From the NCBI GenBank assembly GCA_964651325.1, contig CAZYXP010000001.1, positions 1 through 50,083 of the forward strand: 50,083 nt of DNA, written 5' to 3'. Below the pieces are notes generated by a model. That model was not told where the DNA came from and made no database searches. It worked only from the letters and a program-made list of their open reading frames with translations. Below are positions 1 to 50,083 of this stretch, in pieces. The DNA is from an uncultured Phycisphaeraceae bacterium (GTDB lineage: Bacteria > Planctomycetota > Phycisphaerae > UBA1845). A program made the translations under genes and the position numbers. Each line of letters starts with the position of its first letter. Position 1 is the first letter of the stretch.

Positions 1-1
1 A

Positions 2-2683
2 ATGGTCATGCGTGAATATCGTGCGCAGCGTTCGGTTCTCGCCCGCGTTGTTCAGCACGTCATCCGCGTACCAGCGCTGAACGGTTGTTTGTGCGCCGAG
101 CCATGCCCCACCAGGTCCCGATCCGAAGGTCGGGTGGGCCCGGGCCACGGGACATTCAAACGTCCCGTCGCGCGGATCGAGTTCGATGCAGCCGTTGTTC
201 GCGCGAATGGCGTGAATGCGCTCGCGGACCTCGTCAGGGCTGAACGTCCCGTCTTCGTAGTTCCATCCATTGCCCGAACCATCCGACGAGGTAACGTCGA
301 ATTTTACGAGGTGGATGTGTTGGCCGAGGATGTCCGTTGGCGTCCGAATCTGAAAGTCATCCAATTCATAGGTGCCGGGTACCAGGTTGGTGTGCTCATA
401 CGTAATGCAGCTGTCGGAATTCGCGCGAAAGAAGAACGGCTCCGGCGGCTTGGAGCCGTCTAGGAAGGCAGTCACGTCCTCCCACAACGAAAGCATACGC
501 GTCTGCGGAAAATGCCAACCCGCCTTGGTCAGTACGACGTCCAGTTGAATGGCCGCGGCCTTGTAAAGTCGCGCTATGCCTACGGGATTGCCGAGATCGT
601 CGATGCACGGCTCTGCATAAGGCGCGCCCGGTGCCGGCGGCAAACCGTTGAGCACGTAATCACCGGTGGTTCCATCCTGTCGATAACTTGGGTGGTAACG
701 CTGCGCGTGGTAGTCCATCGCCGCGATTTCCAACGGTGTACCGGTCTCCGGAACCTCAGTCGCAATAGCCGTCACCAGCTCCTTCGTGAAATCGAGGCGG
801 GTCTCGACGCTTAGGGTCGTGCCGCCCGTAATGAGGTGACGGGGCAAGCCGCCGTCGTCGATCGTGTCCAGCGGGGGATGTGCCGGGCGGTGTCCCATAA
901 CTCCAGCAATGAAGAATGGATAACCCGGGTTGCCCGCTCCGGTCACTTTGATCTGTCCGCCCGGCTGGCCGGGCACAGCTACGATTTCCACGGCCGCTTC
1001 AGGCATCGGCGCCATGATCAGTTCCGGGATCGGAACGACCGCGGGAATGGGCGTGCCGGCCACGATTTCCGCGTCGGGCAGCGCGCGAGCGCCGGGCACA
1101 GGGCGACCGTTGGCGTCGAGCTGGGTTCCCTCTTCGAAGACGTCGTGGGTTCGCCACAGATGCCACATGCCTTGAGCAAAATGGGGGTAGAAGTGGCAGT
1201 GGAAGATCGAGTCACCCACGGTCTGATTCCGGTTGCCGCTACCGCGATAGGGAATCTCAAGCGTGAAGGCGGCGCCAGGGCCGATCGCCTGGCTGTCCAG
1301 ATAGGCCGAGCTGCTTGCGTCTGGCGTGTACAGCCATTGATGGGCGTGCAGATGGTGAATGTGGTGCTCCTTCGGGCCGCCGTGGAGAATCCGAAATTTC
1401 ACATGGTCTCCGATGTAGCTGTGCGCCACATTTGAAGGATCGTCCGGATAGAGCGCCTTGGTCGCCTTGGGTCCAGGAACCGGAATCCCGTTGACATCCA
1501 GGTTGGCATTGGCCGGTATGTCCACATTCATGGCCGGATCGCCTACCGCCCATGCGGAAAGGAAGAACTCCTCATACTTACACTCGGTGCAGTCCCACAT
1601 CGGACCCACGCCGAAGCGATTGCCCAGAATCTCCGCGCCGATCCCGCCGGTACCGTAGTTGATACCAAACGCATCCACCACGCTGCTCAGCGTGTGCTGG
1701 AACACAGGATCATTGAAAATCGGAAACGCCTGCACGGCTCCGATTTCCCCTTCGTAGATAAACGTGAATTCACGGAATGACTGATCTCGGTCCGGATAAA
1801 TGGGGTTGGGCGGATAGGTTCCGGCGATGTGGTGCCCCCTTGCGGGGCCGGTGATAATGGCCGTGAGGTCCGTGTGCCGAATTTTTCCCCCGGCATCCAG
1901 CATCCGGTAGATGGGCCGACCCTCAAGGACATGGCCAACCGGGTAGACGGCGTCATAGTCGATGATGGGATGGCCGCCGGCGGTGGTTCCAGTTCGCGCC
2001 AGTTCGATGTCGTCTCGCGTGACCTGGCTGCGATACCATTCCGCACCGGCGGGCTCTACGTTGAGCGAGCCGTGCAGGCCCGGTGCCAGCTGCCCGCCGT
2101 CGCCCTGGCCACCGGTGGTGGCACCGGCGCTGTACAAGTGGTAGTTGCCCTCGCGCTCGGCGTACAGCAGATAAGTGGCCGATCCGCCCGGGGCGACCAG
2201 GCTCGACGCATTCCTGCCGACGTTTGAGCCGTCATCTTTGATCCCGCTAACAAGCTGCATCCCTGAAACGTGGACCGACGCCGATCGCGTGGCGGGCTGT
2301 TCGTTGTCGACCTTTGTGGGGGCGAGCAGATTGGTGAAATTGATTTCCAGGCAGTCTCCGACGTTCATTCTCAAGACGATGGGGCGCGCCCTTTTGTCTG
2401 ACCGCAGCCGCACGTTGCCCGGCGTGAGGGCTGTACCGCTAACGGGGATGACATCTTCGAGCAGCGCGAAGATCATGCCGTGGGGTTGAGTGACGCCCAT
2501 TCGGTTCCAGAAGAAGGATTGGTCCAGCGCGACCACATCGGCCGAAATGGTCCGATTGCACGTTTGGGCTTGCACCGAATTGCAAACGGTTACCGCCAAG
2601 AGCCCGATGACCCATGGGCTCCAAGATCCCGCACCGGTGCGGCGAGCCCATTGCGTGGCCCTATTCCACTTGATTAATGACAT
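2..2683 (-). CDS. Large multi-domain multicopper oxidase with signal peptide; 3' end runs off the left window edge (at least 894 aa visible)
   Basis: Absent from the ORF track because it has no stop in the window. Manual minus-strand translation from ATG (2683..2681; GAGGAG at 2695-2700, 11 nt upstream) stays open down to position 2. N-terminus is MSLIKWNRATQWARRTGAGSWSPWVIGLLAVTVCNSVQAQ. Contains HHIHHLHAH (1340-1366) and an exact type-1/trinuclear copper motif HCHFYPHFAQGM (1166-1201), then HIHLVKFD and FTHDH further on. No listed minus-strand ORF occupies this frame in 1..2700. Confidence 0.85.
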   Translation of the reverse strand, partial: MSLIKWNRATQWARRTGAGSWSPWVIGLLAVTVCNSVQAQTCNRTISADVVALDQSFFWNRMGVTQPHGMIFALLEDVIPVSGTALTPGNVRLRSDKRARPIVLRMNVGDCLEINFTNLLAPTKVDNEQPATRSASVHVSGMQLVSGIKDDGSNVGRNASSLVAPGGSATYLLYAEREGNYHLYSAGATTGGQGDGGQLAPGLHGSLNVEPAGAEWYRSQVTRDDIELARTGTTAGGHPIIDYDAVYPVGHVLEGRPIYRMLDAGGKIRHTDLTAIITGPARGHHIAGTYPPNPIYPDRDQSFREFTFIYEGEIGAVQAFPIFNDPVFQHTLSSVVDAFGINYGTGGIGAEILGNRFGVGPMWDCTECKYEEFFLSAWAVGDPAMNVDIPANANLDVNGIPVPGPKATKALYPDDPSNVAHSYIGDHVKFRILHGGPKEHHIHHLHAHQWLYTPDASSSAYLDSQAIGPGAAFTLEIPYRGSGNRNQTVGDSIFHCHFYPHFAQGMWHLWRTHDVFEEGTQLDANGRPVPGARALPDAEIVAGTPIPAVVPIPELIMAPMPEAAVEIVAVPGQPGGQIKVTGAGNPGYPFFIAGVMGHRPAHPPLDTIDDGGLPRHLITGGTTLSVETRLDFTKELVTAIATEVPETGTPLEIAAMDYHAQRYHPSYRQDGTTGDYVLNGLPPAPGAPYAEPCIDDLGNPVGIARLYKAAAIQLDVVLTKAGWHFPQTRMLSLWEDVTAFLDGSKPPEPFFFRANSDSCITYEHTNLVPGTYELDDFQIRTPTDILGQHIHLVKFDVTSSDGSGNGWNYEDGTFSPDEVRERIHAIRANNGCIELDPRDGTFECPVARAHPTFGSGPGGAWLGAQTTVQRWYADDVLNNAGENRTLRTIFTHDH

Positions 2684-3126
2684 ACTGATACGCGCTCCTC
2701 AATAGAAATCGACTGTTGTGCCTTTGTTTTGAATGACGCCGGGGACGACCCGCGCATGGCAGTCCATCGCCATGTCGGGTACCTATTCATTTGCACCGTG
2801 CAGGCATTCCATAAGTGTCAATAACAAGACACTTAAATGTCGTCGACCGCTTGATCGCTACCCTGCGTAGGTCTTTGACGTCTACGTACGGTGCATTCCC
2901 GCGCCGACGCACGGTTCCACGTATTCGTTTTTGGAAGCCAGCCAGAGTTGCGATCGCGACGCCGAAGCGGCACTATCGATCAGTGTTCATGGTCTCTTTG
3001 GTGCTTCCAGCCCTCCAATCTGCGAAGGCAATGTAATCAAAGTGTAGTCGCCCCGCAAGAGCAAAACGCAAGATTTGCAGAAAACTTCCGTGGTTGCTCC
3101 AAGAGAGCGACTTTCACATGGCACTA

Positions 3127-3221
3127 CGTCCTCATATTTAAGCATCGCGTGTCTTGTGTACGCGCGAACGGACGAAGTTGCTGATCGGCCGTGTCGGCGC
3201 TCGCGTCCTCATATTCAAGCA
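3127..3221. repeat. Two copies of the 18-nt direct repeat CGTCCTCATATT(T/C)AAGCA (3127-3144 and 3204-3221), 17/18 identical, 77-bp period
   Basis: Read directly from the sequence. Lies in the 1.2-kb non-coding gap between the divergent MCO and YVTN operon starts. Confidence 0.6.
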
Positions 3222-3872
3222 ATGCCAGTCGCTGCGCTGAATCGACGGCGTACGTTTGAACTATGATTGGTGTCTTTCGTCATTCGATTACCGGGCCGCG
3301 CGTCGTCGGCACACGGCGCCGCGTACCAACGTTGCGACCCTCCGTTGATCGCGCATCGGGTAACGAAAAGCCTATAAATAAAGGGGTTTCTGCGTACAGC
3401 GCGGCACCAAGGTTTCGCGGGTTATGGTCGGGCGCCAACGCTGCGATCCTGAAATAGAGGGACTGCAAGGCGCACGCAAGACGGGCGGGTTGCGCGAGAC
3501 CATTGCAGTTCTCGTCAATTCAAGCAAGAGCGATAATTTTGTCCAACGGAGAAGTCGCGCTGCACAGTCTCCGCGGCCGCGTGAGGAATCGTAAGCTCAA
3601 GAACGAGTGGCGTGCGTTGTTGGTACCCGTGGTGCTTGACCGTGAAGGTTATTGGCGGTGACTGGACTGCCGGTGCGGTAAGGGCTAGAATAGACGAAGA
3701 GATTGTCGAGTCACCGCGTCCGAATTCCAATGAGACAGATGAATGGTGCGAACTGAATCGGTCGCCGCTCACGGGCGGCGCGATGTATGGCGCACGATGG
3801 CTCGACGATCGCGGCAAGGTCCAGATCCAAGGATTCCATCCAATGAGAACTGCTAAGGGGTTGGTGTTGAAT

Positions 3873-5993
3873 ATGGAAATGGCAAACGCTGATGCGCAAA
3901 CAGCAGAGGTGTGTTCGAGCTCGAACGGTCCGCGGCGCGTTGGCAACTGCGTCTGTATCGGACTCCTGCTTACGGCATGTCTGGTCATGCCATCCTGCGC
4001 TCGGTCTAACAGCGCCGCACAGCATCAACCCGATCGCCCTGCGTCTGCAACGCCGGCGGGTCGCCGTATGGCCGACGGCGGCGGCGGCGCGGTCAAAACG
4101 GACCGTGCCCGCAAGCGTCCGAGAACGGCGCTCGATGAGGCCGACCCGGCGCCCGCAGCGCCCCTGGGGATTCAGGCGGTCGAACAGGTTGGCGTTGCGG
4201 TTGAGTGCACACTGACTCCGCTCGCATCCGATCGACCCCGGTCCATCGTCTACCCCGGCGACGACGTCGAGGTGCGCTTCCGCGTAACGGACGCCACGAC
4301 CAATTCGCCGCTGACCAACTTGAACCCTGCCGCGTGGGTGGATTCGCAGAATCCCGCCGCCTCCGAATCCTGTCGAGAAAAGATCCAGTCATTCCTGGTC
4401 GGAAGTCTCAGCGCTCGCGCAGAATTCGACCTTAACGTATTTTATGTCCTGGCGCTCAACGATGAGCCGAGCATCACAGTGGTGGATCCGCTGTTCAGCT
4501 ACGGCGGAAGCCGGCTCTTGGCCATGGTCCAATTGCCGAGCCCCGGTGAGGATTGGGTGCTCAGCGCCGATGGCAATCGGCTGTACGTGACCATGCCACT
4601 CGTGAATCTCGTGGGCGTGGTCAACACACGCACCTGGAAACTGATCCAAACCGTCGAGGTAGGAACCCAGCCCACTCGAATCCGAATGCAACCGGATGGA
4701 AAATACGTTTGGGTAAGCAACGTGAAACTCACCACTGGCGGTGGCGGACGGGTCGATGCCATAGACACCGACACGCTCAAGGTGGTCAGCCAGTTTCCGA
4801 TTGGCAGCGGGCATCACGATTTTGCATTCTCATCGGACTCGCATTTCGCCTATGTCTCGAATGACGAGACCGGAACCGTGTTCGTGCTAGACGTGCAGTC
4901 CATGGCCAAAGTGGCGACGCTGGATGTGGGGCCCTCCGCGGGCGGGTTGGCGTATTCGTCGGCCAGCAAGAGTGTTTACGTCGTAGACGGAGTTGGCGGC
5001 AACGTGGTTGTGATCGACGGCCGAACCCACGAAATCACCAAACGAATTGCTGATGCGCCAGGCCTCGGTGTGATCAAGACTGCGCCGCAGGATCGGTACG
5101 TCTTCGTCGCCAACGCTGAAACGGACACGGTGCATATCATCGACGCCGCCTCCAACAGCATCATCCAAACCGCAGACGTCGGACCCGGGCCCGATCAGAT
5201 CATCTTCTCGCTTAACCTGGCGTACATCCGATCCAAACGCACCGAAACCATCTTGATGATCCCGCTGGATATGGTGGGAACGGGCGGCTCGCTTTCCGTG
5301 GTCGATTTCACAGGAGGCCACGCGCCGTTCGGTCTGGCGGAGCGGCCGAGCATCGCCGACGGCATGGCCGCGGCCCCGAGCGGAGTCGCCGCGGTCATCG
5401 CGAATCCCATCGACAAGACCATCTACTACTACCGCGAGGGTATGGCCGCCCCCATGGGCGAATTCGACAATTACGGACGCGAGCCACGGGCGGTGATGGT
5501 GGTAGATCGGAGCCTCCAGGAGTCGACGCCAGGCGTCTACAGCACGACCGTTAGGCTATCTCACCGCGGAACGTACGACGTGGCGTTTCTCCTTGAGAGT
5601 CCGCGGGTCATCCACTGTTTCGAGCTTCAGGTGGACGATCGGCCAGGCGCATCCAAACCCAAGAGCGACTTGCCGGTTCAAATCGAGCCCATGATTGCCA
5701 CCAAGACGGTCGCTGTCGGTCAGCCCGTCCGGGTGCGTTTCAAGGTCAGCGCCTCCGATACCGGTCAACCCATTACGGACCTAGAGGACTTCAATGTATT
5801 GACGTTTGCCTCCGGAAACTGGCAGAAACGGCACACGGCCGAGAACCTGAGCAACGGGGAATATGGAGTGACGTTCACGCCGCCTGGTTCGGGCGTCTAT
5901 TATGTGTTCTGCCAGATTCCATCCATGAATATGGGCTATCGAAAACTACCCCATACGTCGGTCACCGTGACCGACAGCCCCGCTGGTCAATAA
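3873..5993 (+). CDS. YVTN-family beta-propeller lipoprotein flanked by Ig-like (YtkA/FixH-like) domains
   Basis: ORF 3612..5993. Start chosen at ATG 3873 (AAGGGG 12 nt upstream; 3843 and 3879 are alternatives) because the lipoprotein-type signal GPRRVGNCVCIGLLLTAC follows it. Repeated ...YV(S/T/A)N...V.V(I/L)D... units (LYVTMPLVNLVGVVNT, YVWVSNV, AYVSNDETGTVFVLDV, VYVVDGVGGNVVVIDG, VFVANAETDTVHIIDA). C-terminal beta-sandwich VGQPVRVRFKVSASDTGQPITDL. Confidence 0.8.
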   Translation: MEMANADAQTAEVCSSSNGPRRVGNCVCIGLLLTACLVMPSCARSNSAAQHQPDRPASATPAGRRMADGGGGAVKTDRARKRPRTALDEADPAPAAPLGIQAVEQVGVAVECTLTPLASDRPRSIVYPGDDVEVRFRVTDATTNSPLTNLNPAAWVDSQNPAASESCREKIQSFLVGSLSARAEFDLNVFYVLALNDEPSITVVDPLFSYGGSRLLAMVQLPSPGEDWVLSADGNRLYVTMPLVNLVGVVNTRTWKLIQTVEVGTQPTRIRMQPDGKYVWVSNVKLTTGGGGRVDAIDTDTLKVVSQFPIGSGHHDFAFSSDSHFAYVSNDETGTVFVLDVQSMAKVATLDVGPSAGGLAYSSASKSVYVVDGVGGNVVVIDGRTHEITKRIADAPGLGVIKTAPQDRYVFVANAETDTVHIIDAASNSIIQTADVGPGPDQIIFSLNLAYIRSKRTETILMIPLDMVGTGGSLSVVDFTGGHAPFGLAERPSIADGMAAAPSGVAAVIANPIDKTIYYYREGMAAPMGEFDNYGREPRAVMVVDRSLQESTPGVYSTTVRLSHRGTYDVAFLLESPRVIHCFELQVDDRPGASKPKSDLPVQIEPMIATKTVAVGQPVRVRFKVSASDTGQPITDLEDFNVLTFASGNWQKRHTAENLSNGEYGVTFTPPGSGVYYVFCQIPSMNMGYRKLPHTSVTVTDSPAGQ

Positions 5994-6013
5994 TACAAGA
6001 GAGAGCACGTCTC

Positions 6014-7327
6014 ATGAAAGTCGCTAAGAGCCATCGTATTGCTGTCCATGTCGTGGGTCTGGGGTCTGCTTTGGGCTGTCTGGTCTTGGGGACGGCGTGC
6101 GCTGCGGGGCGCATGACGGAAGATCGTTCCGTTCAATCCTCGCCTGCGGGCGACGCCAAAGCCGGCGCGCCCGACTGTTGCGCCAAGAAAAGCGAGCCGG
6201 AAGCTGCGAAAAATCTTTCCGCCACAACGCGCATGGACATTCCAGATGTGCAGTTGACGACCCACGATGGAAAGTCTGTAAAAGTGTTTTCGGACCTCAT
6301 CAAGGGGCGGACCGTGGCCATCAACACCTTCTTCACGTCGTGTACCACCATTTGTCCGCCGCTGATGGCCACCGTGGCCCGCGTTCAGCAAACCCTCATC
6401 GAGCAGGGTCGAGACGACGTCCAACTGATCTCGATCAGCGTGGATCCCACGACCGATACGCCGCGCCGCCTCAACGCCTGGAGCAAGAACTTCGACGCCC
6501 AACCCGGATGGAGCATGCTGACCGGCGACAAGGCTTCCGTGGATCGGCTGCTCAAAGCGATTCAATCGTTCACGGCCGATCCGCGGGATCATTCCCCGAT
6601 GATCTTGATCGGCAACGATAGCACAAACGTCTGGAAGCAGGTCTACGGACTCGCGCCGGCTGCGAAACTTGCCGATGCCATTATCGAGATTGCCGGCCCC
6701 AAGAAACTGGAGACGCAGACTCGCGCGGTCAAGACGGCAAGCGATCTTGATCAACCGAATCAACGGGCCGAGAACACGCCGGCGAGAAAGTACTTCACCG
6801 ATGTGGAGCTGATCGATCAGAATGGAAGAACCTGGCGGCTGTACAGCGATCTCATGCGCGCCCGCACGGTCGTGATCGATAGCTTCTTCTCTTCGTGCAA
6901 AGGCGTATGCCCCGTGCTCAACAAGAAGCTGACCGCGATTGCGGAGGCGTTTCCCGAACAGATGGGCAAAGAGCTGCTGCTTGTGTCGATCACGGTGGAT
7001 CCTCAGATCGATACGCCGGCGCGCCTCTATGAATACGCCAAGGAGCTCCATGCCGACCCGGGTTGGCTGTTTCTCACCGGCAGCCAGGAGAACCTCAGGA
7101 CCGCCCTGTCCAAGTTCGGCATGTACGTTGAGAACCGCGAGGACCACAGCAATCTCGTCATGATCGGCAACGATCAGACCGGCTTGTGGAAGAAGGCCTT
7201 CGGCCTGGCGCCGGACGATCAGCTCATGGAGCTTGTGACAGAAGTATTGCACGACCAAGGCGCAGATGGCACACAGGTCGTAGACGGCACAGACAGCGCT
7301 GGCGCCGGTAAGAACTCCGGCAACTAA
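6014..7327 (+). CDS. Tandem (duplicated) SCO1/SenC-family thioredoxin-like copper chaperone, lipoprotein
   Basis: Two SCO modules in one ORF, each with a CxxxC motif and a downstream DHS...(I/M)IGND: FFTSCTTICPP (Cys codons 6341, 6353) with DHSPMILIGND, and FFSSCKGVCPV (6896, 6908) with DHSNLVMIGND. Lipobox LVLGTAC. An extra CC pair occurs in APDCCAKK. Starts 20 nt after the YVTN stop. Confidence 0.85.
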   Translation: MKVAKSHRIAVHVVGLGSALGCLVLGTACAAGRMTEDRSVQSSPAGDAKAGAPDCCAKKSEPEAAKNLSATTRMDIPDVQLTTHDGKSVKVFSDLIKGRTVAINTFFTSCTTICPPLMATVARVQQTLIEQGRDDVQLISISVDPTTDTPRRLNAWSKNFDAQPGWSMLTGDKASVDRLLKAIQSFTADPRDHSPMILIGNDSTNVWKQVYGLAPAAKLADAIIEIAGPKKLETQTRAVKTASDLDQPNQRAENTPARKYFTDVELIDQNGRTWRLYSDLMRARTVVIDSFFSSCKGVCPVLNKKLTAIAEAFPEQMGKELLLVSITVDPQIDTPARLYEYAKELHADPGWLFLTGSQENLRTALSKFGMYVENREDHSNLVMIGNDQTGLWKKAFGLAPDDQLMELVTEVLHDQGADGTQVVDGTDSAGAGKNSGN

Positions 7328-7339
7328 TCTGCAGCCTGA

Positions 7340-7362
7340 GCCGCGGGCTTCAGCCCGCGCGG
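7340..7362 (+). other. GC-rich intercistronic stem-loop (CGCGGGC-ttca-GCCCGCG) between the SCO and cytochrome c genes
   Basis: 7-bp perfect stem at 7342-7348 / 7353-7359, extendable with a bulge. No U-tract follows. Confidence 0.4.
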
Positions 7363-7410
7363 CCATCGGACCGGACTAGGCGTCAACAACGTGCCACACG
7401 CTCAACGAGG

Positions 7411-9018
7411 ATGAAGATGAACACACTTGCAGCGGTTCGTTGTCGCGCATGGATTCTCTTGGCGCTGCTTTTTGCCTCGAATGCTCCTGCGCAAGAACCC
7501 GACCGCAAGCTCGAGCTGAATCCCGTACAACGCCGCGGCAAGCATATCTATCTCCGCGGCGAGGGTGGCTCCGAGTCGCCCGTCTATGCCACACTCGGTG
7601 ATCCGCCGATGCAAGTCTCGGCCAAGATGCTTCCTTGTGTCAATTGCCATGGCTATGCGGGTCGTGGCATCCCGGAGGGGGGCGTCACGCCGTCCAACGT
7701 TTCCTGGTCCTCGCTCACCAAGAGTTATGGGACCGTTCACGCTACCGGACGCCGCCACGGACCCTACGACGAAAACAAGCTCAAAAGAGCCATCACTGAG
7801 GGGATTGATCCTTCCGGGAACGTTCTTGGGGTTGGCATGCCCAAGTTTCAAATGAGTGATGCGGACATGGAGGCGCTTATCGCCTACCTCAAGTGCATTG
7901 AAAACGATCGCGATCCCGGCATTACCGGAACCAGCGTTACGCTTGCGACGGTGCTTCCGTTGGAGGGGCCGTTGGCGCCGATAGGTCGGGAAGTGAACGC
8001 CATTCTTCGCGCGTACGTCGAAGACATCAATGCCGGCGGAGGCGTCTATCTTCGCAAGATCGATCTGCGGGTGATTTCCGCGGCCAGCACACCCGAGGAA
8101 ACGAGCGAACGGTTGGACGCCGCTTTGGATGCGGACGGCGTGTTCGCCTTACTCGCACCGCTCGTGCCAGGGGGAGAATCCCAACTGGCCGCGCTGGCCG
8201 ATAGACGCGGCATGCCCGTCATCGCCTCGCTCGGTGCCTCCCCCGACGACATGATCGGACCGAGCCACTATCAGTTCTACTTATCGCCCGGCCCCTCAGT
8301 ACAGGCCCGTGCGCTGGCGGAATATGCCGCCAAGAAGCTCCAAGACGCCGAATCGCCCAAGGCCGCCATCATCACCCAAGCCGGCGAACCCTATGAAGCC
8401 CTCGCACAAGCCATCGCGGACCAATGCCGCAAACGCGGTATGAAACTCCAGGTTATCGCCCCCTACGCCGCCGACTCGTTCGCACCTGAGCTGTTGGCGT
8501 GGCAGCAGGTCGGAAACAATGCTCTTTTCTTCGTTGGGCCGGCTGAAGACTGCGCCCAACTGCTTGATAAGATCGCGGCCAACGGCCACCCGCCAGAGGT
8601 GTTTTTGATGGGATCCCTGCTATCGGGGCGGATTTTTCAAGCCCCACGCATGTTTCAAGGCAAACTGAGCGCGGTTTTCCCGAACAGCCTCAGCGCTCAG
8701 TCGCCAAAGGCGCTGCAGGAGTACGACGCATTCTTGAAGCGCCACGGCATGTCAGCGCGCCGTTCCGCGCCGCGCCTGGCCGCCTATTGTGCTGCGAAGG
8801 TAATGATTGAGGGGCTCAAAAAGTCCGGCCGCGAGCTGCGCCGCGAGCGGCTCGTACGCGAGCTAGAGAGCTTCTGGGACTACGAAACCGGCCTCAGCCC
8901 GCTATTGACATTTGGCCCCAATCGAAGGGTGGGAGCGTACGGCGCCTACCCGGTATCCATTGACCTCGAAGGGCAAACGTTTGACAGCACCCACCCCTGG
9001 ATCGAGCTTCCCGAATAG
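7411..9018 (+). CDS. Fusion of a mono-heme c-type cytochrome with a type-1 periplasmic binding protein (LivK / branched-chain amino-acid-binding-like)
   Basis: Signal peptide MKMNTLAAVRCRAWILLALLFASNAPAQE. Heme site CVNCH (7636-7650) with a distal GMPKFQM candidate Met ligand. The remaining ~400 aa resemble LivK-like binding proteins (VTLATVLPLEGPLAPIGREV..., FFVGPAEDCAQLL, AAYCAAKVMIEGLKKSG). ATG 7417 is an alternative start. Confidence 0.8.
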   Translation: MKMNTLAAVRCRAWILLALLFASNAPAQEPDRKLELNPVQRRGKHIYLRGEGGSESPVYATLGDPPMQVSAKMLPCVNCHGYAGRGIPEGGVTPSNVSWSSLTKSYGTVHATGRRHGPYDENKLKRAITEGIDPSGNVLGVGMPKFQMSDADMEALIAYLKCIENDRDPGITGTSVTLATVLPLEGPLAPIGREVNAILRAYVEDINAGGGVYLRKIDLRVISAASTPEETSERLDAALDADGVFALLAPLVPGGESQLAALADRRGMPVIASLGASPDDMIGPSHYQFYLSPGPSVQARALAEYAAKKLQDAESPKAAIITQAGEPYEALAQAIADQCRKRGMKLQVIAPYAADSFAPELLAWQQVGNNALFFVGPAEDCAQLLDKIAANGHPPEVFLMGSLLSGRIFQAPRMFQGKLSAVFPNSLSAQSPKALQEYDAFLKRHGMSARRSAPRLAAYCAAKVMIEGLKKSGRELRRERLVRELESFWDYETGLSPLLTFGPNRRVGAYGAYPVSIDLEGQTFDSTHPWIELPE

Positions 9019-9184
9019 GATGCGCCCACCGATCGGTTTGCGTCCATTGGGTGGCCCATTTACTTTGAACATGAGGTAGGTGATGATCTGGCAGCCGCCA
9101 GGATTTGAAAGCCATGGGGCATGCGCCAGGTGCTCTGAAACGCGGGCGCCCCATGTCCAAAGGATGTGCACCCTGTCGCCTTCA

Positions 9185-10687
9185 TCATCGCGGCTTCAGC
9201 GTGAAGTCAAAGTCAAACAGCAGCGTGTCGTGGGCGAGCGATCCGTCTTCCGCGGGATCGGGTCCGTCGATCTCGAAGGGGCTCAATCGGATTTTGAACG
9301 CGCCCCGCAAGAGCAAACGCGGCTTGCCGTCTGACGCAACCATGGGCTCTATCATGGCGCGAGCGGCAAGCGGAATGGATACGCCCTTGAGCGCGAACGT
9401 GCCGCTCATGGTCATCGCGGCTAGTTCGCCGTACGCCAGCCGCGCGGGGGGCTCGGCCGCGATGGATTGGATCACAAACGTGGACGTTGGAAACTTGGCG
9501 GCATTCAGAAAAAGGCTGCTGTCGTGCAGCGTATGGTCCAGGTCCGGATCGCCCATGGTGACCGTGGCCATCTCGGCTGAGAAGCTCCCACGCCCTTGAT
9601 CCAAGGAGAGGTCGCTGGGGAGGTCAAACGAACCGTTCACCCGTCCCACTTCCCCTGCGTAGGCGTCTAGCGGCGCGGGGAATCGAAACAATACTTGCGG
9701 CGCTGACTCAACGCTGTCGGCCCCCGACGTCTTCTTCGTCTCAACGACCCAATGGCGTCCAAGTGCAGGCCCGTCGGCTTCGGCCGCTGCCGTGTTCGGG
9801 GCCTTGGGCAGCGCGAGGCCTAGCGATTCCCACGAAACCACCGGCGTTTCGCTGGGGATCGGATCAAACCCGTCTCCCACGAGCGACTCGCGCATGGCAG
9901 CCTCGACGGCGTGTTCCATAGCGGTCGCGGCTTGTGTGAACAGGCTCGCTCGTTCGCTCCACGGTCCGATAAAGGGCTTTCCGCGGTGCGTGAAGATCGG
10001 TTTCTTGCAGTGGAACTGCGAATAGAGCGCGACTGAGAGAAATAACGTTCCATCCGCGGAGAGCCAGGGGTTGAAGTCCATGTAGAACATGCGATCGGCG
10101 CGGCGCAATTCAATGGTATCGACGGGATGAAACCGTTTGAAGCCCGCCAAAACCGCACGCCTCGCCTCTTTGAGAAAAGCATCCCGGCGATATCCGTTAG
10201 GTGGGTCGCCGGCCAACGGTGCTATCTTCATCGGGGCCGCGATAACGGCACGGCCCCATCGCAGGACTGCCGCTCCGTGCTTGACAAGCGGCTTGTCCCC
10301 TTGCCCCACCACGCGAGACGTGCGCAGGAAGTTGCGCAAGCGATTCAAGGTGGCATATCGCCCCTGGTAGATCGAGCGCCCGCGGTGGTTTTGAAACACG
10401 AGCAGTGGGGTGATGGTGATTTCCTTCGGAGCTCCGGTGCCGACGTCGATCACGCGTACCGGTATGTGGAGGCTCGTGGCGACCGCACGAATTCCTTCAA
10501 GATGATCCTTCACAAACGTGCGGGTGAGGTCGGAAGCCTCGGGTGCGACGAATACGACAAGTAGATCGCGCGGCGCCGCACCAAGGCCATTTCCCGCGAG
10601 GTTGCCAGCCTCCACCGGCTGCGAGACCATGCCCACCGTCGCCGCCATGGCCGCGACACAACGCCACATGTTCCAATTCATTGTCAT
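9185..10687 (-). CDS. Secreted protein with a C-terminal YceI-like (polyisoprenoid-binding) domain and an uncharacterised N-terminal two-thirds
   Basis: Signal MTMNWNMWRCVAAMAATVGMVSQPVEA. The C-terminus GSFSAEMATVTMGDPDLDHTLHDSSLFLNAAKFPTSTFV...MSGTFALKGVSIPL fits the YceI pattern. Confidence 0.7.
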   Translation of the reverse strand: MTMNWNMWRCVAAMAATVGMVSQPVEAGNLAGNGLGAAPRDLLVVFVAPEASDLTRTFVKDHLEGIRAVATSLHIPVRVIDVGTGAPKEITITPLLVFQNHRGRSIYQGRYATLNRLRNFLRTSRVVGQGDKPLVKHGAAVLRWGRAVIAAPMKIAPLAGDPPNGYRRDAFLKEARRAVLAGFKRFHPVDTIELRRADRMFYMDFNPWLSADGTLFLSVALYSQFHCKKPIFTHRGKPFIGPWSERASLFTQAATAMEHAVEAAMRESLVGDGFDPIPSETPVVSWESLGLALPKAPNTAAAEADGPALGRHWVVETKKTSGADSVESAPQVLFRFPAPLDAYAGEVGRVNGSFDLPSDLSLDQGRGSFSAEMATVTMGDPDLDHTLHDSSLFLNAAKFPTSTFVIQSIAAEPPARLAYGELAAMTMSGTFALKGVSIPLAARAMIEPMVASDGKPRLLLRGAFKIRLSPFEIDGPDPAEDGSLAHDTLLFDFDFTLKPR

Positions 10688-10725
10688 CCCAGCATCCTAC
10701 CGCCTACGTTGCAAAGCCGCTGCAG

Positions 10726-10791
10726 CCCAGCCGCTGTAGCCTAGCCGCCCTCGGCTGGGCAGTCGCCCGGACACAGCGGAGGGCCGCTGTG
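10726..10791. other. Two 8-bp-stem hairpins between the YceI gene and the downstream 500-aa gene
   Basis: CCCAGCCG (10726-10733) pairs with CGGCTGGG (10752-10759). CACAGCGG-aggg-CCGCTGTG spans 10772-10791. Read directly. Confidence 0.5.
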
Positions 10792-10859
10792 CTACACGTA
10801 TTACTGCATCGCACAGCATGTAAGCAGCGATACCCCAACGCATCTACGACCGCGCACCT

Positions 10860-11492
10860 CTATTCCGCCGCCGCGCTGCCAACGAGGATGATGCGAATCT
10901 CTATGTCTTCGGCGACGACCTGCCCGCCCATGTCCGGCTTGATGTCGAAATCCGCTCGTTTGATCGTAAACGTCGAGCGCAGCACCAGCAGGTCTCCCTT
11001 TTTGCCGCGCATCCGCTTGGCCAGACCGCCCTTGATATGGGTGACCTTAATGGGAACGGTCATCTTCTTTGCCACGCCTTTTAGCGTGAACTTACCGGCG
11101 ACCTTCATATCCCAAACCCCTTTGCCGCGTTTCTTGGCAGACTTGACCTTGCCAATCTCAAACGTGACGTTGGGGTTTGCCTCAACGTCTAACCAGTCTG
11201 AAGAGTGGAGCACCTTGACCATACCCTTGTTCGATGGGCGAATGGTCTCCGCTTCAACGACGATTTGTCCGCTCATGGATTTGACGGCTTTCGGGTCGAA
11301 ATCGAACTCCCCAGAAATCCCCGTGGCCAGCCCCATGATCGGCTCCACCACGGAGTCGAGCACGAACGACACCGCATTGACGCCCTTGCGATCTTTGAAA
11401 TCAAACGTCTTGGGCGCGGCCTGAACGCGCCCCGCGACGACCAACCAAAATCCCAATCCCAAAAAGAGGAAACGACCCGCGCGATTCTGCAT
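10860..11492 (-). CDS. YceI-family periplasmic protein
   Basis: Internal ATG at 11492 (AGGAG about 8 nt upstream) gives the signal peptide MQNRAGRFLFLGLGFWLVVAGRVQA. This is followed by the YceI-like sequence KTFDFKDRKGVNAVSFVLDS...SDWLDVEANPNVTFEI...VAGKFTLKGVAKKMTVPIKV. The 149 upstream codons of ORF 10860..11939 run across repeat DNA and are rejected. Confidence 0.8.
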   Translation of the reverse strand: MQNRAGRFLFLGLGFWLVVAGRVQAAPKTFDFKDRKGVNAVSFVLDSVVEPIMGLATGISGEFDFDPKAVKSMSGQIVVEAETIRPSNKGMVKVLHSSDWLDVEANPNVTFEIGKVKSAKKRGKGVWDMKVAGKFTLKGVAKKMTVPIKVTHIKGGLAKRMRGKKGDLLVLRSTFTIKRADFDIKPDMGGQVVAEDIEIRIILVGSAAAE

Positions 11493-11782
11493 AAACCCAG
11501 CTCCTATTGCCAACAATCTCTTAAGCCCGAGCTCCGGCCCCGGCGTTTGCGCTCCAAGACCACCGGCAAGGTGGCGGTGCCACGCGCCGGCGTAGCGACG
11601 GAGAACAAGCTTTTCCGCGTCGCCTGAAGAGCCCACCCATGCAACGATTCTAACGGACCTCTGCGGCGTTCCGCAAGCAGCGCGTTCCCGGCCCATGCCA
11701 GCGGAAGCCGCTGCCCTTTTGGTGGGATAGGTCCGCCGACTCAGAGCCGCAGGCGCTAGCCTGCGGACCATCTGCGGCAGGC

Positions 11783-11839
11783 TGTCACCAGGCTTGCGCA
11801 AGGTGTCGCGAGGAGATGTCACCAGGCTTGCGCCAGGTG
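11783..11839. repeat. Tandem 23-nt direct repeat TGTCACCAGGCTTGCGC(A/C)AGGTG (11783-11805 and 11817-11839), 34-bp period; member of a dispersed intergenic repeat family
   Basis: 22/23 identical. The core GCGCCAGGTGCTCTGAA recurs at 9123-9139. A variant GTTACCAAGCTAGCGCCAGGTGCGCTGA occurs at 44739-44766. All copies are intergenic. Confidence 0.65.
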
Positions 11840-12018
11840 CTCTGAACGTGCGCGATCCGACCGCGGGCGCAACGTCCGCTAATCCCGCCTCGTCCCGCCT
11901 GGCAAACGCGTTCGGAAACACGCGCACAGATTTATTCACGACCGCAAGGAATCTGCCGATTCACGCTATATAAGACTGACTTCCGTTCCACCGGGCCGCA
12001 AGTTGCGACGTCAGACCG

Positions 12019-12294
12019 ATGCCGACAATTCCGGACATTCTAACCGTCGCCGAAGTGGCGAGGTACATGCGCATCTCGCGCGACACGGTTTATCGCTTGG
12101 CGGCCGAAGGTGATCTTCGCGGTCGCAAGATTGGTCGCATCTGGCGGTTCCCCAAGTCCGCCATCGAAGCATACGTGCATGGAGACGCACCGCTTCCCCC
12201 GCGGACTCTTCAAACTCAAGCCGGGCAGAGCGCCATAGATTGCAAGGACGCCGTTCCCTGGGCGTCAGGCGACCCACCCGACGCGGTCGCGTAG
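12019..12294 (+). CDS. Small excisionase/MerR-superfamily helix-turn-helix DNA-binding protein
   Basis: ILTVAEVARYMRISRDTVYRLAAEGDLRGRKIGRIWRFPKSAIEAYV matches the excisionase-family HTH pattern. The gene ends 40 nt before the kinase gene. Confidence 0.75.
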   Translation: MPTIPDILTVAEVARYMRISRDTVYRLAAEGDLRGRKIGRIWRFPKSAIEAYVHGDAPLPPRTLQTQAGQSAIDCKDAVPWASGDPPDAVA

Positions 12295-12334
12295 TACTTC
12301 GCACGCTGGGGCCATTGGGGATTGCCGCGTAAGT

Positions 12335-15244
12335 GTGAGCTACCTGATGAATACGTTGAACCATGAAGACAGACTGCCCCCAAGCCCTCCACGACGGCAT
12401 GGTTGGCTCATCGCGTCGTTTTGGACCGCCATCGTCGCTGGGTCACTCTTGTGGAACATCCACCATCAGCACCTTGAGACCCAGGATATGGCGGTTAGCG
12501 GTGCCCGGATATGCTTCGAGAAGGACATCCTGTACCGAAGGTGGGCGGCGAATCACGGCGGCGTGTACGCCCCGATCACCAGGGACACCCCCGCGAATCC
12601 CTATCTGGCCCATCTGCCCGAACGTGACATTGAGACGCCATCGGGCCGAAAGCTGACCCTCATCAACCCGGCCTATATGACGCGCCAGGTGCATGAGCTG
12701 GGCAAACAGCACAGCGGTGTCAAAGGGCACCTCACAAGTCTGAAGCTTCTTCGCCCGGAGAACAAGGCCGATGCGTGGGAGACCGAAGCCCTGGAAGCGT
12801 TTGAGCGTGGTGTCGCCGAGGTCAACTCGGTGGAGGAAATGGACGGCAAGCGGTACGTGCGCCTCATGCGACCGCTTTTCGTCGAGCAGGGCTGCCTTCA
12901 ATGTCATGCCCAGCAAGGGTATGAGCTTGGCGACATCCGAGGCGGCCTCGCCGTTGCGGTTCCCCTTGCGCCGATCGAGGCCATTGCCGCCAGCCATACA
13001 AGACAGATCGCCGCATCCCACGTCGGATTATGGGTCTTGGGGTTGATCGCGCTCTGCATCCGAATCCACCATGAACGCGGATGTATTCGCCAGCGGCTCC
13101 AAGCCGAAGAGGCGCTCTACCAGAGCGAGAGCCAATTCCGGAGTTTGGCGAAAGTCTGCCCGGTCGGCATCTTTCGCACGGATGCGAAGGGCAACTACCG
13201 GTATGTCAACACCCGATGGTGGCTGATCACCGGCATGACCGCGGAAGATGCCATGCGTGAGGATTGGATGCAGCACGTGCACCAGGCGGACCGCCAGCGG
13301 GTGCGGCAGGCGTGGTCGACGACCGTGGCAGGAGGACATCCGTTCGAATCCGAATTCCGGTTCCTAACTCCCCATGGGATGGTTACGTGGGTCTACGCTC
13401 AGGCCATCGCCGAGCTCAACGACGCCTGCGAGATTGCAGGCTTTGTGGGAACCATCACGGACATCACCGAGCGCAAGAGCGCAGAGGCGGAGGTGCGTAA
13501 GCTGTCGCTTGCCGTGGAACAAAGCCCCGCATCGGTAGTCATTACCAACACGCAGGGCACCATCGAGTACGTCAACCCGATGTTCTGCAAGGTGACCGGC
13601 TATTCGGCGGAGGAAGCCATCGGGCAGAACCCTCGTATCCTCAAGTCCGGCGAGTGGCCGAAGAACGCATACAAGAAACTGTGGGATACGATCCTCAGGG
13701 GCGACATCTGGGCGGGTGAGTTTCACAACAAGAAGAAAAACGGCGAATTGTACTGGGAGGCGGCATCCATTTCGCCAGTCCGCAATGAGGCGGGCGAGAT
13801 CGTGCACTTCCTCGCCGTCAAGCAGGACATCACGAACCGCAAGCAGGCGGAGCTTGCCGCGAAGCAGCAAGCCAAGGAGCTTGCATCGGCCAATCAATCG
13901 CTCGCGCAGGCGACCCAGGCGGCCGAGGCCAGCCGCGAGAGTGCCGAAGTGGCCAACAAGGAGCTGGCGCGCAGCCACGCGTCGGTGGTTGCGGCGCACA
14001 AGGAGACCAACCAGCAGCTTGAAGCCATGTCGTCCGTGCTGCTCAGCGTAGGGGCCGACGATCGAATCAAAGCCTGCAACACCACGGCTCAGCGCGTCCT
14101 CGGCATCGACTCGAGCGATGCCATCGGATCGCGATTTGAAGAGTTGAAGGTGAAGTGGGATTGGCCCATGATCAAGGAAGCCATTGCCGACTGTCGAACC
14201 AAGCATCGCCGGGCCCGGATTGAGGAAGTCCGCTTTACACGGCCCGACGACACCCAAGGATTCCTGGGCATTACCGTCAACCCGGTCAACGGCAGGCACG
14301 GCAAGAAGGGCGGCTTCCTGATCACCGCGGCGGACATCACGGAACAGAAAATCCTTCAAAGTCAGTTGGCGCAATCCCAGAAGCTCGAATCCATTGGACA
14401 GTTGGCCGCCGGCATCGCCCACGAGATCAACACGCCGACGCAGTATGTGGGGGACAATACCAGGTTCTTGAAGGACGGTGTCGCTGATCTGATCGCCATC
14501 GTAGATAAGTATTCCGAACTCTTGGATTCCAAGACCGACCCCAAAAACTGGGCCAAGCGAAGTGTCGAGATCAAGGCCGCGATGGAGGAGTTGGACTTTG
14601 AATACCTTAAGGAAGAAGTGCCTAAGGCGATTGATCAATCCCTCGAAGGCGTCGAACGCGTCGCTGCCATCGTTCGATCCATGAAGGACTTCTCTCACCC
14701 CGGCGGAAACGAGAAGCAAATGGCTGACCTGAACAAGGCCATCGAGAGCACGATTACCGTGTCGCGCAATGAGTGGAAGTACGTCGCCGAGATGGCTTTG
14801 GAGTTGGACCCGGCGCTGCCGCTGGTCCCCTGCCTGCTCGGTGACATCAATCAGGTGGTCTTGAACATGATCGTCAACGCCGCCCATGCTATTGCGGACG
14901 TCGTGGGCAAGAACTCTGGTGAGAAAGGAACCATTACCGTGTCCACGCGACGCGATGGCGACTGGGCGGAACTGCGCATCGGCGATAGCGGAACGGGAAT
15001 CCCTCCGGAAATTGTTGCGAAGGTGTTTGAGCCGTTCTTCACCACCAAGGAGGTCGGCAAGGGTACAGGACAAGGCCTAGCCATCGCACGCAGCGTGGTC
15101 GTGGACAAGCACCACGGGACGATCGATATCGACAGTGAAGTCGGTAAGGGAACGACGATGATCGTTCGTCTGCCCATCGATCCTGAACCCGAAGACGAGG
15201 AGGCGACACGTGGCCATGAAGCGGCGAATTCTGTTTGTGGATGA
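12335..15244 (+). CDS. Sensor histidine kinase: TM, DUF3365/Tll0287-like heme-c sensor domain, PAS repeats, coiled coil, HisKA, HATPase
   Basis: GTG 12335 (ATG 12347 is an alternative). TM segment WLIASFWTAIVAGSLLW. CLQCH at 12893-12907 followed by GDIRGGLAVAVPL, typical of DUF3365. PAS blocks (FRTDAKGNYRYVNTRW, VITNTQGTIEYVNPMFCKVTGY). H-box AAGIAHEINTP. ATP-binding blocks NMIVNAAHA, DSGTGIP, GKGTGQGL. Confidence 0.9.
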   Translation: MSYLMNTLNHEDRLPPSPPRRHGWLIASFWTAIVAGSLLWNIHHQHLETQDMAVSGARICFEKDILYRRWAANHGGVYAPITRDTPANPYLAHLPERDIETPSGRKLTLINPAYMTRQVHELGKQHSGVKGHLTSLKLLRPENKADAWETEALEAFERGVAEVNSVEEMDGKRYVRLMRPLFVEQGCLQCHAQQGYELGDIRGGLAVAVPLAPIEAIAASHTRQIAASHVGLWVLGLIALCIRIHHERGCIRQRLQAEEALYQSESQFRSLAKVCPVGIFRTDAKGNYRYVNTRWWLITGMTAEDAMREDWMQHVHQADRQRVRQAWSTTVAGGHPFESEFRFLTPHGMVTWVYAQAIAELNDACEIAGFVGTITDITERKSAEAEVRKLSLAVEQSPASVVITNTQGTIEYVNPMFCKVTGYSAEEAIGQNPRILKSGEWPKNAYKKLWDTILRGDIWAGEFHNKKKNGELYWEAASISPVRNEAGEIVHFLAVKQDITNRKQAELAAKQQAKELASANQSLAQATQAAEASRESAEVANKELARSHASVVAAHKETNQQLEAMSSVLLSVGADDRIKACNTTAQRVLGIDSSDAIGSRFEELKVKWDWPMIKEAIADCRTKHRRARIEEVRFTRPDDTQGFLGITVNPVNGRHGKKGGFLITAADITEQKILQSQLAQSQKLESIGQLAAGIAHEINTPTQYVGDNTRFLKDGVADLIAIVDKYSELLDSKTDPKNWAKRSVEIKAAMEELDFEYLKEEVPKAIDQSLEGVERVAAIVRSMKDFSHPGGNEKQMADLNKAIESTITVSRNEWKYVAEMALELDPALPLVPCLLGDINQVVLNMIVNAAHAIADVVGKNSGEKGTITVSTRRDGDWAELRIGDSGTGIPPEIVAKVFEPFFTTKEVGKGTGQGLAIARSVVVDKHHGTIDIDSEVGKGTTMIVRLPIDPEPEDEEATRGHEAANSVCG

Positions 15245-16430
15245 TGAGGCCAACGTGCTGGACGGCCTCCGCCGCATGTTGCGCCCCATGCGCAAAGAAT
15301 GGGCCATGAGTTTCGCGTCGGGCGGCGCCGAAGCGCTCGAGGTGCTGGAGGGCGAGTCGTTCGATGTCATCGTATCTGACATGCGCATGCCCGGCATGGA
15401 CGGCGCCACGTTGCTGGCGAAAGTCATGCGGCGTTATCCGCAGATCGTCCGCATCGTGCTCTCCGGGCAGTCATCCCAAGAATCGACCATCCAATCGGTG
15501 GGGGTAGCGCACCAGTTTCTCGCAAAACCATGCGATGCGCAGACGCTCAAGCAAACCATCGATCACGCCTTGGCGCTGAGAAACTTCCTTGCCAACGATG
15601 CCCTCAAGGGCGTGGTGTCGCAACTGAAAGCAGTGCCCAGCTTGCCCACCCTCTACTCCGAACTCATGGAAGAACTGCAACTCCCGGACGCATCCTGCAA
15701 GCGAGTCGGGGAGATCATCGCGCAGGATCCCGGCATGAGCGCCAAAGTTTTGCAATTGGTCAACTCCGCATTCTTCGGAATCCCGCGTCAAATATCTGGC
15801 ATCGTGGAAGCCACGGGATTACTGGGAACCGACACGATCAAGGCCCTCGTCTTGACCATCGAGGTGTTTGGACAACTTGGGGCCGAAGGGATTGAAGGCT
15901 TTTCGGCGGAGCGGATTCAACAGCACTGCACCGAATCGGCCACCGTGGCGAAACAGATCGCGGTAGGCCATAAGGCGCCGCGGAAAACCGCCGATGCCGC
16001 GATGATGGCAGGATGTCTTCACGACATCGGAAAGCTCGTTCTGGCCCACAACTTCCCCGAGGCCTATGGGCGCGTCATGGTATGCATGAATGAGACCGGC
16101 GCCTCCCTCTGTGACTCGGAACGGGGCGTGTTGGGCGCCACGCATGCCGAGGTCGGCGCCTACCTCCTGGGCTTGTGGGGGTTGCCCGAATCCATTGTGG
16201 TGGCCACCGCCTTCCACCACTGTCCGAGTCGTTCACTCGATCCCTTGTTCTCGGCGCTGACCGCGGTTCACCTGGCCAACGTCTTCCTCCACGAACGGGA
16301 CCATGGGGGAACGAGTGACGTCACCGAGCAGCTAGATAGCGAGTACCTCGAGCAACTCGGCGTAGCCGATCGCGTAGCCGATTGGCGGGCTAACTTTCAG
16401 GAACGCCATTGCACGGAGTCGCACTCATGA
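15210..16430 (+). CDS. Response regulator: REC plus HDOD domain
   Basis: GTG 15210 (GAGGAGG 7 nt upstream) or ATG 15216; overlaps the kinase 3' end. REC: RILFVDDE...VIVSDMRMPGMDG...FLAKPC. HDOD: LPTLYSELMEELQLPDASCKRVGEIIAQDPGMSAKVLQLVNSAFFG. Confidence 0.85.
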   Translation: MAMKRRILFVDDEANVLDGLRRMLRPMRKEWAMSFASGGAEALEVLEGESFDVIVSDMRMPGMDGATLLAKVMRRYPQIVRIVLSGQSSQESTIQSVGVAHQFLAKPCDAQTLKQTIDHALALRNFLANDALKGVVSQLKAVPSLPTLYSELMEELQLPDASCKRVGEIIAQDPGMSAKVLQLVNSAFFGIPRQISGIVEATGLLGTDTIKALVLTIEVFGQLGAEGIEGFSAERIQQHCTESATVAKQIAVGHKAPRKTADAAMMAGCLHDIGKLVLAHNFPEAYGRVMVCMNETGASLCDSERGVLGATHAEVGAYLLGLWGLPESIVVATAFHHCPSRSLDPLFSALTAVHLANVFLHERDHGGTSDVTEQLDSEYLEQLGVADRVADWRANFQERHCTESHS

Positions 16431-17596
16431 GCGATCGTATCCTTTGCGTTGACGACGATCAGAACATCCTGCAGGCCTACCAGCGCTCGCTGCGCAAACG
16501 ATTTCGGATCGAAACGGCCCTCGGCGGGCGCGAAGCCCTAGCCAAGCTTGATCCGAAGAACCCCTTCGCCGTGATCGTCTCCGACATGCGCATGCCGGAA
16601 ATGGACGGCGTCCAGTTCCTCGCGACCGTATCCCGCAATGCCCCGAGCACCGTGCGAATGATGCTGACGGGCAACGCCGATCAGCAAACGGCCATTGAGG
16701 CGGTCAACGAAGGAAACATCTTCCGGTTTCTGACCAAGCCGTGCAGCCCTGAAGATTTCGCGAAGGCGCTAACCGCGGGCATCGAACAATATCGCCTTGT
16801 TACGGCAGAAAAGGAACTGCTCGGGAAGACCCTGCGCGGCAGCATCAAGGTGCTCAATGACGTACTCGCCCTAAGCAATCCCACCGCCTTCGGACATGCC
16901 TCACGTGTTCGGGAACTGGTCGGCCGGTTATGCAAAGAGTTGAAGGTGGAGCGTACGTGGGAGTACGAGATCGCCGCCATGCTGTCGCAGATCGGCTGTG
17001 TCACGATTCCCCCCGATACCCTGGACAAGGTGTATCACCGCAAGAAGCTAGCGCCGGACGAAGCCGAAATGTTTGCTTCGCATCCTGAGATCGGGCGGGA
17101 ACTCGTTGCCAACATCCCCCGAATGGACGGAGTCGCCAAAATCATCGCCTACCAGCAGAAGGCGTTTGATGGCACCGGGTTCCCCGTGGACGATGTGGTT
17201 GGAACGAACATTCCTCAGGGCGCGCGCATCCTCAAGATCGCGCTGGATTTCGAAGCGGCCAAGTGGGGTGGGCTGGACGATCTCGACGCCGTGGCCGATC
17301 TGAACAGGCGCACCGAGGAGTACGACCCCCAAGTGTTTGCTGCATTCGAACGGGTCGTGGGCATTGGAGGCCAACTCGAGCGGAAGGGAATCACGGTAAG
17401 AGAACTCGCTGTCGGCATGTATCTAGGCGAGCATGTAAGAACGGCCGGTGGGGCGATCGTTGTGGCCAAAGGGCAGGAAGTCACACCGTCCCTGTGCGTC
17501 CGAGTCAAGAATTTCGCGCGGCGGAGCCGCATTCAAGAGCCGATCGCAGTATTCGTCCGTATCGAAAACCCCGTACCCACGTTGACAGGATCTTGA
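16427..17596 (+). CDS. Response regulator: REC plus degenerate (predicted inactive) HD-GYP-like domain
   Basis: ATG 16427 overlaps the upstream stop as ATGA. REC: ILCVDDD...VIVSDMRMPEMDG...FLTKPC. The HD-GYP scaffold is present but ligands are replaced: MLSQIG for LHDIG, AYQQKAFDGTGFP for HHHExxDGxGYP. Confidence 0.8.
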   Translation: MSDRILCVDDDQNILQAYQRSLRKRFRIETALGGREALAKLDPKNPFAVIVSDMRMPEMDGVQFLATVSRNAPSTVRMMLTGNADQQTAIEAVNEGNIFRFLTKPCSPEDFAKALTAGIEQYRLVTAEKELLGKTLRGSIKVLNDVLALSNPTAFGHASRVRELVGRLCKELKVERTWEYEIAAMLSQIGCVTIPPDTLDKVYHRKKLAPDEAEMFASHPEIGRELVANIPRMDGVAKIIAYQQKAFDGTGFPVDDVVGTNIPQGARILKIALDFEAAKWGGLDDLDAVADLNRRTEEYDPQVFAAFERVVGIGGQLERKGITVRELAVGMYLGEHVRTAGGAIVVAKGQEVTPSLCVRVKNFARRSRIQEPIAVFVRIENPVPTLTGS

Positions 17597-17614
17597 CCCC
17601 ATTGGAGAAAAACC

Positions 17615-18241
17615 ATGAGCCACACCGTACTACTAGTCGATGATGAACCCAATGTCCTCAATGCCCTAACGCGCGTCTTGCGCAAGGAATCTTATAGGAT
17701 CCTCACCGCCGACTCAGCCGAGCAGGCGGCAGGGCTACTTCACGACAGCGACGTCGATCTGATCGTGTCCGACGAGGAAATGCCCGGCATGTCCGGGACG
17801 GAGTTTCTCGGACGTGTCGCGGAACAGTATCCCGAGACGGTGCGCATCGTGCTGACCGGGCACCCGACGTTGCCGGCTGCGTTGCGCGCCATCAACGAGG
17901 GCAAGGTGTATCAATTCCTTACGAAGCCATGCAACGAAATCGATCTGGCCATCACGATCCGACGCGCCTTGCAACAGAAAGACTTGCTGGCCAAGAGCCG
18001 GGACTTGCTTGAGGTTACCAAGCGCCAGTCTGTGCTCATTGACGAGGCGAGAATGGTCCGGCGATTGCGCGGCGCTACGCACAAGGATCGATCCCAAGCC
18101 TTTGCCAAGGGGAACCAGCCCGCCGATCCTCGGGAGTTGCTGGAGGAAATGGACGAGGCCGTACGCACTGGCAAGGCGTTGCTCCAGAACGTAGGAGGCG
18201 AATCCAACGCGCCGACGCCCCAACTCCAAGACCAACCATAG
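17615..18241 (+). CDS. Response regulator, REC domain with a ~85-aa C-terminal extension and no recognisable output domain
   Basis: GGAGA 7 nt upstream of the ATG. VLLVDDEPNVL...LIVSDEEMPGMSG...FLTKPC; paralogous to the two preceding REC domains. Confidence 0.85.
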   Translation: MSHTVLLVDDEPNVLNALTRVLRKESYRILTADSAEQAAGLLHDSDVDLIVSDEEMPGMSGTEFLGRVAEQYPETVRIVLTGHPTLPAALRAINEGKVYQFLTKPCNEIDLAITIRRALQQKDLLAKSRDLLEVTKRQSVLIDEARMVRRLRGATHKDRSQAFAKGNQPADPRELLEEMDEAVRTGKALLQNVGGESNAPTPQLQDQP

Positions 18242-18356
18242 GTCGCTCAACCCGCGTGCGGGATGTACGTCTGGGGGCTGTGGAGTGGCATGGCCGCGTG
18301 GCGCCGGGGGGGCTGTGGGTGGCTGCGAAGGACGTCACGCTTGGTCGTTATCGGCC

Positions 18357-18902
18357 CTAGTTGATGGTGGCGCCGCCCTTAATGGCCTTGACGTTGCCGA
18401 GTCCAATGTCCACTACAACCGCGGTGGTTACGTTCATCCCAAAGTAGCCGTGAGACAGCACGGCCACCCATCCTGAAGCGCCCGCGGCCGGATCGGCGTC
18501 GGAAGGCGAGGCCTTCACATGGACCGTATCAAGATCGTTTACCGGATTGACAGGGAAGGGCGGTCGAAGGTAGGGGCCGTAGATGTAGGGGTAGCCATAC
18601 GTCGCGCTGGGATCGCCTTCGGCGTTGCTGTACATCATCAGTTGATTGACAAAGGCGGAATTGTCCGGAGTCGATGTGCCCGCAGCATAGCCGGGGTAGG
18701 CGCCGTGCTCGGCGTAGTAAGCGTCAATGGCTTTGCGCACGTTGGTCAGGGACGCCGCTAGGGCATGGCGCGAGGAATCCTGAGCGACATTGGAAAACCG
18801 AGGAGCGGCGATGGCCGCCAACACACCGATAATCGCAACGACCAAGACGAGCTCGACCAGCGAAAATGCGTTCGAGCGGGGCTGGCGATGGCATCGAGTC
18901 AT
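18357..18902 (-). CDS. Prepilin-type N-terminal cleavage/methylation protein, GspG/pseudopilin-like (copy 2)
   Basis: Internal ATG 18902 gives MTRCHRQPRSNA/FSLVELVLVVAIIGVLAAIAAPRF with Glu at +5. IYGPYLRPPFP is reminiscent of GspG. The upstream 62 codons of the listed ORF are rejected. Confidence 0.8.
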   Translation of the reverse strand: MTRCHRQPRSNAFSLVELVLVVAIIGVLAAIAAPRFSNVAQDSSRHALAASLTNVRKAIDAYYAEHGAYPGYAAGTSTPDNSAFVNQLMMYSNAEGDPSATYGYPYIYGPYLRPPFPVNPVNDLDTVHVKASPSDADPAAGASGWVAVLSHGYFGMNVTTAVVVDIGLGNVKAIKGGATIN

Positions 18903-19094
18903 CTTGTGGTCTTTCGCCGCAAGCTTGGTGGTCCAACGCAAGGGTCGCGTGCTCCCATGGATCACGCGATGGGCTCCTGTGGATATGTCTCGCGCAAGAA
19001 AGAAACCGCGAGACCACATCAAGCGATCGCGCGGCCTCAGATGTACACTACGTTTGTTGCGAGCAGCGCGGTGGCTGATCGTGTTCAAGTTGGC

Positions 19095-19595
19095 CTAGTA
19101 CCCGTTGTACAGCAAGCCGGCTTCGTCCTTTTCGAGCGCGCCACAGTTTGCGATGATTTCGCCCGTGTCTTTGCTGTAAACCCAGCCCTCGGTGCCCGTG
19201 CCACCCACCGGTGTACCTACGACGAGCTTGAGGTTGGCGTCCCCCTTGTTGGCACAGACCGGCAGCGCCGGTATGCCGCCGCGCAGGTAGGGGCCGTAAA
19301 TGTGAACGCCGGCCGTGGTGCCGACGGTGCCCCCGACATCTGTTTTCTTGATCAACTTGTCGATCACATCTGCCTGCAACGCCCCTGTCGGGAACACCCC
19401 CGCGTGTTCGGCCGAGTACATGTCGATGGCATTGCGCATGCCTGCGAGGCTGCCGCGAAGTGATGCGTCTCCGGCACCCTTGGCGCCGCGGCTGATACGC
19501 GGTACGGCAATCGCGGCAATCACGCCGATAATCACGACGACGATCACCAACTCCACAAGACTGAAGGCGTGTTTTCTATTCATCACGTTCGACAT
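19095..19595 (-). CDS. Prepilin-type N-terminal cleavage/methylation protein, GspG/pseudopilin-like (copy 1)
   Basis: ATG 19595 (AAGGA upstream; 19583 is an alternative) gives MSNVMNRKHA/FSLVELVIVVVIIGVIAAIAVPRI. Contains IYGPYLRGGIP. Confidence 0.8.
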   Translation of the reverse strand: MSNVMNRKHAFSLVELVIVVVIIGVIAAIAVPRISRGAKGAGDASLRGSLAGMRNAIDMYSAEHAGVFPTGALQADVIDKLIKKTDVGGTVGTTAGVHIYGPYLRGGIPALPVCANKGDANLKLVVGTPVGGTGTEGWVYSKDTGEIIANCGALEKDEAGLLYNGY

Positions 19596-19698
19596 TACCG
19601 TTGTCCTTTGCTCTTGGTTCGGGGTCAAGCCGCGGGCGATCGACGCCCATTGGTCGCGCATCTTCCACTACTGGTATCGTCTTCGAGCTGCCTTTGCT

Positions 19699-20262
19699 TT
19701 AGTTCTTCGACCCGCTTGCGTTGTAGGAAAAATGCAAGGTCGCCTTACCATCGAAACACTCAAATACGGCGTCTCTGTCCACAATGTCTGTAAGCCGGCA
19801 TCCGCGAAGAGACTCTCCAATACGAATCCACGTTCCGTCAATGATGACAAGTTGGATTTCTTTGTTTGAGATCATGCCCGCCAGACGAAAAAGGGCGGCG
19901 AACGTGGTCCGATCGAGTAAGCCCGTTTTGGAGGATTCCGATAATCGTGACGATGGCACGGCGTTCCCGCCCGAATCAATCCCGTTTGATGCCCGAAAGG
20001 GCGGGGGCACGAACACGTCGGCGCGCAGCGTCGCGGACGCGAATTTCTGGACTTCAAAAGGAAACGGTAGTGCCGGAATGACCGTTTCCGGGCCCTCATT
20101 TCTCACAAGATCTAAGGGCGAGGGTGCGGGCGGAGCGGTCAGAGCGCCTGCAGCTTGCTGGGGACCGCGGGCATCTCCGGAGAGGAAAAGTTGATCAACG
20201 CCAAACGCCAGGACGCAAAGCAGCAGGACGGCGACATAGGTTTTTTTTCTCGAAGTTCCCAT
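19699..20262 (-). CDS. Membrane-anchored PilP/GspC-like protein (tentative)
   Basis: N-terminal anchor KKTYVAVLLLCVLAFGV, a Pro-rich linker, and a C-terminal segment LAGMISNKEIQLVIIDGTWIRIGESLRGCRLTDIVDRDAVFECFDGKATL that resembles the PilP/GspC HR-domain pattern. It sits directly after pilO. Confidence 0.5.
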   Translation of the reverse strand: MGTSRKKTYVAVLLLCVLAFGVDQLFLSGDARGPQQAAGALTAPPAPSPLDLVRNEGPETVIPALPFPFEVQKFASATLRADVFVPPPFRASNGIDSGGNAVPSSRLSESSKTGLLDRTTFAALFRLAGMISNKEIQLVIIDGTWIRIGESLRGCRLTDIVDRDAVFECFDGKATLHFSYNASGSKN

Positions 20263-20267
20263 AGTCG

Positions 20268-20855
20268 TTAGTCTTTTTCCTTATCGACGATGGCGGGGAT
20301 ATGCGAGAAAAGGCTGAACGTGAGCCTTGCAGTGTGCTCTGCGGTTTGCCTCAGATCTGTGCCGGAATCGCTTTGAATACTCAGGTAGCTGATGTCTGCC
20401 CAATAAGGCGCCTGTTCGACGGCATACAGGAACGCGATCAGATTGGTCGCCCGCCCGCTGACACCGTAGGCACAGCGCTGCTCCAACAAACCCGGATACG
20501 AAACCGGGGAGAGCGGGTGCTGTTCCACGACTCGGATTTGGTTTTCGGACGCTAGGGTAGCAATCGCTTGCAGATACACTTCGACGGGTGTGGATTGGGG
20601 CAGCCCGGTGCGATCCAGGACTTCTTGAGTCGCCGCCATCTCAGTTCGCTGTCGCTGACATGCCGAGGTCAGCCGATGCACGTCTTGTGCGGACTGGTTG
20701 CTTTGCGCCTGAAGACCAGGAATCGTCTGGGAGGATCGTTGGGCCTGAGCCGTCGCCAGCGAGTAGACGGCAAACGAACACAATGAGACGACGGCGACGC
20801 CGACGAGATCAATGAGTAGTACACCTCTGCCAAATTGACCAGCACGCGTATGCAC
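20268..20855 (-). CDS. pilO: PilO-like pilus/secretion assembly protein
   Basis: GTG 20855 lies 3 nt after the pilN stop (AGGTGG upstream). It has a single N-terminal TM (VLLIDLVGVAVVSLCSFAVYSL), then a coiled-coil-like segment and an alpha/beta domain. Size and position match PilO. Confidence 0.6.
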   Translation of the reverse strand: MHTRAGQFGRGVLLIDLVGVAVVSLCSFAVYSLATAQAQRSSQTIPGLQAQSNQSAQDVHRLTSACQRQRTEMAATQEVLDRTGLPQSTPVEVYLQAIATLASENQIRVVEQHPLSPVSYPGLLEQRCAYGVSGRATNLIAFLYAVEQAPYWADISYLSIQSDSGTDLRQTAEHTARLTFSLFSHIPAIVDKEKD

Positions 20856-20858
20856 CGA

Positions 20859-21473
20859 TTACCACCTGCAGATAAGTTCAAAATGAAAGTATGAGCCATC
20901 CAAGACGGGCTCACGCCGCGATTCAACCAGCTTCACGTTCCGAAAAATCTGTTCCGCCTTCAGTGCCGCAACGTACGACGCAGGGTCGCCGGCGTTGGGC
21001 GCATACCCTTGGATGTTTAGGGCCGTTGGGGCATCGATCACAATTTCTTCGCTCTGATCAGCTTCTGCCAAAGCGATCGGCGCACTTCGGCGAACAGCGC
21101 CTCTGGGAGCATCCGGATCCGTGGCCACCTTGGTGAGCCACGATCCACGGGGCAGGTGAGACGCGATCAAGGCAACCATCCCCGACCAGGCACGCTTATC
21201 ATGCAACGCCACCGCTTGATCGGCTTGGGCACGCAGCAGCTTGGATGCCGTGGTGAGCTCGCGAAGTTCACTCCGGGCCTGCGAGAACGCGTCTTGAAGC
21301 TGAGCCTGCTTGGATTCCAGCTCGTCAGCGTGGACGCGGCTGACCCAGTCTGTGCCTGCCGCCAGCGCAAGCGCGGTGGCCGCTGCTGTCGCGGCCATCA
21401 TCCAGCGCGACAGGTGTTGCCGCCGAATCCGATCGATTCGGGCCTTTTCAGGCATAAGGTTCACGCGGATCAT
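20859..21473 (-). CDS. pilN: PilN-like assembly protein
   Basis: Starts MIRVNLMPEK, the PilN-type (I/V)NL(L/M)P motif, then a TM segment WMMAATAAATALALAAG. The ATG directly abuts the pilM stop (TAAATG). Confidence 0.75.
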   Translation of the reverse strand: MIRVNLMPEKARIDRIRRQHLSRWMMAATAAATALALAAGTDWVSRVHADELESKQAQLQDAFSQARSELRELTTASKLLRAQADQAVALHDKRAWSGMVALIASHLPRGSWLTKVATDPDAPRGAVRRSAPIALAEADQSEEIVIDAPTALNIQGYAPNAGDPASYVAALKAEQIFRNVKLVESRREPVLDGSYFHFELICRW

Positions 21474-22598
21474 TTATTCCTCCATCGCCAAGCCAATGGC
21501 TAGGGCGTAGACGCCAAGCGGGTTGGCCGCACCCCGCGGAACGGCGAGCCGGCAATCGGGGCGGTCCAGATACGCCGAGGCCGGGCGAACCGGGATACCC
21601 AGTTCGCTCGAGAGAAATTCCGGCAGGTTACCCAACGCCGCGCCGCCGCCGACCACCATCAGGTCGGCTGGCTTGCGTCCGGCGTAACAGCTCAGCGCGT
21701 ATTCGTAGGATCGTTTGATCTCCGCGGTTATGGGGATGAGTTCGCTTCGAAGAACGCCAAAAAGCATGGCGCCTATGCCATCGCGTTCGCCCGCCGGCCG
21801 CGCGCCGTCCGAGTGGTCGCGGGGCGGAAGAATGCCGTGGCTGCACTTATGCACCTCGGCCGCCTTGGTGCTGATGCCCAGGTTCTCCGCGATCTGTTGC
21901 GTCCAACGCTGCCCTCCTCCGCCGGCAGATCGCACGAGAATGGGGACCGATCCAAGGCAAAGTATCAATCTCGTCTGACGATGACCCACGTCGAGGATTC
22001 CCCAGATGGTGTCGTCATCAAAGCCGCGCAGCAGGTTGCCCAAGCGGCATAGGGCCGTAGCCGAGGTATCCACGGTAACGCAATCGACGCGGGCCGCTCG
22101 GCAAGCCTGCAAGAGGTCTTCGATCAGCTTGCTTCGTGTGGTACATCCGACCAGGTTCGGCGCGGACATCGTAGTCGGCGGAAGCCGCCAATGCGTCGCT
22201 TCATTAAACTGATCGGCGTGCGGAATCAAGCGTTGCATCTCTCCGCTCACAATGGCGGAAATAGGCTCCACCGATTGGTTCAGCAGTTTATCGGGCAGTT
22301 CGAGTGCGTGGAATTCCACGTCCGGGGGGCTTATGACCACGGACACCTTCTTGCCTTGAAACTCGGCGCGCGCTACGCATCCTTCGATCCTACGCCCCCA
22401 CACTTGAGCGATGCCGTGGTCCGTTGTTTCCGCGGCGTCCGCCGAAGCATGCGACTGAGCGTGATCTTCGATTCGGCTCGAATGGAACACACTCCATCGC
22501 TCGCCTCGGCGTTGAAGTTGCACAGCGCGCACTCCGGTGCGACCCACATCAAGGGCGATGAGGCTGCGTCGGGTTCGCGTCAGTGACGGTATCAGCAT
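21474..22598 (-). CDS. pilM: PilM-like actin-fold assembly ATPase
   Basis: IALDVGRTGVRAVQL, GILDVGHRQTRLILC...RSAGGGGQRWTQQIAENLGISTKAAEVHK and MVVGGGAALGNLPEFLSSELGIPV follow the PilM/FtsA-like pattern. Confidence 0.8.
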   Translation of the reverse strand: MLIPSLTRTRRSLIALDVGRTGVRAVQLQRRGERWSVFHSSRIEDHAQSHASADAAETTDHGIAQVWGRRIEGCVARAEFQGKKVSVVISPPDVEFHALELPDKLLNQSVEPISAIVSGEMQRLIPHADQFNEATHWRLPPTTMSAPNLVGCTTRSKLIEDLLQACRAARVDCVTVDTSATALCRLGNLLRGFDDDTIWGILDVGHRQTRLILCLGSVPILVRSAGGGGQRWTQQIAENLGISTKAAEVHKCSHGILPPRDHSDGARPAGERDGIGAMLFGVLRSELIPITAEIKRSYEYALSCYAGRKPADLMVVGGGAALGNLPEFLSSELGIPVRPASAYLDRPDCRLAVPRGAANPLGVYALAIGLAMEE

Positions 22599-22616
22599 CT
22601 CGTGTTCACCTGTCCG

Positions 22617-23834
22617 CTAGCGCATCGCCGCCGTCATGTCGAACAGCGGAAGAAAAAGCGAAATGGCGACGCCGCCGACGACGAAGCCCATCACGATCAA
22701 AATGGCCGGCTCCAACAAACGCATCGTTGTGTTGATCAGCTCGCTGTTGGTTTCGTCGAGGATGTCGGCGCAGTACGCCAGGGCTGAGCCAAGATTTCCG
22801 CTCTGCTCTCCGGTTCGCACGGCCTGACAGATATAGGGTTGGATCAATCCGGTCGCCTCGAAAGCGGAACTGGGTTCGCCGCCCGACGTGACCGCGTCTT
22901 CCAGCCGGTTAAACAGGTCTTGAAAACGGTTGTTGCTCGTTGCGTTGCGCGTGAGTTCCAGGGTCTCCAGGAAGCTGACTCGTGCGGCTAGCAGCGTGCC
23001 CATCGTCCGAAAGACCTGGCCTTGGATTAGCCGCGATCGAAGCTGGCCAAACACCGGAACAACGAGCTGCATGTTGCTTAGCCACTGGCGACCTCGATCG
23101 TTCAATACGATGGCGGCAACCCCTCCCGCCACCCCCGCGATCCCTCCCAGCAGAAACGGCCAATAACCTCGCAAGAATACGCCCAGATCGAGCAAGAGCC
23201 TCGTCGGCGTCGGCGTTTCCACACCAAGCTGCACAAACATCTGATTGAATCGCGGAAGAACGAAGAAAAGCAGAACCAAGAGAATCGTAGAGGCCATGGT
23301 GATCAGCAGCGCCGGATAGGTCAGGGCGCCGATGATCTTGTTGCGTATGGCGCGACGCTGCTGGACGATGCTCGACAGCCTCTCGAACATTTCCGCAATC
23401 GTGCCGCTGGCCTCGCCCGCCGCGATGATCGCGCAGAACACCGGATCGAACGATCGTGGAAACTGGCGGAGCGCCTCGGTCAGCGGGGTTCCTTCTTCGA
23501 GATCCGTCGTGAGTTTTTCGAGCACGTCCGCATGCTGCGGTTTGGTCATCTGTTTGCGAATCGAAGAAATTGCCGGGACAAGCGTGCTGCCCGAGTTCAT
23601 GAGCATTGCCATTTGGCGCGTAAACAGTGCCAATGTCTTGATAGGCAGCGCGACTTGGTGCAGCGTCTTTGCTTCCGTGACGCGCTTCGTTGATTCTTTC
23701 TTGGTCACTTCGATATCGGTGACAAACAGCCCCCGCCCGCGGAGCACCTCCCTGGCCTCCTGAACGTTGCCGGCTTCTATGGAATCCCGGGTTTTCTGCC
23801 CCGCTTGGTTGACGGCCCTGTAGGTAAGTATCAT
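22617..23834 (-). CDS. pilC: Type II secretion / type IV pilus platform protein (GspF/PilC family)
   Basis: 405 aa with a duplicated T2SS-F architecture and three hydrophobic blocks (ALTYPALLITMASTILLVLLFFVLPRF, ILIVMGFVVGGVAISLFLPLF). Its ATG overlaps the pilB stop as ATGA. Confidence 0.85.
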   Translation of the reverse strand: MILTYRAVNQAGQKTRDSIEAGNVQEAREVLRGRGLFVTDIEVTKKESTKRVTEAKTLHQVALPIKTLALFTRQMAMLMNSGSTLVPAISSIRKQMTKPQHADVLEKLTTDLEEGTPLTEALRQFPRSFDPVFCAIIAAGEASGTIAEMFERLSSIVQQRRAIRNKIIGALTYPALLITMASTILLVLLFFVLPRFNQMFVQLGVETPTPTRLLLDLGVFLRGYWPFLLGGIAGVAGGVAAIVLNDRGRQWLSNMQLVVPVFGQLRSRLIQGQVFRTMGTLLAARVSFLETLELTRNATSNNRFQDLFNRLEDAVTSGGEPSSAFEATGLIQPYICQAVRTGEQSGNLGSALAYCADILDETNSELINTTMRLLEPAILIVMGFVVGGVAISLFLPLFDMTAAMR

Positions 23835-25621
23835 GCGCTCACCTCCGCTCCTCGACCGGTGGGATCACCCACTTCCAATGATTCCGATCGCGTGACGCGC
23901 AAGACCTCCTCCAGCGTCGAATCGCCGTGCTCCACGAGGTCGAGCGCTTTTTCACGCAGCGTGCGCCATCCGATTTGCGCCAGGTATTCACGTATTTGGC
24001 CTTCGGACACATCCTGCTGGATCATCCGTTTTAGCTCGGCGTCCAGGAGCATCACTTCGTAGATCCCGATCCGCCCCTTGAATCCTGTGTTCGCGCACTG
24101 CCGGCAGCCTTCGCCTTTTTGGAACAGCTCATTGGTGCGATGCCCCCAGCCGACACGTTCCAGCAAGGCAGGCGGCGGGTAGTACGACGCCTTGCACGAC
24201 GAGCAAATCTTGCGGGCCAGCCGCTGGGCCACAAACCCCAGCACCGATGAGGCGATCAAGAACGGTTCAATGCCCATGTCCGCCAGCCGCATCACGCCTC
24301 CCGGGCAATCGTTGGTGTGAAGCGTGGCGAGCACCAGATGGCCCGTAAGTGCCGCTTGAATGGCAACGCGCGCCGTTTCCTCGTCGCGAATCTCACCGAC
24401 CATGATGACATCAGGGTCTTGACGCAAAATGGAACGCAACGCGCGAACGAACGAAAGCCCCACCGATTCGTTGACCTGAATCTGGTTGATCAGCGGCAGT
24501 TGGTATTCGACGGGATCTTCGATCGTGACAATGTTGGTCGATTCATTGCGCAGAAGATCCAACGCGGAATAGAGCGTCGTGGTCTTGCCACTGCCGGTCG
24601 GCCCTGTGACGAGCATCAGCCCGTAGGGACTGGTGACCATGGCCTCTATGGCGACTCGATCCTGGCCGCGCACGCCGAGATCGCTCAGCTCGAAGCTGAT
24701 GTTGGATCGGTCGAGAATGCGCAGCACGATCTTTTCACCGAGCACGGTGGGCATGGAGGAGACGCGCAGGTCGATCTCACGTCCATCGGCCACGATGTGA
24801 ACGCGCCCTTCTTGCGGCAGGCGCTTTTCCGCGATATCCATTCGTCCGATGACCTTGACACGCGATACGATCGCCGCGTGCATGCCCTTGGGCGGCTTGA
24901 GCATCTCCCGCAAACGGCCGTCGATCCGATAGCGAATGTGTGTCGCGTCGCGGTCGGGCTCGATGTGGATGTCGCTGGCGCCCTCGCGAAGCGCCGTCAA
25001 GATTGCCAAATTCACCAGATTGACGATCGGGCTGCCCTCGATCATTTGATCGAGGTCGGTAACCGGCCCTTCATCGATTGCCTCAACCTCGGAGATTTGA
25101 ATGTCGCTCTCTTCCATCGATGCGAGGAAGGAGTCGACATTGACTTCCTTGGCCAGGTACTTGTTTTGGAATTCCTCGAGGTTTTCTTCCAAGACCAAGA
25201 CGGGGCGAATGCTACACCCGGTCAAGCCTGCCAGCCGATCTTGCAGGGGCAGCGACTTGGGTTCGACCATCGCGACGGTCAGGTCGTCGCGAACGCGAAA
25301 CAGCGGGAGCACGCGCATGCGCTGCGCTTCCTCCTTCGGGATCAGCTTGGCCACCTTCGGATCGATCAATCCATGTCGCAGCAAACAGCCCTTGACGCTT
25401 AGCCGTGTGGACAGCGCCTGCACGAGCGCCGTTGAGGAAAGAGCGCCGATGTCGACCAGAGATCGGCCGATACGCACGCCGGTCGTCGATTGCCGCGCAA
25501 GCCCCTCGGCCAGTTGCTCGGGCGTGATGACGCCGTCGCGGACGAGCTGATCCCCCAACCGAACCGCACTTTCAATGGTTAGCTTTGCCAATGGCTCGTC
25601 TCTTGGAATCGTTCGCGCCAC
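23831..25621 (-). CDS. pilB: GspE/PilB-family secretion ATPase with an N-terminal MshEN-type c-di-GMP-binding domain
   Basis: GTG 25621. Walker A VTGPTGSGKTTT; Asp/His boxes (IMVGEIRDEETA, TGHLVLATLHTN); tetracysteine CSSC...CRQC. N-terminus RLGDQLVRDGVITPEQLAEGLARQ-STTGV-RIGRSLVDIGALSSTALVQALSTR. Confidence 0.9.
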   Translation of the reverse strand: MARTIPRDEPLAKLTIESAVRLGDQLVRDGVITPEQLAEGLARQSTTGVRIGRSLVDIGALSSTALVQALSTRLSVKGCLLRHGLIDPKVAKLIPKEEAQRMRVLPLFRVRDDLTVAMVEPKSLPLQDRLAGLTGCSIRPVLVLEENLEEFQNKYLAKEVNVDSFLASMEESDIQISEVEAIDEGPVTDLDQMIEGSPIVNLVNLAILTALREGASDIHIEPDRDATHIRYRIDGRLREMLKPPKGMHAAIVSRVKVIGRMDIAEKRLPQEGRVHIVADGREIDLRVSSMPTVLGEKIVLRILDRSNISFELSDLGVRGQDRVAIEAMVTSPYGLMLVTGPTGSGKTTTLYSALDLLRNESTNIVTIEDPVEYQLPLINQIQVNESVGLSFVRALRSILRQDPDVIMVGEIRDEETARVAIQAALTGHLVLATLHTNDCPGGVMRLADMGIEPFLIASSVLGFVAQRLARKICSSCKASYYPPPALLERVGWGHRTNELFQKGEGCRQCANTGFKGRIGIYEVMLLDAELKRMIQQDVSEGQIREYLAQIGWRTLREKALDLVEHGDSTLEEVLRVTRSESLEVGDPTGRGAEVSA

Positions 25622-25626
25622 ATGCT

Positions 25627-25640
25627 ACGCAACGTTGCGT
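25627..25640. promoter_or_regulatory. 14-bp perfect palindrome ACGCAACGTTGCGT in the 35-nt STAS-pilB gap, 6 nt upstream of the pilB start
   Basis: Read directly. The function (operator or small RNA hairpin) is inferred only. Confidence 0.35.
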
Positions 25641-25656
25641 CTGGGTCTTGCGGCAG

Positions 25657-25992
25657 TTACATGAAACTCTTAGCGGCGTCGCGCACATCTTCGAAAAATC
25701 GAAAACGCCGCGACAGACCCGTTAGTTCCAAAATTTCTCTACAAGTGGGTGATACCTTGGCCAACTTCAGGCCAGCGGCGCGGCTTGCCAGTTCGTCCGC
25801 AGCCGACAGCAGGCCTTCAAGCGCGGCGCTGTCCATGTAGGGTACGTCCGCCAACGACACAACGATTCTCGGCGTCGGGCAGTCGATCAACTGGGCGAGT
25901 TCCTCGCAAAACGCCTCCGCGTCGTCGTCTACTAAGGCGCCCGTGGGCGACAGAACATGCACCGTGCCAATCGCCTGATGGTCGAGTTTCAT
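25657..25992 (-). CDS. STAS-domain protein (SpoIIAA-like anti-sigma-factor antagonist family)
   Basis: ATG 25992 overlaps the upstream gene's TGA (ATGA). MKLDHQAIGTVHVLSPTGALV...VVSLADVPYMDSAALEGLL...LKLAKVSPTCREILELTGL fits the STAS pattern and includes a DS(A) phospho-site position. Confidence 0.8.
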   Translation of the reverse strand: MKLDHQAIGTVHVLSPTGALVDDDAEAFCEELAQLIDCPTPRIVVSLADVPYMDSAALEGLLSAADELASRAAGLKLAKVSPTCREILELTGLSRRFRFFEDVRDAAKSFM

Positions 25993-27332
25993 GTCGAAGC
26001 TCCCGCGGCCGCCACGTCTTTGGCCAGATCGCTGGCCAAGGCGCACTGGCTCACACGCGCGCGATGACACTGCCCTAGCGCGCCGCTGAGCAGGCCTCTG
26101 AGGTCGGGCGTGTCCACGCCGCTTCCCACCAAACCGCAACGAACCTGCACCGCTATGCCCCATCGACTTTCGTCGCCGCAAACCCGCTCCACGCGCTCCA
26201 ACAACTGACGCACGATCAATCCCGCCAGATCCGAATCGACCCGCCTCAATAGGATCACGAAGCGTTCGCCGTCAAAACGACCGATGCGATCATCCATGCG
26301 GACTTTGCGCCGAAGCTCGTGGGCGCACGCACGCACGATTTCCTCGGCGATTTCCCATTGGCCGACGTCCGATAAACGGCGCAAGCCTTCCAGCGCGAAC
26401 ACCGCGACGGCCACGGGTTCGCCGTCTGAATAGGATTCCTTAAGGGCTTGTTCGGCATCGACCAGAAAGGCCCGCCGGACGCTGAGCCCCGAAACGGGAT
26501 CATCCAGCGTGGCCGCCCGGTTGTCGCACGAATCTTGCAGCATGCACCAGCACTGCGACGCGATCACCTCCATGCACGCCAGCAGATCGCGACACACCTG
26601 GGGCGGCGAATCCAACTGCCCGACCGTCACGATGCCCAGTCTCCGATTGCCTCTCTTGATCGGAAAACACCATTGAATCCGGCCGGCATCGTTCTGATCG
26701 AGCTGATCGAGAAACTGGTGTTCAATCGAATCCCCGGAAACGTAGGCGCGTCCCGTCGTGGCCACGTATCCGACAATGCCCAACCGCGCCGACAATTCAG
26801 CATCGTCGGACCAGGAATCCGAGGCCTGCAGCGGCACCAGATGGTTCATCTCCGGCACCAGCCGATAGGGGCGAACATGGGTGGCCCCGCAGCCAGTGTG
26901 GAGCATCGACCTGAGCCATTCGTCAAAGCCCGGCCAGGGGTCCGCTTGGTGGCCGTTTTGCCCAAGCCATTCATTGAATTGCTTGATGGCGGTGGTGATG
27001 ACGGGAAGCGATGGGTCGGGGTGGGCGACGCTCGCTGGCGCCGGGGTGGCGGAATCCAGTGTGGTCTGCCCCATCGGTGCGGGTCCGATCCGTTCCACCG
27101 TCTCACCGGCCCACCCCGCTACGGTGACGATGGCTAGGGCGCCGGCCAGGCACATGGTCGTGGCCAGCGAATCGGTCCAGAGGCCCACGTTGGGTGAGGC
27201 TTGGGCAAACGCAACCCAAAAGCTCGCGCAGATCAGCCCCAGGGCGAATCCGCGCCCGTGGCCCAACAAACGGCCACCGAGGCCGGCGCCGAGCAGGATG
27301 GGGAACCATGGAAGAAGTAACATCATTGACAT
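25989..27332 (-). CDS. Membrane protein with a GAF domain and a degenerate GGDEF domain (DGERF) that keeps an RxxD I-site
   Basis: About 3 N-terminal hydrophobic helices. GAF-like LGIVGYVATTGRAYVSGD. GGDEF fold DPVSGLSVRRAF...RMDDRIGRFDGERFVILL (26259-26300); codons checked base by base. Confidence 0.85.
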   Translation of the reverse strand: MSMMLLLPWFPILLGAGLGGRLLGHGRGFALGLICASFWVAFAQASPNVGLWTDSLATTMCLAGALAIVTVAGWAGETVERIGPAPMGQTTLDSATPAPASVAHPDPSLPVITTAIKQFNEWLGQNGHQADPWPGFDEWLRSMLHTGCGATHVRPYRLVPEMNHLVPLQASDSWSDDAELSARLGIVGYVATTGRAYVSGDSIEHQFLDQLDQNDAGRIQWCFPIKRGNRRLGIVTVGQLDSPPQVCRDLLACMEVIASQCWCMLQDSCDNRAATLDDPVSGLSVRRAFLVDAEQALKESYSDGEPVAVAVFALEGLRRLSDVGQWEIAEEIVRACAHELRRKVRMDDRIGRFDGERFVILLRRVDSDLAGLIVRQLLERVERVCGDESRWGIAVQVRCGLVGSGVDTPDLRGLLSGALGQCHRARVSQCALASDLAKDVAAAGAST

Positions 27333-27336
27333 GGCA

Positions 27337-28638
27337 TCATTCCGTATCGACTAGAGCCGAATCCTCCCAAACATGGGTAAACGTATTCGCTTGGTCGAGC
27401 AGACGCTCCCAGGTTATCGATCCTTCCGTCAGCGTCGCGCGGATCATGCGATCGAATGTCTTCTGCAAGTTCGGATCGAGCGTTGTGCCTGATTCATCAC
27501 TCATAATCGCCAGCGCCTTGGTCCAGTCGAATGCCTTGCGATAGGTTCTTGTGGAGGTCAGTGCATCGAACACGTCGGCGATCTGGATGACGCGGGCCTG
27601 CAAGGGAATCGCCTCACCCTTCAATCCTTCCGGGTACCCCTTGCCATCGTAATGCTCATGGTGATGGAGCACGCCGTCCAGCGCGTCGGCAAGGTGGGGA
27701 ACCCCCTGGACGACGTCATAGCTGCGTACCGGGTGTTCCTTCATGTGCTCAAATTCTTCCGGGGTGAGCGCTCCGTCTTTCTTCAAGACATCGTCTCGGA
27801 TGCCGATCTTGCCCACGTCGTGCAGCAGAGCGCTCCATTGGAGCATGCGATGATCGCGCCCCGTCAGCCCGATCTCGGTTGCCAGCATGGTCGCGAAATA
27901 GGCGACCCGGGTGGAGTGGCCTGCGGTGTACTTGTCCTTTTGATCCACGGCATTGACCAGCGATCGCACCATGGACACCGACATGGTTCGAAGTTCACTG
28001 AGGAGCCGGCAGTTGCGGATCAGGTCGCCGCAAAAATTCGATAGCGATTCAACCACCGACATGTCACTCGCCCGCAGCTCGCGCGATTCCTCCGGTCGAG
28101 CGATTACGATCGCGCCTACGACGACGTCGCCCGCGATCATCGGCGAAACGAGGAGCTCCACCAGATCCGATCCCGCGCCGTCAATTCGGCGGACCACGGC
28201 GCGATGCTCGTCGCACAGTTCCCGAATCATTTCCCCGATTCCCGGTACCCCCTGGATCGGTTGCCCGACCAACACACAGGCGCGGCGACCCGCCCCGGAA
28301 TAGATCCCGACGTCGTAGCAGGCGAGGCTTCTTGCAAGGTTCTCATGCAGCACGCTTAGCACGGCGTACTCATCCTTGAGATTCGGCAGCGCCTTGGTGA
28401 CGCTGAAAACGATCCCGAGTTGTTCGTACACCGTGAACAGTTCATCCGCCAGCCCGTCTTGCTCGACGCGCAGCGCACCCAATCCTCGCTCAACCCCATC
28501 GAGGTGCTCAAGCAGTTGAGGTTGTGTATCTCCATGCGCGATGCCGTCACGCAGGCGCGACAGGCTCCGTTGCAGCAGCGGATGCAAAGGCAACGCCTGA
28601 TCGGGTAGTCCGGTGGGATGGTTTGAGGTTGCGGTCAT
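27337..28638 (-). CDS. GAF-like domain plus canonical HD-GYP c-di-GMP phosphodiesterase
   Basis: GHSTRVAYFA...ALLHDVGKIG...HHHEHYDGKGYPEGL...QIADVFDALTSTRTYRKA. Start chosen at ATG 28638; TTG 28665, which overlaps the REC gene by 20 nt, is an alternative. Confidence 0.85.
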   Translation of the reverse strand: MTATSNHPTGLPDQALPLHPLLQRSLSRLRDGIAHGDTQPQLLEHLDGVERGLGALRVEQDGLADELFTVYEQLGIVFSVTKALPNLKDEYAVLSVLHENLARSLACYDVGIYSGAGRRACVLVGQPIQGVPGIGEMIRELCDEHRAVVRRIDGAGSDLVELLVSPMIAGDVVVGAIVIARPEESRELRASDMSVVESLSNFCGDLIRNCRLLSELRTMSVSMVRSLVNAVDQKDKYTAGHSTRVAYFATMLATEIGLTGRDHRMLQWSALLHDVGKIGIRDDVLKKDGALTPEEFEHMKEHPVRSYDVVQGVPHLADALDGVLHHHEHYDGKGYPEGLKGEAIPLQARVIQIADVFDALTSTRTYRKAFDWTKALAIMSDESGTTLDPNLQKTFDRMIRATLTEGSITWERLLDQANTFTHVWEDSALVDTE

Positions 28639-28645
28639 TGAATTC

Positions 28646-29017
28646 TTAACCCGCGGCTGTGGCAAAAAGCCGTTCGATTTCGGCTACAAGCTGAGAGGGA
28701 ACAAACGGTTTGGGAAACAACTGCGCGTTCAGCGAAGCGATGGAATCCACGATGTCTTGCTGGTCGCACCGTGAACTCAAGAGTATGTATGGAATCTCCG
28801 CATCGACGTCCGCCCGTACATGGCGAAGCAGTTCGATGCCGTTCATCACGGGCATGTTGATGTCGGAGATGATCATATCGACCGTCTGCGTGCGTAAGAT
28901 TTCTCGCGCGTCAGCCCCGTTTGCGGCCTGAAGCACTGCGTATCCGTGGCGCGTGATCCAGAGGGAAGTGACCTTCAGGATGTGGGCGTCATCTTCGACC
29001 AGAAGAATGCTACTCAT
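28646..29017 (-). CDS. Single-domain response regulator (REC only)
   Basis: ILLVEDDAHIL...MIISDINMPVMNG...LFPKPF. Its ATG overlaps the kinase stop by 8 nt (ATGAGTAG), with GGAAGGAAG upstream. Confidence 0.9.
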   Translation of the reverse strand: MSSILLVEDDAHILKVTSLWITRHGYAVLQAANGADAREILRTQTVDMIISDINMPVMNGIELLRHVRADVDAEIPYILLSSRCDQQDIVDSIASLNAQLFPKPFVPSQLVAEIERLFATAAG

Positions 29018-31130
29018 CTCGATCTTCCTTCCCTGTCCCCGCCAAACTGGTTTCTCTTGTCGTCTGGTGAGGAAGTTTCAACATGAAAGTCGATCCTTCG
29101 CCCTTGGCGCTGAGCAACTCGATGTCGCCCCCGTGGCGCCGTGCGATGGCCCGAGCGGTATACAAGCCGATGCCGGTTCCGGTTTCCGTCTGGACCTCGT
29201 CGTCCTGCGCACGGTAGAATTTCTCAAAAACGCGGGACTGATCCTCCGCATCAATCCCGACCCCGTTGTCCTTCACGGTGACCACCACGCCGTCGGTGTT
29301 GACCTGGCATCCCACCACAACGTTGCCATCGGCCGGCGTGTACTTGATGGCATTACCGAGCAGGTTGTTGACGACCACGGCCAGCTTGTCCCGATCGGCC
29401 TGGATCGCTTCGAGCTTCGACGGCAAGAGCAGTTGCAGGTCGATGTTCTTCTCGTCGGCCAGACCCCGCACGTCGCGCACCGCGTCGGACATCAAGCCGC
29501 CCAGATCAACCTGATCCAGTTTCAAGTCGATGCCGCCGACCTCGAGCTGCGAAACGCTGAGCACATCTTCGATCAGCCGCGAGAGTCGTCGTGTCTCCTT
29601 GTTGATCACGTTGTAGCATTCTGTAATCACCTTGGGATCATCAAACATCCCGGAAGAGAGCGTCTCTGAATACGCCCGGATGTTGGTCAGCGGCGTTCTC
29701 AGTTCGTGCGTGACCTGTCCGATCAACTCCTCCCGAGCCTTTTCCGCGCGGGTCTGCTGAGAGATGTCTCGTATGAGGACCAACGCCTCGCCGTGGTGCT
29801 GTTTCCGTTGCAGCGGGATGATCCACGTCCTGAAAATATCCGGTTCTTCTTCGTCGTCTTGATCCATTTGAATCAATTCGTTGTGTTGCTGGTAGGTGCC
29901 TTCCGGCTGCAACGAAGAACGGAGCACCTTCACGACCTTCTCTCCGACCCCATTGGCCACGGTTTTGTGGATGCTGTTCTGCTTGACCTCTTCCCATGAC
30001 CAGCCGAACAGGCGACAGGTCGTCGCGTTTGCGTATTCGATCCGCTCTTCTTCCGTGATGAAGAGAATGCCGTCGGGAAGTGCGTTGAGCACTTCTGCAA
30101 GTTCGCCGCCGCTACTGGTGGACAACAGCCGACAAAGCTCGCGGTCGGCTTCAGCGCGTTCCGTATTCTCGACCGCGCTCCGCGCCAGCTCGACAAGCTG
30201 ATTCCAGGATTCGGTCGTAGTGTCCGATTCGTCCTCGATGCGTAACGCCGTCAAGTCTTCCTCGATTCGATCGCATTCGGCGCGAAGGCGACTGGCAATT
30301 CGCGATGCCGAGCGCAATTGCTCGCGAAGACAACGGTACACAACAAAAAGCGCTCCGAGCACAATGAAGACCACGACCAACAAGCCGGCTTTGCCCGAAG
30401 CTGTATGGGCCGTCGAAGCTGTCGATAGGACCAACTCGACCAGAATATCGGACGGGGGGGGATGCCCCGGCGATGTGGGCGTCGCATCGCCGTTGGCCAT
30501 CGATGCTGGCGATTCAGACGCTTGAACCACGCTCGCTTGTTCCCCAGCCGCGGAGTTTGGCTCGTGCGGCTCCGGCAAAGCACCGATGCCCGTTTGACCG
30601 TCCTCGCCAGGATCATCAGTCGCGCCGCGAGCGTTCGGCCCGCTGCGGTTCACGCGAATCCGGGCACGATACCGACGCGAAGTGCCGCCCGGGATTCGCT
30701 CCCGCGCAATTGCGGATCGAGCCTCGTTGCCGGCAAGGTTCGGAAATGCGGATGGTTCGACCCGAGTGCCACGAGTCGAAGAGGGTTGCGATGATTGTAC
30801 GAGCCCATCTGAATCGAATATCCTCCACGATTCCACTTGGAAATGTTGCGAAAAATCGTGGAGCGCAATTCTCGTGGCCACACCTCGCCCTTGCTCATTC
30901 TTGCCTTTACCCGGAGTCGTCTCGATTTCTCGGACCATCGAAGAGAAGGCGTAGTCCGCCGATTTTTCGAACCGTTCGGTCGATTCGTCGCGTGCTCGAG
31001 AGACCGCAAACCGGGAGATGGCCCCAAGCCCGACCAGGTAAATCAGCACGATTGAAAGCCCGAACCACCTCGGAACTTCTTCCGCGGTTAGAAACGCACT
31101 GATTTTTCGTCGCGCAGATATCACAGGCAA
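29010..31130 (-). CDS. PhoR-like membrane sensor histidine kinase (2 TM, periplasmic loop, PAS, HisKA, HATPase)
   Basis: TTG 31130 (GTG 31124 is an alternative). TM segments WFGLSIVLIYLVGLGAI and LLVVVFIVLGALFVVY. PAS LPDGILFITEEERIEYANATTCRLFGW. H-box VTHELRTPLTNIRAYSETL. ATP-binding blocks NLLGNAIKYT, DNGVGI, GTGIGL. Confidence 0.9.
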   Translation of the reverse strand: MPVISARRKISAFLTAEEVPRWFGLSIVLIYLVGLGAISRFAVSRARDESTERFEKSADYAFSSMVREIETTPGKGKNEQGRGVATRIALHDFSQHFQVESWRIFDSDGLVQSSQPSSTRGTRVEPSAFPNLAGNEARSAIARERIPGGTSRRYRARIRVNRSGPNARGATDDPGEDGQTGIGALPEPHEPNSAAGEQASVVQASESPASMANGDATPTSPGHPPPSDILVELVLSTASTAHTASGKAGLLVVVFIVLGALFVVYRCLREQLRSASRIASRLRAECDRIEEDLTALRIEDESDTTTESWNQLVELARSAVENTERAEADRELCRLLSTSSGGELAEVLNALPDGILFITEEERIEYANATTCRLFGWSWEEVKQNSIHKTVANGVGEKVVKVLRSSLQPEGTYQQHNELIQMDQDDEEEPDIFRTWIIPLQRKQHHGEALVLIRDISQQTRAEKAREELIGQVTHELRTPLTNIRAYSETLSSGMFDDPKVITECYNVINKETRRLSRLIEDVLSVSQLEVGGIDLKLDQVDLGGLMSDAVRDVRGLADEKNIDLQLLLPSKLEAIQADRDKLAVVVNNLLGNAIKYTPADGNVVVGCQVNTDGVVVTVKDNGVGIDAEDQSRVFEKFYRAQDDEVQTETGTGIGLYTARAIARRHGGDIELLSAKGEGSTFMLKLPHQTTRETSLAGTGKEDRDE

Positions 31131-31436
31131 GTATCCCGAGAACGAAACGATTTAGGCACCCATCGTGCTTATCGAACGGGTATCGAAACGCCTTAAGCTT
31201 GTCTGAGACTTCCCGGACGCGCCAACCGGAAGATGGCGACCGCAGGTCCATAGCGACGCTGCGGTCCCGTAACCAAACAGGCTTCCACCCAAGCATAGAA
31301 TACGGCATAATGTTTGGGGCTAAGAAGTCCGAGAATCGCGCATGCCGCCGCTGAAAGGAGACGCGATTGGAACCGCGCCCGTCACGGTGCGGAACGCGTT
31401 GCAACAGGCCATGCAGCTTTAACAAGGAGCCCCAAG

Positions 31437-32804
31437 TTGGCCGACCACCAAACCTACTCCCCCATGCCGCCCTGTTCACACGAGCCGGCGCCATACGCCG
31501 GACCACCGCGCGACGAGGTACTGGCGCTTCGCCGCGAGTTTGTTGCGCCCGGTGTGTTCACCTATTACAAAGAGCCCATCGAAATCGTCGAAGGGCACAT
31601 GCAATACTTATGGGACGAGGGCGGCAAACGCTATCTCGACGCCATCGCGGGCGTGGTAAGCGTCTCCGTGGGCCATTGCCACCCGAAGATCGTTGAAGCG
31701 GTTCGCCGGCAGGTCGGCCGGTTGATGCACACGACGACGATCTACCTACACCCAGAAATCGCCCTCTACGCCAAGAATCTCGCCGCCCATTTTCCCGACA
31801 GCGGCGGCCTCACGGCCACGTATTTCACCAATTCCGGCAGCGATTCCAACGACCTGGCCACGCTCATGGCCCGGCTGCACACCGGCCAACACGATGTCAT
31901 TGCCCTGCGAAACGGCTACCACGGCGGATCGCAATCCACCATGGCGCTAACCGCGATGGGCAACTGGAAGTTTCCGATCCCCCACTCGTTCGGTGTCAAG
32001 CATCTGGCGTGTCCCGATTGTTATCACTGCCCATTCGGCCTTACCTACCCGGATTGCGACGTGAAGTGCGCGCGGGAAATCGAGCCGCTTCTCGCGTTTG
32101 AAACGTCGGGCAAGGTGGCGGCCTTTATCGCCGAGCCGATTCAAGGCGCCGGCGGCGTCATCGTCCCGCCGCCCGAATACTTCAAGATCATTTATGACGC
32201 CGTCCGTGCGGCGGGGGGGCTCTGCATCAGCGACGAAGTCCAAACCGGATTTGCTCGGACAGGTGACCATTTCTGGGGATTTGAAAACTACGGCGTGGTG
32301 CCGGACATCGTCACCATGGCTAAGGGCATCGGCAACGGCGCGCCGTTGGGCGCTGTCACCACCCGACCGGAAATCGCCGCCCAACTCAAGCAAAAGCTTC
32401 ATTTCAACACGTTCGGCGGCAACCCCGTTTCCATCGTGCAAGGCAAAACGACCCTCGAAATCATCGACGCCGAGCAGTTGCAACAAAACGCCAAGGAAAT
32501 TGGCGGCTACTTGAAACAGCGGTTGATCGACTTGCAGCGCGACCATCCGGTCATAGGGGACGTGCGCGGCTTGGGCTTGCTGATCGGCGTCGAACTCGTG
32601 GTGGATCCCCAATCCAAAGAGCCCGCCACCGAGTTGGCCGTCGCCCTCCACGAGGAAACCAAGAATCGCGGCCTGCTCATCGGCCGAGGCGGCATCCACG
32701 GCAACGTCCTTCGCATCAAGCCGCCCATGTGCATCACGCGCGAAGACATCGACTTCCTAACCGACTGCCTCGACGCATCCCTAAACGCCGTGTTGAAACG
32801 GTGA
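31437..32804 (+). CDS. Class-III pyridoxal-phosphate aminotransferase (AGXT2 / beta-alanine-pyruvate-like)
   Basis: TTG 31437 has AAGGAG (31424-31429) 7 nt upstream; ATG 31464 is an alternative. LDAIAGVVSVSVGHCHP, FTNSGSDSNDLA, ISDEVQTGFARTG, DIVTMAKGIGNG (Schiff-base Lys). Confidence 0.85.
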   Translation: MADHQTYSPMPPCSHEPAPYAGPPRDEVLALRREFVAPGVFTYYKEPIEIVEGHMQYLWDEGGKRYLDAIAGVVSVSVGHCHPKIVEAVRRQVGRLMHTTTIYLHPEIALYAKNLAAHFPDSGGLTATYFTNSGSDSNDLATLMARLHTGQHDVIALRNGYHGGSQSTMALTAMGNWKFPIPHSFGVKHLACPDCYHCPFGLTYPDCDVKCAREIEPLLAFETSGKVAAFIAEPIQGAGGVIVPPPEYFKIIYDAVRAAGGLCISDEVQTGFARTGDHFWGFENYGVVPDIVTMAKGIGNGAPLGAVTTRPEIAAQLKQKLHFNTFGGNPVSIVQGKTTLEIIDAEQLQQNAKEIGGYLKQRLIDLQRDHPVIGDVRGLGLLIGVELVVDPQSKEPATELAVALHEETKNRGLLIGRGGIHGNVLRIKPPMCITREDIDFLTDCLDASLNAVLKR

Positions 32805-32883
32805 TTCCGGATCGTGGCACGGCGTGTAGCACACTCGCCCTCGGGTGTATTCCGTGTTCCTAACAGTTCAGCGCAACGTCGTT

Positions 32884-32947
32884 CGGAGCGCAGGCTTCCA
32901 GCCTGCACGACTCGCAATGATGATGCAGGCAAGATGCCTGCGCTCCG
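32884..32947. repeat. 64-nt REP-like extended hairpin between convergent genes
   Basis: CGGAGCGCAGGC (32884-32895) pairs with GCCTGCGCTCCG (32936-32947), 12/12. An inner CCTGCA / TGCAGG stem is separated from it by symmetric 6-nt internal loops. No U-tract on either strand. Confidence 0.6.
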
Positions 32948-33146
32948 GGTCCGTGACGACTTTGCGCTGTGCTCCTAATCGGGTGTGTTCTGCGCCCCAA
33001 AGTGTACAAACGGCGGTCGCTCCAGCAAAAAGAGGGGCAGCGAGATTTGGTAACGCGGACTTGGGGCTTGCCCGCAGGAGTAACCCTGCCATCCGGTCTT
33101 AGGCCAAGGGCGGTCGAGCGACACGCGAAATCTGGCCGGCCCCCCT

Positions 33147-33695
33147 TCACGCGCCGGCCAGAAACTTCCCCATAACCAAGGTATCGCCGTACCTCCCGTC
33201 GGTTCGAAGATGATCTTCTTTCAACAAGCCCTCCCGCTCAAACCCGAACGATTCGTAAAGCGATAGGGCCCGGTGGTTTTCCGCAAAGACGCTCAGCGTG
33301 ATTTTCCGCAGCCCCATCTGCTCGGCCCATGTGCTCAACGTCGAAAGGAGCTTTCTCCCAATGCCAAGTCCCCAATAGGCTTGTGCCACGATCATCCCGA
33401 TCTCGACTTGATGCGCAAAGCGCCGAAACGAAGATCGTTCCGCTCCGGCGCAGGCGACAACCTCACCGCCGCATTCGACCAGCAGGAGCGTGGCCTTGGG
33501 GTCGTCGGCTCGAGTCTTGATAAAGAGCGTTTCCTCCTCGAGCGTGAAGGAAAACTCACCGGGCAGGTACCTCAGGAAATCAGTTTCCAAGAACGTCGCA
33601 GGCAAGAAGTCCAAAAACGCCTGGGCGTCATCAGCGCGCGCTTCTCGCAAGATGCACGTTCTTCCATCGAGTAGCAGAAAATCGATAGAGAGCAT
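33147..33695 (-). CDS. GNAT-family N-acetyltransferase
   Basis: The acetyl-CoA motif region VAQAYWGLGIGRKLL and ...NHRALSLYESFGFEREG are typical of RimJ/RimL-like GNATs. Confidence 0.8.
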   Translation of the reverse strand: MLSIDFLLLDGRTCILREARADDAQAFLDFLPATFLETDFLRYLPGEFSFTLEEETLFIKTRADDPKATLLLVECGGEVVACAGAERSSFRRFAHQVEIGMIVAQAYWGLGIGRKLLSTLSTWAEQMGLRKITLSVFAENHRALSLYESFGFEREGLLKEDHLRTDGRYGDTLVMGKFLAGA

Positions 33696-33725
33696 GGCTC
33701 CTCGACGATACCGAGCGCTAGGGGC

Positions 33726-34877
33726 CTATTCGTCGACACATCCCTCGTAGTTGGTTCCGCCGCCGACGAATTGGAGTTGGGTCTCGATGAGTGCGGCCGG
33801 GAGCGTATCCTTCTGCCAGCCATTGCCACGTACGATCACGCAGCTATAGATCTCATGCATGTCTTCGTAACCCGTGTCATAGACAGCGCCGCTGCACGAC
33901 GGTCGAAAGGCGGGATAGGACTTAAGATACTCGGTTCGAAAGTGAAACGCGTACCCTTCGGAGTTTTCGGTACCCTCAACGTAAATCCGTTGTGTTTCAG
34001 CATGGCCATCCGCAAAAGCGCGATTGTAGCTCCAATCCTTCCCATGCCAGCCGCGGATGGCTTTGGTGGGTCCGGGGTCCAGCCCTTCGAGATTCGGTAT
34101 GGCACAAGGCGTGCGGGCCCGAGCGGCCCAGGCCCACCTGCCGATGTTTTCTTCATAGAAAAGCGTACGAGACGGCGTGGGAACGCGGGACATCGGCCTC
34201 ATATAGGGTGAATTGCTTTGAAGGCAATTGGGGCCGGAATGGACAAAGAAGATGTTGGTCGCGTAGCTGTTGCCAAAGTGGTCGTAGGAAGATCGCTCGG
34301 TGTTGCGCACCCAGTCGGTACAATGTCCGCCTCGCGGGGGGCCATCGTCGCCCGGGCACTTGTACAGGCCCAATTCCAGCTCCGTATCCTTGCCGGCGCC
34401 GGCGCGGCGGAAGTTCGGGTTGAGGTTGTCTTGAAACCCGCCGGGATAGAGAAGCTCGTTCATCGGTCGCGTGGCCGGTCCAAACCCCGCCCGGGTTCCG
34501 AATTTGCTGCTGATCCAGGCGAACTCCCCGGTCGATGGACCTTCCGCGAAGCCGACGGAGCCAATTCCGGACTTGCCACCCCATTCATACGCACCAATAT
34601 GCGTTGGGTGGTTTGGGTCTTGCTGGAACTGCAACGGGTGAACGGGAATGCCCCACCCCTGCGGATCACTGGATTCGTACACGCGGCTGGTGGTGGCGAT
34701 GTTCTTGATGTGCGCCAGGCAGGCCGCCCGCTTGGACTGCTCGCGCGCGCTCGCCAGCGACGGGAGCAAAATAGAAATGAGCAGGGCGATGATCGCGATC
34801 ACAACCAGAAGCTCGATCAATGTAAACGCCCCGAGCGAACCCCTATTGCCTCGCCGTGAACTCTTGTTGATCTTCAT
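33726..34877 (-). CDS. DUF1559-like protein with a prepilin-type N-terminal leader (paralog 1)
   Basis: ATG 34877 (GGAGGA upstream). MKINKSSRRGNRGSLGA/FTLIELLVVIAIIALLISILLPSL. C-terminal GWHGKDWSYNRAFADGH is an H-X11-DG variant of the H-X9-DG motif. Confidence 0.85.
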   Translation of the reverse strand: MKINKSSRRGNRGSLGAFTLIELLVVIAIIALLISILLPSLASAREQSKRAACLAHIKNIATTSRVYESSDPQGWGIPVHPLQFQQDPNHPTHIGAYEWGGKSGIGSVGFAEGPSTGEFAWISSKFGTRAGFGPATRPMNELLYPGGFQDNLNPNFRRAGAGKDTELELGLYKCPGDDGPPRGGHCTDWVRNTERSSYDHFGNSYATNIFFVHSGPNCLQSNSPYMRPMSRVPTPSRTLFYEENIGRWAWAARARTPCAIPNLEGLDPGPTKAIRGWHGKDWSYNRAFADGHAETQRIYVEGTENSEGYAFHFRTEYLKSYPAFRPSCSGAVYDTGYEDMHEIYSCVIVRGNGWQKDTLPAALIETQLQFVGGGTNYEGCVDE

Positions 34878-35133
34878 TGACGTTCGTCCTCCGTATCCAA
34901 CCCTAGATCCAGCCCGGACCGGTGCCGGCGCACAGCTCCCGCTCCTATAAGATATAGACACCGCCCGATCCAATCCGGCGGGGCCGATTCGCAATTATTT
35001 GTTAACGATTTCGAAATGAAACCGGCACGACCCGGTCAAACTACGCAAATTGGCCCCTAACGGCTAGCGAGACGCTTCCGATCGCCGAGCCAATGCTTCG
35101 CGCAACGTATAAGACATCGCTGAATCGAGCGGA

Positions 35134-36237
35134 TCAGTTGGCGCGCGTTACGCAGTCCTCATAGGACGGACGACCGTTTCCGGTCCGCAGCAAACCCGTA
35201 TCGATAAGATCGGCCGGCAGCGTGTCTTTCGACCAGCCAGGCCCGCGAACGATGATACAGTGGTTGAAGTCCTGCTCTCCGGGATCCGAAAATATCTGCT
35301 CAATGCGGTAATGGCGGGCATAGCCCTCGCTGTCTTCCGTACCTTCGATGTACACCTTTTGCGATTCCGCATGTCCATCGACAAAGGAACGGTTGTACGT
35401 CCAGTCGGCGCCGTGCCAGCCGCGAATCGCTTTGGTTGGCCCCGGATCGACGCCCATCGAGATAAAGTCGCAGGTTTCTTGTCGGGCCGACCACGCCCAG
35501 CGCCCGATGTTTTCCTCGTAGTAGAGCGTCCGCGCGGGCGTTGGTATTCTGGATACCGGTCTCATGTAGGGTGAATTGCTCCACATCGGACCCGAACTTG
35601 CGACCATGAAAATATTCGCTGCATAGCTGTTGCCGAAATGGTCATACGAGGATCGCTCTGTGTGATTGACCCAGTCCGGGCAGTGCGCCCCGCGCGGAGG
35701 ACCGTCATCAGCGGGACACTTGTATAGGTCCAGCCGTAGTTTCGTATCCTGCAACGCCCCCTGCCGCGAGTAGTGCGGGTTCAGATTGTCCTGGAAGCCG
35801 CCCGGATAGAGAAGCACGTTGAGGGGACGCGAAGCAGGTCCGAACCCGGCTTTGGTGCCGTACTTGCTGCCGATGTAGGCGGAATCCCCCGTCGCCGGGC
35901 CGTCCACGGCCGCGGGCCGACCGATGCCGGCTTTGCCACCCCACTCGTAGGCGCCGATAAATGTTGGGTCGTTAGGGTCCTGATGGTATTGGAGCGGGTG
36001 AACCGGGATGCCCCAACCCTGCTCGTCATCAGATTCGTAAACCCGGCTGGTGGTCGTAATGTTCTTGATATGGGCGAGGCAGGCCGACTTTTTGGATTGT
36101 CTGCGCGCCGCCTCCAACGACGGAAGTAGAATGGAAATCAGCAAGGCGATAATGGCGATCACCACCAGCAACTCAATAAGCGTGAACGCAGCCATCCGCC
36201 GTGGCAACGCCTCTCTCCTAATTGCGGTACGGGCCAT
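35134..36237 (-). CDS. DUF1559-like protein with a prepilin-type N-terminal leader (paralog 2)
   Basis: ATG 36237 (AAGGAG about 8 nt upstream). MARTAIRREALPRRMAA/FTLIELLVVIAIIALLISILLPSL. Roughly 70% identical by eye to paralog 1 along its full length (GWHGADWTYNRSFVDGH). Confidence 0.85.
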   Translation of the reverse strand: MARTAIRREALPRRMAAFTLIELLVVIAIIALLISILLPSLEAARRQSKKSACLAHIKNITTTSRVYESDDEQGWGIPVHPLQYHQDPNDPTFIGAYEWGGKAGIGRPAAVDGPATGDSAYIGSKYGTKAGFGPASRPLNVLLYPGGFQDNLNPHYSRQGALQDTKLRLDLYKCPADDGPPRGAHCPDWVNHTERSSYDHFGNSYAANIFMVASSGPMWSNSPYMRPVSRIPTPARTLYYEENIGRWAWSARQETCDFISMGVDPGPTKAIRGWHGADWTYNRSFVDGHAESQKVYIEGTEDSEGYARHYRIEQIFSDPGEQDFNHCIIVRGPGWSKDTLPADLIDTGLLRTGNGRPSYEDCVTRAN

Positions 36238-36394
36238 GCAATGCTTCTCCTTATAATCAAACCAATCCGCGACCATCACTAGTGAAGGGCAAGTCTTGAA
36301 CATGCGTAGCCAACCATGGTACTGTGCCAATAGCCTTTTTGGCAACAATAAAGTGCAGGAAATAGCGTTCGACGATTTGTGCGATCGCAAAAGA

Positions 36395-36862
36395 TCATCG
36401 AGGTCGTGTCGCCCGATCCATTTCTCGCTTTGCGTCGCGTGCCTTGAGGTCTTGTCGCTTGTCGCTTTGGGCTTTGCCCCGCGCCAGCGCCAACGAAATC
36501 TTCAGATGGCCGCGAGGGCTGAAGAAGGCATCGACGGGCACCAAAGTGAAGCCCTTGAGCCTCATTTTCTGGTCCAGCTTTCTCAGCTGCCGGCCGTGAA
36601 CGAGGAGTTTTCGGGGCCGCATCGCCTCGTGGGACCGGCTCGGCGCGTGCTTGTACGCCGCGATATGGAACCCGATCAGCCAGAGCTCTCCGCCGTCAAT
36701 CCGGGCGTACGCCTCTTCAAGCGATCCATTCCGCTCGCGAAGCGTTTTGACCTCAGATCCGACCAGCACGATCCCACATTCGATCTTCTCGAGCAGTTCG
36801 AATCGGTGCGAAGCCCTCTTGTTTCGACAGACGTATTCTTTGACAGAGGGGCGCTTCTTCAT
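36395..36862 (-). CDS. smpB: SsrA-binding protein SmpB
   Basis: NKRASHRFELLEKIECGIVLVGSEVKTLR...EAYARIDGGELWLIGFHIAAY...RPRKLLVHGRQLRKL...KGFTLVPV..., with a basic C-terminal tail. Confidence 0.9.
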   Translation of the reverse strand: MKKRPSVKEYVCRNKRASHRFELLEKIECGIVLVGSEVKTLRERNGSLEEAYARIDGGELWLIGFHIAAYKHAPSRSHEAMRPRKLLVHGRQLRKLDQKMRLKGFTLVPVDAFFSPRGHLKISLALARGKAQSDKRQDLKARDAKREMDRATRPR

Positions 36863-36984
36863 GAAGTCCTACTTTAAGCTGTTTGGTGGCGTCAAAGGTC
36901 ACCGGGGGAAACGGCCGATTCAATGGAAAGAAAAGATTTTACGGACTCAAGAAACCGATCGCAACGCACCGGGGCGATTGAGGG

Positions 36985-36990
36985 TATAAT
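36985..36990 (+). promoter_or_regulatory. Candidate -10 box TATAAT upstream of the ECF sigma gene
   Basis: A perfect hexamer lies 27 nt upstream of GTG 37018, with GAGG at 37008-37011 between them. There is no convincing -35 (CAACGC at 17-bp spacing). Confidence 0.3.
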
Positions 36991-36996
36991 ATACGA

Positions 36997-37635
36997 TTGA
37001 AGATAGCGAGGTCGAATGTGAACGCAAGCGAGACGAACAACGATAGGGCGTTGGAAGCTCAACTTGTGTCCCGGGCACAGTCGGGTCAGGAGGAGGCTCT
37101 GCGCCGCCTGGTGGACCTGCACAAGGATCGTCTCTATGCGTTTATCTGGCGGATGACCCGCAATCACCACGACGCGGAAGAAATCTGCCAAGACGCGTTC
37201 TTGAAGGCCTTTGCCTCATTGGATTCGTTCTCGACCGAATACCGATTCAGCACGTGGCTGTTCACGATAGGATACCGCGTCTGCCTGAATCGGTTGCGGC
37301 GTAAGCGCGTTTTTACCGGCGAAGTGGAATTCAGCACCATCGAAGACACTTCTGATGCCACGGATTTGTCATCGGCTGAGTCTGAAGAAGCCACCCGATT
37401 GAAAGAAACCGTCTGGGCGGTCGTCGATTGTCTTTCTCCGCCTCAGCGTGCGGCCGTGCTGCTGTTTTACCGCAACGCCATGGGGTGTCGGGAAATTGCA
37501 CGGGTGTTGGATTTGCCGGTGGCCACGGTCAAGAGCCATCTCCACCGAGCGAGAAACCGACTTCGCGAGTTGTTGACGGCGCTTCCCGAACAAGAAGTGG
37601 AAGAATTTCGCAATCGTTTGGGGCTGGCCGGGTAG
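36997..37635 (+). CDS. ECF-type RNA polymerase sigma-70 family factor
   Basis: Region 2: HKDRLYAFIWRMTRNHHDAEEICQDAFLKAF...FSTWLFTIGYRVCLNRLRRK. Region 4: REIARVLDLPVATVKSHLHRARNRL. The listed start is TTG 36997; GTG 37018 is better supported. Confidence 0.85.
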   Translation: MKIARSNVNASETNNDRALEAQLVSRAQSGQEEALRRLVDLHKDRLYAFIWRMTRNHHDAEEICQDAFLKAFASLDSFSTEYRFSTWLFTIGYRVCLNRLRRKRVFTGEVEFSTIEDTSDATDLSSAESEEATRLKETVWAVVDCLSPPQRAAVLLFYRNAMGCREIARVLDLPVATVKSHLHRARNRLRELLTALPEQEVEEFRNRLGLAG

Positions 37636-37697
37636 AAGGGTTTGAAACGTCTCGCAATGGGCGGGGCGGTGGCAATTTGGTCGTTGGAAACCGACCC

Positions 37698-38375
37698 ATG
37701 CGTTGTGATCAAGCAATCAAACTCTTCGACGCCCACTTGGATGGCGAGTTGGCCCCATCTATGGAAATGGAGTTGGCGGCCCACCGGTTCAATTGCCCTG
37801 AATGCCGTCGGCAGTTGGCGCTTTTGGAGGTCGCCGGCCACGTGATCGAGTCTGACGCCGAGCCGCCCGCAGCGCTAGACGATGCTTTTACCGACCGATT
37901 GTTGGCGTGTGTCGATGCCCAGCGTCCCCATGCCATGCAACGCGCGGTTCGCTGGATGTATGTGGCGGTGCCTCTCGCCGCCGCCGCCGTGATCTGCTTC
38001 GCGTTTCTCGGTGCGTTTGACCGTGGGGACGTCATTGTTGCCGGGAAGAGCATGGTCAATACCAGCACGACGCCGGCCGCTGCCGCGCCGCATGTAGACC
38101 CTGCTGCGGATCCGGCATCCGACGAGCGGGAATCGGCTGAGCGAGCGCTCGAGGCATTCTTGACAGACATTCAGAGCAATGTGAACGAAAAACGCGATCG
38201 TGTGCAGTCGCTGCGGAATTCGTTGGATCTTACGATTCGCCAGTGGTTGGATATTTTGAACTCGCGCAAGGATCCCACTGCTGATGATGCCCATTTTCCT
38301 GCGTTGGACAAGCTCGATAAGCCCAAGCAAGACCCTTCCAAGGTTCAGCGTTCCGGCGACGTCGAGGATCTTTAG
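37698..38375 (+). CDS. zf-HC2-type anti-sigma factor, single-pass membrane protein
   Basis: MRCDQAIKLFDAHLDGELAPSMEMELAAHRFNCPECRRQL carries an H-x3-C-x2-C motif. TM segment WMYVAVPLAAAAVICFAFLGAF. The first 90 codons of ORF 37428..38375 overlap the sigma gene and are rejected. Confidence 0.75.
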   Translation: MRCDQAIKLFDAHLDGELAPSMEMELAAHRFNCPECRRQLALLEVAGHVIESDAEPPAALDDAFTDRLLACVDAQRPHAMQRAVRWMYVAVPLAAAAVICFAFLGAFDRGDVIVAGKSMVNTSTTPAAAAPHVDPAADPASDERESAERALEAFLTDIQSNVNEKRDRVQSLRNSLDLTIRQWLDILNSRKDPTADDAHFPALDKLDKPKQDPSKVQRSGDVEDL

Positions 38376-40374
38376 GCGCGACACACCGTCCGCCCGTCCG
38401 CGCATTGAGTCGGCGTTTGCCGGCGCCATCCTCTTGCTGATGCTTCTCCCGATGTCCGTTCAGGCTCAGGGAAGCCAGCGGCTCACACCGCCACCACTCG
38501 CAGAGTTCGTGCCCGCATCGGCACGCGTCTTCATAACGATCCGTCGGCCACGCGATGTGGACGCCGCCATGGAACGGGCGCACGCTTGGCGTTTGTTGCC
38601 GCTGCTGGCGGGGATTCAAGAATCGTCACATGCGGGATTCAGTTTACAGCAAGCGCTGGGCGACTTCCTGGGGACGCAGCGAGCGATCCGACTCGACGAA
38701 ATGATGGATGCGGAGCTCGGCATCATGGTGCCGGCGTGGCCGAGACTGGGCCAGGCGTCGTGGCTGGTGCGTCCGCGTGATGCTGAGGTGTTGCCGCGCT
38801 GGTTTCCCAAGCTGAAGGAAAACCCATCGAGTACGTTTTTCGGGATGGAATCGGGGCTGGTCGTCTGCGCACGCAACAAGACGGTCTTGCTCAACCGGGG
38901 CGGAGGTGGCGCCATCTTTGGCGATTCTGTGCGCCTGATTGCCGGGCAGACCGGGGCCTCCCTGAATCGAGATCGGCTCTACCAGGAGCTTCTTTCCTTT
39001 CTGCCCGGAAAACCGCTGGCCGTCGCGTATGTCAACGACCCCACTGCCGGCGAGCAGAGTCTTCCCGGCTGGCCCGTCGCGCTGGACCAGGCCGTCGTGG
39101 GGTTGTACGAGGGGCAAGGACGGCTCGATTTTGCCCTTCGCGGGGTGCGGAAGCATGCCCAACGCACCGCAATATTGGTGCCCGAGACCATCAACCGTGT
39201 GCTTCGGCTTCCCCGAACGACCCTGATGGTCTCCGCTTTCTCGCCGCAGTGGGATCCAGACGCTTTGGCGGCGCGTGATTCGAGCCAGACCTCATCGTTG
39301 CTGACGCTACGCCGGATTATGACGCTCTTGCGGGGCATGCGCGGGGCGAGTGAAGCGCTCGATCCGCTCGCTTCCTTGGGCAGTCAGGTCATTGTCGCTT
39401 GGGATCAGGATTTTCGCCTCGACTCATCCACCCCTCAACTCGCCGTTTTGGTCGAATGTACCGACGGCAATGCAGTCAAGGCAGCGCTCGACGCATCATT
39501 CAGCAATATCGTTCAGTTGCTTTCGGCCATGGATCCGCAACCCGGCGCCACCATTCCCGAGATTCAATCATCGACCCACTTGGGCGTGGAAACGCGGAGT
39601 CTGCCGCTTGGCCGGTTTGCCGGTCATTCCTCTTACGAGTTGGTCCGGCTGCTGGACAGAGTGGAACCCAGCTGGGCGGTGATGGGGGATTGGCTGATCG
39701 TGGCGCTCAGTCGCGACCATGTCGAGAGAATCATCGACGCCTACCGCGCCCTGTCGCCGACCCTGGCAAACAATCCGGATGTCGCCGCCATCGCCCAGCG
39801 CAACGTACGACGCACCAGCCTCACGTTTGTGCAGTCGGATTTGGCTGCCGAGGTGGTTGAATCCTGGCTTGATGGCCTTGAGGCGGGGCGGCCCTCGCTG
39901 CTGGCGCCAAACCTCTGGGACGCAAAAGCAGCCGGTCGAAGCGCAGGGCCGACAAGGCTCGGAATCGGCATGGCCACGGAATTGACACCGGGTGCCGTCA
40001 GGGTGGCCCGCGTGTATCCCGGGACGGTTGCGGAAGGCGTCTTGCAAGTGGACGATCAAATTCTCGGCATCGACGGAAAGCTGCTGAACATCTCGGATTC
40101 CAACATGGATCTTCGGAACCGATGGGCCCATCCCAGTGCGCAGGCCGATTACATGGTTTTTAGAATCCGGCGGGGCGAGAAGCTGCTCGATGTACAGGTC
40201 CGGGTACGAAAAGTGCTGGCCGTGACCGATCGTCGCGCGGTGGTTCCTGCCGACGCGCTTGCAGAGTTGGTATCGCTTGGAAAGAGCCTTCAATTCGCAA
40301 GCGTTGCGGCGTTTGAATCCGGGCAAGAGCGTTATTCCGTCCGCGTCTCCCTTCGATTCAAACCTACGAAGTAA
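38284..40374 (+). CDS. Secreted ~690-aa protein of unknown function with a C-terminal PDZ domain
   Basis: The signal-peptide h-region AFAGAILLLMLLPMSVQA/QG begins at residue 44. PDZ-like GAVRVARVYPGTVAEGVLQVDDQILGIDGKLL. The start is uncertain (see findings). Confidence 0.65.
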   Translation: MMPIFLRWTSSISPSKTLPRFSVPATSRIFRRDTPSARPRIESAFAGAILLLMLLPMSVQAQGSQRLTPPPLAEFVPASARVFITIRRPRDVDAAMERAHAWRLLPLLAGIQESSHAGFSLQQALGDFLGTQRAIRLDEMMDAELGIMVPAWPRLGQASWLVRPRDAEVLPRWFPKLKENPSSTFFGMESGLVVCARNKTVLLNRGGGGAIFGDSVRLIAGQTGASLNRDRLYQELLSFLPGKPLAVAYVNDPTAGEQSLPGWPVALDQAVVGLYEGQGRLDFALRGVRKHAQRTAILVPETINRVLRLPRTTLMVSAFSPQWDPDALAARDSSQTSSLLTLRRIMTLLRGMRGASEALDPLASLGSQVIVAWDQDFRLDSSTPQLAVLVECTDGNAVKAALDASFSNIVQLLSAMDPQPGATIPEIQSSTHLGVETRSLPLGRFAGHSSYELVRLLDRVEPSWAVMGDWLIVALSRDHVERIIDAYRALSPTLANNPDVAAIAQRNVRRTSLTFVQSDLAAEVVESWLDGLEAGRPSLLAPNLWDAKAAGRSAGPTRLGIGMATELTPGAVRVARVYPGTVAEGVLQVDDQILGIDGKLLNISDSNMDLRNRWAHPSAQADYMVFRIRRGEKLLDVQVRVRKVLAVTDRRAVVPADALAELVSLGKSLQFASVAAFESGQERYSVRVSLRFKPTK

Positions 40375-40554
40375 GGCAAACCGGCGTTGATCTGAAGGTG
40401 TATCCCGTGTGGTACGGCCGTCTGGAGTCGTGCCAAGACGCCACCAAGCCGAGGGCTGGCTTGCTTTGAGAGTTTTGCTCACCCTTCAAATCAAGCTTGA
40501 GATGCGTCGTGTTGCTGTTCGAATGCGCCTGTGCTATTTGATCGTTGGCGCATG

Positions 40555-40583
40555 AAAAAAGCCGACCCCAATATGAGGTCGGC
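40555..40583 (-). terminator. Rho-independent terminator for the minus-strand gene 40646..41506
   Basis: On the minus strand: GCCGACC-tcatattgg-GGTCGGC followed by TTTTTT. It lies 63 nt after the stop and faces the convergent PDZ gene. Confidence 0.8.
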
Positions 40584-40645
40584 TCGTTTCTCGTACGTCA
40601 AATGCATCGGGGGGCGTTTCGCAGCTTTCTGCGAACCCCATTGGC

Positions 40646-41506
40646 CTAGCGTCCCAAGTGAGGACGTCCGCCGGTCGTAACCACCGTGGCCGAGCCAACG
40701 CGATAAGGCATCTGCTTGCCATCCGGGTGGATGAGGAAGGTCTCGCGGCCTACCTCGACGCCGACATAAATGGCGCCGGTGGCATCCGCGGGTACCTGGA
40801 AGCTGTAGGTTCCAAGATACAGGCGTCCTGCTGAATCAACGGTGTCGGCGTTGAACATCACGGCGCCCATGCGGTTCTGGTTTGAATCAACCGCATCCAG
40901 CACTTCGCCGCCGGCAAAGACAAAGTCGTCGCGGGTCTTATCGATGTGCAAGTCGGAAACCGAAAGAAGGCCAGCGCTGGCCGAGGTGGCGTTGATGCGC
41001 ACCTGGTAGGTGTTTAGCCCGGTTACGTTACTGACGAAGACATCCGCCGACACGGTGCCGCCCGGCGCTGCGGAGGCTGATGATACTTGGACCGAAATCA
41101 CGGCGGCGTCGGTTGCGGCGCCTGTGCTGCCCAGCACGTTGGCGACATGGACCCCAGCGTTACGGGTGAAGTCCGAAAGAACGAGCCTGCCGCCCCTGGC
41201 ACGCGCCTTGGGCGCTCCAACGAACTGCCCATCAACGAACACGGCGACACGATCTGCACCGCCCAGATCAGCGCTGACCGCCAATGCCATCGCACCGCCG
41301 CGAACCGAACGGGCTGCGGTAACATTCGCATCCGTAAACGCGGTCTCGCCGGAAACGTAGTACCGACCGTCGATCGAATTCATCGCCTTGAAACCCTGGG
41401 CCGGCGAGGTCGAGGCAGGCCTGAAGACTACCTCAGCCTGTACAAACGAGGCCATCGCGCCAACACCCAACAAACCAACCGCCAGAAAAGTCGTAGATTT
41501 TCGCAT
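40646..41506 (-). CDS. Secreted hypothetical protein, beta-rich (possibly a cohesin/Ig-like fold)
   Basis: AGGAG 6 nt upstream of the ATG. Signal MRKSTTFLAVGLLGVGAMASFVQA. Ala/Val/Ser/Thr/Gly-rich with VSADVFVSNVTGLNTYQVRI. The fold call is weak. Confidence 0.65.
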   Translation of the reverse strand: MRKSTTFLAVGLLGVGAMASFVQAEVVFRPASTSPAQGFKAMNSIDGRYYVSGETAFTDANVTAARSVRGGAMALAVSADLGGADRVAVFVDGQFVGAPKARARGGRLVLSDFTRNAGVHVANVLGSTGAATDAAVISVQVSSASAAPGGTVSADVFVSNVTGLNTYQVRINATSASAGLLSVSDLHIDKTRDDFVFAGGEVLDAVDSNQNRMGAVMFNADTVDSAGRLYLGTYSFQVPADATGAIYVGVEVGRETFLIHPDGKQMPYRVGSATVVTTGGRPHLGR

Positions 41507-42077
41507 GGTTCACTCCTATTGAAACCTGAGATCCGTTTCGATTACGCCAAACAATCGATACTCGATAGGCCTAACTGAACATAACTCTTCAGCACAAACC
41601 AATCCCCCATCGAGAGCCGGCGTGCCCCTGAAAGAACTGTCCTCATCCACCGCTCAAATCTATCACAATGTCCGAAAAGATTCAAGCAAATTCAAAGAAT
41701 TCAATGAAATCCGTGTTTCTTGGCCCGCTCGCTCACGCCACGAGGCCTTCCAACGGGACAAAGGCCACGCAAAGAGGCGACCGGCGGCATCAAGTCGAGT
41801 CCGATTTACCGCCCCCAAGATCGCCGAAGTGTCCTATAGTGACACACTTTCGGCGAGCCAGGGGCGATAGTGATGCAAATCGGCCACCATTTCAATTGGG
41901 TCTTCTTCGAATCCGGTCACGAAGTGGGCGGTTTCGATGCGCGAAGCCTTCGACAACGGCTACGCCCACTACCCACAGGTCAAGATAGGCGCAAAGTGGG
42001 GCGATGTTGACATTGCCCAAAGAGAAATAAGGAAATTGCCCGACCCTCCGGTGAAGGGTTTGGTCGCGATTGGAGTG

Positions 42078-42112
42078 GTACTGCAATCACGAACTACGCT
42101 GCATTGCAGTAC
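42078..42112 (-). terminator. 10-bp perfect-stem hairpin 39 nt downstream of gdh (possible terminator, no U-tract)
   Basis: GTACTGCAAT (42078-42087) pairs with ATTGCAGTAC (42103-42112) across a 15-nt loop. Confidence 0.35.
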
Positions 42113-42150
42113 GCGGCCATCTCCTCTGATCTTTGTGAGTCAGGGTTGAC

Positions 42151-43458
42151 CTAAACTCTCTGACGCGTGGCTTCTGCGACATTCTGGAGTGCCTGGGTAA
42201 AGGCGGCAATCCGGAGGGGGACGCCGTTGGCTTCGCTGCAGGCGTACACGGAATTCCACGCGGCTACCATCTTCTGTTCGAGCTCCATATTCACCTTTTC
42301 GAGCGTCCAGTGGAACTGTTGCAGGTTCTGAACCCACTCGAAATACGAGACGGTCACGCCGCCGCCGTTGACTAGAATATCTGGAAGGACGCGGGCGCCG
42401 CGTTGTCGGAGCATTTCGTCCGCCTCGGGGGTAACGGGTGAATTGGCCGCCTCCACCACGAGTTTGGCGGTGACGGTGTCCGCGTTGTCTTTGGTGATCG
42501 CTCCGCCTAGTGCGGCCGGGATCAGAATGTCGATGGGGTAGGCAAGCAGGTCACTGTTGCTGATCGCTTTGGTTTGCGGGAAATTTGCAACGGATCCTGT
42601 GGCGCTCACGTGCTCGATGAGCTTGGGGATATCCAAGCCGTGGTCGTTGCAGATCGCTCCATGAACATCCGAGACCGCTACAATTTTCGCTCCCAATTCC
42701 GCGAGGAGCTTGGCCGACCAGGAGCCTACGTTTCCGAATCCCTGCACGGCGATTTTGGCCGTTTTGATGTCAATGCCCAATTGCTTGCATGCTTCCCGTG
42801 TGACGATCATGGTTCCGCGGCCCGTCGCTTCCTCGCGGCCCAGTGACCCGCCGAGATTCACGGGCTTCCCCGTCACGATGGCGGGGGTGTAGCCGTTCTT
42901 CTTGCCATACTCATCCATGATCCACGCCATGACCTGCGCGTTGGTGCCCACATCGGGCGCGGGGATGTCGCGATAGACGCCTAGGGCCATGTCGATCTTC
43001 TGAGTGAATCCGCGTGTTAGTGAGCGTAGCTCCGTCCGACTCATTTTGGTTGGATCGCACGAGACGCCTCCCTTGGCGCCGCCAAATGGCACATCGACGA
43101 TGGCTGTTTTCCAAGTCATCAACGCCGCCAAAGATCGCACTTCGTTGAGGTCCACGCCGGGATGATAGCGAATGCCGCCTTTGTAGGGTCCGCGGACCGC
43201 GTTGTGTTGCACGCGGTACCCGTGGAATAGCTCCAGCTTGCCGTTATCCATTCGGACGGGAATCTGAACAATGAGTTCGCGATAGGGCGAACGGAGCAGG
43301 GTCTGTATTTCGTCTTCGAGATGCATGTGCTCCGCCGCGATCAGGAACTGCGTATCGCTGATGTCATTGAAATTCATGGCGCGGCGGGCTGCGTGAGTGG
43401 GGTCCTGTGCATGTTTTGCGTTCTTGGTTGTCGCGGCGGGTAACGTAGTCGTAGGCAC
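42151..43458 (-). CDS. gdhA: Glutamate dehydrogenase (Glu/Leu/Phe/Val dehydrogenase family)
   Basis: GTG 43458 with AAGGAG 8 nt upstream. KGGIRYHPGVDLNEVRSLAALMTWKTAIVDVPFGGAKGG (catalytic Lys region). Rossmann motif VQGFGNVGS. Confidence 0.9.
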   Translation of the reverse strand: MPTTTLPAATTKNAKHAQDPTHAARRAMNFNDISDTQFLIAAEHMHLEDEIQTLLRSPYRELIVQIPVRMDNGKLELFHGYRVQHNAVRGPYKGGIRYHPGVDLNEVRSLAALMTWKTAIVDVPFGGAKGGVSCDPTKMSRTELRSLTRGFTQKIDMALGVYRDIPAPDVGTNAQVMAWIMDEYGKKNGYTPAIVTGKPVNLGGSLGREEATGRGTMIVTREACKQLGIDIKTAKIAVQGFGNVGSWSAKLLAELGAKIVAVSDVHGAICNDHGLDIPKLIEHVSATGSVANFPQTKAISNSDLLAYPIDILIPAALGGAITKDNADTVTAKLVVEAANSPVTPEADEMLRQRGARVLPDILVNGGGVTVSYFEWVQNLQQFHWTLEKVNMELEQKMVAAWNSVYACSEANGVPLRIAAFTQALQNVAEATRQRV

Positions 43459-43888
43459 GTCGAGTTCTCCTTGGTTCGAGCTTGGCGAGTATTCAGTCTT
43501 GAAGACCAGTCTCTCGGTAAGCGAGTGGCGGTTGTCGACTTTGTGCCATGCCGACGATGCTCACGCCCCACACGGCATGCGGCCTATCCTTAGCAAGCAA
43601 CAGGAATGACACCGGTGTGCTTATCGACGAAGCAATCGATGGGGTGAAATAGATCGCTATACGAGTATGGGGTTACCGGACGAAGCACGCGTGGCGAAGC
43701 GGGGCGAGGAACGTTCGCCAGGCGCCGTCGGCCGCCTATGCCCCGCAGCTAAACGTGTAGCCAGGTGCGGGATCACCGAGCGTACCGCACGTCCGGTAAG
43801 ACGCGGGCCGCTCGCGTGCCCTACGCGCGGCAGAGCGGGGGAACGGAATTGGCACTTCGTAATGGCCGCAGGACTCAGTGGAACTGGG

Positions 43889-44536
43889 CTAGGGCTGGGG
43901 GACACCGTCGATGTATTCGATTCGTCTACGCTCTCGTCCGAATTCGTCCCAGAATACTTCTGGACCTTGACGCACGCCGTTTACCCATTCCACTTCACGG
44001 CGTTTCTTGCCGCTGGGATGCCATTCGGTGTAGGTGCCGTTCCATACCCCCTGATTCAGGGTCCACTGCCGGGCGGGTTTGCCGTCGGAATACCATTCCC
44101 TCCATAGGCCGTGATCGTGGCCGTTGGCATAGCCCATCACTTGCCACTTGCTTCCGTCTACATGCCATGCGAGTTTGGGGCCGTGACGGACGCCGCAAAC
44201 ATGGGTGTATTCGACTTTTTTTCCGCCTTCCTCCCAGAAGGAGGTATTTTTTCCGTGGTCGATTTCCGTGCCATCTTCCAGATGTACGACTTGCCGCCGC
44301 AGCTTAATGGTTCCACTCGGCCAGAAAGTCTCGACGACTTCCACCGGGCGATTGCGACAGCGCGCATCGTCGGGAGGTTGAATCTGTGACAAAGGAAGTG
44401 GTTCTTTGGCGGCGGCGACTGGATCCTGCGATTTCGTCGCGACAGGGGCATCGTTGGGTCCGTCACTTTTGCAACCCGAGCTACCAGCTACTACAGCACA
44501 GAATAGTCCGAAAATGTATACCGTTTTCATCACCAT
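43889..44536 (-). CDS. MORN-repeat-variant (YwqK-like) lipoprotein
   Basis: Lipobox VVAGSSGC. Repeated W.E(W/F)Y..G...........G..G motifs (FWEEGGKKVEYTHVCGVRHG, WREWYSDGKPARQWTLNQGVWNG, YTEWHPSGKKRREVEWVNGVRQG). Confidence 0.75.
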   Translation of the reverse strand: MVMKTVYIFGLFCAVVAGSSGCKSDGPNDAPVATKSQDPVAAAKEPLPLSQIQPPDDARCRNRPVEVVETFWPSGTIKLRRQVVHLEDGTEIDHGKNTSFWEEGGKKVEYTHVCGVRHGPKLAWHVDGSKWQVMGYANGHDHGLWREWYSDGKPARQWTLNQGVWNGTYTEWHPSGKKRREVEWVNGVRQGPEVFWDEFGRERRRIEYIDGVPQP

Positions 44537-44834
44537 GGTCTCTTGCTTTCACTTTTCCGGCGTGACCGTCAAGCGGTGCTTGCCATTTTTACACTTGGCT
44601 GGGGTGCGTGTCTTCCTGGATCGGTTAACGCGCGAACTCGTACCAAGGTCCATCGTTCGGCCACAATGTAAGACACGGCGGTCGATTGTGCCAGTGGTCT
44701 ATCCGCCATTGAGGATTCGTGCCGTTTCCGGCGGCAGGGTTACCAAGCTAGCGCCAGGTGCGCTGATCAGAGCCGGGGGCGCCAGCGCTGGGACCACGCC
44801 GGCGCCAGCCCTCGGACCATTCGCGGCAGCGGGC

Positions 44835-46034
44835 TCAGAAGAGCCGCAGCCAGACTGCTTTGAGGTAGGCGGATTCCGGGCAGTAGGCATGCACGGGATG
44901 GTCCATGGACGCTCCCGTTACGTCGAGGATTTGGTAGCGTCGACGGGCTTGTCTGGCGGCCGCGGTGACCAGGTCGAGGAAGTCATCCCGGCTTAGGGCT
45001 CCGCTGCAAGAGCATGAAAGCAGCACGCCGCCGGGTTTCACGAGTCCGCAGGCGAGTCGATTCAAATCTCGATACTTGAACAATCCGCTTTCGTCCTGCT
45101 CCTTTCCGAAGATCAGCTTGGGCGGATCGAGTGCGACGGCGTCGTATTGGGTCTGGTTGGTCTGCATTTGACGCATGTAGGTGAACACGTCGGATTGAAG
45201 CACGTGAACCTTCGCCTGATTCAGATTGGCGTTTTGCTTGGCAACCAGGACGGCCTTTTCATCGAGATCGATGCATTTGACGGATCGCGCGCCGCCGAGC
45301 GCCTTGGCATAAATCCCAAATCCACCCGAAAAACAACACAGATCAAGCACGTCGGCCCCGGAGACCATGCGGGAAAACCTCAGGCGGTTGTCCCGCTGAT
45401 CGCAGAAGAAGCCCGTCTTGTGGCCGATGTCCATCTGCACTCGAAAGCGAACCGTGTTTTCACGGATGTCCACGGTCTTAGGGGCGTTCTCCGAGCTGTA
45501 AGACTCGGGCGCGAACCCCTCCCTCTGCCCAACGATTTTGTCGGCGCGAACGACGTAGTGGGCGGCGCCGGTAGACTCCATGAGGATCGGCAGCAGCGTG
45601 TCGGCCAGTCGCCACATGCCCAGGCTGTAGAAGTTGATGGAAAGCACGTCGCGGTATTTGTCGACCACCAGGCCGCTGAGTTCGTCGCCCTCGGCGTGTA
45701 CGACGCGAAAGGCCTCCGTGCTGGCTGGAAGCTTCAGGATCGCTAGGCGCAACTCCACGGCTCGGCGAACGATTCGGTGCCAGAAATCGTCGGACACGGG
45801 CTCATCGGAGAAGCTGATCATGCGCAGGGCGATGTTGGAGTTTGGATTGTACAACGCACTGCCGAAGCGGCTGCCCTTGCGATCATAGACCGAGACGCAG
45901 TCCCCCGGGCGGGCATCGGGCGACGCCTGATTGATCATTTTTCGGTAAAGAAAGGTGCGCATGGCCACGGAGCGCAGCTCGACCCAAGGCCTGCAACGCG
46001 TTTCGTTTGACTCCGAAGCCTGTCCGACTGTCAT
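44835..46034 (-). CDS. rlmI: Class I SAM-dependent rRNA (cytosine-C5) methyltransferase, RlmI-like with a PUA-like N-terminus
   Basis: GDCVSVYDRKGSRFGSALYNPNSNIALR (PUA-like). VLDLCCFSGGFG (SAM motif I). VALDPPK. Size is about 400 aa. Confidence 0.75.
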   Translation of the reverse strand: MTVGQASESNETRCRPWVELRSVAMRTFLYRKMINQASPDARPGDCVSVYDRKGSRFGSALYNPNSNIALRMISFSDEPVSDDFWHRIVRRAVELRLAILKLPASTEAFRVVHAEGDELSGLVVDKYRDVLSINFYSLGMWRLADTLLPILMESTGAAHYVVRADKIVGQREGFAPESYSSENAPKTVDIRENTVRFRVQMDIGHKTGFFCDQRDNRLRFSRMVSGADVLDLCCFSGGFGIYAKALGGARSVKCIDLDEKAVLVAKQNANLNQAKVHVLQSDVFTYMRQMQTNQTQYDAVALDPPKLIFGKEQDESGLFKYRDLNRLACGLVKPGGVLLSCSCSGALSRDDFLDLVTAAARQARRRYQILDVTGASMDHPVHAYCPESAYLKAVWLRLF

Positions 46035-46224
46035 GGGGATTCATCTCGCTGCCCAAAGGGCGGAGTATAACCTAAATCGAGGGGGGCGATCACTCAACTT
46101 GTGACGCGGTCAAGAAGGCGGCGAGATTCTCGTTTACCCCGCGTGCTGTAGGGCATGCGCGATCGGCCGCTTCCTCACGGGCGAGGTTCTGACTACCGCC
46201 CTCACCTAACCATGGATCGCTGCG

Positions 46225-48558
46225 CTAGAAGAAGGTTCCGATAAGGAAGCTGAAGACTTGCGTCTCGTCGTCGCTGTCGGTGCCGATGGGGGCGGCCAAG
46301 TTGAACTCCAGCGGCAGCGGTCCGAAGAGGTTGAGCATGATGCGGACGCCCACGCCGATCGACGCGCGATAGGCGCCCGAGCCGACCGTGCCGGTGTCCA
46401 GGAATACGTGACCGCGTACGTTTTCCGCAATCAGCGGGAAGGCGTACTCTGCCCCGAGCAAGAGCAAATAGTCGCCGCCGATGTTGTTGTCGTCTATCCC
46501 GCTGCGTTCGCCGACGCCTCGGAATTGAAAGCCGCGCAACGAGCCTGTGCCGCCGGCAAAAAAGCGTTCGAACACCGGCGCGTCGCCGATGATGACGCCG
46601 CCTTCGGCGCTAAGCCGCAAGACGCTCTTGCGGTCGAATCGGTCGGTCTTGACCGTCTTGTACCAGGTATACGAGCTGATCAGACGGCCAAACCCAAAGT
46701 CGCCGCCCAAGAGCCCGAATTGCTCGTAGCTCATGCGGAGGCGATCGCCGGTTGTCGGCAGGAAGAAGCTATCCGTCCGATCGCGCACCAATGAGACCTT
46801 GGCGCTCGTTAGAAAGTTGGAACCCTCATCGTCGCGGATTTCACTCGCGGAGAACAGATCCACGTTGTCGACTTGTGTTCTTTCAAGGCGAAGCGACAGT
46901 TCCCCGGACCACCCGTGCAGGAAGCCGGTCTCAAACCTTTTGCCCAGCGAAGCCGTGACCCCTCCGCGGCTCTCGTCGTAGCCGTCGCGTCCGCGTACGA
47001 AGACGAACCCGCTGAGATCAAGACGGAGGGGTTGGTCCATGAAGTAGGGTTCGGTGAAATCCACGCGAAACCGGCTGACGTCGGTTCCGGGTTGCAGTTC
47101 GACGCGCAGTCGTTGTCCGCCTCCGTGGAACGATCGAAACTTCCAAAGCTCTTCCCAAGTGCGCGGCGGGTCTGCAAGATCAAAGTTCTTGAAATCCAGG
47201 TTGATCGTGCCCACGACGCCGCTGTTGCTCGTAACGCCCAATCCGAAGATCACGTCGCCGGATCGCTCCGTCTCTTGGACATCGATCACAATGTCGCGTC
47301 GGTCGGGTTCATCGCCAATCGGGAAGACGCGGACTGCGTCGAAAACCTGAGTTTGCTGCAGCTTCTTCTGCGCCTCTCGGGCTTCGTTCAGGTCAAGGAG
47401 ATCATCGGGGGGGTAAAGGTTGAGCGCCCGGCGTACAACTTTGTCGCGGGTACGCGCGTTGCCGCGAACCTCGATCCGACCCACCTTGTACTGACCACCT
47501 TCATCGATCGTGATTTGGATGCGCGCCAAGGCGGGCTGTTCGGAAAAAATCCGGTCGGCCTTGACTCCGACGTAGATGTAGCCCATTTCCCAATATTTGG
47601 ATCGAACCGCCCGCACGTCGGCGTCGATGAACTGTTGCCGCACCGGCTGACCAACCTTAGACGAAAGCACCGACCCGATCTCATCTTCCGAAAGCTCCGT
47701 GTTGCCCTCGATCACGATGCTTTCGATGTGATACCGCACGCCTTCGGAAATCGTAAAGACCAGCGTGAGGTTCCGGGCGTCATCCCCGAGTTCGCGGCGA
47801 AAACCCACTCTGGCGTCGAGGTATCCCTGATCGCGGTAGAATCGTTGCAACTGGGACGCATCCGTCTCAGCCCGGTCTTCGTCGAAATCACCGGCGCGAA
47901 AGATTCCCAACGCGGTTTTCGTCAGGATTTGGAGGTTTAACTCGGCCGGTTTGAAAACCGTGTTGCCCTCAAACAGGATTTTGCGCACCCGAACGCGGAC
48001 CCCTTCTTCAACGCGATAGACAAGCTCGCCGCTCGATTCCACAGCCGCCTCATCAAATGATACTTCGCAATCGTTGAATCCGCTTTGGCGATACAATTCC
48101 AGGATCGCGTCGCGCCCGCCGCGTACAGCGAACACATCCAGCGGGTCGCCCACGGCGATCCCTACCTCGTCGGCCAATCGTCGCGACTTGAATTGAACGT
48201 TGCCCACGAAACGGATGGCCGTCACGGTCGCCCGTTCGATCACCCGGAAGACGATTTTCCGCCCCGCATCGTTCGGGACGTCCTGCCAGCGGGCCGACAG
48301 AAATCGCCCGGTGCGCAGCAGACGGCTGACGGCACCGTCGAGGTCGCCCCGTGTGACCGAATCGCCCACACGCAGGCCTACGATGTCTTCGACATAGGCG
48401 CGGTTGGTCCGGCCGAGCCCCTCGAAGGCAATTTCTGAAACGGCGAACGACTCACCGTCCTGTGCATGAACAGAGGCGATCGGGGCCAGCCCGATCAGCA
48501 GGCCGCAAAGCACCACCACCGCATTACGATTTCGTTTGGGCAAAATGGAACTATTCAT
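46225..48558 (-). CDS. bamA: Outer-membrane protein assembly factor BamA (POTRA repeats plus Omp85 barrel)
   Basis: Signal VVLCGLLIGLAPIASVHA. POTRA-like units (VSEIAFEGLGRTNRAYV, VTAIRFVGNVQF, VRKILFEGNTVF, IESIVIEGNTEL, VGRIEVRGNARTRDKVVRR). Barrel end FFAGGTGSLRGF and C-terminal ...FSFLIGTFF. Confidence 0.9.
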   Translation of the reverse strand: MNSSILPKRNRNAVVVLCGLLIGLAPIASVHAQDGESFAVSEIAFEGLGRTNRAYVEDIVGLRVGDSVTRGDLDGAVSRLLRTGRFLSARWQDVPNDAGRKIVFRVIERATVTAIRFVGNVQFKSRRLADEVGIAVGDPLDVFAVRGGRDAILELYRQSGFNDCEVSFDEAAVESSGELVYRVEEGVRVRVRKILFEGNTVFKPAELNLQILTKTALGIFRAGDFDEDRAETDASQLQRFYRDQGYLDARVGFRRELGDDARNLTLVFTISEGVRYHIESIVIEGNTELSEDEIGSVLSSKVGQPVRQQFIDADVRAVRSKYWEMGYIYVGVKADRIFSEQPALARIQITIDEGGQYKVGRIEVRGNARTRDKVVRRALNLYPPDDLLDLNEAREAQKKLQQTQVFDAVRVFPIGDEPDRRDIVIDVQETERSGDVIFGLGVTSNSGVVGTINLDFKNFDLADPPRTWEELWKFRSFHGGGQRLRVELQPGTDVSRFRVDFTEPYFMDQPLRLDLSGFVFVRGRDGYDESRGGVTASLGKRFETGFLHGWSGELSLRLERTQVDNVDLFSASEIRDDEGSNFLTSAKVSLVRDRTDSFFLPTTGDRLRMSYEQFGLLGGDFGFGRLISSYTWYKTVKTDRFDRKSVLRLSAEGGVIIGDAPVFERFFAGGTGSLRGFQFRGVGERSGIDDNNIGGDYLLLLGAEYAFPLIAENVRGHVFLDTGTVGSGAYRASIGVGVRIMLNLFGPLPLEFNLAAPIGTDSDDETQVFSFLIGTFF

Positions 48559-48801
48559 GGATATCAGCTACTCGGACGCTATCTGAGGGGAACTGCGGCA
48601 TGGGTTTCCCGTTCTGGCAGGAATCCGCACGATGCCAAACCGCCATCAGACCTCTTGCCAAGGAAAGTGAAACAGGTTCTCACCGGGCGACCTCATACGG
48701 TCCACCCACTACGCGCCAACGTCGCACGCATAGTAGCAGCAATCGGCCGAGGGGCAAAAAAGCGTGCGAGACGGGTTTGTGGGTTGGCCGCGGCCGGGTG
48801 G

Positions 48802-48908
48802 CATGGGCAAACTTTGTTTGCCCGTGCGGGCTGGGGTGAGATTCAAGGCATGAGGCTGTCTTCTTTGGGCAAAATGTCCTGACAGCACGGGTAAGCAGTA
48901 GCTTACCC
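48802..48908. other. Two tight hairpins in the 657-bp bamA/esterase divergent region
   Basis: GGGCAAAC-ttt-GTTTGCCC spans 48805-48823 and extends to 48802-48826 with a G-U pair. GGGTAAGC-agta-GCTTACCC spans 48889-48908. Neither has a U-tract. Confidence 0.45.
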
Positions 48909-49215
48909 ATGAACCCCAAATCTATACTCTTCCGGGTCCCCCGTTGCGGTTGGGAGCAACAGCCCATCTTTCGTGGGATGCCCATCCTTCCCGGTAGCGG
49001 CGCGGACGGCGACGATGCCGATACGATTGCAGCGATGGTGATCTCGACGGGGTCCGGGTGCGGCGAGCGCTGTGCCCCACCGCATGATTGCTATCGTGTG
49101 CCACTGGTGATTGGCTGTATCGAGGCGAGACTTTCTATTTCGCTTGCGGCGGTAACATATGGGGCATCTGAACGTTATGCTGGTTGATGCGATTATTATC
49201 AGGCGGGAGAAAGCT

Positions 49216-50083
49216 ATGTTCAGAGGATGGGAAACGAGGCTACCGGTTATCCTGGGTTTGCTCCTGGCAGGTTGTTCGGCAAGGAGTATCGCTCATAAGC
49301 CAGCCGCGAGAAACGGGGCCTCGCCTGACTGGGTCATCCCGGAAGTCCGGGCGCCGCGCCTCCAGTACCGCGTCTTCGAGAGCGCGGCGGCGGCATCGAA
49401 GGTTAGCTATCAGATCTACACGCCGGAGGTTTACGACAAGGAAAAGGAGCGCCGCTTCCCCGTGCTGTATTGGCTGCACGGTTCCGGTGGAGGGGCTGCG
49501 GGCGTACGGCCGCTCGCCAGGCGTTTCGACGATGCCATTGCCACGAGGAAGATCGCGCCCATGCTCATCGTTTTTCCTAACGGGCTTCGCAACGGCATGT
49601 GGTGCGACTCCAAGGACGGTCGGACGCCGGTGGAGACCATCCTGATGACGGAGCTGATCCCGGATGTGGACGGAGCGTTTCGGACCATCGCCTCGCGAGC
49701 GGGAAGAATGATCGAAGGATTCAGCATGGGCGGCTACGGCGCGGCGAGACTGGGGTTCAAGCATCCTGGGGTCTTTGCGGCGGTATCGATCTTAGGCGGG
49801 GGTCCGCTGCAACGGGAGTTCACGAAGACGCCCCGCGCGACCGCGCGCGCCCGGCAATGGCTGCTGCAAAACGTCTACGGGGGGGACCACAAGTATTTTC
49901 AGGCGCAGAGCGCCTGGACGTGGGCGGAACAAAACGCCGGGGCCTTGCGGAGCAAGATCGCCATACGCCAAGCTGTCGGCGACCGCGATGAGACGCTGCC
50001 TGCCAACCGCGAACTGGATGCCCATCTCACGCGACTAAAGATTCCCCATGTGTTTCACGTTCCATCTGGCATCGAGCACAACC
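49216..50083 (+). CDS. Alpha/beta-hydrolase, esterase family (putative esterase/esterase D-like) lipoprotein; 3' end runs off the right window edge
   Basis: Absent from the ORF track because it has no stop in the window. ATG 49216 with GGGAGA 5 nt upstream. MFRGWETRLPVILGLLLAGCS (lipobox). FPVLYWLHGSGG. Nucleophile elbow GFSMGGYGA. The frame stays open to 50083. Confidence 0.8.
   Translation, partial: MFRGWETRLPVILGLLLAGCSARSIAHKPAARNGASPDWVIPEVRAPRLQYRVFESAAAASKVSYQIYTPEVYDKEKERRFPVLYWLHGSGGGAAGVRPLARRFDDAIATRKIAPMLIVFPNGLRNGMWCDSKDGRTPVETILMTELIPDVDGAFRTIASRAGRMIEGFSMGGYGAARLGFKHPGVFAAVSILGGGPLQREFTKTPRATARARQWLLQNVYGGDHKYFQAQSAWTWAEQNAGALRSKIAIRQAVGDRDETLPANRELDAHLTRLKIPHVFHVPSGIEHN

Follow-up and report, generated by a model that had tools for sequence, protein, structure and literature searches.

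The window, that is, the whole stretch of 50,083 nucleotides that was analysed, originates from an uncultured marine-type bacterium of the class Phycisphaerae (Planctomycetota). At positions 18357-31130 it carries 13 minus-strand open reading frames, all found where the first-pass annotation had placed them, and its description of thirteen co-directional genes with their domains is borne out by the ORF coordinates and by searches of all 13 proteins with Pfam and NCBIfam profiles. The 'PilO' and 'PilP/GspC-like' proteins of the window were sub-threshold and without a match, respectively. The genes are the following:

29010..31130, minus strand: sensor histidine kinase (HK) with PAS, HisKA and HATPase_c domains, start codon uncertain
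28646..29017, minus strand: REC-only response regulator (Pfam, 80.2 bits)
27337..28638, minus strand: HD-GYP phosphodiesterase with an N-terminal GAF-like domain
25989..27332, minus strand: membrane-anchored GAF-GGDEF protein, hereafter GGDEF* (profiles, AF2, Foldseek)
25657..25992, minus strand: STAS protein of the anti-sigma-antagonist type, 111 aa (58.7 bits)
23831..25621, minus strand: assembly ATPase of the PilB/GspE family (T2SSE, 449.5 bits)
22617..23834, minus strand: PilC/GspF platform protein (T2SSF, 182 bits)
21474..22598, minus strand: PilM-like actin-fold protein (55 bits)
20859..21473, minus strand: PilN-like protein (29.6 bits)
20268..20855, minus strand: PilO/GspM-like bitopic protein, assigned by position, size and one TM segment
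19699..20262, minus strand: P187, candidate connector of the PilP/GspC/GspB type
19095..19595, minus strand: pseudopilin 1, probably the major subunit (N_methyl, weak GspG similarity)
18357..18902, minus strand: pseudopilin 2 (N_methyl, weak GspG similarity)

The kinase matches PnpS/WalK/PhoR-like profiles with scores under the family cut-offs, and its two hydrophobic segments correspond to TM helices at approximately residues 25-43 and 250-268, flanking an outside loop of about 205 aa. The H-box HELRTPL (residues 475-481) is kept in 49 of 53 kinase orthologues, and the Asp motif of the REC protein, with the phospho-acceptor located within MIISDINMP, in 51 of 55. The HD-GYP protein, the start of which is probably at 28638 (the longest ORF would begin at 28665), matches HD_5 with 137.8 bits and contains HDVGK at 27808-27822 and HHEHYDGKGYP at 27631-27663; HDxGK is present in 54/57 orthologues, the GYP motif (HHExxDGxGYP) is conserved as well, and the N-terminal GAF domain is sub-threshold (20.9 bits vs the cut-off of 27).

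GGDEF* begins with three predicted helices, followed by a GAF-like and a GGDEF domain (39.7 bits; GAF_2 sub-threshold), and the AF2 model with Foldseek gives the fold of a GAF-GGDEF protein with three TM helices. That its active site is dead and its I-site intact, as stated earlier, is confirmed both by the window sequence, in which GGDEF is changed to DGERF, DxD to ALE, the substrate Asn is replaced and RxxD persists as RMDD (motif block 26259-26300), and by 80 orthologues, with RxxD intact in all 80 and GG[DE]EF in none. The invariance of RxxD during the decay of the remaining active site argues for ligand binding, and GGDEF* looks like a dead cyclase still able to bind c-di-GMP. One natural variant (L122) is devoid of any GGDEF*, which is therefore dispensable in at least one lineage.

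PilB possesses a Walker A sequence (GPTGSGKT) as well as a Cys4 motif, and its assignment to the MshEN type was upheld by NF053729, the profile of the MshE-type c-di-GMP motif (53.5 bits, cut-off 38). The N-terminal MshEN, consisting of two 24-residue motifs with a 5-residue spacer (residues 21-73; 25403-25561), aligns to 5HTL with an E-value of 4e-16. Motif 1 is canonical in 40/40 of the PilB orthologues matched by the search pattern, and motif 2 ends with Arg/Lys, not with the canonical Gln, in 37/40; such an end is permitted only under the relaxed published motif and counts against the explanation preferred below. Judged from these alignments, purifying selection acts on the motifs relevant to c-di-GMP. 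The c-di-GMP cassette had been called complete, but it comprises one phosphodiesterase and two putative receptors, with no active cyclase within the cassette; the messenger must come from elsewhere.

The earlier impression of almost no intergenic space is correct for every junction on which it relied: the HK and REC genes overlap by 8 nt, HD-GYP and GGDEF* are separated by 4 nt, the GGDEF* stop overlaps the STAS start (25992) as ATGA, STAS and PilB are 35 nt apart in the window, PilB and PilC share another ATGA, PilM and PilN abut, and 3 nt lie between PilN and PilO. The gaps from PilC to PilM and from PilO to P187 are 18 and 5 nt. The impression fails before the pseudopilins, with about 103 nt upstream of pseudopilin 1 (start at 19595) and about 192 nt upstream of pseudopilin 2 (start at 18902), these starts being set by leader peptides of normal length. 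Across relatives, the median gap is <=18 nt at 9 of 11 junctions, including a 4-nt overlap at GGDEF*/STAS; it amounts to 54 nt from STAS to PilB (<=20 nt in only 27% of loci) and to 106 nt from P187 to the pseudopilin. With these non-zero gaps kept across relatives, the designation as a single operon was overstated; the gaps before pilB and the pilin gene allow separate transcription, and promoters internal to the cassette are possible.

The order HK-REC-HD-GYP-GGDEF*-STAS-PilB-PilC-PilM-PilN-PilO-like-P187-pseudopilin was intact and co-directional in 43/43 sufficiently long loci, namely those reaching the pseudopilin among 59 species-level Phycisphaerae MAGs (GTDB) in a search seeded with GGDEF*. 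Metagenome loci seeded with the pseudopilin, independently of GGDEF*, extended from PilB back to HD-GYP in 17 of the 18 with enough upstream DNA, and the same cassette surrounds three distant, low-scoring GGDEF* homologues sampled from the 214 clusters of the family (E<=1e-30). The same gene order thus occurs in >80 independent loci with protein identity of 29-82%, and adjacency and orientation persist down to 29-33% GGDEF* identity in searches seeded from either end. The flanking genes of the window are not conserved among relatives, and the recurrence of the order in >80 loci with differing flanks is beyond chance. In practically every place where the family occurs, the signalling genes are clearly syntenic with pilB, and the known range of the family is at present limited to uncultured Phycisphaerae (Planctomycetota).

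The gene block is real and strongly conserved, the gene order, the domain identities, the strict synteny and the conservation of catalytic and ligand-binding motifs being direct observations; the interactions among the cassette proteins we infer from gene adjacency. The preferred reading, to which we assign a probability of roughly 0.6, is that the cassette represents one conserved functional unit, with c-di-GMP inputs acting on a filament motor. By the mechanism that we infer, c-di-GMP from cyclases encoded elsewhere would bind the MshEN of PilB and license filament assembly, while an envelope-sensing kinase would phosphorylate the single-domain REC, and the latter would control the HD-GYP enzyme as a local c-di-GMP sink, the signal presumably flowing from kinase to REC, to the local pool and to the ATPase. 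The membrane-anchored dead cyclase GGDEF* may sense c-di-GMP via its I-site and, acting with the STAS protein to which it is translationally coupled, recruit, hold or release PilB at the PilC/PilM platform. The self-contained input-to-motor module of the first-pass annotation retains the support of synteny and motif conservation, with the loss of the attributes 'complete', 'single operon' and, as follows from the relatives, 'secretin-less'. Such a fixed block of signalling and motor genes suggests a hard-wired local switch for a pilus/secretion machine.

Concerning the machine itself, the 'PilO' profile score is 14.4 bits, below the cut-off, and the position of the gene is kept in all complete loci. 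In P187, a single TM segment is joined by a variable linker to a C-terminal beta domain of about 60 aa, which is conserved; no Pfam/NCBIfam profile matches the protein of the window, 10 of 34 orthologues weakly match T2SSB, and P187 is a weakly supported candidate for the secretin connector. Pseudopilin 1 has a 10-aa leader with Ala at -1, Glu5 and the first 31 mature residues almost invariant within the family, and pseudopilin 2, missing from 11/43 related loci, has a 12-aa leader with Ala at -1. The 50-kb window yielded neither a prepilin peptidase nor a secretin. In most relatives, however, the cassette runs on into four minor (pseudo)pilin-like genes, including GspH/GspI-like ones, and in four of them (L074, L100, L139, L141) it is also accompanied by a PilQ-like secretin and a TPR protein, so that the absence of a secretin characterizes the truncated locus and not the system. 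The version in the window is thus abridged, and its minor pilins, PilQ-like secretin and TPR partner are probably encoded elsewhere in the genome, or have been lost.

These components also bear on a rather unlikely alternative for the output, a c-di-GMP-gated type II secretion system, in which a short pseudopilus within the periplasm would drive folded proteins out through a secretin, with no surface pilus. The highest score of PilC is for GspF (308 bits) and that of either pseudopilin for GspG; GspH- and GspI-like minor pseudopilins and weak T2SSB matches of P187 occur in relatives, and no PilT-like second ATPase is present within 10 kb in 82/83 loci. However, these scores are all under equivalog cut-offs, as every core machine protein is for both the pilus and secretion sets; the platform consists of separate PilM, PilN and PilO-like proteins, not of GspL/GspM; PilB is slightly better as type IVa PilB (582 vs 569 bits); the relatives' secretin is of the PilQ type (STN and one Secretin_N; 198 bits as PilQ vs 189) and is followed by the gene of a PilW/Tgl-like TPR protein; and no cargo genes are conserved beside the cassette. 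It is improbable that GGDEF* and STAS form a c-di-GMP-independent phospho-partner switch, with Ser-phosphorylated STAS toggling GGDEF*/PilB and the I-site left as a structural relic: the STAS Asp-Ser (YMDSAAL), the usual phosphorylation position, is conserved across orthologues, but the RxxD invariance speaks for a ligand, and neither an RsbW-type kinase nor a PP2C phosphatase for the STAS protein is encoded within the cassette. A chance neighbourhood of two independent operons, one for signalling (HK to STAS), whose targets would lie elsewhere in the cell, and one for the pilus, as the kept STAS-pilB gap, the interruption of the cassette after pilB in one genome (L019) and the commonly global action of HD-GYP and GGDEF proteins might suggest, is very improbable in view of the adjacency surviving at 29-33% identity from both ends, the change of everything outside the block, the predicted c-di-GMP-binding domain of PilB itself and the signalling block being without any other output, with no DNA-binding or other output domain besides the machine among the cassette proteins (Pfam/NCBIfam).

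Under the preferred reading of one unit with c-di-GMP inputs to a filament motor, the gene layout varies a known theme, the control of type IV filament motors by c-di-GMP; the exact layout, taken earlier to be undescribed, was indeed not found in the literature searched. With the pilus (type IVa) and secretion (type II) machines of the type IV filament superfamily (PMC6668835), the machine shares an ATPase (PilB/GspE), a platform protein (PilC/GspF), alignment proteins resembling PilM, PilN and PilO and subunits of the prepilin type, to which relatives add minor pilins, a TPR protein and a secretin; it differs in that its core proteins stay under both equivalog cut-offs and no retraction ATPase is nearby. 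As in the MshE/PilB2/PilF-type ATPases with a c-di-GMP-binding MshEN, e.g., of the Vibrio cholerae MSHA pilus (PMC5013675, PMC7096442), the T2SSE ATPase carries a fused tandem motif of 53 residues at its N-terminus. However, the second motif in the window ends with Arg, not Gln, and the genes immediately upstream form a fixed set, made up of a two-component pair, a phosphodiesterase, a receptor-type GGDEF and a STAS protein, whereas in those systems the c-di-GMP-setting enzymes are encoded elsewhere.

An enzymatically dead c-di-GMP protein serves as a receptor in the FimX-PilZ-PilB complex of Xanthomonas citri and in FimX-PilB of Pseudomonas aeruginosa (PMC8389850, PMC5595344), the Xanthomonas FimX using a small adaptor to promote PilB-driven assembly, and the sequence matches of GGDEF* include FimX, by its degenerate GGDEF domain. 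FimX, however, binds c-di-GMP by a degenerate EAL and has PilZ as the adaptor, whereas the cassette contains no EAL or PilZ gene and offers a candidate I-site of a membrane-anchored GAF-GGDEF with a STAS partner. The RpfC/RpfG - GGDEF - PilZ - PilT/PilU network of Xanthomonas campestris (PMC3749722) similarly combines a sensor kinase, a REC-controlled HD-GYP, GGDEF proteins that work without cyclase activity, a small adaptor and a pilus ATPase in one pathway, but with scattered genes, fused REC and HD-GYP and a retraction motor as the target, while in the window there is one block with only an assembly-type ATPase; the GGDEF DxD needed for the HD-GYP contact in Xanthomonas is replaced in GGDEF*, which counts against the preferred reading.

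A small anti-sigma-antagonist-like protein binds to a GGDEF protein in the STAS-type partner switches HsbA-HsbD and SiaC-SiaD of Pseudomonas aeruginosa (PMC5085249, PMC8457831), where HsbD influences type IV pili; GGDEF* has weak matches to SiaD, but HsbD and SiaD are active cyclases whose switch has its own kinase and phosphatase, and the GGDEF of the window is dead, in a cassette with neither. PelD, the I-site c-di-GMP receptor of Pel polysaccharide synthesis (PMC7112168), is absent from the top 50 structural matches and from the sequence matches of GGDEF*, the nearest folds being true GAF-GGDEF cyclases, e.g., Dcsbis, and no specific relationship is detectable. Even so, PelD has the same plan as GGDEF*, with TM helices, a GAF and a degenerate GGDEF with the RxxD I-site, encoded inside the operon of the controlled machine, which in the window is a filament motor and not a glycosyltransferase.

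The cassette comprises 13 consecutive ORFs on the minus strand (18357-31130), and the domain list proposed for them in the first-pass annotation was upheld by Pfam and NCBIfam, the exceptions being PilO, which scored below threshold, and P187, the candidate secretin connector, which had no match. The genes are, in order:

Histidine kinase, minus strand: two hydrophobic segments around a loop of ~205 residues, then PAS, HisKA and HATPase_c
REC-only protein, minus strand: Pfam/NCBIfam match
HD-GYP protein, minus strand, start probably at 28638: HD_5, 137.8 bits; GAF match sub-threshold
GGDEF* (membrane-anchored, degenerate GAF-GGDEF protein), minus strand: GGDEF, 39.7 bits; GAF match weak
STAS protein, minus strand, start at 25992: PF01740, 58.7 bits
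PilB/GspE-type ATPase, minus strand: T2SSE PF00437, 449.5 bits
PilC/GspF, minus strand: 182 bits
PilM, minus strand: Pfam, 55 bits
PilN, minus strand: Pfam, 29.6 bits
PilO/GspM-like protein, minus strand: assigned on its position, its size and a single TM segment; HMM score 14.4 bits, under the cut-off of 22
P187, minus strand: 187 residues, without any domain match
Pseudopilin 1, 19095-19595, minus strand: prepilin-type, GspG similarity weak
Pseudopilin 2, start at 18902, minus strand: prepilin-type, GspG similarity weak

The starts of the two pseudopilins, 19595 and 18902, give leader peptides of normal length and agree with the orthologues. The junctions described earlier proved correct on both the signalling side (8-nt overlap of the kinase and REC genes, 4-nt gap between HD-GYP and GGDEF*, ATGA overlap of GGDEF* and STAS, 35 nt from STAS to pilB) and the machine side (ATGA overlap of pilB and pilC, abutting pilM and pilN, 3 nt between pilN and pilO), and further short distances were found between PilC and PilM (18 nt) and between PilO and P187 (5 nt). 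The accompanying statement that the genes have almost no intergenic space is thus true of these junctions and not of those before pseudopilin 1 (103 nt) and pseudopilin 2 (192 nt). Across about 65-90 loci, the median intergenic distance is at most 18 nt at nine of the 11 junctions, with a 4-nt overlap typical of GGDEF*/STAS; the STAS-pilB gap has a median of 54 nt (20 nt or less in only 27% of loci) and the P187-pilin gap one of 106 nt (20 nt or less in only 6%). Since these two gaps are kept among otherwise tight junctions, the cassette is divided into three tightly coupled sub-blocks, namely signalling, motor/platform and filament subunits, possibly with separate promoters. Scans for intrinsic terminators (16 against 12.6 in shuffled sequence) and sigma-70 consensus promoters (2 against 4.3) gave no difference from the shuffled sequence and are uninformative for Planctomycetota. 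No c-di-GMP riboswitch or other known RNA was matched in Rfam at E<=1 over 17500-32000, and no obvious conserved motif was found in 90 aligned pilin-upstream regions.

The conservation of the block was approached from both of its ends. More than 170 full-length homologues of GGDEF* were found, and all the named ones are annotated as Phycisphaerae or Planctomycetota MAGs; a scan seeded on this protein, with one genome per GTDB species, gave 59 loci, exclusively in MAGs, with no isolate among them. The gene order reported for the window recurred, identical and co-directional, in 43/43 of the loci reaching the pseudopilin (tblastn with the 13 proteins), the others being 15 loci cut by contig ends and one, L019, broken after pilB. 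Identity to the window proteins is 68-95% for PilB, 31-82% for GGDEF* and 21-60% for P187, and the flanking genes are unconserved, except in the closest relative and for an aminotransferase in 7 loci. An independent scan of metagenome contigs was seeded on pseudopilin 1, the ~365-aa minor-pilin-like protein being unsuited as a seed for lack of a conserved stretch, and yielded 18 loci that retain ~9 kb or more of upstream sequence; 17 of these run from PilB back to HD-GYP, including L122, a metagenome locus lacking only GGDEF*. An exhaustive profile search returned 214 clusters (50% identity) at E<=1e-30, and the three members sampled from its low-scoring tier all lie within the same cassette. 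It is therefore unlikely that the signalling and machine halves are mere neighbours, the synteny being deep and found from both sides.

Several individual loci deserve a remark. The cassette of L019 (11864-14102), which lies on a complete MAG chromosome of the Phycisphaerales (CP070718.1), ends after a pilB made of two overlapping ORFs and is followed by unrelated opposite-strand genes. L054 (JANQQE010000021.1) is labelled Alphaproteobacteria, and its arrangement and identities are like those of the Phycisphaerae loci L055 and L057, so that the taxonomic label is probably an error of binning or labelling. The HD-GYP protein, intact in the window, is called as 327 + 88 aa in L001 (1788-3090), a near-identical JGI contig of sample 3300002231, probably through a frameshift or an assembly error.

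As to the class of the machine, the ATPase scores under both equivalogs (PilB 582 against a cut-off of 675.65; GspE 569 against 630.25), the platform protein is best matched by GspF (308 against 424), and the pseudopilins reach only 34-38 as GspG against 88.85. Among the components expected of a type IVa pilus machine, PilM_2, PilN, T2SSF and T2SSE pass their Pfam cut-offs, and PilO does not. As in PilM/N/O systems, the alignment proteins are separate, with PilM and PilN where GspL would stand; the filament subunits look GspG/H/I-like, and the secretin architecture is PilQ-like. The full set that defines type II secretion (equivalog GspE/F/G, fused GspL with GspM, GspC, GspD) was not found at the locus; GspC and GspD had no matches within the window. 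As for the PilT retraction ATPase of type IVa pili, a second PilB/PilT-like match was absent within about 10 kb in 82/83 loci. P187 was considered as PilP/GspC, and this assignment was not borne out: there was no PilP match, a homologue search gave only 3 relatives, and a 34-orthologue profile had no PDB match at E<=10. Its AF2 model (pLDDT 40.7) was too poor for structure search. Weak T2SSB matches in 10/34 of the P187 orthologues, along with weak CdsD_C matches, would fit the role of a secretin connector without establishing it.

The window cassette is a short form, common to the window, L002, L062, L103 and L111, and in many GTDB loci and most long metagenome loci the cassette continues co-directionally into a long form with four added genes:

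GspH-like protein: Pfam GspH, 26.6 bits
~365-residue protein: weak, sub-threshold prepilin-type N-terminus
GspI/PilV-like protein
~415-residue protein

In three long-form loci (L074, L100 and L139) a secretin comes next on the same strand, and in the distant L141 convergent secretin and TPR genes stand right after the pilin. The secretins of L100 and L139 score about 122 bits with Pfam Secretin, in addition to STN and Secretin_N, and are followed by a TPR protein; that of L074 was recognised by tblastn, the contig ending inside it. The relatives' secretins score 198 bits as PilQ, just above the 189 bits as GspD, both under the cut-off, and the TPR protein of L141 has weak similarity to two pilotins, PilW and Tgl. 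In the window, no Secretin domain was matched (ORFs of at least 400 aa were scanned or are antisense to scanned genes), tblastn with the relatives' secretins found nothing, and neither the minor pilins nor a TPR homologue were found elsewhere. The earlier description of the machine as secretin-less is consequently right for the window locus and wrong for the machine, as the four relatives encode a PilQ-like secretin.

Prepilin-type N-termini occur on the minus strand at 18849-18869, 19548-19568, ~34829 and ~36189, all four with Ala at -1 before F(S/T)L(V/I)E. The usual prepilin residue at this position is Gly; the orthologues of pseudopilins 1 and 2 have mixed Gly, Ala and Ser, which suggests a prepilin peptidase of relaxed -1 specificity in the window's clade. 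The last two of these N-termini belong to tandem paralogous proteins of ~420 aa (33726-34994 and 35134-36390, minus strand; …AFTLIELLVVIAIIALLISILLPSL…), for which none of the related loci has a counterpart. The two Cys of pseudopilin 1 (…PVCANKG… and …ANCGA…) are both present or both replaced in its orthologues, as expected for a disulfide retained in part of the family.

On the c-di-GMP side, residues 21-73 of PilB, RLGDQLVRDGVITPEQLAEGLARQ-STTGV-RIGRSLVDIGALSSTALVQALSTR, correspond to the published tandem MshEN motif, sought as two 24-residue units RLGxx(h)(h)xxG(h)(h)xxxxLxxxLxxQ with a 5-residue spacer. The first unit is canonical, as in 40/40 of the orthologues matched by the search pattern, and the second departs from the consensus only in its final residue, Arg for Gln, which the relaxed published motif permits. 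The curated NCBI model of the MshE-type c-di-GMP-binding domain (NF053729) gives 53.5 bits against a cut-off of 38, the N-terminus aligns with the solved V. cholerae MshEN (E 4e-16), and the Walker A GPTGSGKT is found in 52/57 orthologues. By both its T2SSE core with Walker A and its tandem motif, PilB is predicted to be a MshEN-type ATPase, for which MshE and related ATPases set the precedent of c-di-GMP control (PMC5013675, PMC7096442). The HD-GYP protein carries HDVGK and HHEHYDGKGYP in its HD_5 domain, in agreement with the extended motifs HDxGK and HHExxDGxGYP that define active enzymes (PMC3749722); HDxGK is present in 54/57 orthologues, the GYP motif being likewise conserved, and the protein is a predicted c-di-GMP phosphodiesterase. 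The phospho-acceptor Asp of REC and the kinase H-box are also conserved across orthologues, and the kinase resembles PnpS/WalK/PhoR, scoring under the cut-offs of these families.

GGDEF* has the dead active site and the intact I-site that had been read from the sequence: GGDEF is DGERF, DxD is ALE, the substrate Asn is replaced and RxxD is RMDD. In the orthologues the loop reads DG/DD/DE-S-R-F, with GG[DE]EF intact in 0/80, DxD becomes [ATS]xE and the substrate Asn T or V, so that the protein lacks the marks of an active diguanylate cyclase (GG[DE]EF, DxD metal site, Asn). The RxxD I-site lies five residues upstream of the degenerate loop, the canonical distance, and is intact in 80/80 orthologues, as in degenerate-GGDEF receptors of the PelD/PopA type, of which GGDEF* is a candidate. 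Its AlphaFold model (33 homologues, pLDDT 79) shows three membrane helices at the N-terminus followed by GAF-like and GGDEF domains, and is best matched in Foldseek by the GAF-GGDEF cyclase Dcsbis (4zmu; 344 aligned columns). PelD is an operon-encoded TM-GAF-GGDEF* I-site receptor (PMC7112168), and the TM-GAF-GGDEF architecture is common to both; specific homology was not found, PelD being missing from the PDB sequence matches and from the best 50 Foldseek matches.

The STAS protein passes TIGR00377 narrowly (54.0 bits against 53.45), and the phosphorylatable Ser after Asp is present in all the commonest orthologue variants listed; by fold and conserved Ser it would belong with the anti-sigma-factor antagonist partner switches. 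Domains of an RsbW-type kinase/anti-sigma factor or a PP2C phosphatase were found neither in the 13 proteins of the cassette nor in the neighbouring genes scanned.

The 50-kb window contains in total two HD-GYP enzymes and one HDOD protein, with no active GGDEF cyclase found among its scanned ORFs. The block was originally called a complete c-di-GMP cassette; it has no cyclase and hence is not a complete circuit. A second signalling cluster, 12335-18241 on the plus strand, convergent toward the cassette, encodes a PAS histidine kinase whose sensor is Tll0287-like, together with REC-HDOD and REC-HD-GYP proteins and a REC protein that ends in an unassigned stretch of ~90 aa. It was rejected as a conserved neighbour, its last two genes (REC-HD-GYP, REC) recurring in the closest relative, L002, and in no other.

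Because no output domain is encoded among the signalling genes, the machine, be it a pilus or a secretion system, is the obvious target. c-di-GMP from cyclases elsewhere would bind MshEN and license PilB, the kinase-REC pair may tune HD-GYP, which would serve as a local sink for the messenger, and the membrane-anchored GGDEF* would read c-di-GMP at its I-site and, with STAS, recruit or release PilB at the platform. Precedents for every one of these steps are known, in MshE, FimX, RpfC/RpfG, STAS-GGDEF pairs or PelD. PilB is the target in FimX-PilZ-PilB (PMC8389850) and FimX-PilB (PMC5595344), the RpfC/RpfG-GGDEF-PilZ-PilT/U complex operates without cyclase activity (PMC3749722), and STAS-like proteins bind GGDEF proteins in HsbA-HsbD and SiaC-SiaD (PMC5085249, PMC8457831). 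Several observations count against the model: the block has no cyclase, the DxD by which the Xanthomonas GGDEF contacts HD-GYP is replaced in GGDEF*, the STAS kinase and phosphatase are missing nearby, and L122 (2208-3850) is a natural variant in which HD-GYP is directly followed by STAS, the GGDEF* gene being absent and all others kept. We put at roughly three in ten the probability that the translationally coupled, I-site-only GGDEF*-STAS pair is a new c-di-GMP effector, a membrane-anchored, ligand-dependent partner switch docking onto the filament ATPase, which together with HK-REC-HD-GYP would form a distinct, self-regulating, Phycisphaerae-specific subtype of filament machine.

Local c-di-GMP signalling, in which one messenger serves one machine via adjacent enzymes and receptors, has so far been mostly a matter of inference, from genes that lie scattered and from work on protein interactions. 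The cassette is a natural, compact test case for it, with the whole proposed circuit (sensor, relay, sink, receptor, adaptor, motor) in one block, intact across a class, and its 13 proteins are a compact, testable parts list for reconstitution. Uncultured Phycisphaerae are abundant in sediments and groundwater, and the cassette offers a first functional lead on their control of attachment or secretion, while adaptors of filament motors may be a new role for STAS proteins. The c-di-GMP control of filament ATPases is itself well known, either directly via MshEN or by way of degenerate signalling proteins that act with small adaptors. No described system with this layout was found in the open full-text literature, in line with the initial impression, nor any report there linking STAS domains with PilB; compared with the known systems, what appears to be new is the fixing of the whole chain as a single block conserved throughout a bacterial class, the STAS protein at the adaptor position, and an I-site-only GAF-GGDEF protein as the receptor.

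Follow-up and report, generated by a model that had tools for sequence, protein, structure and literature searches.

A predicted c-di-GMP-binding MshEN module on a GspE/PilB-family motor ATPase in a conserved Phycisphaerae operon

Organization of the operon and its motor ATPase

The window analysed here, a 50,083-nucleotide stretch of DNA from an uncultured Phycisphaeraceae bacterium, contains an operon in which genes for signalling proteins precede the gene for an assembly ATPase and the genes of a putative type IV pilus-like machine. The features are listed below in the order of their coordinates.

18357-23834, minus strand: downstream machine genes, the whole block including two small unassigned genes
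18357-19661, minus strand: two prepilin-type proteins (Pfam N_methyl)
20859-21473, minus strand: PilN (Pfam PilN)
21474-22598, minus strand: PilM (Pfam PilM_2)
22617-23834, minus strand: PilC-like platform protein (Pfam T2SSF)
23831-25591, minus strand: GspE/PilB-family assembly ATPase gene (Pfam, NCBIfam and PDB sequence matches; start from orthologues)
23897-25036, minus strand: T2SSE ATPase core, N2D and C-terminal domain (Pfam PF00437, residues 196-575)
25145-25372, minus strand: MshEN C-terminal (alpha/beta) subdomain (Pfam PF05157, residues 84-159 in GTG numbering, 4.1e-11)
25403-25474, minus strand: MshEN motif II, RIGRSLVDIGALSSTALVQALSTR, a variant with I at position 2, A at position 11 and R at position 24
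25475-25489, minus strand: spacer STTGV, 5 residues, alpha2-alpha3 turn
25490-25561, minus strand: MshEN motif I, RLGDQLVRDGVITPEQLAEGLARQ, which agrees strictly with the published 24-residue consensus
25657-25992, minus strand: STAS-domain protein, directly upstream of the ATPase gene (Pfam STAS, 2.1e-15)
25989-27332, minus strand: GGDEF-domain protein (Pfam GGDEF, 5.3e-10, partial; weak GAF match, hydrophobic N-terminus)
27337-28665, minus strand: HD-GYP phosphodiesterase (Pfam HD_5, 3.9e-40; HD...HHHEHYDGKGYP residues intact)
28646-29017, minus strand: single-domain receiver at the operon head (Pfam)
29010-31130, minus strand: PAS histidine kinase at the operon head (Pfam)

The gene order, from the histidine kinase and the receiver through the HD-GYP, degenerate GGDEF and STAS genes to PilB, PilC, PilM and onwards, recurs unchanged in three further genomes of Phycisphaerae, all of which contain a 111-aa STAS gene at the equivalent position. 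The genes for PilC, PilM, PilN and the pilin-type proteins (T2SSF, PilM_2, PilN and N_methyl) are located directly 3' of the ATPase gene, and no secretin or PilT was identified in the window ORFs that the Pfam scan covered. The HD-GYP and GGDEF genes upstream had been taken by the initial annotation as context for c-di-GMP control of the motor. This context stands for the HD-GYP protein, the only one of the two that looks catalytically intact, but not for the GGDEF protein, in which the active site is degenerate (DGERF) and only the RxxD site is retained (RMDD). Three orthologues of the GGDEF protein are likewise degenerate (DDSRF, DGSRF or DESRI), and by these signatures the protein is not an evident cyclase.

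The ATPase covers the full Pfam T2SSE model (8.7e-135), and its closest PDB sequences are those of Geobacter PilB (6olj/5tsg, E about 1e-142). The translation contains the Walker A motif GPTGSGKT, DPDVIMVGEIRD and GHLVLATLHTN, along with the tetracysteine zinc site CxxC...CxxC in the form CSSC...CRQC, and judged from this the gene is intact. The scores against the NCBIfam models for PilB (TIGR02538, 582 bits) and GspE (TIGR02533, 568.9 bits) are both under the equivalog cut-offs of 675.65 and 630.25, respectively, and the protein is better described as belonging to the GspE/PilB family of ATPases in a T4P-like system than as a certified orthologue of T4aP PilB.

The tandem MshEN motif and its conservation

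The translation of 23831-25621 (minus strand) reads ...AV-RLGDQLVRDGVITPEQLAEGLARQ-STTGV-RIGRSLVDIGALSSTALVQALSTR-LSV..., in which positions 25403-25561 encode a 53-residue tandem of motif I, the 5-residue spacer and motif II. The MshEN consensus is RLGxx(L/V/I)(L/V/I)xxG(L/V/I)(L/V/I)xxxxLxxxLxxQ, in two copies placed 5 residues apart (Wang et al. 2016, PMC5013675). The initial annotation had given this consensus verbatim and claimed a strict match, and motif I does indeed agree with it at all specified positions. Its reading of the first three codons as R, L and G (25553-25561) was also correct; the codons are CGG-TTG-GGG (25561-25553), and the 53 residues run exactly from 25561 to 25403. 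The second, partial copy that it placed after the STTGV spacer is there as well. [quoted passage not shown] The terminal Gln is present in motif I, while motif II contains an Arg instead. Across all six frames of the whole window, the strict motif matches once, the relaxed motif twice and the tandem once, in each case here at 25403-25561, as compared to 0 strict, 0.09 relaxed and 0 tandem matches per shuffle in codon shuffles (n=200).

The longest ORF of the ATPase gene starts with a GTG at 25621 and encodes 596 aa. Translation most likely begins at the TTG at 25591, which gives a protein of 586 aa with the motif starting at residue 11, because a Met is placed 10 residues ahead of RLG in 110 of 116 orthologues, a position that corresponds to this TTG in the window, and because there are in-frame stops just 5' of the orthologous ATG in two of the three loci read. 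In TTG numbering, motif I most likely extends over R11...Q34 and motif II over R40...R63. The residue numbers 21-44 (R21, Q44) originally given for the first motif were counted from the GTG at 25621 and are probably 10 too high, corresponding to R11 and Q34, while the motif itself is as described.

The motif residues are invariant or almost invariant across 114 orthologues of at least 78% identity. Motif I is strictly kept in 109 of these and the Gly at spacer position 4 in all 114. The variant form of motif II is found clade-wide, with I at position 2 in 104 and A at position 11 in 113 of the 114 proteins, and its last residue is R in 103, K in nine and Q in two. An N-terminal extension ahead of RLG, M-x-x-L-T-I-E-x-A-V, is also conserved in the orthologues.

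Comparison with binding and non-binding domains

The Pfam model PF05157, named "MshEN", spans only the C-terminal subdomain and does not cover the motif itself; it was rejected as a motif test for this reason. The NCBIfam model NF053729 "c-di-GMP_motif" (NF053729.1, curated cut-off 38 bits) matches over model positions 1-52 of 53, with 53.5 bits for the full protein and 57.2 bits for the N-domain. Alignment to an HMM had been proposed as a check, and the result is positive for domain membership but does not tell binders from non-binders, since the GSPII-A domain of Thermus thermophilus PilF, a proven non-binder, also passes with 52.8 bits. Proven binders score 59.8-84.1 bits, and the N-domain falls in between. 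The model was rejected as a binding test on these grounds and indicates domain membership only.

The proposed alignment to Vibrio cholerae MshE (5HTL) is gap-free against its residues 8-120 (113 residues, 62 bits, E 4e-16), with an identity of only 32-33%. The residues R9, L10, G11, D12, G18, L25, L29 and Q32 of VcMshE correspond to R11, L12, G13, D14, G20, L27, L31 and Q34 (TTG numbering), and R38, G40, G47, L54 and L58 to R40, G42, G49, L56 and L60. The two proteins share two 24-residue motifs, a 5-residue spacer, an alpha/beta subdomain and a GspE-type ATPase, and conservation extends to every key residue that is hydrophobic, Gly or Arg (PMC5013675). However, motif II has I (I41) for L39, A for F48 and R for Q61, and the acidic residue of the C-terminal subdomain is Glu (E110, or E120 in GTG numbering) rather than Asp108. 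All functionally important residues of VcMshEN are kept or conservatively replaced, save the terminal Gln of motif II. The machines also differ, with a Planctomycete PilBCMNO/pseudopilin operon in this case and the MSHA locus in V. cholerae.

The best alignment of the N-domain, again gap-free, is to Myxococcus xanthus PilB (70 bits, E 1e-18). The M. xanthus and C. thermophilum PilB proteins likewise have one N-terminal MshEN domain on a full-length PilB (PMC6957770; PMC11656802), and they are reported c-di-GMP binders (PMC6957770; Dye et al. 2023, as described in the review PMC11656802). The motif II variants RIG and GA(I/L) are shared with M. xanthus PilB, but motif II of both PilB proteins ends in Gln and both are from canonical T4aP loci, whereas the protein studied here has the Arg and is under the TIGR02538 cut-off. 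The GSPII domains of PilF have the same fold, although there are three in tandem rather than one, and c-di-GMP is bound via the MshEN motif in GSPII-B and GSPII-C (PMC11731258, PMC12002112).

The AF2 model of the N-domain (pLDDT 88, pTM 0.76; pLDDT above 90 in the C-terminal subdomain) predicts helices at residues 2-18, 24-37, 41-47 and 53-64, and then an alpha/beta subdomain; the alpha1-alpha2 and alpha3-alpha4 turns contain the conserved Gly residues. The structure comparison suggested at the outset turned out in favour of the binders: in a Foldseek search with this model, the top match is 5HTL with c-di-GMP (E 1.7e-12), PilF GSPII-B is also among the top matches, and the non-binders GSPII-A, X. 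citri PilB-N and XpsE-N rank lower than these two.

These matches identify the segment as a genuine MshEN_N module carried by a motor ATPase of the PilB/GspE type. The sequence, the domain membership, the predicted fold, the clade-wide conservation and the conserved synteny are established here. Its homology with V. cholerae MshE, M. xanthus and C. thermophilum PilB, and T. thermophilus PilF GSPII-B and GSPII-C leads us to predict, at a probability of roughly 0.8, that the N-domain binds c-di-GMP, most likely one per protomer.

The initial annotation had gone further and predicted high-affinity control. The c-di-GMP KD of MshEN-containing PilB proteins ranges from nM to low-uM (PMC5013675; PMC6957770; review PMC11656802), and the motif-terminal Gln hydrogen-bonds to ribose and phosphate in MshEN_N (Wang 2016, PMC5013675). 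High affinity cannot be inferred here because motif II ends in Arg, as it does in the non-binder GSPII-A (PMC12002112), and because the Q61A mutation lowers the affinity of VcMshEN 11.8-fold (Wang 2016 Suppl. Table 1, PMC5013675). The same Arg is the first of several features suggesting that the N-domain may be a non-binding domain of the GSPII-A kind that acts only as an N1 docking domain for PilM and other stator or platform proteins, a reading that we consider quite unlikely. The Arg could still reach the phosphate, and R or K is found at this position in 14 of 95 diverse tandem MshEN domains (about 15%) and is permitted by the relaxed motif. The conserved L-T-I-E extension, which is predicted to be helical, is similar to the L4-T5-I6 segment of GSPII-A, where this segment caps helix alpha1, makes it longer and helps to block binding (PMC11731258, PMC12002112), and this is a point against binding. 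The AF2 model likewise starts alpha1 at residue 2, albeit with low confidence (pLDDT 63). However, only 16 of 116 orthologues contain the ideal N-cap box h-[STD]-x-x-[EQD], for which reason a GSPII-A-type block of the pocket by such a box was rejected as a conserved feature.

GSPII-A is not only accepted by the NCBIfam model but is also preferred in phmmer searches with the N-domain (38.7 bits) over GSPII-C (28.3 bits) and GSPII-B (26.4 bits). Nevertheless, the binders VcMshE and M. xanthus PilB are far closer to the N-domain than any PilF domain, and binders rank first among the structural neighbours. The presence of the motif alone is not proof of binding, because binding is still not restored in full-length GSPII-A when it is given a perfect consensus (PMC12002112). 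However, five of the six key positions that are lost in GSPII-A are kept here, namely the Q at position 24 of motif I, the R and G at positions 1 and 3 of motif II, and both Leu residues, and the strict clade-wide conservation of all ligand-contacting residues is hard to explain without a ligand. It is very improbable that the physiological ligand is instead another cyclic dinucleotide, such as 3'3'-cGAMP, with the clade-fixed Q-to-R change in motif II retuning specificity, as weak cGAMP binding by VcMshEN (reported in Wang 2016, PMC5013675) might suggest, since the readers of the guanine Hoogsteen edge are retained (G-D at positions 3-4 of motif I and Gly at position 3 of motif II), the operon encodes c-di-GMP-type HD-GYP and GGDEF (RxxD) proteins and no CD-NTase according to the Pfam scan, and direct evidence for such a ligand was not found.

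Proposed mechanism and occurrence of MshEN-bearing motors

The product of 23831-25591 (minus strand) would serve a type IV pilus-like machine as its motor ATPase of the extension type (PilB/GspE family). [quoted passage not shown] With c-di-GMP as the predicted ligand, each guanine would be placed in a hydrophobic Leu cluster, in which it would stack against the Arg that opens one of the motifs, and the phosphate/ribose contacts would come from the final Gln of motif I and from the Arg that replaces Gln in motif II. By its occupancy, the bundle would tie pilus assembly to c-di-GMP in the cell or in a local pool, and it is probably the kinase, receiver and HD-GYP genes of the same transcript that determine the level; possible accessory sensors or adaptors are the STAS protein and the degenerate GGDEF protein with its RxxD site. 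Everything on ligand binding is inferred, as are its affinity and the direction in which it would affect the motor. A point against this reading is that the ATPase rates of MshE, CtPilB and PilB2 are scarcely altered by c-di-GMP in vitro (PMC6957770; PMC11656802).

A precedent for an MshEN receptor under a genetically linked, locally acting c-di-GMP enzyme is the Escherichia coli NfrB MshEN domain with the local cyclase DgcJ (PMC8669469), and the NfrB model NF008411 aligns to the N-domain. The output of NfrB is a glycosyltransferase rather than a motor ATPase, however, and its linked enzyme is an active cyclase, whereas the enzymes linked here are an HD-GYP phosphodiesterase and a degenerate GGDEF protein.

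PilB motors with MshEN domains are well documented and very common, Planctomycetes included, and the principle itself is an established one. ATPases of the GspE/PilB type that carry MshEN were described from many bacterial lineages in over 10,000 proteins, and the supplement of that study contains the Planctomycetes Rhodopirellula baltica (RB12774) and Isosphaera pallida (Wang 2016, PMC5013675). The N-domain analysed here matched 10,676 representative clusters, and a literature search combining Planctomycetes, type IV pili, c-di-GMP and PilB returned nothing specific. Mildly useful new points are the clade-fixed Arg in place of the terminal Gln of motif II, the failure of a curated HMM to separate binders from a proven non-binder, and the placement of the motor in a conserved operon with HD-GYP, degenerate GGDEF and STAS proteins.

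This conserved operon, which joins c-di-GMP signalling genes to the motor, is a more interesting feature than the MshEN module. It may even encode a one-operon local c-di-GMP circuit hard-wired to the pilus motor, in which the Gln-to-Arg change in motif II would tune the affinity to the local pool and the inactive GGDEF and STAS proteins would serve as c-di-GMP-dependent adaptors touching the motor, although we regard this as rather doubtful. If true, pilus assembly would be under a local signalling module that is driven by a phosphodiesterase and lacks a cyclase, a kind of which we know of none described so far. Surface appendages and second-messenger signalling are, to our knowledge, almost unstudied in this uncultured Phycisphaerae lineage, for which the result is useful as an annotation of a predicted c-di-GMP-responsive pilus or pseudopilus motor.

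Tandem MshEN motifs in a GspE/PilB-family motor ATPase

The open reading frame at 23831-25621 (-) translates into a 596-residue protein containing ...ESAV-RLGDQLVRDGVITPEQLAEGLARQ-STTGV-RIGRSLVDIGALSSTALVQALSTR-LSVKG..., and the 53-residue stretch with the two c-di-GMP-binding motifs (motif I and motif II) spans exactly positions 25403-25561, where the initial annotation had placed it, with the R-L-G codons CGG-TTG-GGG read at 25561-25553, likewise as claimed. The motif that it gave, RLGxx(L/V/I)(L/V/I)xxG(L/V/I)(L/V/I)xxxxLxxxLxxQ, is the version printed in Wang et al. 2016 (PMC5013675), according to which the 53-residue domain consists of two such motifs and a 5-residue spacer. Motif I agrees at all specified positions, as had been stated, and motif II, described as a partial copy, departs at three positions (I replaces L at position 2, A stands at position 11 and R replaces Q at position 24) and satisfies the relaxed database-search motif of Wang et al. 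(PMC5013675). Across the six reading frames of the entire 50-kb window, the strict motif had a single occurrence, the relaxed motif two and the tandem one, and every one of these lies at 25403-25561; the corresponding numbers per codon shuffle (n=200) were 0, 0.09 and 0. The MshEN tandem is real, and chance is ruled out.

The residue count of the initial annotation began at the GTG at 25621. The recorded gene call has 586 residues and the N-terminus MAKLTIESAVRLG. Since a methionine is located 10 residues ahead of RLG in 110 of 116 orthologs, and in-frame stops occur 3-9 codons 5' of that ATG in two of three orthologous loci, the start codon is most likely the TTG at 25591. In this numbering, motif I corresponds to R11-Q34 and motif II to R40-R63, and the mutants suggested earlier therefore become R11A and Q34A. 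A 14-bp palindrome, ACGCAACGTTGCGT, is located at 25627-25640 between the stop codon of the STAS gene and pilB; it lies about 36 nt upstream of the TTG start and does not abut the start codon, contrary to the assumption based on GTG.

The T2SSE ATPase domain is full-length (Pfam, 8.7e-135), and the protein looks like an active motor because it carries Walker A, the Asp and His boxes and a CxxC...CxxC zinc site. It scored 582 bits against type IV-A PilB and 569 bits against T2SS GspE in NCBIfam, each below its own equivalog cut-off, and among proteins of solved structure it is closest to PilB of Geobacter and M. xanthus and to PilF of T. thermophilus. The names of the homologs place it among MAGs from Phycisphaerae/Planctomycetota, and more than 100 orthologs are at least 78% identical to it. 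The Pfam “MshEN” model PF05157 covers residues 84-159 only, which is the C-terminal subdomain, with the motif outside. The 53-position model NF053729.1 (“c-di-GMP_motif”) matched residues 21-72 in GTG numbering (53.5 bits, cut-off 38), and the alignment includes model positions 1-52 and excludes the final position, a Gln.

Comparison with known c-di-GMP binders

The N-terminal domain can be aligned gap-free with both V. cholerae MshE (VcMshE, residues 8-120; E 4e-16) and M. xanthus PilB (E 1e-18), the latter of which has been reported to bind c-di-GMP via its MshEN domain (review PMC11656802).

Ligand-contacting or structural residues of VcMshE (Wang et al.) and their counterparts in the ATPase, TTG numbering
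R9, L10, G11, D12: R11, L12, G13, D14
G18: G20
L25, L29: L27, L31
Q32: Q34
R38: R40
L39: I41
G40: G42
G47: G49
L54, L58: L56, L60
Q61: R63
D108: E110

All ligand-contacting positions are invariant or near-invariant in 114 orthologs. Motif II of M. xanthus PilB shares RIG and GAI with the ATPase, and thus the I and A deviations have a precedent in a protein with reported binding; of the three changes, the terminal Gln-to-Arg is the one that M. xanthus PilB, with Gln at the end of its motif II, does not share. In the clade of the ATPase this Arg is fixed, the last residue of motif II being R in 103, K in 9 and Q in 2 of the 114 orthologs. Among 95 tandem domains in the best 150 representatives of a library-wide search it is Q in 61, R in 11, K in 3 and H in 6, and a terminal Arg is not unusual outside the clade.

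The AlphaFold2 model of residues 1-155 (20 orthologs in the input; mean pLDDT 88, pTM 0.76) contains helices at 2-18, 24-37, 41-47 and 53-64, followed by an alpha/beta subdomain, and the conserved glycines are placed in the inter-helix turns. In a Foldseek search against PDB the top hit was 5HTL, V. cholerae MshE in complex with c-di-GMP (E 1.7e-12), followed by c-di-GMP-bound structures of GSPII-B, one of the three tandem N-domains of PilF. The non-binders PilF GSPII-A (9G1W), the X. citri PilB N-domain and XpsE-N had lower ranks. With binders at the top, the domain is not placed in a non-binding T2SSE_N subclass, a possibility raised by the initial annotation.

NF053729 scores of N-domain sequences from known binders, one non-binder and the ATPase (cut-off 38)
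VcMshE, binds c-di-GMP: 84.1 bits
PilF GSPII-B, binds: 60.9 bits
PilF GSPII-C, binds: 59.8 bits
M. xanthus PilB, binds: 59.8 bits
ATPase N-domain, binding predicted: 57.2 bits
PilF GSPII-A, does not bind: 52.8 bits

In this calibration the non-binder GSPII-A passes the cut-off, so NF053729 shows domain membership, not binding, and the NF053729.1 annotation over-predicts c-di-GMP binding. The ATPase is far nearer in sequence to MshE and M. xanthus PilB than to any PilF domain, and of the six positions lost in GSPII-A it retains five. GSPII-A likewise has Arg as the last residue of motif II. With the full consensus restored, intact GSPII-A still showed no c-di-GMP binding, because of an N-terminally extended helix alpha1, which an L4-T5-I6-G-D-K N-cap stabilizes, and inter-subdomain contacts (PMC12002112). 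The segment ahead of RLG in the clade of the ATPase resembles the L4-T5-I6 start of this domain. It has the conserved pattern M-x-x-L-T-I-E-x-A-V (25562-25591 (-); L in 100, T in 82, I in 106 and E/D in 111 of 116 orthologs) and is helical in the AlphaFold2 model, at low confidence, and a canonical capping box was found in just 16 of the 116 orthologs. Candidate roles for the segment are helix extension, pocket gating or partner contact.

On balance, we put the probability that the ATPase binds c-di-GMP at roughly 80%. Of the high-affinity control predicted initially, the binding is thus likely, but the high affinity cannot be inferred with a motif II that ends in Arg, as the Q61A substitution in the N-terminal domain of VcMshE lowered the affinity 11.8-fold (Wang 2016 Suppl. 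Table 1). The MshEN observation is confirmed, and its interpretation is partly supported.

Operon context and distribution

The co-directional block at 18357-31130 (-) encodes a PAS histidine kinase, a receiver, an HD-GYP protein, a GGDEF-domain protein, a STAS protein and the ATPase, followed by pilus-type genes: PilC, PilM, PilN, two small genes without assignment and two prepilin-type proteins, in this order. The gene order from the kinase through PilN and onwards is kept in three other Phycisphaerae genomes (L001-L003), in which PilB is 78-81% identical. Of the window ORFs that were compared with Pfam, none encodes a secretin or PilT, and neither gene was seen in the operon. The HD-GYP protein retains HD...HHHEHYDGKGYP.

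Active sites of the GGDEF-domain proteins
25989-27332 (-) in the window, upstream of pilB: DGERF instead of GG(D/E)EF
Three orthologs, at 8217-9551 in L001, 8171-9523 in L002 and 8297-9628 in L003: DDSRF, DGSRF and DESRI among them

An RxxD site five residues upstream of the degenerate site is kept in all four proteins, and the GGDEF-domain protein probably acts as a receptor or adaptor for c-di-GMP rather than as a cyclase. The products of the operon include a likely phosphodiesterase and a pseudo-cyclase that likely binds c-di-GMP, but no evident cyclase. The support previously drawn from the upstream HD-GYP and GGDEF genes is half right, in that the HD-GYP residues are kept but the GGDEF site is degenerate.

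Further signalling genes of c-di-GMP or HD type are located on the opposite strand beside the operon, at 16409-17596 (+) and 15210-16430 (+): REC-HD_5 (HD-GYP-like), REC-HDOD and a stand-alone REC. Ahead of them, at 12335-15244, a large histidine kinase with multiple PAS domains and a Tll0287-like sensor is encoded. Two large paralogous proteins (about 420 aa) with prepilin-type N-methylation motifs are encoded at 33726-34994 and 35134-36390 (-), a feature typical of Planctomycete DUF1559-like proteins and in agreement with the taxonomic placement.

By homology, the four-helix bundle would hold one c-di-GMP per protomer, and the products of the kinase, receiver and HD-GYP genes may plausibly set the ligand level locally. 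Binding of c-di-GMP to MshE promotes MSHA pilus extension in V. cholerae (PMC11656802), and in PilB of C. thermophilum, c-di-GMP and ADP influence each other allosterically and the ATPase activity is restrained by the N-domain (PMC6957770). For the motor studied here, local setting of the ligand level is an inference, as is the direction in which c-di-GMP would act.

In the library-wide search, the N-domain had matches in 10,676 representative clusters (E <=1e-3). More than 10,000 MshEN proteins from many bacterial lineages were reported by Wang et al., whose supplement includes the Planctomycetes Rhodopirellula baltica (RB12774) and Isosphaera pallida (PMC5013675), and “MshEN+-type” is a recognized category of PilB (PMC6957770). 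The ATPase is an ordinary addition to this well-known class, and the conserved sensory-cassette operon is of greater interest than the MshEN motif.
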